Part shown: positions 1-64,000 of the stretch, one piece after another
Layout of the letters: each line of letters starts with the position of its first letter
Numbering within the stretch: the first letter of the stretch is position 1
DNA from: an uncultured Verrucomicrobiae bacterium
GTDB lineage: Bacteria; Verrucomicrobiota; Verrucomicrobiia; Limisphaerales; JAFGQR01
Assembly: GCA_963788655.1 (NCBI GenBank)
Contig: CAWBHS010000049.1
Location: 1-64,000 of the forward strand
DNA length: 64,000 nucleotides
Direction: 5' to 3'
Translations under genes and position numbers: made by a program
The notes under the pieces: model-generated
What the model saw: only the letters and a program-made list of their open reading frames with translations
The model's database searches: none
What the model was told of the DNA's origin: nothing

Positions 1-3000
1 CTGCTTTCATTCCGCAGTTCGAAGCTGGTGTTTTGGTAAATGTCGTTACCGGCGAGCGTGAGCACGGGCGGGCCGCTGATGCCAGTCACTTGCATCCCCA
101 CCTCGCTGTTACGAATCACGTTCCCCGTAATGCCCGAGGCGCTGATCCCACCGTAGTCCAGATTTAAGTAAAAGCCTGTCTCTCCATTGGCCGCAATGGT
201 GTTGCTAACCACGCCTACCACCATGTAGCTTGCCAACAATAACCCACCGCTGGCGTTGCTCTGAATCAGGCAGTCGCTCACTTCGGCCCCGCGCTGGTGA
301 TAGAAGTAGTCACTGCTACAACGAACACCCCAAGAATCATTCCGCGCCACCGTGCAGCCACTCATTTGAAGCGCTGAGGCGTCGCTAGATACCCCTTCGC
401 TGTGGTTGTAAGCCACCGTGCAGTCGCTCAAGGACATGCTTGAAGACACCTGGCTGCGAATTCCGCAACCACCGTTGAAGTCCACCAGTGCCCCCGTGAC
501 CAGCAAGGAACTTTGATAGACATAAAGACCGTCGCCAGTGTTGCCCTCGACCCGTCCGCCCCGAAATTCCACTGGGCCTCTCGTGCTCAAGCCCGCCCCA
601 TTGTTGGTCAACAGTTGAAAGTCGCTCAACACCATCGGCTGGACGTAGTCGCCGCTGCTGCCCTCCACTCCATTGCCACTGCACCGCTGCACCGTGCCGT
701 CCTCCAGTGTGTAGCTGTTGAATCGGGTGTCGCCGTCCTCGAACCGAATCCCTTCCACCGCGTATCCACCACAAAATGCCGCAGAGTCATGTCCCCGTTT
801 CCACAATGCGCAGACCATACCAGTCGCCCGGCGCTTTGCTTAGCCCGCTCGAAGTGAATTTCACTGGCAAACCATCACGCCGTCCACAGTAAACTGCCTC
901 CCTGTAAAATGAGTTCGCTTCGAGAAGCGTCAATCCCTCCGGCTGCCGCATCGTGTAACGGGTCGAACAGTACCTCCGTGCCGGCGGCAATCGTCAGATT
1001 GCCCATGATTGTCACGTCGCCAATGACGGCAATCCGGCCCGACCAGGTGCGCCCCTTCCAATAACCCGAAACGACTTCCCCCGCCCCCAGCCCGCTGTAG
1101 TCGAAGTTTTGGAGCGGGCCGGGACTGCCGCTTGACAATGGGGCTCCGTACCACTGGTTAATGAACACTTGGGCGCTGGCTCCATCCCGAATGTCGTAAT
1201 CTCGCTCATAGGTTGTAGCGGCTCTGTGCCAGTTCGGTCGTCGTCGGATCGTCCCAATAGTTGCCATTAGCCACCACCGCAGCACTGCTTTCATTCCGCA
1301 GTTCGAAGCTGGTGTTCTGGTAAATGTCGTTACCGGCGAGCGTGAGCACGGGCGGGCCGCTGATGCCAGTCACTTGCATCCCCACCTCGCTGTTACGAAT
1401 CACGTTCCCGTAATGCCCGAGGCGCTAATCCCACCGTAGTCCAGATTTAAGTAAAAGCCTGTCTCTCCATTGGCCGCAATGGTGTTGCTAACCACGCCTA
1501 CCACCATGTAGCTTGCCAACAATAACCCACCGCTGGCGTTGCTCTGAATCAGGCAGTCGCTCACTTCGGCCCCGCGCTGGTGATAAGTAGTCACTGCTAC
1601 AACGAACACCCCAAGAATCATTCCGCGCCACCGTGCAGCCACTCATTTGAAGCGCTGAGGCGTCGCTGGATACCCCTTCGCTGTGGTTGTAAGCCACCGT
1701 GCAGTCGCTCAAGGACATGCTTGAAGACACCTGGCTGCGAATTCCGCAACCACCGTTGAAGTCCACCAGTGCCCCCGTGACCAGCAAGGAACTTTGATAG
1801 ACATAAAGACCGTCGCCAGTGTTGCCCTCGACCCGTCCGCCCCGAAATTCCACTGGGCCTCTCGTGCTCAAGCCCGCCCCATTGTTGGTCAACAGTTGAA
1901 AGTTGCTCAACACCATCGGCTGGACGTAGTCGCCGCTGCTGCGGCCTACACTCCATTGCCACTGCACCGCTGCACCGTGCCGTCCTCCAGTGTGTAGCTG
2001 TTGAATCGGGTGTCGCCGTCCTCGAACCGAATCCCTTCCACCGCATATCCACCACAAAATGCCGCAGAGTCACGTCCCCGTCCACAATGCGCAGACCATA
2101 CCAGTCGCCCGGCGCTTTGCTTAGCCCGCTCGAAGTGAATTTCACTGGCGAACCATCCACGCCGTCCACAGTAAGACTGCCTCCCTGTAAAATGAGTTCG
2201 CTTCGAGAAGCGTCAATCCCTCCGGCTGCCGCATCGTGTAACGGGTCGAACAGTACCCCCATGCCGGCAGCGATCGTAATTGCCCATGATTGTCACGTCG
2301 CCAATGACGGCAATCCGGCCCGACCAGGTCTGCGATCCTTCCATACACCCGAAACGACTTCCCCCGCCCCAGCCCGCTGTAGTCGAAGTCTGGAGCGGGC
2401 CGGGACTGCCGCTTGACAATGGGGCTCCGTACCTGGTTAATGAACACTTGGGCGCTGGCTCCATCCCGAATGTCGTAGAGATCTTGCTTAGGTTGTAGCG
2501 GCTCTGTGCCAGTTCGGTCGTCGTCGGATCGTCCCAATAGTTGCCATTAGCCACCACCGCAGCGCTGCTTTCATTCCGCAGTCGAGCTGGTGTTTTGGTA
2601 AATGTCGTTACCGGCGAGCGTGAGCACGGGCGGGCCGCTAATGCCAGTCACTTGCATCCCCACCTCGCTGTTACGAATCACGTTCCCCGTAATGCCCGAG
2701 GCGCTGATCCCACCGTAGTCCAGATTTAAGTAAAAGCCTGTCTCTCCATTGGCCGCAATGGTGTTGCTAACCACGCCTACCACCATGTAGCTTGCCAACA
2801 ATAACCCACCGCTGGCGTTGCTCTGAATCAGGCAGTCGCTCCACTTCGGCCCCGCGCTGGTGATAGAAGTAGTCACTGCTACAACGAACACCCCAAGAAT
2901 CATTCCGCGCCACCGTGCAGCCACTCATTTGAAGCGCTGAGGCGTCGCTAGATACCCCTTCGCTGTGGTTGTAAGCCGCACTTGGTGCAGTCGCTCAAGG

Positions 3001-3398
3001 ACATGCTTGAAGACACCTGGCTGCGAATTCCGCAACCACCGTTGAAGTCCACCAGTGCCCCCGTGACCAGCAAGGAACTTTGATAGACATAAAGACCGTC
3101 GCCAGTGTTGCCCTCGACCCGTCCGCCCCGAAATTCCACTGGGCCTCTCGTGCTCAAGCCCGCCCCATTGTTGGTCAACAGTTGGAAGTTGCTCAACACC
3201 ATCGGCTGGACGTAGTCGCCGCTGCTGCCCTCCACCCCATTGCCACTGCACCGCTGCACCGTGCCGTCCTCCAGTGTGTAGCTGTTGAATCGGGTGTCGC
3301 CGTCCTCGAACCGAATCCCTTCCACCGCGTACTCCACCACAAAATGCCGCAGAGTCACGTCCCCGTCCACAATCCGCAGGCCATACCAGTCGCCCGGC
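1..3398. repeat. Near-identical intragenic tandem repeat, unit ~1.28 kb, at least 2.6 copies
   Basis: ctgctttcattccgcagt recurs at 1, 1285 and 2565; ccataccagtcgcccggc ends at 832, 2113 and 3398. Confidence 0.95.
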
Positions 3399-5940
3399 TG
3401 TGATTCTGGGCGCGGCTGGTGAACCGGATGGGGCATCGGGCGCCCGCTGGCGTCCAGGATGCCGCCATTGAGGATGATCTCCGCGCGGCTGCTGTCGGCG
3501 CCGGATGCTTGGTCATCGCCACTGGCCGTGCGCACCTGCGTTCCCGGCATAATTGTCAGCGAGCCGCCGCCAATGATGGTGACGTCGCCAGTCAGTTCAA
3601 CCACGCCGGACCAGGAAACGGCGTTTGTGATCAGGCCGGAAAGCGGGCCGGGCGGCCGGACTTCGGCGGCGTTGGCGCTGAGTTGGTAGGCTTGCGACGG
3701 GCTGTAGGCACCGCGGCCTTCCGGGTAGCCATAGACGCGGATGAAATAGTCACCCGCCGCGACAACCTGGTGGATGACTTCATTTTCGCCAGCCTGATGG
3801 TAGGAGCCGGCCAGCCAGGAGAAATCCGATCCGTAGAGTTCCAAGTCATAGTCCAGCCCACCTGGCACAGTCAGGACGAGGTTCAACTGGCCATTCGTGG
3901 TGAGCGTAACGCGGAACCAGTCCAAATCCCCGGCCGAGCAGATCAGGCCATTGGTGCTGATGCCGAGCGGCAGGCACGGTGGCTTCGTAGGAGCGGTCGT
4001 TCGGCTCCATCGGATCGTTGCAGGAGATGGTGGGCGGCACAACGTTCAGTGTCGCCAGTTGGCTGGGCGTGGTGCCGTTGTCGTCGGTAACGAGCACGCG
4101 GTAGGTGTAGCCGTCGTTGGCGTAGGAGACGGGCGAGGTGGTGTAGCTGTCGGTGTTCGCGCCGGAGATGTCCAGGCCGTTGCGTTGCCACTGGTAGGTG
4201 AGCGTGCCGCTGCCCGTCGCCACAACGTCAAACGTGGCCGTTTGACCAAAAACCACCGTCGCGTCGCTTGGTTGTTGGCTGATGGTGGGACCCGTTGGGG
4301 TTGAGGGAACAACTTCAACCGCGAGAGCCTCGGTGGTGCGAGAACGGTAAGTCGTTCTCGTACTCCTGGACCGAAACGTTCCAGGTACGGGGAGTGGCGC
4401 CAAAGTCAAAGTCCACGGTGATTTGGTCCGGAGCAATGGACGCCGGCCCGACTAGTATTGTGGTCGTGTCATGGGAGAATATTACTTGGTCACCAGCGAC
4501 AAATCCGCTGCCGTGCAACGTCAGGTGGGTGGTGCCCGCTCCGGTAGAAACGGTTTTCGGCATGACAAATTCGAGCACGAACTCCGGCCAGGTGACGGTA
4601 AACGTGTTATCGGAATAGTCATAGCGGACGGTGTTGTTGTTGAGGCTGGTGATCTTGGCCAGCAGTCGGCGCGTGACGCCCACGCTTATCCCCGCCGTGG
4701 AAATGGTGACCTTGTCGTTGGGCGCCTTGTCACCGGTAACTTCGAGGCTTTGGGTGAAAATGGGACTGTCGGTCCCGTTGTTGAATGGATTCGTGTCAGT
4801 GTCCAGAAACCATTCGACACGCGCGGCACTGTCGCGGTCCTGGTATTTAAAGGTGGCTGTCAGGTCGCGGCCTTGGGGGATGCGGTTGTTCGGGTAGGCA
4901 GGAGTTTGGATGAATCCGATGTTGGCCCATTGGGCGCCGCCGGAGCGGTCGGTGGTCGCGCGAACATGCCGCCCACCAAAACGTGTTCCGATGGCGTAGG
5001 AATAAACTTGGCGATAGTGGAGACTGCCGGAGACGATTCTGGAGACAAGAACCCGCCAGCGTTGCGCGCCGGGTGCGGCGGGACATACCAGGAATTCGGA
5101 ATGGTAACTTCGTCATCGGTCGTGGGGAAGTTACCATTGACCCCGATGGTACCATGATACCAAGCGTGGACGTCGGAGTGCTCAGAGGCGTAGCCGCTAC
5201 CGCTCAGGATGGATTCATCGAGTTGCACGTTTTCCGCGCCATCAATCTCCTGGCCGTTGAAGTCAAGAGGATTTGACATTCTTTTCGCCAGTCGTTATCG
5301 GCGAAAACGACATTTTCGTAGAGCTGCGCTGCAGGGTCGCCAGGATGACATCCAGGCGGGGACTCAACGCCGGCATCTCCCAAAGCCAGTGGATGCGGAT
5401 CTAACGTGGTGACATGGTCCACCCAAATACCGAAGGTGCCGAGTATTCGTGCCGTTTCCAGCATGACTGATCCGCCACGACTGTGGCCGATCAGATGAAT
5501 ACTGCGGGCGGCCAGCGCTTGGTCGAGGCCATCGGTGTGGTAAGCGTTCCTCAAAGCTTCGGCAATCCAACCTGCGAAGTAAGCAGTTGTCAGCCCGGCC
5601 GAACCGATTGCGTTATGGTCCGCAAGGTCCGCCCAATCAACGGACAGCACAACTTCGGAGGCATCGTCAGCCGAAGTTTCGGACTGCTGTAAAAGCAACC
5701 GTCGATTCCTGTGATGATATTGCCGGTAATGCGGAGGTGATACCAACTACTGTTCAAACCCTTCGCGAAAGCGGCATTGGTGACCGCCTTGCCATGGCAT
5801 CCACCCAAGCGGGTAGCTGGAGAACGAGGTACATAGCCATGGGTGATGACGGTAACGTCGGCACGCGCGTCATGGAAAAAAAGGCACACAGCAACTGCAA
5901 GTGCGCAGCAAGATAGAAGAATAGGGTTTTTCGTTTTCAT
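1..5940 (-). CDS. Giant secreted multidomain protein (alpha/beta-hydrolase-like, IPT/Ig-like, PPC-like, repeated parallel beta-helix units); frameshifted, runs off the left edge
   Basis: ATG at 5940 with signal peptide MKTKNPILLSCCALAVAVCLFFHDARA. Successive minus-strand ORF pieces give VTVITHG...HLIGHSRGG (GxSxG), the Ig-like PTISQQPSDATV...LTYQWQRNG, the PPC-like DLDWFRVTL...DYDLELY, and beta-helix text such as DCTVAYNHSEGV/GCTVARNDSWGV. Confidence 0.7.
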
Positions 5941-6209
5941 AGGATTCGGGCAGTTTTCCTTGGTTTTGGCAGCGGTGGTCGTGACGGCGAATGAAGTGAA
6001 AGAAGCAAAGTCCACCACCCGGCTTGTCAAAGCCTTGTTGCTGTCTGTTTTCACTGATCCCCGTCACTCCATAGACCTTTCAATCAAGAAACACCTTTTG
6101 GAACGATGGCGATTCAATTAGAAACCAGGCCTTTGCAAGCTTTAAATTCGACCGACTCTGGCCGCGCAGACCGCAAGGAACTTAGCGCGGCAAAGCCGCA
6201 ACCAATCGC

Positions 6210-6383
6210 GGGTAGGGCGAGACTCCGTCGAGCCCATACTTCCCCGCATCGCTGCCGATAACCCAAGGACCATAACGCGGAAAGCCTACGGCGTTACGAA
6301 CCCCAAGGAGTTCCCCTTGTTCATCACCCAGTCGGCGGAAGTGCTTCGGGGATGTCAGGGCTCGACGGAGTCTCGCCCTACCC
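6210..6383. repeat. GTAG-type REP doublet (26-bp perfect inverted repeat)
   Basis: gggtagggcgagactccgtcgagccc (6210-6235) and its exact reverse complement (6358-6383). Confidence 0.85.
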
Positions 6384-6569
6384 AACCGGCGCCGCCGCAG
6401 AAATTTTCGTCGCAGCTTGCGATTAATTTGCACTGTTGCAGTGCCGAGACGCGCACATTGTTGGAAGCATGCCTTCGCTTGCCCAATTGGGGAAATCCCC
6501 CTTCCCCTCAAGTGCTGTCTTTTGCGATCTTTGAGTTCTTTGCGGTTAGCCAGCGGCTGATTGTGCGGT

Positions 6570-7833
6570 TCAAGCCAGGTAGGGAATGGTCAATGGTCCC
6601 TGGGGCAAAGCGGCGATTCGGGCGGCGGGTCCGAGTTCATCGAGCAGGCGGTTCACTTCAGTTTGAAGGTCCGCACACGGGATCAGATGCAGGGCGCGGA
6701 CCATATCCGGCGGCAGCGAGCTGTACACCTGCACGGATGCGTGCCGTTGGATTTGCGCCAGGATTTGCGCCTGCCATTGTTCGGGGTAACTGAAGTTGGG
6801 TTCGGTAAGTTTCGCCAACAGCTCTTCCGGTCCACTGACACTGCGGAGGAGGCGGTCCATCGGGCTTTGAGACGGGACACCTTCCCGGCATTCGCACGCC
6901 AGGAGAATGCGTCCCGCCCGGTTTGACGATGCGGGCGGCGGCGCTGAGGCCCTTGACGCCCTGGTAAAGGTTCAAGTCCAGCGGATAGCCGCTGTTGGTG
7001 GTTACCACAATGTCAAAAGGCGCGGCTACTTTTTGCATGGCGGATTGCCGCACCAATTCGCATCCCGCCCGATGGGCTTCCACCAGGTCGCCGGCAAACA
7101 CTCCGGTGATCTGGCGGTCTTCGTTCAGGGTGACATTGAGCAGGAAACTCGGCCCGGCGCGCAACGCCACGTCCCGCAGTTCCTCCCACAGCGGATTGCC
7201 CTCGGTGATCCCAAACGTGGCGTTGGGATGGCTGATGTTTCGCACGCCATGATTGCTCATGACCGTGCTCAACGCCGCGGTGCCCGGAATGATTCCTTTG
7301 ATGCCGCCGCTGAATCCGGCAAAGAAATGCGGTTCGATGAATCCGGTGACAATCCGCAAATCGGCTTCCACGACGTGCCGGTTGATCAAGGCCGGCGTGC
7401 CATCGCGCAAGGCGCCGAGCGCCACGAACGCGGCCGGGTTTTCCGGTTCGTTGTTTACCACCCGGTATTGCGCGACCACCTCCGGCGTCAGCAGCCGTTC
7501 CAACTCGGTGCGCGAAGCGGGGCGATGGGTGCCGGTTTGATTGACCAACGTGATCTGGTCTTTGGGAAGGAAACTGAGGTAATCCAGCAGCCACGGAATC
7601 AGCCGGTGATTGGGCGTGGCGCGCGTGGCGTCGGTGAACGTGATGCAGACGCGTTGGTTCGGTCGCAAGCGTTGGCGGAGGGCAGGGGAGCCAATCGGTT
7701 GGTCCAGCGCGGCAAGCACGGCCGCACGTTCATCGGGTAACCCTGCCACCGGCGTCGGCGCGATGACCGTCGTCCGGTCGGCGGGCAGATCGACCGGGAG
7801 CCAGCCCTGGCCATAGGCAAGCTTCACCTTCAT
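6570..7833 (-). CDS. larA: Nickel-pincer-dependent lactate racemase LarA family protein (frameshift near 6900)
   Basis: Motifs MKVKLAYG, DATRATP, TGTHR, GFIEPHFFAGFSGG and GYPLDLNLYQGVKG; C-terminal piece EQWQAQI...GPLTIP. Confidence 0.88.
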
Positions 7834-7950
7834 GGCCGTTTGAAGTCACTTTCGGCGCTTCTGGAAGACTCCGGATTGCGACAGGCTAGCAAACATTCAG
7901 CCATTGGCGTGCTTGAGCTTTGACAGCCATTGAACGGTTGGCGCCGACGG

Positions 7951-8147
7951 TTCCCCTCACCCTGACCCTCTCCCCCAGGAGAGGGAAGAGCAATCGAGCC
8001 GGCGTTGATCTTTGGTTGCGTCGCGACCGGCACCACCTGCTTGGGAATACACCTCTCCGCAGTGAACCATGGGAGCGCGCTCGCTGTTCCTGGCAAGTGC
8101 CGGATGGGCTCCCTCGCCCCAGGGGAGAGGGCTGGGGTGAGGGGGAA
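7951..8147. repeat. CCCTCACCC-type REP doublet
   Basis: ccctcaccctgaccctctcccccaggagaggg and the inverted ccctcgccccaggggagagggctggggtgagggg; same family at 15309-15565 and 42043-42480. Confidence 0.8.
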
Positions 8148-8226
8148 GTCGAGGCTGGCAGTTTGACAACGCCGCAATATGCCTGCGGGCCGGCAAACCA
8201 GCTTTGGTTCTGAGTCGTTCATGAAT

Positions 8227-9732
8227 TCAAGTCTCGGCATTGCCGGAAATAGCCGGCTTCAATTTCCGCTCCAGAATCTCGCCCACCAGCGCGGGGTTGG
8301 CTTTGCCCTTGCTGAGCTTCATCACCTGGCCTTTGAGGAAATTCAGCGCGGCGGCTTTGCCGGCTTTGAAATCGGCGGCCGGGCCGGGATTGGCGGCGAT
8401 GGCTTCGTCGCAGAACTTTTCGATGCGCGCCGGTGTCGCTGACTTGCGCCAGACCCTTTCTTCCACGATGGCGGCCGGCGCTTCGCCGGTGTCGAACATT
8501 TCGGCAAAGACATGCTGCGCGGCGAATCTGCTGATGATTTTGTTTTCACAGGCGATGAGTTCGACAGCGCAGGCTGGAACTTGAGGTCGCAGCGCATCGT
8601 AGCAGGCACGTCGCCGGCTCTGATCACTTCATTGTCGGCCAGCGCGGTCTGCCGGTTTCTGCGTTCCAGCTTCGCCCGCAGATTGTTAATGACCCAGTTG
8701 GCGACCGCTTTCGGATTCTTTGCTTGCTTCGCGATGCTTTCGAAATAGTTGCCCAGTGGCCACGTCGCTCTTGAACACCTCGGCGTCGCCGGCGGGCAAC
8801 TGATAATCGCGCATGAACCGCTGCTTGCGCGCCAGCGGCAATTCCACCACGCGCGATTTCACTTCCGCCAGCCACGCTTCGTCCGGCTCGAACGGCATCA
8901 GGTCCGGCTCGGGGAAATAGCGGTAGTCGTGCGCGTATTCCTTGGTGCGCATTTCCTCGGTGATGCCCGCCACGTCGTCCCAGCGGCGCGTGGATTGGAT
9001 CAGCTTGCCGCCCTTCTTGACCACTTCGATCTGGCGCGGGATTTCGTATTCCAGCGCGCGGCGCACGCCGGAGAAGCTGTTCATGTTCTTGATCTCGATC
9101 TTCGCGCCGAGTTCCGTCGTGCCCTTGGGCCGCACGCTGACGTTCACGTCGCAGCGCACCATGCCTTTTTCCATGTCGCAATCGCTCACGCCGCCATAGC
9201 ACGAGGATGTCCTTGAGCGCGTTGAGATATTCGTAGGCCATGTCCGCGCTGGTGATGTCCGGCTCGGAAACAATCTCCAGAAGCGGCACGCCGGCGCGAT
9301 TGAAATCCACGCCGCTGTTGCGCTCGAAATGGAAGCTCTTGCCCACGTCTTCCTCCAGATGCGCGCGGGTGATGCGCACGCGCGCGATGCCGCGCCGATC
9401 TGCCCAATTCGAACTCCACGTAGCCGTTGCCGTGCGACGGCTTGTCGTATTGGCGTGATCTGGTAATTCTTCGGCATGTCCGGATAGAAATAGTTCTTCC
9501 GGTCGAACTTGGCGAAGCGGGGAATCTGGCAGTTGAGCAGGTAGCCGGTCAGCACGGTGAGCCGCAGCGCTTCTTCATTGGCCACCGGCAGCACGCCGGG
9601 CAAGCCGAGGCAGACGGGGCAGACGTTGGTGTTCGGTGGCGCGCCGAAGGCATTGGCGCAACCGCACCACATCTTCGATTGCGTTTTGAGCTGGACGTGC
9701 GTTTCCAGTCCGATGACGGCTTCGTATTCCAT
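8227..9732 (-). CDS. gatB: Asp/Glu-tRNA amidotransferase subunit B (several frameshifts)
   Basis: [73 protein letters not shown]...ANP. Confidence 0.95.
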
Positions 9733-9879
9733 GATCGATTGATAATTGCCGGGAGGGTGTTACCAAAACCGACCGGCCAATGAAATGCGAAAATTGGTGA
9801 TCTGGTGATTGGTTGGTGCGTTGCCGCGGGTAAAAACACCAAACCGGCCCAACTCGACCTTCACTTGGACTTCCTCTAC

Positions 9880-9989
9880 CGAAAGCGCTGGCAAGCCGGG
9901 CGCACTCCAAACGCGGGCGCGTCAGTTCCACCGGCCTTATCAAAACGCGCGCCAGCGTTTGGAGTGCGTGGAGCTTGCTGCCGCTTTCG
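9880..9989. repeat. GGAGTGCG-type REP doublet
   Basis: cgaaagcgctggcaagccgggcgcactccaaacgc and gcgtttggagtgcgtggagcttgctgccgctttcg; the same pair of units occurs at 36028-36160. Confidence 0.8.
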
Positions 9990-10058
9990 ACAGTCGCACG
10001 GACTGCGGAATCCAGAGCTACGACTTTGTTAATGGACCTGTGGTTCGGGATTGGTTGT

Positions 10059-10147
10059 GGTAGGGCGGGCAGTCCTGTGCCTGCCGCGAATGTGGGAGCG
10101 CACAGCATGGGAAGCAGGCGGCGCGCGCAGGGTGACGCGCCTCACCT
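10059..10147. repeat. Degenerate GTAG-type REP doublet
   Basis: ggtagggcgggcagtcctgtgcctgccg ... cggcgcgcgcagggtgacgcgcctcacc; a similar element lies at ~42553-42630. Confidence 0.55.
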
Positions 10148-10148
10148 T

Positions 10149-12464
10149 TCAGCGGTTGCGGCCGAACAACAAGCGCAGGCTGTTCATCACCACCACCACC
10201 GTGCTGCCTTCGTGGCCGACCACGCCGAGGGTCAGGGGAATGCTGCCCAGCAAGGCAAACGTGACCAGCACCACGACGGTGCCGAGCGAGATGACCTGGT
10301 TTTGCCGGATTACGCTCCGCGCGCGCTGGCTGAGGCGATAGGCGGACAGGAAGTTTTCCAGGCGGTCGTGCATCAAAATGACCTCGGCTTGTTCGAGGGC
10401 GGCATCCGAGCCCCGCGCACCCATGGCCACGCCCACGTGAGCAGCGACAAGGCTGGGAGCATCGTTGACGCCATCGCCCACCATGGCCACACGTCGGCCG
10501 CGATTCGAGAGTTCCTGGATGGCCTGGACTTTCTGTTCCGGCTTCAGTTCTGCGCGCACGTCGTCGAGCGACAATTGCGCCTTCAAATGTTCGCCCGCGG
10601 CCCGGCGATCACCGGTCAGCACGATGGTTTGCAAGCCATCGGCCCGCATTTGTTCGATCAGCGGTTTGGCTTCGGGACGGATGTCGTCGCGCAGCAGGAT
10701 GCGTCCCAGCAAATCGCGATGACTGAGCCAGACTTCCGAGAAGCCAGGCTCAGTCGGCGGAACCTGACTCAGTGTGCGAGTATGGGAACCATCGAGGCCT
10801 TCGCGCCGGCCCAGAAAACACACGTCGTTGCCGCCGTGAGCGCGCAGACCCTGGCCGGTGATCGATTCGAAGTGGTCCAGCTCGAGCCGCTGCAGGGATT
10901 GTTGTTTGCCAAACCGAGTGATGGCGCGCGCCAGCGGATGATTGGACAGCCGTTCCATCGAGTACGCCAGTTGGGCGACCTCCGTTTCGCGTCCAGGCGG
11001 AAAGCTCTCTACGTGTTCGACGCGCAATTCGCCGGTGGTCAACGTGCCGGTTTTGTCCAGAGCCACCACATCGATCTCCGCCAACTTCTCGACGGCTGCG
11101 CCACCGCGGAAGAGCACTCCGTGCCGGGCGCCCCAAGCGATGGCCGCCAGGACGGCCGACGGAATGGACAGCACCAAGGCGCAGGGCGAAGCCACGACGA
11201 GCAAGGTCATGGCCCGGTAAAAAGCGCTGGGCGCGCCTTCGATAACGGCAAACGGCTTCAGGCCGAACGCGTGCCACCAGACAAAGAACATCACCACCGT
11301 GATGCCGAGCACCGAATACGTATAGATGCTGCTGAAGCGGTCAATCAGCCGTTGCGCGGGCGCTTTTTGACGTTGAGCGTCCTGAATGAGGCGGATGATT
11401 TTCTGCAAGGCGCTTTCCGCCGCGGGCCGCAGGACGGACGCTTCCACTGCGCCCCAGAGGTTCAGCGTGCCGGCCAGGACGGTATCGCCGATTTTCTTTT
11501 CCACCGGAGTGGCTTCCCCAGTGAGATTGGATTCGTCGGCGGCAGTGGCCCCTTTCAGTACCTCGGCATCAACGGGGAACTGCGCATCCGGCTTGATGAG
11601 CAATCGCATTCCCAGGCGCAGTTTTCCGACCGGCACCTCGGTTTCCTTTCCCGCCGCGTCAATCAACGTGGCGGTCTTGGGAGCATCTTTGAACAGTGAT
11701 TGGATTTCCCGCCGCGTGCGATCCATGGCAAAATGTTCGAGAGCACCCGAAAGGGAAAACAAAAACAGCAGCGTCGCCCCTTCGTTCCATTCATTGATCG
11801 CCGCACTGCCGATGGCCACGGCCAGCATGAGAAAGTGAACGTCGAGGGTTACTTGTTTGAGCCGCTGCCACACTTCCTCGGCGGCAAACCAACTGCCCGC
11901 CAGATAGGCGAGCAAATAGAACGTCAGACCGAGCGGCGTGGGCATCGTGCCATGGGGTGTGGCGAAGGCGCCGAGAATGCCGAAAATGGCGCACAGCGCG
12001 GTGGCCAGCAACTGCCATTTCCATTCGCCCGGATGCTCCTCTTCCTCGAAGAACTCGACGTCGCGCTGGACGACTTTGGGCAGTCGGATGGACCGCCAAC
12101 GCCAAAAACTGGGCGCCGTGGGGCAACTGACGCGGGCCAGGGTGATGCCGCTCTCATCGCGTTTGATGGTGATGGCCCGCCGCATTTGCGGCGGCAACGG
12201 AATGTTGCAGTGGTTGCAGTCACTATCACCGGACAACAACCCGCAATCGGCCGCGGCTTCGGCGGCGGTGTCGAGCTTCAGGTTGGCGGCGACACGTTCC
12301 GCCAGGTCCGGCGGACTGTTGGTCCCCAGCGTGGCAATGGAAATGGAATGCTGGCTTCGATCGATGGTTACCGCCTCAAGGGCGGGTTCATCATCGAGCG
12401 TGGAGGCGAGCGATTGCATCAAGCAACGCGGCGTCTCCGGCTTTTTGTCGGTTGTCTCAGGCAT
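10149..12464 (-). CDS. Heavy-metal P-type ATPase, P1B-4 subtype
   Basis: Intact ORF with TGE, SPC (VVASPCAL), DKTGT, HP, GDGVND and HEGST motifs; Cys-rich N-terminus. Confidence 0.9.
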   Translation of the reverse strand: MPETTDKKPETPRCLMQSLASTLDDEPALEAVTIDRSQHSISIATLGTNSPPDLAERVAANLKLDTAAEAAADCGLLSGDSDCNHCNIPLPPQMRRAITIKRDESGITLARVSCPTAPSFWRWRSIRLPKVVQRDVEFFEEEEHPGEWKWQLLATALCAIFGILGAFATPHGTMPTPLGLTFYLLAYLAGSWFAAEEVWQRLKQVTLDVHFLMLAVAIGSAAINEWNEGATLLFLFSLSGALEHFAMDRTRREIQSLFKDAPKTATLIDAAGKETEVPVGKLRLGMRLLIKPDAQFPVDAEVLKGATAADESNLTGEATPVEKKIGDTVLAGTLNLWGAVEASVLRPAAESALQKIIRLIQDAQRQKAPAQRLIDRFSSIYTYSVLGITVVMFFVWWHAFGLKPFAVIEGAPSAFYRAMTLLVVASPCALVLSIPSAVLAAIAWGARHGVLFRGGAAVEKLAEIDVVALDKTGTLTTGELRVEHVESFPPGRETEVAQLAYSMERLSNHPLARAITRFGKQQSLQRLELDHFESITGQGLRAHGGNDVCFLGRREGLDGSHTRTLSQVPPTEPGFSEVWLSHRDLLGRILLRDDIRPEAKPLIEQMRADGLQTIVLTGDRRAAGEHLKAQLSLDDVRAELKPEQKVQAIQELSNRGRRVAMVGDGVNDAPSLVAAHVGVAMGARGSDAALEQAEVILMHDRLENFLSAYRLSQRARSVIRQNQVISLGTVVVLVTFALLGSIPLTLGVVGHEGSTVVVVMNSLRLLFGRNR

Positions 12465-12635
12465 TTGCAAACCGTCTATCAATGTCCGAATACTATAATC
12501 GGGTCACCTGGAAACTGCACTCGGTTTGTGAAACAATTATCGTTATTTGCTTTGCCCGCGGGAGGGTGCTGAAGACAATACCCGCGTTTTGCATTGGCTG
12601 ACTGGGAGACGCATATAAAACGCAGCTTACGATTT

Positions 12636-13104
12636 ATGAATGAAGGATTGATGCGCGAGGCCATCCGATTGGCCATGGCAACGATGGAGCAGGGGACGGG
12701 CGGCCCCTTCGGGGCGCTGGTGGTGCGGCGCGGGGAAATCGTCAGCCGGGGATGGAATCAAGTGACCTCCACCAACGACCCCACCGCTCACGCGGAAGTG
12801 ATGGCCATCCGCGAGGCGTGCCGGCGGTTGAACACCTTCCGTCTGGACGAGTGCGATCTTTACGCCAGTTGCGAACCGTGCCCGATGTGTCTCGGCGCCA
12901 TCTATTGGGCGCGACTTCGCCGCGTGTTTTACGGCGCCAGCAGCCGGGATGCGGCGGCGGCAGGATTTGACGATCAATTGATTTACCAGGAATTGGCTCA
13001 AGCCGCCCGAACGGCGGCGGTTGTCATTTACCCAGCTATTGCCGCAAGAGGCATTGGCGCCGTTTGCTGCCTGGCAAGCCAAAGCGGATCGGGTGCGGTA
13101 TTGA
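12636..13104 (+). CDS. guaD: Guanine/nucleoside deaminase of the CDA superfamily (frameshift near 13010)
   Basis: GGPFGA, NDPTAHAEV, SCEPCPMCLGAIYWAR, GFDD; C-terminal ...ADRVRY stop in the shifted frame. Confidence 0.85.
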
Positions 13105-13376
13105 TTTCGTTGGTGCCGCAAAGAACTCGGATATTGCGGGCGTCTCGCTGGCGGAAACAAATTCGGGAGCGGCAATTGAATCTTGATCCTTGCCTCGCCG
13201 CGTTTTTGGAAAACCTGGGAATTTCCAGGTCGGCGGAATTCTAACGGTAACGAGATTGGCCGTGCTGAGATTTAGAGAGCGAATCATCATTTTTTGAACA
13301 TTCTTCCCACCACGGTTGTCCATTAACTATTCCTACAGAAGTGACTACGTTTACTTGCAGTACGGAAGTAAACCCT

Positions 13377-13610
13377 ATGAGAGTGTTCAGATTATGTTTG
13401 TTGGCGACAGGATTGATTGTCTTCTTGATCCTGAGGTTTTTGTTGTCCGCCAACCCTGCCCCAACGGGCATTGATCCTTTGGCTCCCACCATCCCAAAGT
13501 CCGAACCCGCGCAGTCACCGAAGGAAGAGAAACCTTTCCCCCAAAACTCGAAAGCATCCGCCATGGTCCGGCTGGAATGGGTGGAGGACATCACGAACGG
13601 TTTGGGGTAA
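13377..13610 (+). CDS. Small hypothetical membrane/exported protein
   Basis: 77-aa ORF with a hydrophobic N-terminus; no recognisable family. Confidence 0.35.
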   Translation: MRVFRLCLLATGLIVFLILRFLLSANPAPTGIDPLAPTIPKSEPAQSPKEEKPFPQNSKASAMVRLEWVEDITNGLG

Positions 13611-13694
13611 CCGGTCCAGCCGCCTATTTCCTGACGACCCACTGGGGCAGAGAATTCTCCAAACCATACTTCACGCATTACCTCTCGGAGCATT

Positions 13695-13764
13695 GTGGCA
13701 GCGGACGTGAGGCCGCTCTGACTTTTTTCGAATTTAATTCGAGCGGACTCACGTCCGCTGCTAC
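13695..13764. repeat. GTAG-type REPIN
   Basis: gtggcagcggacgtgaggccgctc...gagcggactcacgtccgctgctac; an inverted copy with a related spacer lies at 15430-15499. Confidence 0.85.
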
Positions 13765-13897
13765 AACGCCATTGGCTGGGCAAAGCGGTTGGAGTCTAAT
13801 CCGCATTGGCCAACAAGCTGTTTTTCCGATTGAAGCATTTGTGCCCGCAGCCGGGATCCCAAAGAATTTTCTTGAACGGGATGCAATCCAGCCTTCA

Positions 13898-15193
13898 ATG
13901 GCCAACGACAAATCCTTGACCATGACATCTTCTGAAAACAGTTCCAACGAATCCCGTGTTCCTTCCTTGGCTTCGCGCTCGGTTGCGGTCGCGGGTACGG
14001 GCGCGATTGCCGCAGCACCGTTCGTGGCACGAGGCCAGGTGCTCGGTGCCAACGACAAGATCGGCGTGGGTTTCATCGGCGTGGGCGGGCGCGGCAGCGG
14101 CCACGTCAACATCGTCAAAAGCATGATGACTGCCGGCGAAAAGCTCCAAATCGTGGGCGTGTGCGACGCTTATGGTTTCCGCCGGGAAGAAGCGGCCCGC
14201 CAGACCGGCGGGAAGATTTACAAGAAACACACGGATCTGTTAGCGGACCCGAACGTGGATGTGGTGTGCATCGCCACGCCCGACCGCTTGCATATGCACC
14301 AGGCCATCGATGCCATTCGCGCGGGCAAGGATGTCTATTGCGAGAAGCCGATGGGCCACTGGTCGCAGTTCGAGTTGGCCAAGCAGTTTTACCGGGAAAC
14401 CCTCCAGCGGAAACGCATTGTGCAGATTGGGAACCAGGCTGGTTCCAGCAAGGCCTGGGACCAGGTGGGTGACCTGCTCAAGCAGGGCGTGGTCGGGCGT
14501 CCGCAACTGGTTGTGGCCGGCTTTTATCGCGACGGCGACTGGGGTGAGCGGATGCCGATTCCAGATCCCACCGCGCGGCCGGGGCCGGACTTGGATTGGG
14601 AAGCCTTCCTCGGAGATGCGCCCCAAGTGCCTTTCACCGTGGACCGTTTCTTCAGTTGGCGGAAATATCTCGACTATGCCGGCGGTCCCAGCACCGATCT
14701 TTTCCCGCATGTCTTCACACCGTTCGTGAGGCTCCTGGGTGTGAAATTTCCCAGCCTGGCGGTGGGAACGGGCGGCATTTTCGAATATGTCACCTACGAC
14801 CGTGAGGTGCCGGACACGTTCAACATGTCGCTCGATTACCCGGAGAAAGTGTCGGTGGTGCTATTCTGCACGCTCAGCAATGAGCATCCGACCGAGCCAT
14901 GCATCCGCGGTGACGAAGGGGCAATCACGCTGGTGACCGATTGGGGTAGCGGCGTGGACAGCGTGACCATCCACCCGCGCAAAGGCTCAGCCAAAACCAT
15001 ACCCATTGGTCGGAGCAACCTTACCCTTGATCATTGGCGCAATTTCATCCACTGCGTCCGCACGCGCGAGAAGCCCAACAGCGACGTCGAATTTGGTTTC
15101 CACGTCCAGACCGCCTTGAACATGGCCATGCTGAGTTATTTGCAAAAGAAGGTGGCCACGTTTGATTCCGCGAAAGAAACCATTGTCCTTTGA
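13898..15193 (+). CDS. Gfo/Idh/MocA family oxidoreductase, probably Tat-exported
   Basis: VLGANDKIGVGFIGVGGRG, IATPD, DVYCEKP, PDLDWEAFLG. tcccgtgttccttcctt would read SRRSFL with one extra base. Confidence 0.9.
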   Translation: MANDKSLTMTSSENSSNESRVPSLASRSVAVAGTGAIAAAPFVARGQVLGANDKIGVGFIGVGGRGSGHVNIVKSMMTAGEKLQIVGVCDAYGFRREEAARQTGGKIYKKHTDLLADPNVDVVCIATPDRLHMHQAIDAIRAGKDVYCEKPMGHWSQFELAKQFYRETLQRKRIVQIGNQAGSSKAWDQVGDLLKQGVVGRPQLVVAGFYRDGDWGERMPIPDPTARPGPDLDWEAFLGDAPQVPFTVDRFFSWRKYLDYAGGPSTDLFPHVFTPFVRLLGVKFPSLAVGTGGIFEYVTYDREVPDTFNMSLDYPEKVSVVLFCTLSNEHPTEPCIRGDEGAITLVTDWGSGVDSVTIHPRKGSAKTIPIGRSNLTLDHWRNFIHCVRTREKPNSDVEFGFHVQTALNMAMLSYLQKKVATFDSAKETIVL

Positions 15194-15270
15194 AGCCTGT
15201 ACCCGATATGAAACGAAGGTCCGCTTTCCAAACAGTCGAGAATTCCGACATCGCTAATTCCGATCAGACC

Positions 15271-16883
15271 ATGGCTACATCCAAACCTCTGCCGCATTCG
15301 CGGATCGGTTCCCCCTCCCCCCGGCCCTCTCCCCTGGGGAGAGGGAGTCAGTCACACCGCCCTCCGAAAAGTCGGGACGCTTCGAATTTGCCGGCCGATG
15401 GGCGCCCATTCTCTCTCCCTACGAACCGCGTAGCAGCGGACGTGAGTCCGCTCTATCCCAATTCGAAAAAAGTCAGAGCGGACTCACGTCCACTGCTACA
15501 GTGGTTCGGGGATTCAATCGACGAAAACTTTCGCTCCCTTGGGCAGAGGGTCGGGGTGAGGGGAAGTCCGGTCCAAAAAGACGAAGCAGCTACGGTTTCG
15601 TCGTCAACCCCAGCGGTCTTCCAATCCGCTCGTTCCGTCACCCGGCGCCAATTCCTGGGAACCACCGCCCGCGGAGCGGCATTGTTGGGCACGGCGTCCA
15701 CAGTGTTGATCTCGCGCACCAACGTAATCGGCGCCAACGAACGTCTGGGAGTGGGCTTCATCGGGGTGGGCGGCCGCGGCAGCAGCCATGTCAACGTGGT
15801 CAAGAGCATGATCGCGGGGGGCGATAAGCTCGACATCGTGGCCGTGTGTGACGCTTATGGGTTCCGCCGGCAAGAGACCGCGCGGCAGACCGGCGCGACG
15901 GTTTACACGAAGCACCGAGAGTTGCTCGCGGATCCGAAAGTGGATGTGGTCTGCATTGCCACGCCGGACCGGTTGCACGTTCCCCAGGCGCTCGATGCCA
16001 TTCGCGCGGGCAAGGATGTCTATTGCGAGAAGCCGATGGGCCACTGGTCGCAGTTTGCGCTGGCCAAGCAGTTCTACCAGGAAACGCTGGCGCTTAAACG
16101 TGTCGTCCAGATCGGTAACCAGGGCAATTCCAGCCGGGCGTGGGCGGTGGTCGCCGACCTCGTGGACAAGGGCTACATTGGCCGGCCGCAACACGTGCAA
16201 GTCGGCTATTTCCGTTATGGTGATTGGGGCGAGCGCATGCCCATTCCCGACAAGACCGCCAGAGCCCGGACCGGACCTGGATTGGGAAGCCTTCCTCGGC
16301 GACGCTCCCAAGGTGCCGTTCACCGTGGATCGTTTCTTCAGTTGGCGGAAGTATCTCGATTACGCAGGCGGCCCATGCACGGACCTGTTCCCGCACGTAT
16401 TCACCCCTATTGTGCATGTCCTGCGGCTCAAGTATCCGGCCCTGGTCGCAGCTTCCGGAGGCATTTTCAAATATGACACCTACGACCGCGAAGTGCCGGA
16501 CACCTTCAACATGCTGCTCGATTACCCGGAGAAGCTGTCGCTCACGGTCGTCTGCACGCTCGCTAACGACTATATGACCGAGCCGGCCATCCGCGGTGAC
16601 GAAGGCACCATCACCCTGCAAGGGACGCAATGGGAAACGGGCTTCGACAGCGTGACCGTGATTCCCAAGCGGGGCGAACAAGAAGATCCTGCGCGGGGAT
16701 AAAAGCAATTCCACGTTGGCCCATTGGCGGAATTTCATCGAGTGCGTGCGCACGCGCCAAAAACCGGTCAGCGATGTCTCGTTCGGACTGCACGTGCAGG
16801 CGGCCATGTGCATGGCCATGCTGGGATTTATTAATCGCAAAATCCCCACGTTCGATTGCGAAAAGGAAGAAATCATCCTCTGA
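15271..16883 (+). CDS. Gfo/Idh/MocA family oxidoreductase paralog 2, Tat signal (start uncertain, frameshifted)
   Basis: TRRQFLG twin-arginine motif, GVGFIGVGGRG, DVYCEKP; closely similar to the upstream paralog; stop at 16881-16883. Confidence 0.85.
15309..15565. repeat. Composite repeat: CCCTC-type REP doublet with a nested GTAG REPIN (15430-15499)
   Basis: ccccctccccccggccctctcccctggggagaggg ... gtagcagcggacgtgagtccgctc ... gagcggactcacgtccactgctac ... cccttgggcagagggtcggggtgagggg. Confidence 0.75.
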
Positions 16884-16929
16884 GTTCCGCGGCCACCATT
16901 CCCCGAAAAGCTGTTCACCAAGATTCAAA

Positions 16930-18966
16930 ATGAAGCTCCATCAATCTTCGATCAAATCCCTTGCCGTTTTTGGCCTGTTCTTGGCGTTCGTAAACCCGAG
17001 CCTTCGCTGCGCGGCTGCTGTCCCCAACCTGCTGACCAATGCCGCGACTTACGGATTTCCCGAATTCTTGAGCACGGTCAACCGCAGTTCCAAAGGCTGG
17101 ATATTTGCCCCGCCCGTCGTGGGATTGGATTACGTCAAACTCAACGGGGTGCTGCTCACCGGTAACCCCGCCACCAACGATCCTACGTCCGGCCTGACCT
17201 TCACTTCGCCGGCTGTCCCCTACGTCATACGGAAATTGGATTGGGCCAAGGCGGACCAACGTCCGGCGCGCAACGGCATCTGTCGGGGTGGCATTCACGG
17301 TAATCGCCAGGCGTTTGCCCTCAACCTGGCGGCCAATCCGGGGCACACTTACCTACTGGAAGTCCTCGCCCTGGACGCCTTCGCGCCAAAACGTTCGATG
17401 ACTGTGCGCGTGGACAGCCAGACGGTGATCAAGAGCTGGACCATCACGGCGGGAGAAGCCCACAACCGCGTGCTCCGCGTTCAGGTGGTGGCGGATCGCG
17501 ACGGCATTGGCCTCCAATTTGCGCCCGGCTCCGTGCCCGACACCGACCCCAATCCGGCCATCACCGCCGTAGCGCTCACCGACCTTACCGAAGGGGTGTG
17601 GCAATACGACGACACCTTTGGACAAATCCCGCTCGGCCTGGTCAACATCGCCGCGACGGGCGCGGCCAGCAGTCCGGACAACCTGGAGCAGGATGGCGAT
17701 GGGCGCGGCGATCAGGCCGCCATCGACGGTGACTCGGGCACCTATTGGGACGAGCAAGATCAGGCAAAACTGTATCGGTTAATGGTCACCTTCAAACAAC
17801 CGGAGACCATCGCCGCCGTGGGTATCCAGGGCTGGGCGCAACATCAGTTCGCGCCGAAGGATTTCGAGGTGCTCGCTGATGGGAACGTGATCAAGAAGGT
17901 CGAAAACGCGCGCTATCAGGACAACCTGCTGTTCCTGCCGATCACGGAAACTGCCTGCCGCACTGTGGAACTGAAGATCACCGGTTACTACGGCGGTTCC
18001 CCCGCCATCCGCGAACTCGGGTTATTTCGGCGAATTGCCGCGCCCATGGCAGTCGATCTCTCCCCGTCCGCCACGACTCCCGCCCCGGGGCTGTCCGCGG
18101 AGACATTCGACGACTCGGAGTGCGTGCTGGAATTCAAAGGTCAACCGGTTTGCGTTTATGCCTACGGGAAGGAGCAGTGGAAACCTTATGTCCGGGAACT
18201 CCACACTTTGCGTGGCGACAATATTTTTCGCGATTCGCCGTTCGACCACAAACATCACCATGCGTTGATGTATGGCATCAAGGTCAACGGGGTGAATTTC
18301 TGGGAGGAAGTGGCCGGCAGCGGCGTCGAGAAGCCGGTGCAGACAATCCCGTTTGCTTGCGGTCAGGATTCCTCGGGTCATCCCCAAGCGGTTTTGCGCC
18401 AAACCCTCCATTGGCTCACTCGTGAAGACGCCGCGCGTTCCGATTCAGCGGCGGCGGCGTTGTTGATCGAGCAGCGCACCGTCACGGTGACGGTCAATGA
18501 ACCGGAGCAAGAAGTCGCGCTCCACTGGCAATCCAAGTTCGAAGTGGGACCGAAGACCAATCAAGTGACCCTCACCGGGGCGAACTATCATGGCTTCGGC
18601 ATGCGTTTTCTCGAAACGCTCGATGCGTTCGCGCGCCATCTGAATTCGGGCGGCGCGCCTGATTTGAGTGGCACCCAACAGGATGTGTCCCGGCACGAGT
18701 GGGGATCGGTTTCGTTCCCGGTGCCGGACCGGCCCGCGACCCTCGTTCTCTTTGGCCATCCGGACAATGCTCAAGGCGACTGGTTCTTCACCATGCAGCG
18801 TCCGTTCGCCTATCTTTCGGTCACGCAGCATCTCGACGAGGAAGCGCTTGTCTATCACCGGGGCGACAAGTTTCAGTTGAACTACCTGGTCACGCTGTAT
18901 CCCCAATTGAAGACGCCGCAGGCCATCAAGCAACGGGCGCAGGAGTGGCGAACGGCTAATTTCTAG
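16930..18966 (+). CDS. Secreted protein with carbohydrate-binding-like and F5/8 type C (discoidin) domains and a C-terminal DUF6807/PmoA-family domain
   Basis: Signal peptide; NIAATGAASS...AIDGDSGTYW...IRELGLF (discoidin); KPYVRELHT...DHKHHHALMYG...NFWEE and YHGFGMR (DUF6807-like). Confidence 0.7.
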   Translation: MKLHQSSIKSLAVFGLFLAFVNPSLRCAAAVPNLLTNAATYGFPEFLSTVNRSSKGWIFAPPVVGLDYVKLNGVLLTGNPATNDPTSGLTFTSPAVPYVIRKLDWAKADQRPARNGICRGGIHGNRQAFALNLAANPGHTYLLEVLALDAFAPKRSMTVRVDSQTVIKSWTITAGEAHNRVLRVQVVADRDGIGLQFAPGSVPDTDPNPAITAVALTDLTEGVWQYDDTFGQIPLGLVNIAATGAASSPDNLEQDGDGRGDQAAIDGDSGTYWDEQDQAKLYRLMVTFKQPETIAAVGIQGWAQHQFAPKDFEVLADGNVIKKVENARYQDNLLFLPITETACRTVELKITGYYGGSPAIRELGLFRRIAAPMAVDLSPSATTPAPGLSAETFDDSECVLEFKGQPVCVYAYGKEQWKPYVRELHTLRGDNIFRDSPFDHKHHHALMYGIKVNGVNFWEEVAGSGVEKPVQTIPFACGQDSSGHPQAVLRQTLHWLTREDAARSDSAAAALLIEQRTVTVTVNEPEQEVALHWQSKFEVGPKTNQVTLTGANYHGFGMRFLETLDAFARHLNSGGAPDLSGTQQDVSRHEWGSVSFPVPDRPATLVLFGHPDNAQGDWFFTMQRPFAYLSVTQHLDEEALVYHRGDKFQLNYLVTLYPQLKTPQAIKQRAQEWRTANF

Positions 18967-19003
18967 TTCGCGTCTTCGATTCGCGCGCGGTAATTCCGTT
19001 TGA

Positions 19004-19465
<462 letters not shown>

Positions 19466-19475
19466 ACAACGGTAC

Positions 19476-19515
19476 AAAAAAACCTCGGTACCCAGCGACC
19501 ACCACCGGGTACCGA
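19476..19515 (-). terminator. Intrinsic terminator of the 19559-20731 gene
   Basis: tcggtaccc/gggtaccga hairpin followed by a T7 tract on the minus strand. Confidence 0.7.
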
Positions 19516-19558
19516 TGACTTCGTTCTCGCCGGGTTACGGCGAGTTGGCGTGGGTCGG

Positions 19559-20731
19559 CTAGTCGCCGGCGCAATCGCACAGCACCTCGCCCCAGACCCA
19601 GTTGTCCTGCAGGTCCGGGCAGGTGTCATTCTCCATGCAGGTGAAACTGCCGAAAACGTAGTTGTTCCAGGCGAAGATTTCGTCCGCGCTATTCTGAACG
19701 AGTTGGAAGTCTTCCCAGGCCCAGTTGCCTGAGACATCAAGATAGTCGCCGGTGTTCCCATTCACCTCGATATTGTAGCCAATGTAGTTGTTCCAGGCAT
19801 AGATGTCATCGGAAAGGTTGTTGAGGATTAGCAAATCGCCCATCGCCCAGTTGTCCGAGGCGTCGGTGTAGTACACATCGTTCTCTTCCACCCACAGATC
19901 GCCGCCCCCGTCGTTCTCCTGGACGTACAAATAGGCGGAAATGTTGTTGTCGATGTAAAAGTCCTCCATGGTGCCATTGCCCGTGATGTCCACGTCCAGC
20001 GACCAGTTGTCTTCGGCCCAAACGTTGCCGGCCCAGTTGCCAGTGACTTCCAGAAAGGCTTCCAGGTAGTTGTCCGATACATCCAGATCCCACGCGGTGT
20101 TCAAGTCCACCATCAGGTCGTTGTCACCGTAGTTGTACCAGAACCAGAGATATTCCGCCACGTTCCTGCGGATCACGGTCTTGCCCAGGATCGCGGTGTC
20201 CTCGACTTCGATTTCAAAGGCGTCATTCTGGACGATCTGGACTTTCCCGGCCACGGCCGATTCCATCAGCCAGATTTCGTCGCGGATACGGTTGTTCCGG
20301 ATCTCGAGCTTGCCATGGAACTCCGCGCAATCGATGTCAATCCATTTGAGCTTGTTGTCCGTGATGGCCACATCGCCTCCGATGACGGTGCATGAAATCT
20401 CCACATTCCCTCCTGATGAATCGCTGATCTGCATGCCCCCCCGCACGGTGCCGTTTGCGAGGATGATCTTGGCCGCCCCCTCCGCCTGAATTTGCCCCTC
20501 CACGCGAGCACCGTCGGTAAAGAGCTTGCCGCCCTCGTGGACCGTGATGTCGCCGCGCACAAACGTTTCGTTTAAGGTCGCCTTGCCGTAAATAGTCACA
20601 TTGTCCAAGTTGTCCGTGGGGCCAAACGTGACGCTTTTGCCCGCCTTGACAACGGTGTCCGCGCTTAGGGCAGTAAGTCCGGAGAATGCCAGGAGGGTGA
20701 AGCTCGCCAGTAGTGTCTGAATAGTTTTCAT
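19559..20731 (-). CDS. Secreted, highly acidic beta-solenoid repeat protein
   Basis: RBS-like aagga, signal peptide MKTIQTLLASFTLLAFSGLTALSA, and alternating 10/11-aa repeats ending in Asn (e.g. DLDVSDN, FLEVTGN, DLWVEEN). Confidence 0.75.
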   Translation of the reverse strand: MKTIQTLLASFTLLAFSGLTALSADTVVKAGKSVTFGPTDNLDNVTIYGKATLNETFVRGDITVHEGGKLFTDGARVEGQIQAEGAAKIILANGTVRGGMQISDSSGGNVEISCTVIGGDVAITDNKLKWIDIDCAEFHGKLEIRNNRIRDEIWLMESAVAGKVQIVQNDAFEIEVEDTAILGKTVIRRNVAEYLWFWYNYGDNDLMVDLNTAWDLDVSDNYLEAFLEVTGNWAGNVWAEDNWSLDVDITGNGTMEDFYIDNNISAYLYVQENDGGGDLWVEENDVYYTDASDNWAMGDLLILNNLSDDIYAWNNYIGYNIEVNGNTGDYLDVSGNWAWEDFQLVQNSADEIFAWNNYVFGSFTCMENDTCPDLQDNWVWGEVLCDCAGD

Positions 20732-20992
20732 ATCCTTGTTCCAGTTGGTTGGTTTTTTTTGTCGGTTGCTATGGATCGTCCGTGTCGTTAATTTATTGAC
20801 GATGTTGCCAGCCCTCTTATCACAGTCGATCGGCTTAGGCAAGCTCTAAATCAGCAGGGCAAAACGGGTGGGGGCCGGAAGGATCCCGAAATGCAGTTGC
20901 ATTCCAACAGCCAGCAAGATGCGGGGCGCCGCTGACCGAGGAAAAAGGGTTGCAGGCGGCATCCATTTGCTCTAAGGTTGCTGCCCTGCGTT

Positions 20993-23132
20993 ATGAAAAG
21001 GAACACCCTAATCCTGGTGTGGATTCTCACCAGTTCGTGGCATGGCCACGCCCAACTCATCCTCGACGAACCCTTCGCCTATCCCGACGGCGCCCTGACC
21101 AATGTCTCGGGCGGCACCTGGACCAACCACCAGGGGGTGCTCGGTCCGGTCGTCGTGGTCAACGAACAGGCCAGCCTCGATGAAGCGGGCCGAGCGGACG
21201 TCAACCGCACCTTCGATGCCGTCGGGCTTACCAACGGCTGGCTCTACGCGAGTTTTGTCGTGGACTTCTCGACGCTGCCGGGCATGGGGGACGCCTATTT
21301 CTGGCACTTGAAGGATGCCGGCAATTTCGCCTTCCGGGCGAAGGTGTTTGCCACCCAGGCCGGCGCCGGCGCCAATTCCTTCCGCCTGGGCGTGGCCAAC
21401 GTGGTCAATGCCCCAACCTACGCGCCGGTTGACCTGGAACTCAACACGCCACATGCCGTCGTCGTGCGCTACGATGCCGCCGGTGAAGAACCGACCGTGC
21501 TATGGATCAATCCGGTGAATGAGGCCTCCACGGCGCGGCGCGCTGTCGCCACCGATTTGCACGACCCGGTGGCGGTCACTGCCGTCGCCCTGCGCCAAGC
21601 CCGCGACATCGGCCTCTTGACGGTGGACGATCTGAAAGTGGGCCTCCGTTTCGAAGACGTGTTCACCAGCGGCAATCCGGCGACCAATCCCCCGGCCATC
21701 TCGGTCGTTGCGGACCAATTCGTTCCGGTCAACGCCTCCACGCCCGAACTGCCCGTAACGGTGGAAGACCAGGAGTCTCCCGGCACCAACCTCGTGCTCA
21801 GCGCCGACTCCTCCAACTTGGCCTTGCTGCCGCTGTCAGGAATTCTCTTGGGTGGCTCGGACACCAACCGCACCGTCACCATTACCCCGGCCGCCGGCCA
21901 GGAAGGGGTTGGCGACGTTACCCTCACCGTGACCGATCCCGACGGCAATTCGGCCAGCCGAATTTTCACCGTCACGGTCGGCGCGCCCACCATTGCCGCG
22001 GTACTTGATTTCGCCACCCCCACCAATACGCCCCTCACCGGCATCCCGGTGGAAATTGGAGATGCCGAAGAAGAATCCGGCCACCCTCGAACTGACTGGC
22101 AGCTCGTCTGATCCGGTGCTCATTCCCGAAGACGGCATTTCCCTCGGTGGCGCCGGCGCACACCGCACCGTGGGACTGCAACCAGCGCCCGACCAGGCGG
22201 GCCGGGCCACCATCACGCTGACGGTCAGCGATGGCTACTCGACGCGCGCGACCGCGTTCACCGTGAAGGTGCATCCGCAGGAAGGAACCGTGCTGGCGGA
22301 ATCCTTTGATTATCCGGATGGACCGCTCGGCAGCAGCGGGGTATGGGTGCATCACAGCGGCGCCACCAACGAACTCGAAGTGGCCGACGGCCGCATCCAA
22401 CTCCTTTCAACGGGCACAGAGGACCTGCACGCTGAGTTGACAGGAGCCGGCGTGCCCTATCTGGGCGGCGGGTGGATTCTCTATGCGACGTTGCACGTGA
22501 CCGTGACCACGCTCCCGGACGAGGAAGACGGCGGTTACTTCGCGTATTTCAACGATCCGCTGACGGGAGGACAGGTGCGCGGGCGTCTTCTGGTCCTGAC
22601 CAACGACGCGGCGGAAGGCGCTTTTCGGTTTGCCGTGGCCAATGGCTCGGCGAGGTCAAGTGTCGTTCTCCCTCAAGATTGTGAACCAAACGTCGCGTAT
22701 CGATTGGTGGTCGGCTACGACGTGGACGCCGCCCAAACCACCCTCTGGATCAATCCAACCAGCCAGTTGGACTCCAGGGTTACGGCCACGGATGTCGTGG
22801 CAGCCGAGCCTATCCGTTCGTTCTCCTTCCACCAGCAAACCGGCATCGGCACGTTGAACGTGGATGACCTTGAAATTGGCACGGCTTTTCCCGCCATCGT
22901 GTCTGCGTTCGCGCTTCACCTCGAACTCATGGGACCGGGCGCGGCTCGCCTTCGCTGGCCGGTGGCTGCTACGGCCTCGGGTTACGTGCTCCAAAGCTCG
23001 GCGGCACTCACGGGCGGCTGGGTCGAACACCCGGATCAGGGCTCCACCGAAGGCTTCGATCGGGTGGTCGAACTCAACGACCCGTCAGGCAGTGCGTTCT
23101 TTCGTTTGTTCCGCACGCCCGTCGGGCGATAG
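20993..23132 (+). CDS. Secreted protein with two homologous beta-sandwich domains and Ig/cadherin-like repeats (frameshift near 22080)
   Basis: Signal peptide; duplicated E[PS]F[AD]YPDG...LWINP...VDDL domain; TNRTVTITPAAGQ and HRTVGLQPAPDQ repeats; C-terminal LRWP...LQSS...FFRL tail. Confidence 0.7.
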
Positions 23133-23413
23133 CTTCCCACCACGGACGGTCGGTCTGGAGGGGCATGGTCCCTTGGTGCGGGCTCATTCGACCGACACCA
23201 ATGTCAGATCATCAATCCACAATCCGGTAACGGGCCGGTCCCTGCTATTGGTAAGTTTTGGTCCTCTTCAGGCAGTTCACCAAGGGGTGCCGGCAACCTA
23301 ACTTTAAGCGCTGCGCGGTCCAATCCATGGTCTGCACCGTCCCGCGCCGCCGCCGCGCCGCGTGATGGCGAAAGCATTCACTTAAACCGCATCAACAGTT
23401 CACCATCACGTAT

Positions 23414-23540
23414 TAATGCGCGTGTTTGTAAAGGGGGGCCGCCGACGTGCGGAGGCGGATTCACCAGTGCCAAGTAGCCCCAAGGTCCACCGCCTAACGT
23501 CGGTGGCTACGGTTTTTCGGGCCTTCAAAACACACTCTTC
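23414..23540. repeat. MITE-like element enclosing a GTAG REP doublet
   Basis: Imperfect terminal IRs gcgtgtttgtaaagg / ccttcaaaacacac around gccgacgtgcggaggcgga ... ccgcctaacgtcggtggctac. Confidence 0.5.
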
Positions 23541-23581
23541 GCATCACCAGTGCAATCCGATCCGTGTTGAAGGTCTTCCGC

Positions 23582-24604
23582 TCAGCCCGCCGCTTTGACC
23601 GGGGCGGCGGAAATCTCAAGCATCCTTTCGATGGGGGCTCGGGCGCGCTTGATGATGTCTTCGCTCAATTCAATCCGGGGGGCGAGGTTGGCCATGCAAT
23701 CGTGCAGTTTCTCGAGCGTATTCAACTTCATGAATTTGCACTCGTTGCAGCGGCAGTTGTCCGTGGGGGCGGGAATAAAGGTCTTGTCCGGACATTCCTT
23801 TTGCAGCCGGTGCAGCATGCCCGCTTCGGTGGCAATGATGATTTGTTTGGCCGTCGTTTGTTTGCAAAAGGCCACCATCTTTTCGGTGGAGCAGATTTCG
23901 TCGGCGAGCATCCGAACGGCCTTGGTGCATTCGGGATGAGCCACCACCGGTGCTTCGGGATATTCCTGGCGAATGCGGGTGATGCCGGCATGTGTGAATT
24001 CCACGTGCGCGTAACAATTGCCCCGCCACAAGGTCATCGGACGCCCGGTCTGTTCCATCACCCAGGCCCCCAGGTTTTCGTCAGGCACGAACAACAATTC
24101 CCGATCCGGCGGCGCGGCTTTGACGATCTTGACGGCATTGCCACTGGTGCAGATCACATCGCTGAGGGCTTTGACCTCGGCGCTGCAATTGATATAGGCG
24201 ATGGTGTAAGGGTTCGAGTGGCTGGCTTGAAAGGCCCGTAGGTTTTCGGCGGGACAGCTTTCCTCCAGCGAACAGCCCGCGTCCTTGTCCGGCAGAATAA
24301 CCACCTTGCCGGGATTGAGGATTTTGGCAGTTTCCGCCATGAAATGGACGCCGCAGAACACAATCACTTCCGCCGGTGTCTTGGCCGCCTGTTGGGAAAG
24401 CCCCAGCGAATCGCCGACGTAATCCGCCAAATCCTGGATTTCCGGCACCTGGTAATTGTGCGCGAGAATGACCGCGTTGAGTTTCTTTTTCAACGCCAGG
24501 ATGTCTCGCGACAACGCATCAACTTGCGCCGGTGGCAGCGGTTGACGCACGGTGAAATCGCCGACCGTATCACGTGGGGACTGCCCATCAATAAGTGTCG
24601 TCAT
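23582..24604 (-). CDS. nadA: Quinolinate synthase
   Basis: ILAHNYQ, GDSLGL, VFCGVHFMAE, GCSL, YINCSAEVKA, AHPEC, CNECKFMK. Confidence 0.95.
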   Translation of the reverse strand: MTTLIDGQSPRDTVGDFTVRQPLPPAQVDALSRDILALKKKLNAVILAHNYQVPEIQDLADYVGDSLGLSQQAAKTPAEVIVFCGVHFMAETAKILNPGKVVILPDKDAGCSLEESCPAENLRAFQASHSNPYTIAYINCSAEVKALSDVICTSGNAVKIVKAAPPDRELLFVPDENLGAWVMEQTGRPMTLWRGNCYAHVEFTHAGITRIRQEYPEAPVVAHPECTKAVRMLADEICSTEKMVAFCKQTTAKQIIIATEAGMLHRLQKECPDKTFIPAPTDNCRCNECKFMKLNTLEKLHDCMANLAPRIELSEDIIKRARAPIERMLEISAAPVKAAG

Positions 24605-24611
24605 GATGGAA

Positions 24612-24640
24612 AAGCTAGCGGTTGCCGCGGAACGCGTCAA
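24612..24640 (-). promoter_or_regulatory. Sigma70-type promoter of nadA, probably leaderless
   Basis: TTGACG-17 nt-TAGCTT, ending 7 nt before the ATG. Confidence 0.55.
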
Positions 24641-24849
24641 CGGGGTTGGCGGGCGTAGTCAGGGGCGCGGATAATGCCGAGAACCCAGGGTGAAATCCGA
24701 GGATCTGAAATCGAAAGCACAGTACGACCAGGCTGATGAGAGTGCGTAAACGGTGAAATCCTGCGAGACTACCAAAGGCGACGGCTTTCACGGCCGGCAC
24801 ATAATGCGGGACATCTTCCATCAGATTTCTGAGCTCGGACTTGCGGAGT

Positions 24850-25003
24850 GGGAAGCACGCCCGCCTGCGGGCGTTGCTGGGCGCGCCCCGCGGCCAGCGC
24901 GAAGGAAAAGCTGCGGGCAACGCCGCCATCGCGCCACTCCGGCCACACCTCGGCTGTTTTCCGCGAGGCGCGGAGAACGGTGCCCAACGCAGGCGCGCTC
25001 CCC
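24850..25003. repeat. Degenerate GGGAGC-type REP doublet
   Basis: gggaagcacgccc... and ...gttttccgcgaggcgcggagaac...gcgcgctcccc inverted arms. Confidence 0.45.
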
Positions 25004-25322
25004 GGACCAAATCGACCGGTTCGGTTCATTTTGAGCCGGCCTTTGAGCACTTTCTCGGTTTTGCCGGCTTTCAATTGCTGAGCTTCCTCCAGTTGGCACT
25101 TCCAGGGCTGTCGGTTATCTTGTCAGACAAAGGACGTAACATCACGACGCCAGCCCGGTCAAAAGATGATACGATGTGGACACTGCATAAAGCTAGGGTC
25201 GCTTTCGGTGCCTGGATGTTCATGACCATCTGCATCACCAGCGACGCGCAGGAAGAAAGCGCGAGATATGAACCGCATTGCACCGAACAGCCAGACATGT
25301 GAGTTTCGAGCCCTGCTGGATT

Positions 25323-25389
25323 TCCGAACGTCAGATTGGCTGCCGACGTTTCGAAGTTTCGACGGCGGTCGGCGACTTGGTTGTTCGGC
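25323..25389 (+). other. attC-like palindromic site
   Basis: TCCGAAC ... GTTCGGC ends with imperfect inner arms; ends 31 nt before an ATG. Confidence 0.35.
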
Positions 25390-25420
25390 ATTAGGTTGCT
25401 GGTAATCTTGCGTCGCAACC

Positions 25421-27414
25421 ATGAACCAGAGAACGATAAGACGGAAGTACGTGATCGCAGCACTCTTGCTAATTGCGGTGAGCGCCGTATGGCTCAGCTC
25501 TCCGCGCATGACCACATTCGAGAATCTTCCCCTGACCCCTGCCGGGTCCGACCAAGACGCTCAGGTGTTGGTGGCGAGAATGCTTCGGGTGAACCAGCCG
25601 TGGTTGCAGCCAGTGTCAGTGGACGCAACCGACCGCTTACGTCGAAACTACGACGAATCCTCCCTGCGCGAGGGGCATACGACCAAAAAGGAGAAGCTGG
25701 GGCCGTACTCGATTGGGCCCGGCTGCTCTCCGCCACAACGAGTAGGCTCATGGGTACAGACCCCCTTGCATGCCATGTTGACCAACTCGGGCTACGCGGT
25801 TCGCATGCTCGGCAAGACGAAGTGGCAGGGCAAGAGGCTCATCGCGGTGAACGTCGCTTTTGAGTTTCCGGTCCGATGCAAGGTCGGAATGGGCGGACAA
25901 TCCGGTACGACCTTTTCTTACTCTTCTTATCCGGTCAAGGACGCCAGGATTTGGATCGATCCCGACCGAGCTGTTCCGGTCTGCATTCGGACTTCCGCGG
26001 CGGAGAGCACCTACCGATTTACCGATGATTTTTATAAGTTTATGGGCGGTTTGGCTCCGCGAGCTTTCGAATGGACCAGCCCTGGCACATTCCGGGAGCG
26101 GCAAGAGTTTCAACTCACCAACGGCGTTTGGATCTTCCGCCGGGGGAACGCTGCCTGGCAAAGTCCGGACGCTGGTTCTACCGCGGGGTTCTTCCGGCGA
26201 CTGGTCGAACATGTCCTCAGCCGCCGCTATTTCAAACAGGAGCTTGAGTTGATAGATTTCCATCTGACCTTAAACCGCGGGGAGGTTGACTTGCTCAAGC
26301 GCTACCCCACCGAATTGACAGGAGGTGACGCCTCAGCGGATCGGGCGCGTCCGTGGCAATTCACGGAGGGCGACGTTTTTCGCGTCTCGCGATTCGACTT
26401 TGAGGTGGGCAGCGAACTGCGGATCGAAACCGGACCGGTGGATCTTGGCATCGGGCATTGCGTGGATGGCGCCGTTTGGGCCGTGCTCATTCCGGGGGAT
26501 CAGGGAACGTTGATTCGTCGAGGCTCCCCGCAAGAGGCCATCGCCCACGTTTGGCTGCGATTTCACCCGCAGGCGATCAACCGCCTCTTTCCATCGCAAA
26601 CCGTGTTTCCCGAAGGACAGACCAACCTGGTGTCGCAGATTCGCCGGATTGCCGGCGCCAAGTTCACGTCGAGTTGGCACGCCGGGTCCAGAGCGACGAT
26701 CCCGGGACGAAAAGACGTAACGGTGGACGTGGACACGAAAGACGGGCCGCGCCGTTTTTTCAGCGTGGAGGTGGGGGCGCAAACGGCGAATTACGTGGGT
26801 GTCTTCGAAAATCGCCCGGTGAAGAAACTGTCGCCGTTAACCGCCGCGGCTGTGGCGCGCGGCATTCGATCAACTATGGGAAGCCTTCGACCGCGACTAC
26901 GCCATGTTTGTGTTGCGTCCAGAAGTGGACTGGGACAAGGTGCGTGAGGCATATCGTCCGAAGGCATTGGCCAGCAAATCCACTGATGAGCTTGCGGCCG
27001 TATGCGCTGACATGTTGCGGCAACTCCGAGACTTGCACGTCTGGCTGAGCGTGGCAGGCGCTTCGGTGCCAGTGTTCAATCGTCCCCGATCAGCCAATGC
27101 CAACCCCACCGCTTTCGATAGCATTCTGGGCAGACCTTCACCAGACCGGTCGCAGCGTTCAGTGGGCCATCACGACCAACGCGATTGGCTTCCTCGCGAT
27201 CGATGGCTGGAGCGATCCAGAGGTTCCGGCGCAATGCGACCAAAGACTGGAGCGGATGCGCAACACGCGCGGATTGATCGTTGACGTGCGGCTGAACGGC
27301 GGCGGCGGTGAGCCCTTGGCCGAAAAGGTCGCTGGGCGTTTCTTGGAAAAGGAATTCGTGTATGCATACAGCCAGTTTCGCAATGGCCCCAGCCAGACCA
27401 ACCTGACCGAATAA
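25421..27414 (+). CDS. Membrane-anchored protein with a C-terminal S41 peptidase region; frameshifted and 3'-truncated
   Basis: N-terminal TM; FDRDYAMF...VDWDKVREAYRP...LRDLH and GLIVDVRLNGGG; stops before the catalytic Ser motif. Confidence 0.6.
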
Positions 27415-27421
27415 TTCTCAA

Positions 27422-27575
27422 TGGAAGATCGAGGAGCTCTTGGTGGTCTTGCCTGAAGCGGACCTCCGAGAAGATTGAGGTGGCGTGGCAGTTGCGCCAG
27501 CAGACGCCGATGGATACGGCAATGGATCGCGCACCGCCTGCGCCTCGGTAGTGCCAGATGCGATCTCGCACTTGG
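27422..27575 (+). pseudogene. C-terminal remnant of a Y1/RAYT-like transposase (HTH tail)
   Basis: Frameshifted translation W..EEL...KIEVAWQLRQQTPM..QWIAHRLRLGSA..ISHL, recognised from memory of PVC transposase tails. Confidence 0.45.
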
Positions 27576-28117
27576 CGGCCATAGGACAGGAGAATGCCCA
27601 TTTAGCAGACACCTTGATCTTGAGAACCGCCCCCTCTAAAGGAACTCTCGTGCCTCATCTGACTGACGATGACAGTGCGGTAGAGATAACTTGGTCACAA
27701 TCTCCGCCACTCTGCGAACCATAAAGCTCTTGTGAGCGAGAAAACCTTCAATGAACTCAAGCTGCTGAAGATAAATTCGAACCAACCAACCCCCGCCGCG
27801 CGGATGATGGGTTTCGCCGCGGGTGGAGAATTGTAATACTGACCCTGGGTGAGTTCTGGATTGGGCTGCGTGTCTGGTCTGATCGGCGCCAGAGCGAACC
27901 AGTGGCCATTTCTCTGCGCCAAAATGGCTTTTCCAGATGCACAAGCAGTTTGATGACTTATAATATACGGATGGAAACCAGAAAACCAGGGTGTCCGTCC
28001 GTTATTGGTATGGTGAACGTCAATAGAGACACGTTCCTTAATATGCTTATAGGGCCACGATTACATGCTGACTTGGCGTCGCAAAGGAAAGGCAAGTGCC
28101 GTTGAGCGTGCCACAGT

Positions 28118-28902
28118 TTAATACCGGCTACCCTGTCCATGAGGTCCAATCTGGTCAAATCCAATGCGATAGCTGGCGCGCGGATACATAATCGCGATCA
28201 CCGGCTTTGAGCTCGGATTCTCGTCCACCTCGGCAATCCACATTAGCGGGCTGATATGTTCGATAATATTTGTCCGGTCGCTCGGCCGGTAGGGCAGGTT
28301 TGGCGGATAGGCTCCCATCAAGCAATCACGCACGGGCCTGTTTGTGGCCGCGAAATCTCGGCTGGAAACCAGCGTTTCGTCATAGGACGTGTGACCACGG
28401 TCGCTTCCAGCGATCACGCGTGTATTGCTGGCACGAACCTTCTCAGGGTGTCGCTCAGTCGCGTGTCGCGGCCCCCTTTGAATTGGAGGCTAATTCTTTT
28501 TGCGAGCATGTCCCCCAGGGGCGGGCGAGTCGATTCGCGGTCCACCAGGTGGACGACGTTTGACGACTCGGAAGGGGCAACGAAAAGGTATTGAACTGCA
28601 TTGGTAATGAGGTGTACCGCCTGCGCGGCAGAGAGAATCTTACCCTTCAGGGCTGGTACGGTTACCGGATGCTGGAGTATGGCCAATGGGCGCAGATTCA
28701 ATTCATCCTTGCCGGGGCCGATGAATTGGAGCGTGAAAAACACTCCGTGCTGGTAGTGACACAGACGTATCATGTCTTCCACGGTGGTTTCGGTTCCGGC
28801 AATGGCGGAGTTTTTTGCGGCACCGGGTTGCTCCGTTTGTGTTTGCGAAGAGACGGCTATCGAAACCGTGAAAAGCAAAATGGATCGGCAAAGCCAGTTC
28901 AT
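28118..28902 (-). CDS. Hypothetical exported protein (probable frameshift near 28415), lower GC
   Basis: Signal-peptide-like start MNWLCRSILLFTVSIAVSS; overlapping ORFs of 162 and 99 aa. Confidence 0.4.
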
Positions 28903-29109
28903 ACGACGTTATTGGACTTCAAGCCAACCGACGTCAAGACTCTCGTTCAGCGGCAAGTTTTGTTTGGTGCGGGTGAAGCAGCGGCGACAAGCCTGCTGCC
29001 ATTTGCAAATCGAAGTAAGTTCCATTCCGAGGCGATAAACATCGGCTACTCCCGGTCCTTGCAAACGGGTCACAAACGGATCATCCAGTTCTTGATATTG
29101 ACATCTTTC

Positions 29110-29309
29110 GCCCTTCCGCCCAACGCCTTCTCCTCATCATTCGTCCTTCCCTCCGGGAGATTTGCTCCATGGCAGAATAGATCCAGCATTGTGTCCTGGC
29201 TTATCGCTCCGCTCTGCCAGGCTTTGACCGCGGCGGCCAGTTCGGTAGCGCTCATGCCCTTGGTGCCGAAGTTGGAGTTCAGTTCCGCCACCACCTGGTC
29301 GTTGGTCAC
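29110..29309 (-). pseudogene. C-terminal remnant of a phage portal-like (DUF4055) protein
   Basis: VAELNSNFGTKGMSATELAAAVKAWQSGAISQDTMLDLF...LPEGRTNDEE; no upstream portion present. Confidence 0.6.
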
Positions 29310-29422
29310 GTCATCCTACAATTGCTCGGTCGCATTCCACCGGTAGGCGCACAGCTACGAAAACACCGACCGGACCTCTTCCGGTCAACCCGCTGGCCGC
29401 TCGGCACGCAACCTCCGGCCGC

Positions 29423-31016
<1,594 letters not shown>

Positions 31017-31167
31017 AATCAAATGTCCAAATAAAAAGTGTTGTCGTTGATCTTTAGATCAAGCTGGCGGGCTGGATAACGAGCATCCGTCGCTTGGTTG
31101 GCAGTCGTCAGGTCAGATGCGACAGCACCCGACGAACTGTGATTGGTAAATCGCTGATCCCTTTGAA

Positions 31168-33345
31168 TCAATAAGGCAAAGGATATCTTGCTGTCAATTC
31201 CCGGACACGTTGCCGCACCTGCGCGGGCGGCGTCAAGATTCTTTAATGTCCAGCAAAACCTCGCTGATCATGTCCGCAATCGCCGCCATTTCCGGCTCTT
31301 TCATGCCGCGCGTCGTCACGGCCGGTGTGCCCAGCCGGATGCCGCTGGCCTGGAAGGGCGAGCGCGTTTCAAACGGAATCGTGTTCTTGTTCACCGTGAT
31401 GCCGGCTTCGTCGAGCGCCAGTTGGCAGTCCTTGCCGGTCACGCCGCGGGCGCCCACGTCCACGAGCATCAGGTGGTTGTCCGTGCCGCCGCTGACCAGC
31501 CGGAAACCGTTTCGTTTCATGCCTTCGGCCAGGGCCAGGGCGTTCTTCACGATTTGCTGCTGGTAGTTCTTGAAACTCCGGCTGCAGCGCTTCCTGAAGA
31601 CAAACCGCCTTGGCCGCGATCACATGCATCAATGGGCCGCCTTGAATGCCGGGGAAGGTCTGCGAATCAATTTCCTTCGCGTATTTTTCCGGGCAAAGGA
31701 TCAATCCGCCGCGCGGGCCGCGCAAGGTTTTGTGCGTCGTGGTCGTGACAAAATCCGCGTGCGGCACCGGGCTGGGATGCAATCCGGCCGCAACCAGGCC
31801 GGCGATGTGCGCAATGTCCGCCAGCAGGTACGCGCCCACTTCGCGCGCGATCTCGCCCATGCGCTTGAAAGTCAATGATGCGCGGATAGGCGCTGGCGCC
31901 CACGGTGATCATTTTCGGCCGGTGCTCGCGCGCCATGTTGGCCAGTTGATCGTAGTCAATCCGCTCGTCGTCCTTGCGCACGCCGTAATGGACGATTTCA
32001 AAAAACTTGCCCGGAGAAATTGACCTTGTTGCCGTGGGTCAAATGGCCGCCGTGGCTCAGGTCCATGGTCAGCATCTTGTCGCCCGGTTTCAGAAAGGCG
32101 AAATAAACCGCCATGTTGCGCCTGGCTGCCGGAATGCGGCTGGACGTTGGCGTGTTCGGCGCCGAACAGTTGCTTGGCCCGGTCGATGGCCAGTTGCTCC
32201 GCCACATCCACGTTTTCACAGCCGCCATACCAGCGTTTCCCGGGATAGCCCTCGGCGTATTTGTTGGTGAGCACCGAGCCTTGCGCTTCCATGACGGCGG
32301 GACTGGTGAAGTTTTCGCTGGCGATCAGCTCGATGTTTTCCTGCTGCCGCACGCGTTCCCGCTCGATCACCGCGGCAATTTCCGGATCGACGGCATTCAA
32401 ATCGAGGTCCATCAACGGCTGGCTGGGTTCAAGCTTGTTGACGCGGCGTTCGTGGCGGCCGCCTTCGAATTTGGAATTGAGGAACGCTTCGAGAATGCGT
32501 TGCGCCAGCTTCGGTTCGGTGCCTTTGCCGGCCAGACACAGGATGTTGGCGTTGTTGTGTCGGCGCGCGGTTTGGGCCATTTGCTCGTCCCACACCAGCG
32601 CGGCGCGGGCGCCCGGAACCTTGTTGGCGGCGATGCTGACGCCGATGCCGGTCGTACATACGAGCACGCCCAGTTCGAATTGGCGTTCGGCCACGCTGCG
32701 GGCCAGCGCTTGGGCCGTATCCGGGTAGTCGGTGGATTCGGTGTCGTGCGCGCCGAAATCGACGACGTCAACGTCATGTTCGCTCAGGAAGGCCTTGAGG
32801 TGTTCTTTCAGTTCGTAGCCGCCGTGATCGGAGCCAAAGGCAAGGATGAGTTTATGGGTTGGCGAAGATTCCATGGGGAGGGAGCTGGAGGTTTGTTCCA
32901 GAAATTTCACAACGGACGTGATGCCTTGTTCGATCTGGTTGCGGCATTGCACATAGATGTCATACGACCCGCCGATGGGATCGCCGATGTCTTTTTCATA
33001 ACTCGGTAATTCTTCATTGAATTCCCGCAGCAAAAATGTCTTTTCCGCCGCCTGCGGATAGAGCAGGGCGATGGATTCCAAGTGGCTCTGCGTCATGCCA
33101 AAGATGTAGTCCACCTGGCGCACCAGCTCGGCGGACAATTGGCGGCTGCGAATCGCGGAAATATCCACGCCCACCTGCTGGCAGGCGCGGATCGCAAATT
33201 CACTCGGCGGCAATCCCGAGGAAGCCCCGACGCCCGCCGACAAGGCCCGGAAATCCCCCCGACCCTGGAGGGCGTGCCGGAAGAGGCCCTCGGCCATGGG
33301 GCTGCGACAAATGTTGCCGGTGCAAACAAATAAAACCGTCTTCAT
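31168..33345 (-). CDS. glyA: Fusion of LMW phosphatase, ribose-5-phosphate isomerase B and serine hydroxymethyltransferase (frameshifts only in the GlyA part)
   Basis: One frame carries [13 protein letters not shown]...DPIGG, then GSDHGG...CTTGIG..AANK...[10 protein letters not shown], then LIASENF...NKYAEGYP. Later pieces give [13 protein letters not shown] and SGGTDNHL. Confidence 0.92.
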
Positions 33346-33399
33346 TCCAAACCAAGCGGGTTCACTTTGGGCGCCAGGTAAAAATCGTCAACCGTGAAA

Positions 33400-34503
33400 T
33401 CACCTGGCTGGTTTGACGTGGATGACCGCCAACCCCTTGAGCAGGTCGAGCGCGCGGGCTAGAACCGGATCCTGCAACACCGGGGGTTCGGGTTCTTCAT
33501 CGGCGGGCTCGACCGGACTGAGCGTCGGCCTTTCGCTGTCAATATCCAAGCCTTCGCGATGGCGCCGCACCAATTCGGCTTCATTGAGCCGTCGAGTTGT
33601 GGTGTTGGTGCCGGTTTCCGCGTCCGGATTGGCTACCGCGTTTTCCGTGGTGGCCAGCGTACCGGGGCGCGGGATGACTTGATAGGCGTTTTCCAAATAG
33701 GTTTCTTCGTCTTCGAGGCTAACCGGCACTTCGATGTCCGGTTTCAAGCCGGTGGCGGGCAAGTCCTTGCCGTTGCCCAGTTTGATGGGCGCGGTGGCAA
33801 TCCGCAGGCGTTGGCCGTCCTTGAGTTTGAATTCTTTGAATTCGCTGGCCTGCCCGGCGGTGGGCGAACCCAGCACCAGCGCAATCCCGCCTTCGCGCAG
33901 AATTCCCGCCAACGCTTCGGCGGCCCCGGCGGTTTTGGCATTCACCAGCACGGTTACGGGCAGCCGCCAGGCGTCCTTGTTGGCCGCGGATTTCTTCATG
34001 CCCTCTCCCCAGTTGATCAGGGGTCGTTCCGTGGCGAAGAACAGGTCCGCCACCGCGGCGGTGCTCTCATAGCTGGTGCCGTCGGCGAACCGCAAATCAA
34101 TGATCAAGCCCGCCAGCGATTTCTTGGCATTAAGCTTGTCGTAGGCCTGGCGCAATTCTTTCGCCGCGCCGGGAGCGACTTCGTCAAAACGGAAATAACC
34201 GTAAGCGTTGTCCATTACTTCCGTCTTTATCACGGAGGGTGCATTGGTTTCCTCTGTCGCGGTTTGGGCTGGCGGCAGGAGCGTGACCTTCGGATAGAGC
34301 TGGTCCAGCAAGCCATTCACCGCCGCCTGATTCAAATCCGCCGCGTTGGTTCCGGTCAGGTTATCGCGCAGCAGACCATAGATTTCCTGGAAATCCGGGG
34401 TCGCGTCGCTGGGGGTCGCCCCGAGGCCCGGGAGCAGGCCGGTCAGGAGGGTGAATGCCCATACGAAACGCTTGATGTTATTCGTGATCGAATTGTAGCT
34501 CAT
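33400..34503 (-). CDS. S41 (C-terminal processing peptidase)-like protein, catalytic motif altered
   Basis: GLIIDLRF, VLVNAKTAGAAEALAG, LGSPTAGQA, GLKPDIEV, DPVLARALDLL. Confidence 0.75.
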   Translation of the reverse strand: MSYNSITNNIKRFVWAFTLLTGLLPGLGATPSDATPDFQEIYGLLRDNLTGTNAADLNQAAVNGLLDQLYPKVTLLPPAQTATEETNAPSVIKTEVMDNAYGYFRFDEVAPGAAKELRQAYDKLNAKKSLAGLIIDLRFADGTSYESTAAVADLFFATERPLINWGEGMKKSAANKDAWRLPVTVLVNAKTAGAAEALAGILREGGIALVLGSPTAGQASEFKEFKLKDGQRLRIATAPIKLGNGKDLPATGLKPDIEVPVSLEDEETYLENAYQVIPRPGTLATTENAVANPDAETGTNTTTRRLNEAELVRRHREGLDIDSERPTLSPVEPADEEPEPPVLQDPVLARALDLLKGLAVIHVKPAR

Positions 34504-34620
34504 TTTGTTATCGTCGTTCCGGGGAACTTGCTGCCAGACGTGACAGCCCGTAGCCGGGAAGGCACCGTTTCCCGACCGCATCACTGTGTCATTCATTGCA
34601 CCCGCTTTTCACTCGCTTAC

Positions 34621-35910
34621 TCACAGTGCCTTGGCCGCAATATCTCGCCGATGCTGCGCGCCGTCGAACTTTATTTTCTCGACCGCCGCGTAAGCCTTGG
34701 CGCGGGCCTGCGCCAAATCGGCGGCCCAGGCGGTGACCCCCAATACGCGCCCTCCGCTGGTAACCACCTGGTCTTCGGATCGCGTCGTGCCGGCGTGAAA
34801 CACCTTGGTGTCGGGCAGCGCGGCCACCTCAGTTAATCCGGTAATGACTTTGCCTTTGGCGTAAGCTCCGGGATAGCCGCCCGAGGCCATCACCACACAT
34901 ACCGCGGGCGTTGATCGCCACTGGAGTTCGATCTGGTCCAGGGTGCCGTTGACACACGCATCGAACACTTCGACCAGATCATTTTCCAACCGCGGCAGGT
35001 ACACCTGGGTTTCCGGGTCGCCAAAGCGGGCATTGAATTCGAGGACCTTCGGACCGTCCCCGGTCAACATCAATCCGGGATAAATGACCCCGCGAAAATC
35101 AATTCCTTCCTCGGCGCAACCCCGCAGCCAGGGATCGATGATTTTCTGGCGCGCGGCCATCAGCTCCGCCTCGTTCAAAAAGGGCGCGGGCGAATAGGTG
35201 CCCATGCCGCCGGTATTGGGACCGCGGTCGCCATCCAAGGCCGGTTTGTGATCCTGGGACGTGGGGAACAGCCGCGCTGTTTTTCCGTCACACAGGGCAT
35301 GGAGCGAAACCTCCAATCCTTGCAGCAATTCCTGGATGACCACTGTGGCACCCGCCGTCCCAAACGCCCGTTTGACCAATATTTGCTCCAAGGCCTGGTC
35401 GGCTTGGGCCATGTCCTGGCAGATGATTACCCCCTTGCCCAGCGCCAAGCCATCCGCTTTCACGGCGCAACGTCCGCCCAGCGATGATGCAAATCGGGAG
35501 GCGTCGGCAAAATCGGTGAACGTTCCGGCCCGGGCAGTGGGAATGCCGTATTTCTGCATGAAGTTTTGCGCAAACGCCTTCGAGGCTTCGAACTGTGCCG
35601 CCCGTTGATTGGGGCCAAACGCGCGCAATCCTTGCTGCTGGAACAAATCCACAATCCCCATGGCCAGCGGATTGTCCGGTCCGACGACGGTGAGGTCCGG
35701 CTTCTTTTCCTGGGCGAACGCCAGCAACTTCGGCAAATCTTCGGCGCCAATCGGGACGCATTCCACCGCGGCTTGATTCTTCACCAGGCGTTCGTCGGCC
35801 ATGCCGGCATTGCCCGGTGCGCACCATACTTGGGTGAGGTGCGGTGACTGGGCCAATTTCCATACCAGCGCGTGCTCGCGTCCGCCTGAACCGATGACCA
35901 GGAGTTTCAT
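34621..35910 (-). CDS. purD: Phosphoribosylamine-glycine ligase
   Basis: MKLLVIGSGGREHAL, KADGLALGKGV, GPNTGGMG, EFNARFGDPETQ, GGRVLGV. Confidence 0.97.
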   Translation of the reverse strand: MKLLVIGSGGREHALVWKLAQSPHLTQVWCAPGNAGMADERLVKNQAAVECVPIGAEDLPKLLAFAQEKKPDLTVVGPDNPLAMGIVDLFQQQGLRAFGPNQRAAQFEASKAFAQNFMQKYGIPTARAGTFTDFADASRFASSLGGRCAVKADGLALGKGVIICQDMAQADQALEQILVKRAFGTAGATVVIQELLQGLEVSLHALCDGKTARLFPTSQDHKPALDGDRGPNTGGMGTYSPAPFLNEAELMAARQKIIDPWLRGCAEEGIDFRGVIYPGLMLTGDGPKVLEFNARFGDPETQVYLPRLENDLVEVFDACVNGTLDQIELQWRSTPAVCVVMASGGYPGAYAKGKVITGLTEVAALPDTKVFHAGTTRSEDQVVTSGGRVLGVTAWAADLAQARAKAYAAVEKIKFDGAQHRRDIAAKAL

Positions 35911-36027
35911 GAGAGGGCAGATTGAAACAGGAATACCAGAAATCAGGAACAGAAATTTTTTTGCCCAGCGTGCTGCCGGCATCTGTGGGGACTAATGTTT
36001 CAGAATAGGGTATTATATTTCGCGCCG

Positions 36028-36238
36028 GCGTCTGGAGTGCGTCCGGCTTGCCGGCGCTTTCGGCTGAGTAACAGCGACCAAATTGTCGGACGTGCGGCCT
36101 TGAACTCTGCGCGTCCTGTTGCCATCGAAAGCGGGAGCAAGCTCCCCGCACTCCAGACGCTCCGCGTCGGTTCGGTAGCCAACGATTTTCGACATCTGGT
36201 ATCTTGCATCCGGTATCCGGCATCAAGGATCAGGCATC
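36028..36238. repeat. GGAGTGCG-type REP doublet (36028-36160) plus a 7-bp tandem array (36193-36238)
   Basis: gcgtctggagtgcgtccggcttgccggcgctttcg / cgaaagcgggagcaagctccccgcactccagacgc; then catctgg tatcttg catccgg tatccgg catcaag gatcagg. Confidence 0.75.
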
Positions 36239-36353
36239 ATTTAAGCAACCGAGCGCATCCGGTTATTCGGTTCTGCCGGCAGGATGCCGGCAGCATGTTG
36301 CTCGCAATTATGGTTGTCAGCAGTCAATCCGCAGGAAACAATCTGCCCACCAC

Positions 36354-39300
36354 GTGAAACTTAGAGTTTTATTGCTGCTGTTGGCTGGTTTCCTGGCCAG
36401 CGAAACATCCGTCCGCGTCCGGGCGGAGGATTGGCCTTTATGGCGTCATGACGCCGGGCGCACCGCTTCGTCTTCCGAACCACTGCCGGCGTCCCTCCAT
36501 CTGCAATGGATTCGTCAGTATCCGAAACGGGTTCAGGTTTGGGACGATCCGTTGAATCACGATTTGATGCCCTACGACAAAATCCTGGAACCCGTGGTTC
36601 TGGGTACCCGCATGTTCATCGGATTCAATGACAGCGACAAAGTGGTCGCCCTCGACATCGAATCCGGCCGGGAACTGTGGCGATTTTACACCGATGGTCC
36701 CGTGCGGTTGCCGCCGGTCGCCTGGAAGGACAACGTTTATTTCACCAGCGACGATGGGTATCTGTATTGCGTCAACGCCACGGACGGTTCGTTGCAATGG
36801 AAATTCTTGGGTGGTCCTTCAACCCGCAAGGCGTTGGGCAATGGCCGGGTGATTTCCGCCTGGCCGGCCCGCGGAGGTCCGGTCGTTCGCGACGGGTTGA
36901 TTTATTTCGCCGCCAGTATTTGGCCGTTCATGGGCACGTTCGTTTATTCGCTGGATGCCGCCACCGGCAAGGTGGTGTGGGTGAATGATGGCACGGGCGC
37001 CCAATACCTGAAACAGCCACACGGCGCGCCGTCTTTTGCCGGTGTGGCGCCGCAGGGAGCGCTGGTGGCGACCAAAGATTTTCTGTTAGTTCCCGGTGGG
37101 CGCTCCGTGCCCGCAGCGTTCGACCGGCACACCGGGAAATTTCTTTACTTCCGCATCGACGAGGGCGGCAAAGGCAACGGCGGATCATTGGTGATGGCCG
37201 ATGACACCACGTCATTCGTCCACACCCGCCAACGTGGCGTGCGGGATTACGAGTTGAAGACCGGGAAGAAAGGCAAGCTGGCGATTAACGAACCGGTGCT
37301 TGGCCGACAGCATTACTACACCGCCCAGAACCATTCATCGTTCGAAGACGACAAAGTCGAGGCGGAGGCGAAAGTCGAAAGCGCCCGTTACTCTGAGTTG
37401 AAAGCGAAAAGCGAGTTGCGGGAAGCCACCGATCTGGCCGACCGGTCGGCTATCAAGAAGGCCAACGACGCTATCAAGTCGGCCCGCAAAAAGATGGCCG
37501 AAGCCGAACAAGCCATGACCAAAGCCAAACTGTCGCTGGCCACCAACTGGGCCGGCCGGTCCATTCAAGCGATTGGCCGCGACAAGAAAGTGCAGTGGGA
37601 AATAAAGGCCGACGGCACCCGCGACATCATTCGCGCCGGCAACCGCTTGTATGCCGCCGGCGCCAAGACCATCATCGCCGTGGCAATGCCGGCCCGCGGC
37701 CAACCGGCCAAGATCGTTTGGTCGCATCCGGTCGAAGGCCAGGTTGAGCGCTTGCTGGCTGCCAACGGTAAACTGTTCGCAGTTACGCTGGACGGTCGCA
37801 TCCTGGCGTACGGCGCCGAGAAACGAAAGGCGGTCACTATTCGCGAACAACCGCGTCAGTTGGAGCCCGATCCCCAATATGCCGCGCTGGCCAAGGGCCT
37901 CGTGGCCCAGGCGGGCGCGGACGATGGGTATGCCTTGTGTTTTGGCGTGGACGACGGGCGCTTGCTGGAAGCCTTGTTGGCGCATTCCAAACTCCACGTG
38001 GTGGCGGTGGATCCGGATGCCAAGCGAATTGCCGATCTGCGCCGCCGATTTGACGCGACCGGGAGATATGGCTCTCGCATTGCCTTTCATCAAGGCGAGC
38101 CAGCGACGTTCAAAGCGCCGCCCTACATCGCCAACCTCGTGTTGGTGGGTGATGATTTTGCTCCCAGTCTGGCGGATCGGCGGGTGCTCGAAACGATTTA
38201 TCAGTCCGTGCGGCCTTACGGGGGAACGCTTTGGATTTCCGCGGCCCGGATCGTGCCGTGGGAGATGCTGAAGCAACTGGGCCAGGCCGCGTTGCCCCAA
38301 GCACAATTTGCATTGGCCGAAGGCGGTTTGGCCGTAGTTCGTGAAGGACCGCTCCCCGGTGCGGCGGACTGGAACCATCAGTATGGCAACATCGCCAACA
38401 CGGTGAAGTCGGATGACGCGATTGTGAAACTGCCGTTGGGCGTATTGTGGTTTGGCGGCAATTCCAATCTGGATGTGCTGCCCCGGCACGGACATGGCCC
38501 CTCGCCTCAAGTCGTGGCCGGACGACTCTTTATTCAAGGCATGACCTGCCTGAGCGCGCGGGATGTTTACACCGGCCGCATCCTTTGGAAAGTGGGGCTG
38601 CCCGATCTCGATACGTTCGGCATCTATTACGACGACACTTACTCCAATTCACCGTTGAGCACGCAATATAACCAGCGGCACATCCCCGGCGCCAATGCCC
38701 GTGGCGCCAATTATGTGGCCACTTCGGATGCCGTGTATATCGCGATGGGAACGGCCTGCCGGGTGTTGTCGCCCATTACCGGGGAGACGCTCCGTGTCAT
38801 CGAGATGCCCAAGATTCCCGGTCAGACGGCCCGGCCGCAGTGGGGATACATCGGCGTGTACAACGACCTGTTGCTGGGCGGCGCCGGCTTTGCCCAATTC
38901 AGCCGGCGGTTCGGCGGCGCGGTCGGCAGTTCGCTGCCGAGTCTGTATGACTTGTCGGCCAGTGCCGGATTGGTGGCCTTTGATCGGCACACCGGCGAGG
39001 TTCGATGGTCGGTGAAGGCGCAGCATAGTTTTTTGCACAACGGTATTGTGGCCGGCAACCAACGGGTCTATTGCCTGGACCGCCTGCCGAAGAGCGCCGA
39101 GGACAAATTAAAACGGCGCGGAGGAACTCCGCCGACGACCTACCGGGTGGTGGCGTTTGATTGCCAAACCGGCCAACTGCTCTGGGAACAGCAACAAAAA
39201 GTCTTCGGGACTTGGCTGAGTTATTCGCAACCGCGCGACCTGCTGCTCCAGGCTGGCGCCCATGCCACGGACCGGCTCAAGGATGAAGTCGGCGAAGGCA

Positions 39301-40518
39301 TGGCCGCGTACCGTGGGGCGGACGGTTTGCTCGCCTGGACCAACGCAGTCAAATACACCGGACCGTGCATTCTGCATGACGACGTAATCATCACCACACC
39401 CAATTCTTACAAGACGTCCAGTGGCGCGTTTAACCTTGCGGATGGCAGCCCGCATTTGATTCCCAACCCGCTGACCGGCCAAAAGGAGCCGTGGCACATT
39501 TACCGCACTTACGGTTGCAACACGCCGGTTGCCAGCGAGCATCTGATGACTTTTCGCTCGGGCGCCGCCGGTTTCTACGACTTGGAATCCCAGTGCGGCA
39601 CCGGGAACTTTGGCGGATTCAAATCCGGTTGTTCGCCCAATCTGATTGCTGCCGACGGTGTCTTGAACGCTCCGGATTATACCCGCACCTGCACCTGTCC
39701 GTATCAAAACCAGAACGTCGCTGGCGTTCGTCCATACCCCGGAGGTGGAAATCTGGACTTACAATCTGTTCGGCACGGAAGTCAAAGACCACCAACGCAT
39801 CCGGCAAGTCGGAATCAACTTTGGCGCGCCCGGTGACCGGCGATCGGAAGCGGGGACCTTGTGGCTGGACTATCCGAGCGTCGGCGGCACTTCGGCGGAA
39901 GTTCCGGTTACCCTCTCCGGGAGCAAAATGAAATATTTCCGACGGCACTCGGCGCAAATCCATGGTGACGGCTTGTCCTGGGTGGCGGCATCCGGGGTGG
40001 AAGACCTGACGTCTGTGTGCATTACGCCGGATCTGGGCAAAGCCAAAACGCCACCGGCCCCGCCCAAAGGCAGCAAGGACGATGAGGATGACGACGAAGA
40101 AACCTACGGCCAAAACAGCAGCGCCAAGTCCGATGCGACCAATCATGTCAGCACGGCCAAGGCCGTCGAACCGAAGAGCAATGGTAAAACCGCCGCGAGC
40201 CAGCCGGTAATGGGATTGCCGCCCACTGTTTACACGGTGCGCTTGTATTTCAGTGAGCCGCAGGAGGTGCAACCTGGACAGCGTGTGTTTAGCGTCTCCC
40301 TGCAAGGGCAGGTGGTGCTGAACAATTTCGACATCGTGGCGGTTACCGGCAGCCAGAATCGTGGAGTGATGAAAGAGTTCAAAAAGGTGGCGGTGCCTGG
40401 GCCATTGACGGTGGCCTTTACTCGATCCCCGGCCAGCCAATTTGGACCGCTCATTTCCGGCGTCGAGCTGGTGGCGGAAGAGGACGGCTTGTCGGCCAAC
40501 GCAATCGGGGTTAAATAG
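36354..40518 (+). CDS. Large secreted PQQ/BamB-like beta-propeller protein with a methyltransferase-like insert and a C-terminal malectin-like domain (frameshift near 39715)
   Basis: Signal peptide then EDWPLWRHDAGRT; repeated ALD..TG...W blades; ALCFGVDDGRL..VVAVD; RTYGC...GC...CTC; YTVRLYFSEP...RVFSVSLQG...LISGVEL. Confidence 0.8.
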
Positions 40519-40623
40519 TAGGGCGACATGATCGGACTATTATTCAAACTGCAAGCCAGGCGCGCATTGTCCGGACGGGTACGACGGCAACCAAGTGGCG
40601 CAAGATCGGCGGCCGCGATTGAA

Positions 40624-40695
40624 CCGGAGCGCGGACATTCCTGTCCGCCCCGTCGGGCTGAGCACAGGAAGCGGACAGGAATGTCCGCGCTTCGG
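40624..40695. repeat. GGAG-type REP doublet
   Basis: ccggagcgcggacattcctgtccgc / gcggacaggaatgtccgcgcttcgg. Confidence 0.75.
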
Positions 40696-41940
40696 ACGAC
40701 TAGGTTTCGGAGTTTCTTATTGGCAGTGCTCGGGGGGTGTCTGGTGGGTGCCCCCGCGTGGGCGCCGGCTTGTTCGGTGCCGGTTTTCCGCTACGCCCTC
40801 GAACGATGGCACGCTGATGCCTATGAAGCCGTCGTGTTCCATCGCGGCGCATTGAAGCCGGCTCAAAAGGCGTTGGTCCATGATTTGGAGCAGAATGGCT
40901 TGGCCGGCGATCTTTACGCCAACCTCGAAGTGGAGGAGGTCGATTTGGCTGCGGACCCGGATGCGGCCCTGCTGAAACTGTGGCAGGAACATCCGGCCGC
41001 TGCTCTGCCCGCCGTGGTGTTGCGCTATCCGCGGATGTTCGACATTCCCATCAACGCCTGGTCGGGACCGCTGAACGAGACCACCATCAAACAATTGCTG
41101 GATTCACCTTTGCGCCGAAACATCGCCCGCCAGTTGGTCAAGGGAATGTCCGCGGTGTGGGTGCTGTTGGAGATTGGTGACCAAGCGCGCGACGATGCGG
41201 CGGCCAAGGTCCTGGAAACGCGATTGCAACAGCTCGGAAAAACGATGGAAGCGCCCAAACTCGATCCGGGCGATGTTGCCGGCGGGCTGGTGTCGGTGTC
41301 ACCGGAGGCCCTGAAGCCCAACTTTTCCATGGTGCGGCTCAAGCGAAATGATCCGGCGGAATCGGCCTTGGTCGAGATGCTGTTGGGCATCGAGGAGGAT
41401 TTGCACGAACTCAAGGAGCCGATTGCCTTTCCGGTGTTTGGTCGCGGACGAGCGTTGTTCGCGTTGGTGGGGAAGGGGATTGTGCCCGACAACATCGATG
41501 AGGCTTGTCAGTTCTTGTCGGGTCCCTGTTCGTGCCAGGTCAAAGAACTCAATCCGGGCGTCGATCTCCTGATGGCGGTGAACTGGGATGACGAAGTGTA
41601 CGGCAGCTTGGTCAGCACTGCGCCGGCACTGCCTGAGTTGACGGGAGTGGCGGGTTTTGCCGCCGAGACAAATCAGCTTGCTCCCCAAGCCACGGCTGAG
41701 CCGACGTTGCCGCCGGAGAATGCGGCGAAACCACCGGCGTTGGCTAACCGTACCAAGCGGGAGCCAACCGCGAAGACCAAGCCCTCCGGGGTGGTGGCCT
41801 TTCCGTTGAAGACGGCCGCCAAAAAGGAAGCCGAACCTCAAAGCGTCAACCGGGTGATGTTTAGTGTTGCCGTTGTGGGCGGAGTTGTCTTTGTGATGGC
41901 CTTGGGAGGAACCTTGTTGCTGCTGCGTCGGAAGCCGTGA
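40681..41940 (+). CDS. Exported protein with a C-terminal membrane anchor, unknown function
   Basis: Signal peptide then CSVPVFRYALERW; FPVFGRGR; GPCSCQVKELNPG; C-terminal TM followed by RRKP. Confidence 0.75.
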   Translation: MSALRTTRFRSFLLAVLGGCLVGAPAWAPACSVPVFRYALERWHADAYEAVVFHRGALKPAQKALVHDLEQNGLAGDLYANLEVEEVDLAADPDAALLKLWQEHPAAALPAVVLRYPRMFDIPINAWSGPLNETTIKQLLDSPLRRNIARQLVKGMSAVWVLLEIGDQARDDAAAKVLETRLQQLGKTMEAPKLDPGDVAGGLVSVSPEALKPNFSMVRLKRNDPAESALVEMLLGIEEDLHELKEPIAFPVFGRGRALFALVGKGIVPDNIDEACQFLSGPCSCQVKELNPGVDLLMAVNWDDEVYGSLVSTAPALPELTGVAGFAAETNQLAPQATAEPTLPPENAAKPPALANRTKREPTAKTKPSGVVAFPLKTAAKKEAEPQSVNRVMFSVAVVGGVVFVMALGGTLLLLRRKP

Positions 41941-42042
41941 AGCCGTGCAAGCACATGCGGCGTTCGTGGTGGAGTGATGCGATTAATCCAGCCGCGCCAA
42001 GGGTTGACAGCGCATCCGAGTTTATGTCGGTGTTCGCCGGCT

Positions 42043-42630
42043 GTTCCCTCTCCCCGAGGGAGAGGGTCAGGGTGAGGGGGAACAGTGGATTCGACCTGCG
42101 CAGCCGGTCCACATGGAATGGCGTTTGCCCTCCGCGATTTTCAAACGTTATGGATGGCCGGACGGTTCCTTCCCCCTCACCCCGGCCCTCTCCCCCGGGG
42201 AGAGGGAGAATCGCCCTCCGCTGGTTTGAAATACTGCAAGTGCTCGGTTATTCGTACGGCTTTACCACAACCAGAGAAGAGGCGGAGATTGGAATTGTCG
42301 CTTTCGAACGTCTCGCGGCCGACGACGATTGTTCCCTCTCCCTTAGGGTGAGGGGGAACAGAGCGGGCCTCCCGTGCAGCCGGTTCGAATGGGACAGCGA
42401 AGGCGCTCCACGAATTTCTAGCGGCGCGGGTGGCAGAACGGTTCCTTTCCCCTCACCCCAGCCCTCTCCCCGGGGGAGAGGCAGAACGTTCGACGCTGGC
42501 GGAGTGGGGCGAACGCTTGACGACTATTCGTCGCGGCATTCCAAGTGGCGCCAGGTGGGGCGCGTCACTCCGTGCGCGCTGGTGAATTCACAGCATGCCC
42601 TTTGCTTCGTTCGCGGCGCGCAAAGGACTT
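42043..42630. repeat. Cluster of four CCCTC-type REP units plus a degenerate GTAG-type doublet
   Basis: Units at ~42043-42082, 42170-42207, 42331-42359 and 42448-42481 in alternating orientation. Confidence 0.8.
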
Positions 42631-42778
42631 CACGCCCTAGCTTGGCAGTTCGTGGCGCGGGAGAACACTCGGCGCCTGCCGCGCGCGGCGGATGGTTTCC
42701 CACCGGAAATCCTGGTCACACCGCGCACTCTCTTCACTGGTTGAACAGTTTAACCCTCCAACCCTTTAACACTTCATC

Positions 42779-44056
42779 ATGACTCTCTGGCGTTTGGTTT
42801 GGCGTGAAATTGTGCATCGGAAGGTGAACTTCCTGTTGGGGTTGCTGTCCGTTTCGGTGGCCGTCGGTTGCCTGGTGGGAGCGGTTACGTTGCTAAAGAC
42901 CGACGAAATCCGTACGGGCCAAATTCTCGCTCAAAAGCAGAACGATGTGAAGAAAGCCGGCGCCGAATTGGAGGACTCCATGCGCAAAATCATGAAGGGT
43001 CTGGGCTTCAACATCCTCATTCTTCCGCAGGACCAGGACTTGAACGAGTTGCACCTGGAGGGCACGCTCTCCAAAACCATGCCGGAAGCGTACGTGGACC
43101 GTTTGGCCAAATCGACGATTGTCACGGTCAATCATCTGCTCCCTACGGTGGTCAAAAAACTAACGTGGCCTGAAAAGAACATCCCGATCATTCTCCAGGG
43201 TACGCGTGGTGAGGTGCCGCTGCTGCACGTGGACCCCAAGAAGCCGATTCTCGACGCGGTCCCGCCGGGCAAGATCATTTTGGGTTACCGGATTCAGCAA
43301 CAACTCAAATTGAAGCCCGGCGACAAGGTGACGTTGCTGGGCAAAGACTTTACCTATCTCAAAGCCTACGCGGAACGCGGGACGGCGGATGACAGCACGG
43401 TGTGGATTCATTTGAGCGAAGCGCAGCAACTGTTGGGCATGCAGAACCTCATCCATGCCATCCTGGCGTTGGAATGCCATTGTGCCGGCGATCGCGTGGC
43501 CGTCATTCGCGAAGATGTCACCAAGATTCTGCCCGGCACGCAAGTGATCGAACGCGGTCCGCCCGCGCTCGCCCGCGCCGAAGCCCGGAATCAAGCCAAG
43601 GTAACCGCCGAACAGTCTTTGGAACTGGAAACCGCCAACCGTGCGAAAATGCGCCAACAACATGAGAATCTCGCGGCCGTGCTGGTTCCCGTCGTGCTGA
43701 TTGGCTGCGCGATTTGGATCGGTTTTCTGGCCTTCGCCAACGTGCGCGAACGCCGCGCGGAAATTGGTATTCTGCGGGCGATTGGCTTCCGCTCGACCCA
43801 AATCCTGCGGGCCTTCCTGGGCAAAGCGCTGGTAATCGGCCTGGTGGGCGCGGTCGTGGGCATCGTCGGTGGATTGCTCGTCAGCGCCAATCTGGGTGAG
43901 GTGGCGGCGGGATCGGTCGGTTGGCGGCAATTAGTCGATGGCAACACCCTGCTTGTCGCCGCCGGTACGGCGATCTTATTGTCGGGCTTTGGCAGTTGGA
44001 TTCCAGCCGTCCTCGCGGCCCGCCAGGATCCGGCGGTGGTGCTGCAGACGGAATAA
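42779..44056 (+). CDS. FtsX/MacB-type ABC transporter permease
   Basis: N-terminal TM, periplasmic domain, NVRERRAEIGILRAIGF, WIPAVLAARQDPA. Confidence 0.9.
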   Translation: MTLWRLVWREIVHRKVNFLLGLLSVSVAVGCLVGAVTLLKTDEIRTGQILAQKQNDVKKAGAELEDSMRKIMKGLGFNILILPQDQDLNELHLEGTLSKTMPEAYVDRLAKSTIVTVNHLLPTVVKKLTWPEKNIPIILQGTRGEVPLLHVDPKKPILDAVPPGKIILGYRIQQQLKLKPGDKVTLLGKDFTYLKAYAERGTADDSTVWIHLSEAQQLLGMQNLIHAILALECHCAGDRVAVIREDVTKILPGTQVIERGPPALARAEARNQAKVTAEQSLELETANRAKMRQQHENLAAVLVPVVLIGCAIWIGFLAFANVRERRAEIGILRAIGFRSTQILRAFLGKALVIGLVGAVVGIVGGLLVSANLGEVAAGSVGWRQLVDGNTLLVAAGTAILLSGFGSWIPAVLAARQDPAVVLQTE

Positions 44057-44061
44057 GCACC

Positions 44062-44724
44062 ATGGCCCTGCTGCAACTCGAACAAGTCAGTAAAACCTAC
44101 CGCCGGCAAGGCGATGGCGAGGTACGCGCGCTCGAGGGTGTTTCGTTGTCGCTCAAGGCGGGGCAATTTATGGCGGTCAAAGGCCCGAGCGGTTGCGGCA
44201 AAACCACCTTGCTGCTTCTGGCCGGGGGGTTGCTCGAACCGACTTCCGGCCGCGTCGTCATCGATCAGCAGAATCCGTATGCCTTGCCGGCGGACCAACG
44301 CGCGCGGTATCGAGCTGCGGCCGTTGGTTTCGTGTTTCAACAATTTCATCTGGTGCCGTACCTCAGTGTGCTGGACAACGTGCTGACGCCGGCCATTGCC
44401 GCGGGCAACGCTGAGGCCCTGCCCCGGGCCAAAGAACTCATCGCGCATTTTGGTTTGGAGCCACGCCTGCATCACGTGCCAGGTGAACTGAGCACCGGTG
44501 AGCGGCAACGGACCGCCCTGGCGCGGGCATTGTTGAATCGACCCAAACTCCTCCTGGCCGACGAGCCCACCGGCAATCTCGACCGCGACAATGCGGATGC
44601 GGTCCTGCACTACCTCGCCGAGTTCGCCAAGAACGGCGGCGCCGTCTTGCTGGTTTCCCATGACGACCATGCCGTCCAACATGCGATGGACGTGATTCAA
44701 CTGCGCGCCGGTCGGCAGATTTGA
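44062..44724 (+). CDS. ABC transporter ATP-binding protein (LolD-like)
   Basis: GPSGCGKTT, GFVFQQFHL, LSTGERQR, LLADEPTGNLD. Confidence 0.92.
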   Translation: MALLQLEQVSKTYRRQGDGEVRALEGVSLSLKAGQFMAVKGPSGCGKTTLLLLAGGLLEPTSGRVVIDQQNPYALPADQRARYRAAAVGFVFQQFHLVPYLSVLDNVLTPAIAAGNAEALPRAKELIAHFGLEPRLHHVPGELSTGERQRTALARALLNRPKLLLADEPTGNLDRDNADAVLHYLAEFAKNGGAVLLVSHDDHAVQHAMDVIQLRAGRQI

Positions 44725-44800
44725 GTCAATGACCATAGCGCTTTTCGACCAGCTCACACCCAACGGACGACCTATGATCCGGCTCTCGCGCAATCAAGTT

Positions 44801-44911
44801 TCAACGGGGGCGAAAAACGGAAATCAATTTGAGTTCGGTTGCCTTGTTTCCTCTTGAACGAATGGCCGCGATGACTTGCGACCGCTTCTTTTTAGAAAGC
44901 ACGTCGGCCAT
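44801..44911 (-). pseudogene. vsr: 5' fragment of a very-short-patch repair endonuclease gene
   Basis: MADVLSKKKRSQVIAAIRSRGNKATELKLISVFRPR-stop matches the Vsr N-terminal pattern (D...RS..M..IR...TE). Confidence 0.7.
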
Positions 44912-44919
44912 GTTGCTGT

Positions 44920-45057
44920 TCACGCCTTCGCGCAAAGCTCGCTGTCCTTTTTGGTGAACTCGCGGGACTTTTCTTCCATCCCGCTCTTTTTTAAGGCTTC
45001 TTCTTCGGCGATGCCTTGGTCTGCCGCATATTTCCGCACGTCCTCCGTTATCTTCAT
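44920..45057 (-). repeat. thiC 3'-tail copy 1 (open 45-codon ORF)
   Basis: [45 protein letters not shown] resembles the ThiC C-terminus after the last Fe-S cysteine. Confidence 0.8.
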
Positions 45058-45063
45058 GGCAGG

Positions 45064-45324
45064 TCAGCGGTAAACTTCGCGGCGGTGGCGCACGCGGTTG
45101 ACGCGCACGACGCGAATCTCGTCGGCAATTTCGTAAACCACGCGGTAGTCGCCCACGCGGATGCGCCAGTCGTGCTTGCTGCCCGCCAGTTTACGGCAAC
45201 CGGGCGGGCGCGGATTCGTCGCGAGTGCTTGAATCGCCGCGATGACGCGGTCGTGAATCTCGGACGAGAGGCGGGCGAGGTCTTTCTCGGCGGCGCGTTC
45301 AAGCAGGACGCGATACATGGTCAC
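45064..45324 (-). CDS. RelE/ParE family toxin
   Basis: YRVLLERAAEKDL...NPRPPGCRKLAG...WRIRVGDYRVVYEI...VRHRREVYR. Confidence 0.93.
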   Translation of the reverse strand: MTMYRVLLERAAEKDLARLSSEIHDRVIAAIQALATNPRPPGCRKLAGSKHDWRIRVGDYRVVYEIADEIRVVRVNRVRHRREVYR

Positions 45325-45521
45325 TTGCGGTTGCGCTCGGCGAGGTAGTCCTCCAGCGGACGATAATGGAGCGGCTTGCGGCGGGCGCGCTTGAGCCAGG
45401 CCACATCGTCAGAATCCTCCACCCGCTCCAAAAGTTCCTCGTAGTCCTTGATGGGGATGATGACGGAGACGGGTTTGCCTTTGCGCGTCACGATTTCAGG
45501 TTCGGACAATGTTGCTTTCAT
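45321..45521 (-). CDS. Phd/YefM-like antitoxin
   Basis: PEIVTRKGKPVSVIIPIKDYEELLE; its stop overlaps the toxin GTG start. Confidence 0.88.
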   Translation of the reverse strand: MKATLSEPEIVTRKGKPVSVIIPIKDYEELLERVEDSDDVAWLKRARRKPLHYRPLEDYLAERNRK

Positions 45522-45541
45522 GGCCTGCAGGTTATCACCGT

Positions 45542-45676
45542 TCACGCCTTTGCGTAAAGCTCACTGCCCTTCTCGGTGAACTCGCGGGACTTTTCATCCA
45601 TCCCCTACTTCAACGCCATTTCCTCGCCGATGCTTTGTTCGGCGGCGTATTTCTGCACGTCTTCCGTGATGTTCAG
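45542..45676 (-). repeat. thiC 3'-tail copy 2 (degenerate, CTG start, internal stop)
   Basis: LNITEDVQKYAAEQSIGEEMALK*GMDEKSREFTEKGSELYAKA; 32 residues identical to copy 1. Confidence 0.8.
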
Positions 45677-45822
45677 GCGGCAAACGTAGTGGAATCAACG
45701 CCGACTGCAAAGGCGGGAATTACGCCCGGCGAGTCGCCGAACGCGGCAGGCAGGATGCGCTGCGCTATTTTCATTTTTCTGCTTGGCGGCATGTCCGCCA
45801 CGCCGGATCCCAGCACACAAGC

Positions 45823-48800
45823 TCAAGGGCCGACACTCGTCGTGAAATTCGCGGAGTTCTTCCCGCGTTTGTTTTCATAGCCGATGCCGGCGTGCCATTC
45901 GCCCTGACCGGTGGGTCGGATGGTGCCGTTGAAGACTCCGGGGCTTTGGCCCTTCTCCAATTGCGCGGCGGCTTGCATCGCCATGCCGGGCATGTCCATC
46001 CGCAATTCGAGCCAGACCGATCCCACATCCACCGGCTTGCCGGTGGCGTCGGTGACTTCGATGCGAATCGCGTTGTCGCCCATGCGAAGTTGCGTGCCCT
46101 CGCCAAGGACTTTGAACTGATAGGGGCCGACGGTCTGGGTGGTTATCACCGCAGTGGGTGTGGACGGACCGCTCAGGCTGTGCCACAACCACCAGCCGCC
46201 GCCGCCCAGCACCAGGGCTCCAATGACGATCGAGGCGATCAATAGCTTGCGCACCGGCTTCGCTTCAGCCGGCGGCGCTTCGACTCCGCGACTGCGCCAC
46301 AGGAAATAAACCAGCGGGACGATCAGCAGGGTAAGGATCGTGGTGCTGACCATGCCGCCGACCATCGGCGCGGCAATGCGTTTCATCGCCTGGGCGCCGG
46401 TGCCGTGGCTCCACATGATCGGCAGCAGGCCGGCGAAGATCGCGAAGAAGGTCATCATCACGGGCCGCACGCGTTGAGTCGCGCCGTCGCGGACGGCTTC
46501 CATCAGAGCGCCGTAGGTGGGTTTCGGATTATTCTTCTTGAGGTTCTTCCAGGCCTCGTCGAGATAGACGATCATCACCACGCCGATTTCGGTGGCCACG
46601 CCCGCCAGCGCGATGAAGCCGACCGCCACCGCCACGCTGAAGTTGTAGCCGAGCAGCCAGATAAGCCAGATGCTGCCCACGGTGGCGAACGGCAGCGTCA
46701 GCAGCACGAGGAACACTTCGACCGGATTTCGGAAGTTGAGATACAACAACACAAAAATGATGACCAGGGTCATCGGGACCACCAGCGCGAGGGTGGCACG
46801 CGCCTCCTGCATGTATTGATATTGGCCGCCCCAGCCGAGGAAATAGCCCGGTGGCAACTTGATGTGTTCGGCAACCAGTTTCTTGGCGCTGGTCACGTAG
46901 CTGCCCAGGTCAATCCCCTTGGTGTCCACGAAGACGAAGCCGTTGAGCAGTCCGTTTTCGTCGCGGACAAAGGCCGGCCCGGTGGTCAGATGGATGTCGG
47001 CCAACTGTTCCATCGGCACCTGGGCGCCGGTGGGCGTGGCCACGAGCACGCGGCGCAGCGCTGGCACGTCGTGGCGCAACGCCGGTCCGTAGCGGATGTT
47101 GATCGGATAACGCTCGCGGCCCTTGATTACCGTGGAAATGGTCATGCCGCCGATGGCCGATTGAATGACGTCCTCCACGTTCCCCACCGTCAGGCCGTAG
47201 CGGGCGATCGCCTTGCGATTGATCTCGAAGTTGACGTAGTAGCCGCCGGTGACCCGCTCCGAGAAAACGGTGGCCGTGTGCGGGTCCTGTTTGAGCAACG
47301 CCTCAATTTGTTCGCCGATCTTTTGAATGACGCCGACGTCGGGGCCATAAACCGTGATGCCAATCTGGCTGCGGATGCCGGTGGAGAGCATTTCCGTGCG
47401 GGTCTGGATGGGCATCCACCAGATGGCCGGCGCACCGGGAGTTCGCACCAATTTGTCCAGGCCTTCCTTGATTTTGTCGAACGTCATGCCAGGACGCCAT
47501 TGGTCCTCGGGTTTGAGGGTGATTACGGTTTCCGTCATGGACAGGGGCGCGGGGTCCGTGGCGGTGCGGGCACGACCGACCTTCCCATACACATGCTCGA
47601 CTTCGGGGAAGGTCATGAGCGCGGCGTCCTGCTTTTGCAGAATCTTCTTCGCCTCGGTGATCGAGATTCCCGGGACGCTGGTGGGCATGAACAGCAGCGA
47701 GCCTTCATTCAACGGCGGCATGAACTCCGATCCAATCCGGCTCAACGGAAACCAAGTGATCGCGAGCACCGCCAGCGCCAGCAGCAGCGTCACCCATTTG
47801 AACCGGAGCACGAAGTTGAGAAACGGCCGGTAGATCCACGAGAAAAAGCGGCTGATCGGATGCCGGTGTTCGGCGGCGATTTTGCCGCGGATGAACCACA
47901 CCATCAGGATCGGCACAATGCTCACGGACAACAAGGCCGCGAAGAACATCGAGAAGGTCTTGGTATAAGCGAGCGGCTTGAACATCCGGCCCGACTGCGC
48001 CGTGAGCGCGAACACCGGCAGGAATGACACCGTGATGATGAGCAGGGAAAAGAACAGCGGCTTGCCCACCTGTTTGGCGGCGGAAACCATCACGTCCAGG
48101 CGCGTCATGCCGGCGATCTCCCGTTCCACCTCGGTCAGGGCTGCGTCGCCTTCCTGGTCGCGTTTGGCGCGGGCATGGTTCCACCGTTCGAGCCATTTGT
48201 GGGCGTTCTCGATCATGACCACCGCGGCATCCACCATCGCACCGATGGCGATGGCGATGCCGCCCAGCGACATGATATTGGAGGAGACGCCGAGCGCCAC
48301 CATGGCGATGAAGGAAAGCAGGATGGCGACGGGCAGAACCAGAATCGCGACGAACGCGCTCCGGAAATGAAACAGAAAGAGAATGCAGACCAGACTGACG
48401 ATGATGCTTTCCTCAATGAGTTTGCTCCGGAGATTGCTGATGGCGCGCAGGATGAGATCGGAGCGGTCGTAGCCGGTGACAATCTTCACGCCGGGCGGTA
48501 GCGACGGCTTGAAAGCTTCCAGTTTGGCTTTGACGGCCTGAATGGTCGTGAGCGCGTTCTCACCGTAGCGCATTACGACGATGCCGCCCACGGCCTCGCC
48601 TTTGCCATCCCAATCGAGCGCGCCGCGGCGCAGGTCCGGCGCGAAATGGACGTTCCCGATCTGCTGGACGGTAATGGGTGTGCCATTGGTATCCACTCCG
48701 ACCACAACGTCTGCGATGTCGCTCAGGGTCTTGATATAGCCCATGCCCTTGACCATGTATTCGGTCTCGCCGTATTCGATGACCCGGCCGCCGACGTCGT

Positions 48801-49545
48801 TGTTGGAGTCGCGGATGGCCATGATGACCTTGGTCAACGGGATGTGGTAGGCCAGCAGTTTGTTCGGATCCACGTCCACTTCATATTCACGGACGAATCC
48901 TCCGATGCTGGCCACTTCGGCCACGCCCGGCGTGTTTTGCAGGTAGTAACGGAGATTCCAGTCCTGAAGCGTGCGCAAGTCGGCCAGGCTGTTCTGGCCG
49001 GTCGTATCCACCAGCGCGTATTCATAGACCCAGCCCACGCCCGTGGCATCCGGCCCCAGCGTGGGCCGAATGCCCGGTGGCAGATCGCCCATGGCCTGGT
49101 TGAGATATTCCAACACGCGGGAGCGCGCCCAATACATGTCGGTGCCGTCCTTAAAGACAACGTTTACGAATGACAGGCCGAAGAACGTCTGGCCACGCAC
49201 ATATTTGACGTGAGGTGCCGCCGACAGAACACTGACGATGGGATAAGTGATCTGGTCCTCGACCAACTGCGGATCCCGGCCCGGCCATTCCGTGAAGACA
49301 ATGACTTGAACATCGGACAGGTCGGGAATCGCATCGAGCTTGACGTTCTTGACGGCCACCACTCCGGCGACGATGAGAAACAAGACACCCACCAGCACAA
49401 GGAACTGATTGTGCGAGCACCAGCCGATGATGCGTTCGATGGCGGTTTCGTCACTGACCAGCCAAGCGGGTTTCGCGGCAGACGGACTTTCTTGCCCCGG
49501 TTTGCCGGCCGGTTCGTCCGCTTGCGTTGGTTTATCCGGGTCCAT
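45823..49545 (-). CDS. cusA: CusA/CzcA-family heavy-metal RND pump with an extra C-terminal TM and YtkA-like domain
   Basis: [59 protein letters not shown]; intact 1240-aa frame. Confidence 0.93.
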   Translation of the reverse strand: MDPDKPTQADEPAGKPGQESPSAAKPAWLVSDETAIERIIGWCSHNQFLVLVGVLFLIVAGVVAVKNVKLDAIPDLSDVQVIVFTEWPGRDPQLVEDQITYPIVSVLSAAPHVKYVRGQTFFGLSFVNVVFKDGTDMYWARSRVLEYLNQAMGDLPPGIRPTLGPDATGVGWVYEYALVDTTGQNSLADLRTLQDWNLRYYLQNTPGVAEVASIGGFVREYEVDVDPNKLLAYHIPLTKVIMAIRDSNNDVGGRVIEYGETEYMVKGMGYIKTLSDIADVVVGVDTNGTPITVQQIGNVHFAPDLRRGALDWDGKGEAVGGIVVMRYGENALTTIQAVKAKLEAFKPSLPPGVKIVTGYDRSDLILRAISNLRSKLIEESIIVSLVCILFLFHFRSAFVAILVLPVAILLSFIAMVALGVSSNIMSLGGIAIAIGAMVDAAVVMIENAHKWLERWNHARAKRDQEGDAALTEVEREIAGMTRLDVMVSAAKQVGKPLFFSLLIITVSFLPVFALTAQSGRMFKPLAYTKTFSMFFAALLSVSIVPILMVWFIRGKIAAEHRHPISRFFSWIYRPFLNFVLRFKWVTLLLALAVLAITWFPLSRIGSEFMPPLNEGSLLFMPTSVPGISITEAKKILQKQDAALMTFPEVEHVYGKVGRARTATDPAPLSMTETVITLKPEDQWRPGMTFDKIKEGLDKLVRTPGAPAIWWMPIQTRTEMLSTGIRSQIGITVYGPDVGVIQKIGEQIEALLKQDPHTATVFSERVTGGYYVNFEINRKAIARYGLTVGNVEDVIQSAIGGMTISTVIKGRERYPINIRYGPALRHDVPALRRVLVATPTGAQVPMEQLADIHLTTGPAFVRDENGLLNGFVFVDTKGIDLGSYVTSAKKLVAEHIKLPPGYFLGWGGQYQYMQEARATLALVVPMTLVIIFVLLYLNFRNPVEVFLVLLTLPFATVGSIWLIWLLGYNFSVAVAVGFIALAGVATEIGVVMIVYLDEAWKNLKKNNPKPTYGALMEAVRDGATQRVRPVMMTFFAIFAGLLPIMWSHGTGAQAMKRIAAPMVGGMVSTTILTLLIVPLVYFLWRSRGVEAPPAEAKPVRKLLIASIVIGALVLGGGGWWLWHSLSGPSTPTAVITTQTVGPYQFKVLGEGTQLRMGDNAIRIEVTDATGKPVDVGSVWLELRMDMPGMAMQAAAQLEKGQSPGVFNGTIRPTGQGEWHAGIGYENKRGKNSANFTTSVGP

Positions 49546-49550
49546 GTAAC

Positions 49551-50927
49551 TCAATGCTGATGTCCACCGCCGGTCGCTGAGGTGCGAAGCTGGCTTTCGC
49601 TGTCCAGCAGGAAGTTGCCGTCCACCACGACTTTTTCGCCTTCCGTCAGTCCTTGATTCACGACCACTTGTCCGCCCTCGACATGAGATCCCAACTCAAT
49701 GCGCCGGGGAACGAAGTGTCCGCTGGTCACCTCCACAAAAACATACTGGCTGACGCCGGTGTCATACACCGCCGTCTGCGGTATCAACAGGCGTTCGCCC
49801 GCATCAACCTGGATTTCCGCGTTGGCGTAGTCATTGGGTTTGAACAGCCCGTCGGGATTGTCCATCACCAGTCGCGCCGTTGTGGTGCGGGTCTGATTTT
49901 CTGAATACGGGTAGATGAAATCCACCTTGGCGTGATAAACTTGGCCGGGATGCGCGATGGCCGTGACCTTCACGCCTTGTCCGACTTTCGCGTAAGGCAG
50001 TTCGTATTCGTAGAGCTGGGCGTTGATCCACACGGTGCTCAAATCCGCCACGCGGTAGAGCGTTTTCCCCAAGCTGACCATTTGCGCGGGATCAATGTTC
50101 TTCTCGATCACATAGCCGGTCACCGGCGCGCGGAGCTGCAGGGTGTCGGTCGGTTTGCCGGACTTCTCCACCGCGGCGATTTCGTCGTCGCTGATTTCCC
50201 AGAGTTTGAGCCGTTTGCGGGCCGATGCCGCCAGCGTCGCCGCTTCGGTCATGCTCTCCTGCCACACGACGTTGTTGGTCTGGGCCGCATCTTTCGGTGG
50301 AAGGTGTTTCAGCCGCTCACCATGCCGGTAGGCCAGCAGGTATTCGTATTGGGCCGAATACAATTCCGGGCTGTAAATGTCCATCAGCGGATCGCCCTGT
50401 TTCACGAACTGGCCCGGCTTGTCCACGTAAAGCTTCTGGGCCCAACCCATGATGCGCGCGTTCACGTTGGCCAGCCGGGTGTCGTCGTAAGTCACAATGC
50501 CCACGGTGCGAATCGTCACCACCGCGTCACCGTTCGTCACCGCCCGGGTGCGGATGTTGATGAACTGGCGCTGCGCCAGGTCCAGATCCACCGGGCTGCG
50601 ACCGGGAACAAGTTCGTTGGTGGATGCTGTCTGGCTGCTGTGCTCGCCGCCAGGCATCGGCATGTTGCCCATGTTCGTCTCACCTATGGCTGGCGTGTTG
50701 GTGGCGGCGGGTATCGGCATCTTCATGCCGGGCATGGACTGGTTCATTCCCGTCGTGCTGCCGTGGTCGGACGGCATCGTGGAAGACTGCATGTTCGTGT
50801 CCGTGTGATTGGCCTGAGCAGCGGCGTCGGATTTCTTCCGGCAACTCACAGCCGCGAGTGCCAGCGTGGCCAGGACCACGACTGCGACCGCGGCTTTCGG
50901 GATTCGATTGATACGAGGCAGCTTCAT
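49551..50927 (-). CDS. cusB: CusB-type RND periplasmic adaptor, Met-rich N-terminus
   Basis: Lipobox-like AAVSC, MPGMKMP, YSPELYSAQYEYL, ADLSTVW, GNFLLDSES. Confidence 0.9.
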   Translation of the reverse strand: MKLPRINRIPKAAVAVVVLATLALAAVSCRKKSDAAAQANHTDTNMQSSTMPSDHGSTTGMNQSMPGMKMPIPAATNTPAIGETNMGNMPMPGGEHSSQTASTNELVPGRSPVDLDLAQRQFINIRTRAVTNGDAVVTIRTVGIVTYDDTRLANVNARIMGWAQKLYVDKPGQFVKQGDPLMDIYSPELYSAQYEYLLAYRHGERLKHLPPKDAAQTNNVVWQESMTEAATLAASARKRLKLWEISDDEIAAVEKSGKPTDTLQLRAPVTGYVIEKNIDPAQMVSLGKTLYRVADLSTVWINAQLYEYELPYAKVGQGVKVTAIAHPGQVYHAKVDFIYPYSENQTRTTTARLVMDNPDGLFKPNDYANAEIQVDAGERLLIPQTAVYDTGVSQYVFVEVTSGHFVPRRIELGSHVEGGQVVVNQGLTEGEKVVVDGNFLLDSESQLRTSATGGGHQH

Positions 50928-52333
50928 GGTTTTCTGACTTTCTCGGACGTGAGGAACGACGTTTCTCCGCCAACCAGTTTTTCCACCGTGGAGAAACCTT
51001 GCTCCCGATCCGCGACCGCCCGTTCGTAGGTTAGTTGGAATTCCAGCAGGACGCGTTCGGCATCAATGAGCGAGAGAAAATCGGATTTGCCTGACTCAAA
51101 CGAACGCTGAATCACTTTTACGTTCTCGTCCGCCTTGGGAATCAATGCGTCGCGGTAAAGGACAACCTTGCGCTCTGCGTCCTGGTACTGGAACAAGGCG
51201 AGTTGGAGGTCGGTGCTGAGGTGGTTCGCCCGGTCCCGGCGTTCCTGCAGCGTGGCGGCGTAACGACTCTCCGCCTCTCGCACGCCGGCGCGATATTTGC
51301 CCCACCAAAGCGGAATGTTCACTGAAAAACCAGCCACCACCGCGTCCTTGCCGCTGTCCGCCACTCCTGACATCCGGGCCGGACCGGTTTCAATGTAATC
51401 CACTCCCAGCGTCACGTCCGGATAGAATTCCTTTTTTTGCCAGCGCGATGTTCGCTTTGTCCTTCCCGGCCAGGTAATCGAGGCTCTTGAGTTCCGGGTT
51501 GGCGGCTTTCAACCGTTCGAGGAGGTTGGAGGATTCGGTGGAAAGTGTCGCTGGTACAATGTTGGTTGGAAACGACAGCGGCGCCTCCGCAGGGCGATTG
51601 AGGGCGGCGTTGAGCCGCGCCGCTGTCGGGTTCTTGAGGTCGTTAACGTGCGGAGACGGTCGCGGGTCTTGTCCAGTTCCACCTGCGCCTTGATCACATC
51701 ACCGTTCATGGCCGTGCCGGATTCATACTTTGACCGAGCGATTTCCTCGAATTGTTTGAGCAGTTCCACATTCGCTGCGGTGACGGAGATGGCGCGGCCC
51801 ATGTAGTAAAGTTCGTAGTAGGCCTGTTTGACCTCGTCGAACAACTTCAGTTTGGCGGCCTCGTATTGTTGCTGCGCGGCGTTCGCGCCTTCGAGCGCGC
51901 CCTCGCCTCGCAGTTTCAATTTGCCGAACCACGGGAACATCTGGCTGAGACCCACGCGTTGCTCCTGCGGTCCGACGCGCGTTTCGACTTCCTGAATAAA
52001 GTAACCATAGTTGAAGCGTGGGTCAGGCAGCGTGCGCGCCTGAGTGACCATCTCCAGCGCGGCTTTCCAACGATTGAAGGCCGCCTCCAGTTGCGGATTG
52101 TTTAACGCAGCGTAAGCAAGGTAATCCGGAAGGCCGGAGCTCGCGGTCAAGCTTGACAATCGGCCTGTGGCCGAGGCCCGGCTGGAGGACGGCGATGCGG
52201 TCGGCGCTTTGGTTTGCAGTTCCTTGAAAGCATGCCCCTCCTGAGATGTCGCGCAACCCACTGCCAGCAATAAACCGACACTTAGCAGCCAGCAGCGGTT
52301 CAGTTTCGTTCGACGGTTCCGTTTCCTGCTCAT
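50924..52333 (-). CDS. TolC/CusC-family outer membrane factor (frameshifted)
   Basis: Lipobox LAVGC, NNPQLEAA, LPDP, SQMFPWFGKL, FSVNIPLW, FLSLIDAER. Confidence 0.88.
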
Positions 52334-52590
52334 TTCTTGTCTGAATAAGATGGGAACGATGCAACTCCCTGGCTACCGGGGACAAGTCCTATTATCGGCT
52401 AAGAAACATTCGTAGAAAGGCAGGAAGCAGGCGGAAAATGCAAACCGAAATCCGGACTTCGAATATCGAAGGAAGTCCGAAGGATCGAATTTGAAAACCG
52501 CGCTCTCCTTAATAAACGTGAGGGAACGCACGCGACACTGGACAGCGTCGCGTGCGCACTCTGCGACTTCCGAGCGGGGCGTCGGCGAAG

Positions 52591-53152
52591 TCAACGGGCG
52601 GTCACGTTAATGAGGTTGGGCGCCGAGGCACTCCAACCTATGGGTTCATAGCCCAACCACACGAACTCGGACTTGTGCTGAGCCGCCTTGGCGGGCGTCC
52701 ATTTTCCTTGCAAGTGGACCGTAGTCAGTTTCCCCGCCTCGACCACCAGTGGCACCGTGACCAGGCCGTAGTCTTTTGACTTTGCTCGAACCTGATAGGC
52801 ACCTGGGGGTAATGCCACCACCGTCGGCGTGGCATCGTTCATGCCTTTGGCGTTTTGCACGTGACGCAACAGTTTTCCCTTGGAGCTGTAGATCGTGTAG
52901 GGGGTATGGGCCAGGTCGTAAACGTCGTCCTCGGCCATGAAATTGCCTTCAACAAACACCTCGCCATTGAGGTTTGTGGGAACCCGTTTCTGGCGGGCGG
53001 AATACACTTGTAGTCGCCCATCTTGGGAAGCCTGAGCATGATTACCCGGCGCCGGACCGATCCGAATCGGCCCATTCGCTTCGGTAGCGGCTCGGAACGG
53101 GCAACGCCAGCGACATTAAACCGAACGTAATCAAGCTGATAAAAACTTTCAT
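52591..53152 (-). CDS. Hypothetical exported/lipoprotein (frameshifted)
   Basis: Hydrophobic start at 53152; HTPYTIYS...PTVVALPPGAYQVRA...GKLTTVHL (beta-sandwich-like). Confidence 0.55.
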
Positions 53153-53258
53153 AATGATCCTTTTCTTCTTCGTATTTTGAGGTTGTGACTGCTATGCACG
53201 AGACTTACATGCTCTTACTCGCAAGAGCGGTCCATGCTGGACGCTCTCAAGTTAATAC

Positions 53259-53284
53259 TACGTTACGGGTGCCAGCATCCCTCA
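53259..53284 (-). promoter_or_regulatory. Candidate ECF-sigma promoter of the cusCBA-containing operon
   Basis: TGAGGGA-N13-AACGTA, matching the motif at 57996-58021. Confidence 0.6.
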
Positions 53285-53477
53285 CGAAAACTCGAAGAAT
53301 CAAACGGCGGACTCGCCCTCCCGTTCCGTGCGAATCTGGATCGTCTGCTCGATCGGACACACGAAAACGCGGCCATCGTCGTTCTGCCGTGCGGCTATTC
53401 CGGAATGGCATCGAGCGCATTGGCATCCCGCCTTGGCTCCTGCCCGCTTGCCGAAATTCAACAAGCCGGTTTCGGGT

Positions 53478-53705
53478 TTACCCACCCCGCAAGGTCTTCA
53501 GTTGCTCTTCGTATTGGTCCTTGGTGATTTCACCGCGGGCGAAGCGTTCCTTCAGTATCTCCTCGGCGGACGGCCTCCGGGTCGATGACGAATGCCGCGC
53601 CAGATTGATGACGAACACGACAATCGCCACCACCGCAATTACGATGAGGAGCCAGAATAACCACATCCAACCCATGCTCATTCCACTCCAGTCGTGCATA
53701 TTCAT
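53478..53705 (-). CDS. SHOCT-domain membrane protein
   Basis: MGWMWLFW TM and SAEEILKERFARGEITKDQYEE. Confidence 0.88.
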   Translation of the reverse strand: MNMHDWSGMSMGWMWLFWLLIVIAVVAIVVFVINLARHSSSTRRPSAEEILKERFARGEITKDQYEEQLKTLRGG

Positions 53706-53824
53706 TCCTCCATTTGTGACCGCAAAAGTTGAACTCTCATGTTTTGCATAGTGCTTTGTCCTTTCGTCAGTTGATGTCGCTGTCGGTTGCTTTGGGATTG
53801 GCCATTGGAGATTTTCGGAAATTG

Positions 53825-56270
53825 TCAGAGTGCCGTCTTCCGCAACCGCAGGGCGTTGCCGACGACCGACACCGAACTGAAGCTCATGGCGGCGCCGGCA
53901 ATCATGGGGTTGAGCAACAACGCCAGGAAGGGATACAGCACGCCGGCGGCAATCGGGATGCCGATCGCATTGTAGAAGAAGGCGAAAAAGAGGTTCTGCC
54001 GAATGTTCCGCATTACCGCCCGGCTCAGGTGAAAGGCCTTGGCAATGCCCATTAGGTCGCCTTTGACCAGCGTGATGCCTGCGCTCTCGATGGCCACGTC
54101 CGTGCCGGTGCCCATCGCCACCCCCACGTCAGCCGCCGCCAGGGCGGGCGCGTCATTGATGCCATCGCCAGCCATTGCCACCACGGCGCCCTGACGCTTG
54201 AGTTGTTTGACGATCTCGTGTTTCTCCTGCGGCATGACCTCGGATTTCACCTCGTCTATGCCCAATTCGCTTGCCACGGCTTCGGCGGTCTTCCGGTTGT
54301 CACCGGTACAGCATGATTATTTTGATGCCGAGTTGGTGCAGCGTCTGGATGGCTTCGCGGGTCGAGTCCTTGATCGGATCGGCAATGCCCAACAGCCCCA
54401 GGGCGTGATCGCCTTGGGCCACCCAGACGACCGTTTGGGCTTTTTCCTGGAGCGCGAGCGCGCGTTGGCTGAGTAGGTCGGTAATACTCACGCCGGCCTC
54501 ACGCAGGAACTTTTCTTTGCCCACACGCACCAGATCGCCCTGGATCTTGCCCTGCACGCCGCCACCGGTCGTGGACTCGAAGGCGTCCACGGACTCGAGT
54601 TGAATCTCCTTTTCCTTGGCCGCGTCCACAATCGCCCGAGCCAAAGGATGTTCGCTTTGTTGTTCGATGGAGGCCGCGAGCTGCAGGAGTTTCTTGTCGT
54701 CCAACTCTGCGGCAGGAACCATGTCGGTGATCTTTGGTTTGCCGGCGGTCAGGGTACCGGTTTTGTCGGTAACGAGGTGGGTTACCTTTTCAGTGCGTTC
54801 GATGGCTTCGGCGTTCTTGATCAAAATCCCCGATTGCGCCGCCCGGCCGACGCCAACCATGATGGACATCGGCGTGGCCAGGCCCAAGGCGCAAGGGCAG
54901 GCGATGATCAGCACGGACACGGCGTTGACCAGCGCGTAAGCCAGCGCAGGTACCGGTCCCCATAAGGCCCAGACAATGAACGTCAGAATGGCCGCGCCAA
55001 TGACCGCCGGCACGAAATAACCAGCGACTGTGTCCGCGAGCTTTTGAATTGGCGCCCGGCTGCGCTGCGCCTCCGAGACCATCTGGACGATTTGCGCCAG
55101 CAACGTTTCGCTCCCGACCTTCTCCGCGCGCATGAGAAACGCCCCGGTCTGATTTACGGTCGCGCCAATGACCTGGTCGCCCGCGCCTTTGCTCACCGGG
55201 ATGGGTTCGCCGGTGATCATCGACTCGTCCAGGTTGCTTATACCTTCAATGATGACGCCGTCCAACGGCACCTTTTCGCCGGGCCGGACGCGGAGTTGGT
55301 CGCCTTTCTGGAGTTCGTCAACCGGAACCTCTTCCTCCTGACCGTTCCGAACCCGGTGGGCCGTTTTGGCGGCCAGGCCGAGCAACGCTTTGATGGCCTG
55401 GCCGGTGCGGCTGCGCGCCTTGGCCTCGAGCATTGGCCCATCAACACCAACACGGTGATCACCGCCGCGGCTTCAAAGTAAAGCCCCACCTCGCTGCCGT
55501 GCCGAAATGACGCCGGAAAGATTTGCGGGAATACCACCGCCACGGCGCTGTAAAAGTAAGCTGCGCCCACGCCCACCATGATCAACGTGAACATATTCAG
55601 GCTGCGATTGACGATGGATTTCCAACCGCGCACAAAGAACAGACTGCCCGCCCACGAAGACCACCGGTGTCGTCAAGGCGAATTCGATCCATTTGGAAAT
55701 ACCCCTGGGGATGACGGCCTCCACATCAAGGCCCAACCAACCGCCCATCGCGATCAGTAACACTGGAATGGTGAGCCCCAGCCCAATCCAAAACTTGCGT
55801 GCCAGCGAGCGGATTTCCGCATCGTCCGCCGTCGGCGTAGCCACCGTCTTCGGTTCGAGCCGCATCCCGCATTTCGGACAATCTCCCGGATGGTCCTGCT
55901 CGATTTCCGGGTGCATGGGGCAAGTGTAGATGGTCCGGCGTCGAGGCGGGCGCGGGCGTTATCGACTCGAGCGCCATGCCGCATTTGGGGCAATCGCCGG
56001 GCTCATCCGAAACCACTTCCGGATGCATCGGGCAAGTGTAGCGACCTCCACTCGCCCGAGGCGGATCCGCATCCATTGCGCCGGGAAAATACTTTTGCGG
56101 TTCAGTGCGGAATTTTTCCAGGCAGTGTTGGCTGCAGAGTAGTAGGTGGTGTCCAGGTGCTCCTGAGTTCCGGCGGCATCTTCCGGCCGGATCTCCATAC
56201 CACAAACGGGATCTTTTCTGGTTCTTTTAGTGTTTGTTCCGGGTTTGGCGTTTTTCATTGATGTGCTCAT
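53825..56270 (-). CDS. copA: Cu(I)-transporting P1B-1 ATPase with YHS and CPMHP metal-binding domains (frameshifted)
   Basis: [21 protein letters not shown] (two copies), [33 protein letters not shown]. Confidence 0.92.
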
Positions 56271-56504
56271 TGTTAAGTTGGGTTGCAGTCAACCTGAAGA
56301 TCATCGTTTCATAGCGCTCAAAAACGTGCGGGTACCAGCCGTCGGCCACATCTTCGCACAATCTTTGTCCCTCACGGCCCGCGGTAACGTTTTCGAATTG
56401 GTCCGCGACCATTCTTATTAAAAAGACTACCTTCTCTCGCTTGAAAAGCAAAAACCACCGCCCTCACTATCGCCGTTCCACCGCCCAATGCTTGCCGCGT
56501 CAGT

Positions 56505-57089
56505 TCAGGTGAGCAACGGGGCCAACGTCTTGCGCAATTCTATGCGGGCGCGGTAAATGCGCATTTCCACCGCTTTGGCCGTGCAGTGGAGTATCTCGCC
56601 GATTTCCGCCTGCGAATGGCCTTCATATTCGGCGAGGATGAGCGGCGTGCGCAAGTCCTCGGGCAACGCCGCCACGGCGTTCCGCACCATGGTTTCACGT
56701 TCTTCTGCCATCAGGGTTTCCCGGGGATTGGCTTGCGTTTCCGTGAGCGTTGCTGCCAGCGTCTGACCGGATCCCGGATGCTCGGCTTCGAGCGATACCT
56801 CCGGACGTCGCCGTCGCCAGCGCATGCGATCGCGCGCCAGGTTGGTGGCAATCGTGTAGAGCCAGGTCGAGAATTTGTGGCGGGGCTGATATTCGGTCCG
56901 GTGCTGATAGACGCGGACAAAACTTTCCTGGGCCAAATCGTTGGCTTCCGCCTCGTCATGCATCAGGCGCAGGAGGTAATGAAACAACCGCGGGCCATGC
57001 CGTTCCATCAAATCATTCAGGCTGGCGTCATGTCCCGCCGCCAACCGTTCCATGTCCTGCCGGTCCAGGTCCTCAATGGGCGTGGTCAT
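56505..57089 (-). CDS. ECF sigma factor (CnrH-like position)
   Basis: DLAQESFVRVY, FSTWLYTIATNLARD, EIGEIL..TAKAVEMRIYRAR. Confidence 0.92.
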   Translation of the reverse strand: MTTPIEDLDRQDMERLAAGHDASLNDLMERHGPRLFHYLLRLMHDEAEANDLAQESFVRVYQHRTEYQPRHKFSTWLYTIATNLARDRMRWRRRRPEVSLEAEHPGSGQTLAATLTETQANPRETLMAEERETMVRNAVAALPEDLRTPLILAEYEGHSQAEIGEILHCTAKAVEMRIYRARIELRKTLAPLLT

Positions 57090-57570
57090 GCGCGGGGGGC
57101 TCCTGACCGACGCGGGGAAGCATGGTTGGATGGGTGGGGCTGAGCGTCTGCGCTTGCATCCAGGCGAGATAACGGCGGCCTTGTTCCGGGGGCATGGCCT
57201 GGCTGACGGCAAAAAAATGTTTCAGCATCGCGGTCTGGCATTCGCGCCGCAGTTGCGCGGTTTCGCCCAGGACCTGCTCGATTTGCGGGGTCACGTTGGT
57301 CGAAACGGCCAACAACCCGGCCAGTTCGCGATTCTTCTCATCGATGCGCTGGCACATCTTGGCGCACACGGGCTTGTAGGCTTCGTGCAGTTGGCGCACG
57401 CGGGCGAAGTCAGCGTCATTGAGGTGAAATTCCTTTTTGATCCAGGCCAGTTCAACGCCGGCGTGCGCGCAGAGGGCGCGGTAGCTGGCGACGCGACTGA
57501 GGTAAATCCCCGCACCGCCGCCCAGGGCGAGCACCAAACCCAACAGCGTAATGACGCCCGAACGTTTCAT
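57073..57570 (-). CDS. Periplasmic heavy-metal sensor (CnrX/Metal_resist-like)
   Basis: N-terminal TM; ELAWIKKEFHL...LHEAYKPVCAKMC...MLKHFFAVSQAMPPEQ; His-rich tail. Confidence 0.75.
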   Translation of the reverse strand: MKRSGVITLLGLVLALGGGAGIYLSRVASYRALCAHAGVELAWIKKEFHLNDADFARVRQLHEAYKPVCAKMCQRIDEKNRELAGLLAVSTNVTPQIEQVLGETAQLRRECQTAMLKHFFAVSQAMPPEQGRRYLAWMQAQTLSPTHPTMLPRVGQEPPAHDHAH

Positions 57571-57572
57571 GC

Positions 57573-57920
57573 TTAGGGCCGAAAGGCGGCGGTCGGGGTT
57601 ACCGACTGAACATACGTGGTCTGCCAAGTCCGCTCCGTCGAGTGGGCATATTCTTGGGCTTGCCAGAAGCCGACCGAAAGCCCGGCAGCCAGAAAGAGTC
57701 CCAGATAAGCCACGGCAAAGACTGGCCGCCGAACGGCCAGATCCCACCACCGGATGAGTGGTGCCAACCAACTCATGATACCGGCATTGCTCGGCGCGGT
57801 ATGGGCAATCCGGCGCCAGACATCTTGGGCAAACCGTGGCGGAAGTGGTTCATTGACTTTCCACGTTTGTAGGACCGTGCTCAGTCGCTCATCGCGGTCC
57901 ATATTATCGTTTCGATTCAT
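57573..57920 (-). CDS. Putative single-TM anti-sigma factor (CnrY-like)
   Basis: LSTVLQTW...PPRFAQDVWRRI, one TM, YVQSVTP; first gene of the trio. Confidence 0.7.
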   Translation of the reverse strand: MNRNDNMDRDERLSTVLQTWKVNEPLPPRFAQDVWRRIAHTAPSNAGIMSWLAPLIRWWDLAVRRPVFAVAYLGLFLAAGLSVGFWQAQEYAHSTERTWQTTYVQSVTPTAAFRP

Positions 57921-57995
57921 GATTTCAGCAAACTGATCCGTTATGGTTCCCTTTCCCGTTGTCCCGCGGCCACATGGGCCGCACCGTTATATTTA

Positions 57996-58021
57996 TACGT
58001 TCGCCGGGTCCAAATCACTCA
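57996..58021 (-). promoter_or_regulatory. Candidate autoregulated ECF promoter
   Basis: TGAGTGA-N13-AACGTA, about 75 nt upstream of the anti-sigma ATG. Confidence 0.6.
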
Positions 58022-58161
58022 AGAAAGGTTTGGGTGTTTTCTTCTATAGTCTGCCACAGCCGGACTGGTTTGGCGTGATTGCCGCAGTTCGCTACGGCTA
58101 ACAGAGTCCGCTGGGAGGTATGCTTCAAGCATGGTGGTCGGCAATTGACCTTTGAAGTTCG

Positions 58162-61100
58162 TCATGCCGGCACTTCGGTCACAACCGGCGGTGGCAGTTG
58201 GGTCTGCCGCCGGATGGCCCGCGAACGCCACAGGTAATAGATCGCCGGGAAGACCACCAGTTCCATGATCACCGAGGTGACCACGCCGCCGATCATCGGC
58301 GTGGCGATGCGCTTCATCACGTCGGCGCCCGCGCCGTGGCTCCACATGATCGGCAGCAGGCCGGCAATGATCACCGCCGCCGTCATGGCTTTGGGCCGGA
58401 CGCGCTTGACCGCGCCGTGGTAGATGGCGTCGCGCAGGTCGGCCAGGTGAGCGCATCAGTCCCTTTCTGCGTCCACTCGTCAAAGGCCAGGTCCAGATAG
58501 AGCAGCATGACCACGCCGGTTTCGGCGCTGATGCCGGCCAGCGCAATGAGGCCGATCCAGACCGCGACGCTCAGGTTGTAGTGCAGCCAGTAAAGCATCC
58601 AGATCGAGCCCACCAGCGCGAACGGCACCGCCAGCAGGACGATGGCGGTTTTGATCGCCGAGCGCGTGTTCAGGAAAATGATCAGCGTGATGATGAGCAG
58701 CGTGACCGGCACGACGAGCATCAAGCGTTGCTTGGCGCGCATGCATGTATTCGTACTGGCCGCTCCAGAAGAGGTTGTAGCCGTGCGGCAGGTTGATCTG
58801 GCCTTTGGCGATGGCTTCGTTGCACGGCGTGCTGGGCCATCTGCACGTAGGTGCCGACATCAATGTCTTTGATGTCCACGTAAATCCAGGCGTTGGGCAC
58901 CGGCGCCCTCGCTCTTGATGCCCGCCGGGCCGTCCACCACTTTGAGCGTGGCCAGTTCGCCCAGCGGCACCTGGGCGCCGGTGGGCGTGGGAATGACGAC
59001 CTGGTCGCGCAAGGCCTGCGAGGTCCTGGCGGTAATCCCGGTCGTAGCGCAGGTTGATCGTGTAGCGCTCCAGTCCTTCGACCGTCGTGGTGAGCGGCAT
59101 GCCGCCCAAGGCCACGGCCAGCACGTCCTGCACGTCGCCGAGGGTCAGGCCGTAGCGGGCGATGGCGTCGCGATTGATTTCGAACTCGACGTATTTCCCG
59201 CCCATGACGCGTTCGGCGTAGGCGCTGGTGGTGCCCGGCACCTCGCGGACCACGGCTTCGATTTGCGCGCCGATCCGTTCCAGCGTGGCCAGGTCGGGGC
59301 CGGCCACCTTGATGCCGACCGGCGTCTTGATGCCGGTGGAAAGCATGTCAATGCGCGTCTTGATCGGCATGGTCCAGGCGTTGGCCAGGCCGGGGAACTG
59401 GATCGCGCTGTTCATCGCGTCCACCAATTCGTCCGGCGTGCGCCGGCGGTGGGCGATGACGTTGCCGTCGTCGTCCTTGATGTCCACTGCCGGCCATTCC
59501 TCTTCCGGTTTGAGCATGATGGTGGCTTCGATCATGTTGAGCGGCGCGGGATCGGTGGCGGTGTCCGCGCGGCCGACCTTGCCGAAGACGTGTTTCACTT
59601 CCGGGAAGCGTCTTGATGATCTTGTCGGTCTGCTGCAGCAGTTCGCGCGCTTTGGTGACCGAGATGCCGGGGAAGGTCGTCGGCATGTAGAGCAGGTCGC
59701 CTTCGTAGAGCGGCGGCATGAATTCCGAGCCGAGGTTCTGGATAGGGAAACAACTTCCCGGCCTTGAAGGCCAATTCCTTGACCGGACCATCGGGCAACG
59801 AGTCGCGCGACCAGCCGGTTCCACGGCAGGAACACCCACAGCACGGTGATCGCCGACAGCGCTGACAATCCACCAGCGCCAGCGGATCGACCCAGTCAAT
59901 CAGCGGATGATAGATCCAGATCAGAAACCGGTTGATGGGATTCTTCTCCTCGGGCGGCGATTTTGCCGCGGATGAAATAGCCCATCAACACCGGCGCCAG
60001 CGTGATGGAGAGCAAGCGCCGCCGCGGCCATCGAGTAGGTCTTGGTGAAGGCCAGCGGCTTGAACAGCCGCCCTTCCTGCGCCTGCAGCGTGAACACCGG
60101 CAGGAACGAAACCGTGATCACCAGCAGCGAATAGAACAGCGTCGGCCCGACTTCGACGCGAGGCGTCGCGGATGATCTGCCAGTGCGGCTTTCTTGCCCT
60201 TGTCGTGCTCGAGATGTTTGTGGGCGTTCTCGATCATGATGATGACCGCGTCCACCATCGCGCCGATGGCGATGGCGATGCCGCCCAGCGACATGATGTT
60301 CGAACTGATGCCCTGGCCGATACATGACCAGGAACGAAATCAACACCGCGATGGGCAGGATCACGATGGCCACCAGCGCGCTGCGGAAGTGCAGCAGGAA
60401 CAGCAATGCACACCAGCGCCACCACGAGGCTTTCCTCGAGCAGCTTTTCTTCCAGCGTCTTGACGGCGCGATCAATCAGCGCGGTGCGGTCATAGGCGAT
60501 GGTGTATTGCACGTCCGGCGGCAGCGACTTCATCGCCTGGTCGAGTCGCTTCTTCACGTCCTGGATGACCTGCGCGCGCGTTGGCGCCGTAGCGCACGAC
60601 GACGATGCCGCCGACGGTTTCGCCCTCGCCGTTCAGTTCGGCGATGCCGCGGCGCATTTCGGGTCCGAATTGCACGTTGGCCACGTCGCGCAACAGGATG
60701 GGCACGCCGTTCGCGCCGACGCCCACGGCGACTTTCCGCAAGTCGATCGAGGTTCTGGATGTAGCCTTTGACGCGCAGGATGAACTCGCGTTTCGGCCAT
60801 TTCGATCGTGCGTCCGCCGACCTCGCCGTTGCTGCGCTGGATGGCCATGCTTGACGTGCGACAACGGAAGGTTGTAGGCGCGCAGTTTCACCGGGTCCAC
60901 CGTCACCTGGTATTGCTTCACGAACCCGCCGACCGAGGCGACTTCCGAGACGCCCTGGACGGCGCTCAATTGATATTTCAAATACCAGTCCTGATACGAG
61001 CGCAGTTCCTGCAGGCTGCGGTTGGTGGAGTTGATGGAATACATGAACGCCCAGCCCACGCCCGGTGGCATCCGGACCGAGCGTGGGCGTGACGCCGCGG

Positions 61101-61466
61101 GGCAACTGGCCGCCGATCTGGCTGAGATATTCCAGCACGCGGCTGCGCGCCCAATAGGGATCGGTGCCGTCCTGGAAGATCACATAGACGAACGAGAAGC
61201 CGTAGAACGAATAGCCGCGCACCACCTTGGCTTTGGGCACGGAGAGCATCTTGGTGGTGATGGGATACGTCACCTGGTCCTCGACGATCCGCGGCGCCTG
61301 GCCCGGATATTCGGTGTAAGATGATGACCTGCACGTCCGACAGGTCGGGGATGGCGTCGAGCGGGATGTTCTTCAGGGCATAGACGCCGCCCAGCACCAG
61401 CGCCAGCGTGGCCAGCAGGACGATGAACTTGTTCTTGAGCGAAAAATCAATGATGGCTTTGAGCAT
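58162..61466 (-). CDS. cusA: Second CusA-family RND pump (many frameshifts)
   Basis: [70 protein letters not shown]. Confidence 0.9.
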
Positions 61467-61593
61467 AACGGCATAGCGGCGTTCGACGTGGGTGGGGAAA
61501 GGAATTGCAGGAGTTGACGGTAGGATGGGATCCCCATGTGATCACGCACATAGGAGTGCGCACCGAAGCGGTGGCTTCCCGATTGGCGCGCCA

Positions 61594-62446
61594 GCGTTTT
61601 GGAGTGCGGCGGTCCTCTGCCGCTATTCGAACGTTGAGACGCCGTTCGAAAGCGCCAGCGGACTGGCGCAGTCCAAGAACTGGCGTCGTTTGCTGGGGCC
61701 GACAGGATGCGAAAATCTTCTCGCCAAGTTTGCAGGCGTTCGCCATCCTCACCGCATGCCCCAGCCCCGGACTCCTTGGCCACATGCTCCCACTCATCAA
61801 CTCTCGGTGCGCGGCACGTACTTTGTCACTGCCAGCACCTATCGCAAAGCGCATCACTTCCGGGGCACGGAGCGCTTGCGGGTGTTGCACCGCGGCTTGC
61901 TGACCGTGGCCCGGGACTTTGCCTGGGAAGTCGAGGCTTGGGCGGTGTTCTCGAATCACTATCACTTCGTCGCCCATTCGCCGCCCAACGCCCCCGATGC
62001 CACCTACCTCTCGGACGTGCTGAGTGTGCTGCACGTCAGGACGGCCGCGTGGGTCAACCAACTCGATCATACGCCCGGTCGGCAGGTATGGTTCAATTTT
62101 CGTGAGACGCGGTTGACCTACCAGAAATCCTACCTGGCGCGGCTGAATTATGTGCACCAAAATCCGGTGAAACACGGGCTGGTCCGGGTGGCCAGCCAGT
62201 ATCCGTGGGGTTCGGCACGGTGGTTCGAACGTTCCGCTTCGGCGGCCATGGTGAAAGCCATCTATCGTTTTCGAACCGATCAGGTGCGCGTGGTGGACGA
62301 TTTCGATCCGGCGCCGGAGTGGTGAGCGTGCGGCGCGCGGATGCGAAAGCGGCAGAGGACTGCCGCAGTCCAAAACGCTTCGCGACGTTTGAGCCGGTCC
62401 GAGCGGGCGCCAGCTTTTGGACTGCGGCAGTCCTCTGCCGCTTTCG
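61594..62446. mobile_element. REP-RAYT module: two REP doublets flanking the transposase gene
   Basis: REP units at 61594-61629, 61647-61680, 62344-62378 and 62413-62446 (ttttgga[gc]tgcggc.gtcctctgccgct.ttcg and variants). Confidence 0.85.
61756..62325 (+). CDS. REP-associated tyrosine transposase (RAYT, Y1 HUH family)
   Basis: GTYFVTAST, AWAVFSNHYH (HUH), VWFNF, YVHQNPVKHGLV...YPWGS; intact 189 aa. Confidence 0.9.
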   Translation: MPQPRTPWPHAPTHQLSVRGTYFVTASTYRKAHHFRGTERLRVLHRGLLTVARDFAWEVEAWAVFSNHYHFVAHSPPNAPDATYLSDVLSVLHVRTAAWVNQLDHTPGRQVWFNFRETRLTYQKSYLARLNYVHQNPVKHGLVRVASQYPWGSARWFERSASAAMVKAIYRFRTDQVRVVDDFDPAPEW

Positions 62447-62485
62447 AACATGAGCCGGGGCACCATTTCTCCAACCACGCCAATG

Positions 62486-64000
62486 TTAGTGTTGAAGCTC
62501 ATGCTCCTTGCGCCAATTCTCCTCCGCGATTTTTCCATGTTTCACCGTGCTGGTGGGCACCAGGTCCATGTCGCACTTGGGGCACTTCCCTGGCTGGTCG
62601 GAAACCACATCGGCATGGCTCGCCATCGGGCAGGTGTAGAGCGTTGGGACCGATGGATTGCTCTTTGAGTCGCCGCGCGGGTTGCCGGACTCGGAGCGGT
62701 TCAGGGGAACCAGTTTCATCCCGCAAATCGGACAATTGCCCGGCTGGGGCTGCTTTACCGAAGGATGCATGGGGCAGGAATAGATTTCAGTTTCCACTGG
62801 GGATGAGCTCAATCCCGGTTTCCAATAGGATCTTTCAAGCGCGGCGACTCCGCTTTGTCTCGTTCCGATGAAGCGGCCGGGGCCGTCAACGGCGGGGTGC
62901 TCATCACTGGAATAAGGGTCATGCCGCACTTGGGGCACTTGCCAGGTTTGGCTTCGTGTACGTCACTGTGTTCCGGCATCGGGCAGGTGTAATACAGGAC
63001 TTTTCCGCCGGGATGCAGTTTTTCAAGCGTGCTCTTCGACACAGGCACCAGCGTCATGCCGCAAATCGGGCATTTGCCGGGATGATCGTATTCAATCGAA
63101 ATGTGCTCGGGCATTGGGCACACATACACCATTGCTGCCGATTCCGAGACTGTATTCACGGGTGCCGCATTTGTGTCGGTGGACGTTACGGAGTCGGCGG
63201 TGGTGGCCTGCTTGGGTTCGATCATTTTCTGGATCGCCTCGCGGAGTTGGCTTTCGGAATCGAGCATGAACTGGCCGGACGTCACCACGCGTTCGCCTTC
63301 TTTAAGCCCGGCGAGCACTGATACATGTCGTTTTCCGCGCGTGGACCGAGCACGACCGTGCGCGGCTCAAACCGTCCGCCATCCAGCGCCACGAAGACCG
63401 TGTTCTTCTGGCCGCTGCGCAGCACCGCGGAATCCGGAACGAGCAAGCGCCGACGGCGCCAATTCGGCATGCAGCTCGACGCTGGCGAACATGCCCGGCT
63501 TGAGGAAGAAGCCGGGATTGTGAAACTCCATCCGCACCCGCACGGTGCGGGTCTTTTCATCCAGGTACGGATAAATGTAGGTGACCCGCCCGCGAAACTT
63601 GCGGTCCGGCAGATAGGACAAGGTCACGACGGCTTCCTGGCCGAGTTTAAGGTAAGGCAGATCCTGTTCGTAAATCTCCGCCTGCACCCAGACCAATCCC
63701 AAGATCGGCCAACCGGTAAATCTTCATGCCGGCATTGACCATCTGTCCTTCGACGATGCGTTTCTCAGTAACAAATCCATCAATGGGCGCGAGGACTTGG
63801 AGCGTCTTCCTAGGTTGCCCGCTCTGGTCCAGTTCGGCGATTTGCTGGTCGGAAATATCCCAGTATTTCAACTTGAGCCGGGCGCTGGCTCGCAGCGCAT
63901 CTTGGCCGGAGTCTTGGCTGGAATTCGCTTCGGAATTCGTGGTGCGACGGGCGAGCAGATACTCGACCTGGGCGCTGTAAAGTTCCGGCGAATAGATTTC
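62486..64000 (-). CDS. cusB: Second CusB-type adaptor with four C-terminal CPM metal-binding domains (partial, frameshifted)
   Basis: YSPELYSAQVEYL, LKPGMF, SGQFMLDSES, then YVCPMPEH, YTCPMPEH, YSCPMHP, YTCPMASH, each followed by GxCPxCxM. Confidence 0.88.

Follow-up and report, generated by a model that had tools for sequence, protein, structure and literature searches.

Fragments of the thiC 3' end and variable defence cargo in Verrucomicrobiota: a probable decayed array remnant and a possible landing pad

Why should the 3' end of thiC occur twice, on either side of a predicted toxin–antitoxin pair, in a stretch of DNA that holds no thiC gene? The window, that is the whole 64-kb stretch analysed here, carries on its reverse strand two diverged direct repeats (45542–45676 and 44920–45057). 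A sequence-only reading had taken them for the punctuation of an integron-like cassette array, in which each thiC tail is directly followed by cargo, phd–relE in one case and vsr in the other. The features concerned are as follows.

43921–44724, forward strand: ABC-transporter ATPase gene, convergent (Pfam ABC_tran, E = 3.4e-31); the array ends at this flank.
44801–44911, reverse strand: vsr-like stub (very short patch repair endonuclease), the N-terminal 36 codons with the rest missing.
44920–45057, reverse strand: downstream thiC 3'-end fragment, an intact 45-codon ORF corresponding to ThiC residues 612–656.
45064–45324, reverse strand: RelE/ParE-family toxin gene (Pfam ParE_toxin, E = 3.8e-14).
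45321–45521, reverse strand: phd/yefM-family antitoxin gene (Pfam PhdYeFM_antitox, E = 7.4e-7).
45542–45724, reverse strand: upstream relic of the thiC 3' end, a pseudogene that corresponds to ThiC residues ~598–656 and contains the core repeat (45542–45676).
45823–49554, reverse strand: CusA/CzcA-type RND pump gene (NCBIfam TIGR00914, 1146.8 bits).

The two copies contain a seeded repeat of 65 nt with 89% identity, are 77% identical over their 135-nt overlap and show a mean column identity of 82% in a 226-column alignment that includes the flanks. Both end in AAGGCGTGAAC, and their peptides have 32 identical residues in common, as counted on the translations. The TGA of the upstream copy lies 20 nt before the antitoxin ATG at 45521, the relE stop 6 nt before the ATG of the downstream copy and the stop of the latter 8 nt before the ATG of the vsr-like ORF; coordinates, shared ending, residue count and spacings all agree with the sequence-only reading. 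Its identification of the peptide as the ThiC C-terminus also holds. The downstream copy matches residues 512–546 of the Arabidopsis ThiC chain 4S25_A (PDB; E = 5.2e-5) and residues 612–656 of a 656-residue verrucomicrobial ThiC (80% over 46 aa by tblastn), and the upstream copy matches residues 598–656, with positions 45724–45545 aligning at 65% over 60 aa to the 656-residue ThiC of a related locus (L013; tblastn). The thiC homology of the downstream fragment begins 2 nt ahead of its ATG at the DNA level, and the fragment contains one extra Ser codon. The upstream copy had been treated as an ORF, which it is not: CTG replaces the ATG (Met), a TAG lies in frame and 3 nt are deleted. Nor do the repeats have the same boundaries, as had been claimed, since the decayed thiC homology of the upstream relic reaches ~45724, about 40 nt 5' of the core repeat (with a 10-nt gap in this extension relative to locus L009), and the fragments of relatives begin at codons from 400 to 633.

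No further thiC-like piece was found in the 64-kb window, even at tblastn E ≤ 50, and the Pfam domain ThiC_Rad_SAM is absent from all window ORFs, both pieces being gene fragments. Integrase and transposase domains are absent from the 67 window ORFs scanned, so that the earlier statement that the window lacks a full thiC and an integrase is upheld. No flanking inverted repeat of the attC kind was found at the window repeats and an Rfam search of the region gave nothing above noise. The word TTGCAG-N16-TACGTT, described earlier as promoter-like, is present but fails sigma-70 criteria, a scan of 44600–46000 having returned 0 such sites.

The insert between the two repeats of ~135 nt measures 484 nt. 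Its antitoxin gene starts at ATG 45521 (the mechanical ORF call begins at GTG 45545, within the relic) and its product scores 27.6 bits against NCBIfam phd_fam (cutoff 20.8). The toxin reaches 24.3 bits against NCBIfam RelE_StbE, under the cutoff of 27.9, and its gene overlaps or abuts the antitoxin stop at 45321–45324. Small, adjacent and co-oriented genes, with the antitoxin first and with matches to the family profiles, mark the phd–relE/parE pair as a predicted type II toxin–antitoxin system. The vsr stub is identical at 12 of 27 residues (44%; BLASTP E = 9e-8) to a Pfam-confirmed Vsr from a related locus (L025:2362–2772); none of the translated frames continues it, and no complete Vsr domain was found in it (no Pfam match at E ≤ 0.001). 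It is separated by 76 nt from the stop of the ABC-transporter ATPase gene. On the opposite side, the CusA/CzcA-type gene, whose product combines Pfam ACR_tran with a C-terminal YtkA-like domain, is the last of a co-oriented heavy-metal cluster and stands where relatives have thiC or another cassette. Many genes of the window appear split in the Pfam scan, suggesting sequence errors or gene decay.

Relatives were collected with a motif scan seeded by the window's tail, which gave 558; the best 80 matches were kept and correspond to 73 loci (cited below by L numbers). Most of these are short MAG contigs, and 58 of the 73 are titled as Verrucomicrobiota lineages. Because they are the best 80 matches of a scan seeded by the window's tail, locus frequencies are not a census. 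Stand-alone thiC 3' fragments recur, as the sequence-only reading had anticipated: 39 were found in 31 of the 73 loci (best 80 of 558 matches), along with 41 full thiC genes and 24 copies cut by the contig start. At least one fragment is present in 20 of the 51 loci that have thiC and at least 3 kb downstream of it, and in 8 of 30 when only loci with a full thiC are counted (both among the best 80 of 558 matches). Short proteins matching the tail (24–79 aa, E ≤ 0.01) number 516, and 58 of the 120 matches listed are exactly 44 aa long. Downstream of thiC, counterparts of the window's CusA and relE were found at none of the 73 loci, and the ABC-transporter flank gene at 0 of 73 (best 80 of 558 matches in each case), the matches of the latter lying elsewhere with at most 45.8% identity. 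The antitoxin has a relative downstream of thiC in L073 (69% identity over 51 aa). Between the window and L009 the relic–antitoxin junction can be aligned from the tail, across the stop and the 20-nt spacer, to ~75 nt into the antitoxin gene.

Seen by itself, the window, with two copies only, no thiC and many split genes that hint at sequence errors or decay, might be put down to a single local duplication event or a chimeric assembly without wider meaning. This explanation is very improbable, given that about one-fifth of the bases differ between the copies, with one indel besides and one copy decayed, that 31 of 73 independent loci (best 80 of 558 matches) show a like architecture and that the relic–antitoxin junction is common to the window and L009. 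The notion of a thiC-tail array survives in that the tail aligns to ThiC and that copies and variable cargo recur in relatives.

The fragments end at codon 633 or later of 656 in 36 of 39 cases, typically at the stop codon; the other three stop earlier, two of them (L007 and L009) at a contig end. Their 5' ends spread over codons 400–633 and cluster near codons 491–497 and 600–615, a pattern that a preferred site or common descent might explain. Within a locus, the copies have 45–94% DNA identity and are therefore old or foreign, not fresh in situ duplications. Values of dN/dS, calculated on gap-free copies only, were 0.07 for attached tails, 0.05 for long fragments and 0.12 for tail-only fragments; these values go back to a past within functional genes and say nothing decisive about selection on the fragments. 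In a test for a crossover inside the repeats the within-locus profiles appear mosaic, and 42 of 278 between-genome control pairs appear mosaic to an equal degree.

Candidates for an empty site with a single copy of the target are L047 and L057, where hairpin repeats and a conserved flank gene come directly after thiC; in L003 and L044 this flank gene is displaced. The same hairpin junction is found in L068 behind a thiC piece that starts beside the contig edge; because thiC is only 80–88% identical among these genomes, they are not strain-level pairs. L001 and L027 have a downstream CvfB-like gene in common, with different cassettes and with truncation at codons 495 and 607; the identities in this pair, 69.8% for fragments and 93.0% for attached tails, do not tell native from foreign copies. 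An Rfam search of L029:7100–9400 gave nothing above noise.

On balance it seems probable to us that both window repeats are displaced thiC 3' ends, and that the conserved 3' third of thiC serves, in the lineage of the window and across much of the Verrucomicrobiota, as a homology-anchored landing pad for integrase-free insertion with long target duplication, giving rise to cassette arrays. The recombination route, the stacking direction and the mobility of the cassettes that we infer would be as follows. Incoming DNA would bring cargo preceded by a thiC 3' segment of its own, and this segment would recombine with the resident thiC by shared homology, possibly through Campbell-type recombination of a circle or through homology-anchored recombination combined with an illegitimate far join. 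The gene would remain intact, now with the incoming 3' end, and the cargo would be placed directly behind its stop codon, while the resident 3' end would be displaced downstream as a 5'-truncated fragment that keeps its earlier downstream neighbour. Repeated events would pile up cassettes, each punctuated by a thiC fragment, and recombination between repeats could delete cassettes or loop them out. The window would represent the decayed distal end of such an array, composed of relic, phd–relE/parE, intact tail, vsr stub and deletion scar, with at least the 18-kb heavy-metal cluster between it and any thiC. As the window has no thiC, it is only the relatives, where thiC lies next to the arrays, that point to an attachment of its array to thiC.

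The cassettes themselves are small. The 31 intervals bounded by two thiC pieces (best 80 of 558 matches) range from 65 to 6146 nt with a median of 2161 nt and contain 0–7 ORFs of at least 80 aa, usually 1–4. What follows the copies varies, in keeping with the earlier claim: 504 cargo ORFs fall into 384 clusters, 333 of which are singletons. The Pfam scan of the cargo, which covered ORFs up to 8 kb downstream of thiC and, among singletons, those of at least 110 aa, found Phage_integrase, Resolvase or Recombinase domains in 0 of 290 representative cargo ORFs, including the ORFs of the 31 bounded intervals, and the sole mobility genes were one DDE and one IS200 transposase. Most loci being short MAG contigs, a recombinase gene may lie further off or elsewhere in the genome. 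Phage and plasmid collections queried with ThiC residues 495–656 yielded thiC matches only and no verrucomicrobial vector; among the matches listed, the annotated ones are full thiC genes and the rest come from phage or fragment records that bear no annotation.

Direct repeats of a gene's 3' end around foreign DNA are the signature of classical integrase-borne islands, which might have targeted the thiC 3' end with a replacement end and accreted in tandem, their integrases having been lost or lying outside the contigs. A serine-integrase element is reported inside thiC of Streptomyces coelicolor in the excerpted text of PMC2440964; there are, moreover, many short contigs, with 24 of the 73 loci (best 80 of 558 matches) beginning inside thiC, and the two clusters of fragment 5' ends would suit such an origin. 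The direct repeats of the target gene's 3' end are indeed found at the borders, but an integrase inside the element near the border is found neither among the 290 cargo ORFs, those of the 31 fully bounded intervals included, nor among the 67 scanned window ORFs. The small size of the cassettes (median 2.2 kb) and the scatter of fragment 5' ends over codons 400–633, in place of one crossover point, also speak against islands of this kind, which we regard as unlikely.

Most of the persisting cargo consists of genes for anti-phage defence or toxin–antitoxin systems. Among the ORFs that come first behind a thiC piece, PADLOC matched 22 of 90, compared with six of 75 ORFs upstream of thiC (Fisher p = 0.006), and the six consist of three generic ABC ATPases and three members of a single restriction–modification system. 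One cassette encodes a restriction endonuclease (REase_II) and a D12 methylase (L012), another a type I methylase, a specificity subunit and a BstXI-like endonuclease ORF (L024), and a third carries vsr beside an Eco29kI-type endonuclease and a C5 methylase (L025). Of the cargo theme proposed earlier, toxin–antitoxin genes are retained, and DNA repair gives way to anti-phage defence, vsr belonging to a restriction cassette in L025. A pair of genes encoding 179 and 81 aa follows the thiC stop of a full gene in L065, of a fragment in L034 and of a contig-cut copy in L010. Many cargo ORFs have no Pfam or PADLOC match. The next ORF is co-oriented in 69 of 91 cases, a count that has no control set and is not used as evidence.

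The junctions behind the thiC stop codon were also inspected. A shared motif was rejected: at no position did the information exceed 0.14 bit in the 87 non-redundant junctions. Tight stop-to-ATG spacing was rejected as a sign of operon fusion, as 40 of 87 junctions do not differ from 217 of 514 control ORFs; the count becomes 51 of 87 when the GTG in a conserved GCGTGA is included. A TGATA-like word occurs in a subset of the post-stop junctions.

A constant feature lies at the far end of many cassettes. A 67-nt element is present in 18 strong copies in 14 loci (from the best 80 of 558 matches), all co-oriented with thiC, and 14 of the 18 abut a thiC fragment at its 5' edge, at several different thiC codons; the copy at L003:2022–2087 closes a cassette that is not followed by a fragment. 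The element is absent from the window. No hairpin was found in it, its folding being worse than that of shuffled sequences (z = +1.7), and it has no Rfam and no sigma-70 match. Plain homologous recombination would not be expected to join a constant end to variable points, and this pattern hints at an element-specific step. Around 14 fragments begin close to Met612, at most a few codons away, and the sequences ahead of them are unrelated; in L043 and L051 the end of a conserved 43-codon ORF overlaps the ATG of the tail in an ATGA.

These observations invite the thought of a dedicated, integron-like capture, in which a recombinase encoded elsewhere would act on the thiC tail, the 67-nt element or both, and the tail ORF would be a translated leader. 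The 67-nt copies abutting fragments and the one at a fragment-less cassette end, the 5' ends near Met612 and the overlapping 43-codon ORF can all be cited for it. Yet no recombinase candidate was found in the material scanned, the 67-nt element has neither hairpin nor Rfam or sigma-70 match and is missing from the window, no post-stop motif emerged from the 87 junctions, the stop-to-start spacing (40–51 of 87 against 217 of 514) equals the genome background and, in the one genome pair of L001 and L027, fragments look more diverged than attached tails. Such a mechanism appears improbable. The thiC-tail cassette array of the sequence-only reading thus holds as regards recurrent copies, variable cargo and the lack of an adjacent integrase; its integron-like mechanism is not supported, because neither an attC-like structure nor a dedicated recombinase was found. 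A broader variant, rather unlikely in our estimation, would be a gene-capture platform of Verrucomicrobiota on the 3' third of thiC, either integrase-free or served by a recombinase in trans. Each unit would combine a thiC arm, cargo and the 67-nt end, its circles would be excised, exchanged between species and re-inserted, and the 44-codon tail would be a translated adapter. If true, it would amount functionally to a second type of integron, one that evolved independently and serves defence genes for the most part.

By itself the window is a modest finding, a decayed remnant and an old island border beside a heavy-metal cluster. If, as in the homology-anchored reading that we favour, the end of a universal conserved gene is a landing pad shared across the phylum, the stretch from thiC to its fragments would be a place where new defence systems of this little-studied group could be sought. 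It would also show how cassettes that encode no mobility functions can pass between species, their homology arm being preserved by selection on an essential pathway, and it suggests a neutral insertion site for the engineering of Verrucomicrobia.

In the open-access literature no paper on thiC-fragment arrays was found, and a search there for homology-facilitated illegitimate recombination together with defence systems brought up nothing relevant, judged by titles and the beginnings of abstracts. Insertion of restriction–modification units with long target duplication was reportedly described by Nobusato et al. in 2000. Such units are inserted without a mobility gene, and a cycle of insertion, amplification via the repeats and release is proposed in the excerpted text of Furuta, Abe and Kobayashi (2010; PMC2853133). 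The thiC cassettes resemble them, as far as that excerpt describes them, in being small defence units flanked by direct repeats of >30 bp that duplicate the target, with no integrase or transposase, and those of L012, L024 and L001 fit the description (PMC2853133). An insert of <20 kb, a duplication of >30 bp and the lack of any other mobile-element gene, as specified in the same excerpt, are found in the window and in relatives; homologues of both R and M in the insert are seen in some relatives, such as L012, and not in the window, which has toxin–antitoxin genes (PMC2853133). The thiC arrays differ in that one conserved gene end is struck repeatedly across many species, resulting in stacked arrays, that the copies are diverged rather than near-identical, that the cargo adds toxin–antitoxin pairs and many non-RM defence genes and that the 67-nt element occupies many right-hand junctions. 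Defence-island hotspots between core genes of Escherichia coli, to judge by the excerpted text of PMC10121019, likewise offer a fixed site beside a core gene with changing defence systems, whereas the thiC site is marked by repeated core-gene fragments, without mobile-element genes.

With integrons the thiC arrays share a single direction and small, mostly co-oriented and highly variable cassettes beside a fixed platform. Chromosomal integron arrays are enriched in defence and toxin–antitoxin genes. Unlike them, the thiC arrays have no IntI, attI or folded attC, their punctuation being a coding fragment of a housekeeping gene; Phage_integrase is absent from the 67 window and 290 cargo ORFs, and no attC-like hairpins were seen in an inverted-repeat search at the window repeats or in the folding of the 67-nt element. 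Insertion at a gene 3' end with a replacement end carried along is said to be the habit of e14 and phage 21 in icd and of SGI1 in trmE. In these islands and prophages, as at thiC, the target gene remains whole, its former 3' end forms the direct repeat of the far border and arrays can grow; the thiC cassettes are set apart by 0 integrases in 290 cargo ORFs, units of 1–4 genes and variable truncation points. At rhs and cdiA, displaced 3' fragments and companion genes accumulate downstream after recombination in the conserved upstream region. These orphan C-terminal and immunity arrays are alike in having displaced 3' fragments, each with a companion, downstream of a full gene, but the variable 3' end is there the selected payload, whereas in thiC the end is conserved and the payload lies behind it.

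The array in the window consists of two thiC 3' ends, each followed by a different gene or gene pair, lying between a pump gene and a convergent ATPase gene.

49554 to 45823, minus strand: CusA/CzcA-type RND pump gene
45676 to 45542 (core; homology to about 45724), minus strand: decayed thiC 3'-end relic (upstream copy)
45521 (ATG) to 45321, minus strand: phd/yefM antitoxin gene
45324 to 45064, minus strand: relE/parE toxin gene
45057 to 44920, minus strand: second thiC 3'-end fragment with an intact 45-codon ORF (downstream copy)
44911 to 44801, minus strand: vsr-like gene stub, 36 codons
stop at 44724, 76 nt beyond the vsr stub, plus strand: convergent ABC-ATPase gene

The assignment of the repeats to the ThiC C-terminus, proposed in the sequence-only reading, is confirmed by a match of the intact fragment to Arabidopsis ThiC (4S25_A, residues 512-546, E = 5.2e-5), and the window pieces align to residues 612-656 and 598-656 of a 656-aa verrucomicrobial ThiC (locus L013), whose codon numbering is used throughout. 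Both copies terminate in AAGGCGTGAAC in the alignment, 32 residues are identical between the two translated tails and the reported spacings of 20, 6 and 8 nt are all correct. The two pieces aside, the 64 kb contain no ThiC-like sequence even at E ≤ 50; integrase domains, as had been stated, and also transposase domains are absent from the 67 scanned ORFs, and neither a tRNA gene nor a composition step was found in the window. Other details required correction. The upstream copy lacks an open reading frame: CTG stands in place of its Met codon, a TAG interrupts the frame and 3 nt are deleted. The promoter proposed ahead of it falls short of the criteria of the promoter scan. Its thiC homology, interrupted by a 10-nt gap relative to L009, extends further 5' than that of the downstream copy, and the 5' boundaries of the two copies, described as equal, therefore differ. 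With 77% identity over the 135-nt overlap (mean column identity of 82% when flanks are included), the copies are, judged by divergence, far from a fresh duplication. What the window contains is the remnant of an array that has decayed. For thiC itself, the nearest candidate position is outside the 64 kb, on the far side of the heavy-metal cluster, which is co-oriented with the array.

Several genes of the window (50924-52333, 53825-55433, 58480-61273 and 31667-33345) are apparently split into adjacent ORFs, namely those for an outer-membrane efflux protein, for a P-type ATPase, for an RND pump (three pieces or more) and for a serine hydroxymethyltransferase, which in the heavy-metal region points to sequencing-error frameshifts or real pseudogenes. 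At its C-terminus, the CusA/CzcA-type pump (45823-49554) is extended by about 150 residues, which include a YtkA-like domain (residues 1140-1221). At 41860-42600, a proline-rich word (...SP.P.GEGE/GRGR...) recurs in three neighbouring ORF translations on both strands, an indication that a short intergenic repeat has been copied ahead of the ABC-transporter genes.

Of 521 candidates in a length-restricted search, 516 proteins (24-79 aa) matched the tail at E ≤ 0.01; among the matches listed, 58 of 120 are exactly 44 aa long with the same Met start. An alignment of tails scanned against species-representative genomes matched at least 610 stretches, of which 558 were confirmed; the best 80 of these 558 make up 73 related loci (L001-L073), and 58 of the 73 have Verrucomicrobiota lineages named in their titles (manual count). 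Searching these loci with full ThiC revealed 41 full-length genes, as against 39 stand-alone fragments in 31 of the 73 loci. At least one downstream fragment occurs in 20 of the 51 loci having thiC and at least 3 kb downstream, and in 8 of 30 when only complete thiC is considered, frequencies that do not amount to a census because the loci are the top matches of a scan seeded by the window tail. Three or four thiC-derived pieces each are present in several loci, among them L003, L021, L022 and L043. The 31 intervals with thiC pieces on both sides measure 65-6146 nt (median 2161 nt) and usually contain one to four ORFs; the 484-nt toxin-antitoxin interval of the window is within this range. Recurrence of the pattern across loci and the extent to which the copies differ contradict a one-off duplication and make an assembly chimera very unlikely.

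In 24 of the 73 loci (L001-L012 and others) the contig begins within thiC, cutting 24 copies; the break often lies within 1.2 kb of the tail on its upstream side and would be expected if short-read assemblies fail at repeated thiC ends. Locus L069 has a full-length thiC with an in-frame stop in its tail and a second tail fragment about 650 nt downstream (L069:4219-4347 and 4997-5164). Three junctions in which two GC-rich hairpin repeats past the thiC stop precede a conserved flank gene (L047:6355-6440, L057:10136-10220 and L068:808-890) look like unoccupied sites; the L068 thiC piece begins beside a contig edge.

Conservation of fragment boundaries holds at the 3' side only. Thirty-six of the 39 fragments end at codon 633 or beyond of 656, and a contig end accounts for two of the remaining three, which end earlier. 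The 5' ends vary between codons 400 and 633, with clusters near 491-497 and 600-615, the latter including both window copies. Upstream flanks of fragments near Met612 are unrelated in most loci; in L043 (approximately 4990-5126 and 8370-8506) and L051 (approximately 11110-11245), tail-only fragments are directly preceded by a conserved ORF of 43 codons whose TGA overlaps the tail's ATG as ATGA.

Immediately 5' of many thiC fragments in relatives lies a conserved AT-rich element, about 67 nt long, in which GTTGAA-like words are repeated (for example L034:4905-4971; L029:7319-7385 and 9216-9281; L022:5671-5729, 9580-9644 and 15302-15332; L003:2022-2087 and 3097-3162). It is present in 18 strong copies in 14 of the 73 loci, always thiC-oriented, and the window lacks it. 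In 14 copies thiC sequence follows within 0-151 nt, starting at about codons 401, 410, 413-415, 469-472 and 489-502; the other four lack thiC homology within 260 nt. The element showed no hairpin (z = +1.7 versus shuffles), Rfam match or sigma-70 match. A constant end with variable thiC join points is not predicted by simple homologous recombination. A dedicated, integron-like recombinase acting in trans on the tail or on this element is a less likely explanation, kept alive by the element itself and by the way 5' ends group near Met612. No such enzyme, no folded site and no motif common to the post-stop sequences was found, and stop-to-start spacing is ordinary.

The cargo is variable, as anticipated: the 504 ORFs of at least 60 aa called in the 8 kb that follow the first tail form 384 clusters, of which 333 have a single member. 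A Pfam scan covered 290 of the 293 representatives chosen once the 91 singletons under 110 aa had been set aside. In these 290 no integrase, resolvase or recombinase domain was found, and mobility genes are limited to a DDE transposase in L024 and an IS200-type transposase in L059. Islands that arrived with an integrase since lost or off-contig would explain the flanking thiC 3'-end repeats, but neither the 290 ORFs nor the 31 fully bounded intervals contain an integrase, the units are small and the truncation points are scattered.

Many defence genes are among the ORFs adjoining thiC pieces. They include EcoRV-type and Eco29kI-type endonucleases; C5, N4/N6 and D12 methylases; a type I methylase with its specificity subunit; a PglX-like methylase; Old/Gabija-like ATPase-nucleases; Mrr, GmrSD and YhcG nucleases; Schlafen-type proteins; a ThsB TIR protein; IetA; and PIN and Zeta-toxin domains. 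PADLOC matched 22 of 90 first ORFs past a thiC piece and 6 of 75 control ORFs, the three nearest upstream of thiC in 25 loci (Fisher p = 0.006); three control matches are ordinary ABC ATPases and three derive from one restriction-modification system. In L025 the genes behind a fragment encode an Eco29kI-type endonuclease, a C5 methylase and a Vsr that is complete, and the window stub, previously taken as DNA-repair cargo, is therefore read as the remnant of a restriction-modification cassette. L022 (4534-5092) and L025 (3737-4295) share an uncharacterized minus-strand cargo gene with 94.5% identity over 559 nt, a hint of recent transfer; the thiC tails of these loci are 84% identical, over 134 nt only.

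Particular neighbours recur behind different forms of thiC. A pair of genes for 179 and 81 aa lies past the stop of a full gene (L065), a fragment (L034) and a contig-cut copy (L010), and further junctions are common to L001/L062, L012/L062, L014/L021, L022/L070 and L033/L043. The relic-antitoxin junction of the window aligns with L009 through the tail, stop codon, 20-nt spacer and first ~75 nt of the antitoxin gene, beyond which L009 diverges; L073 has a relative of the antitoxin downstream of thiC (69% identity over 51 aa). A thiC end and the gene that follows it therefore either move together or are retained together, as expected if new insertions push the old end and its neighbour outward.

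The best-supported explanation is a homology-anchored, integrase-free insertion with long target duplication. Incoming DNA would bring a thiC 3' segment plus cargo and recombine with the resident thiC. The gene would be kept whole and the cargo placed after its stop codon, and the resident 3' end would be left displaced and truncated; repeated events would stack cassettes. Copies within a locus share 45-94% DNA identity, so they are of different sources or old; a mosaic test of this route on the thiC copies did not pass its control. The interpretation given in the sequence-only reading is supported in part: the ThiC tail, the recurrence and the variable cargo stand, and the equal 5' boundaries and the integron-like mechanism are not supported.

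A serine-integrase element integrated at thiC of Streptomyces coelicolor is reported in PMC2440964; the open-access literature searched yielded neither a second case of integration at thiC nor a description of thiC-fragment arrays. The closest published description (PMC2853133) is of restriction-modification units inserted with long target duplication and without a mobility gene, for which the authors proposed a cycle of insertion, repeat-mediated amplification and release. We file the thiC arrays with this known kind of event, as long-target-duplication insertion at a defence-island hotspot; new here are that the end of one conserved gene is used repeatedly across a phylum, that arrays are stacked, that defence and toxin-antitoxin cargo are mixed, and that a conserved element marks junctions.
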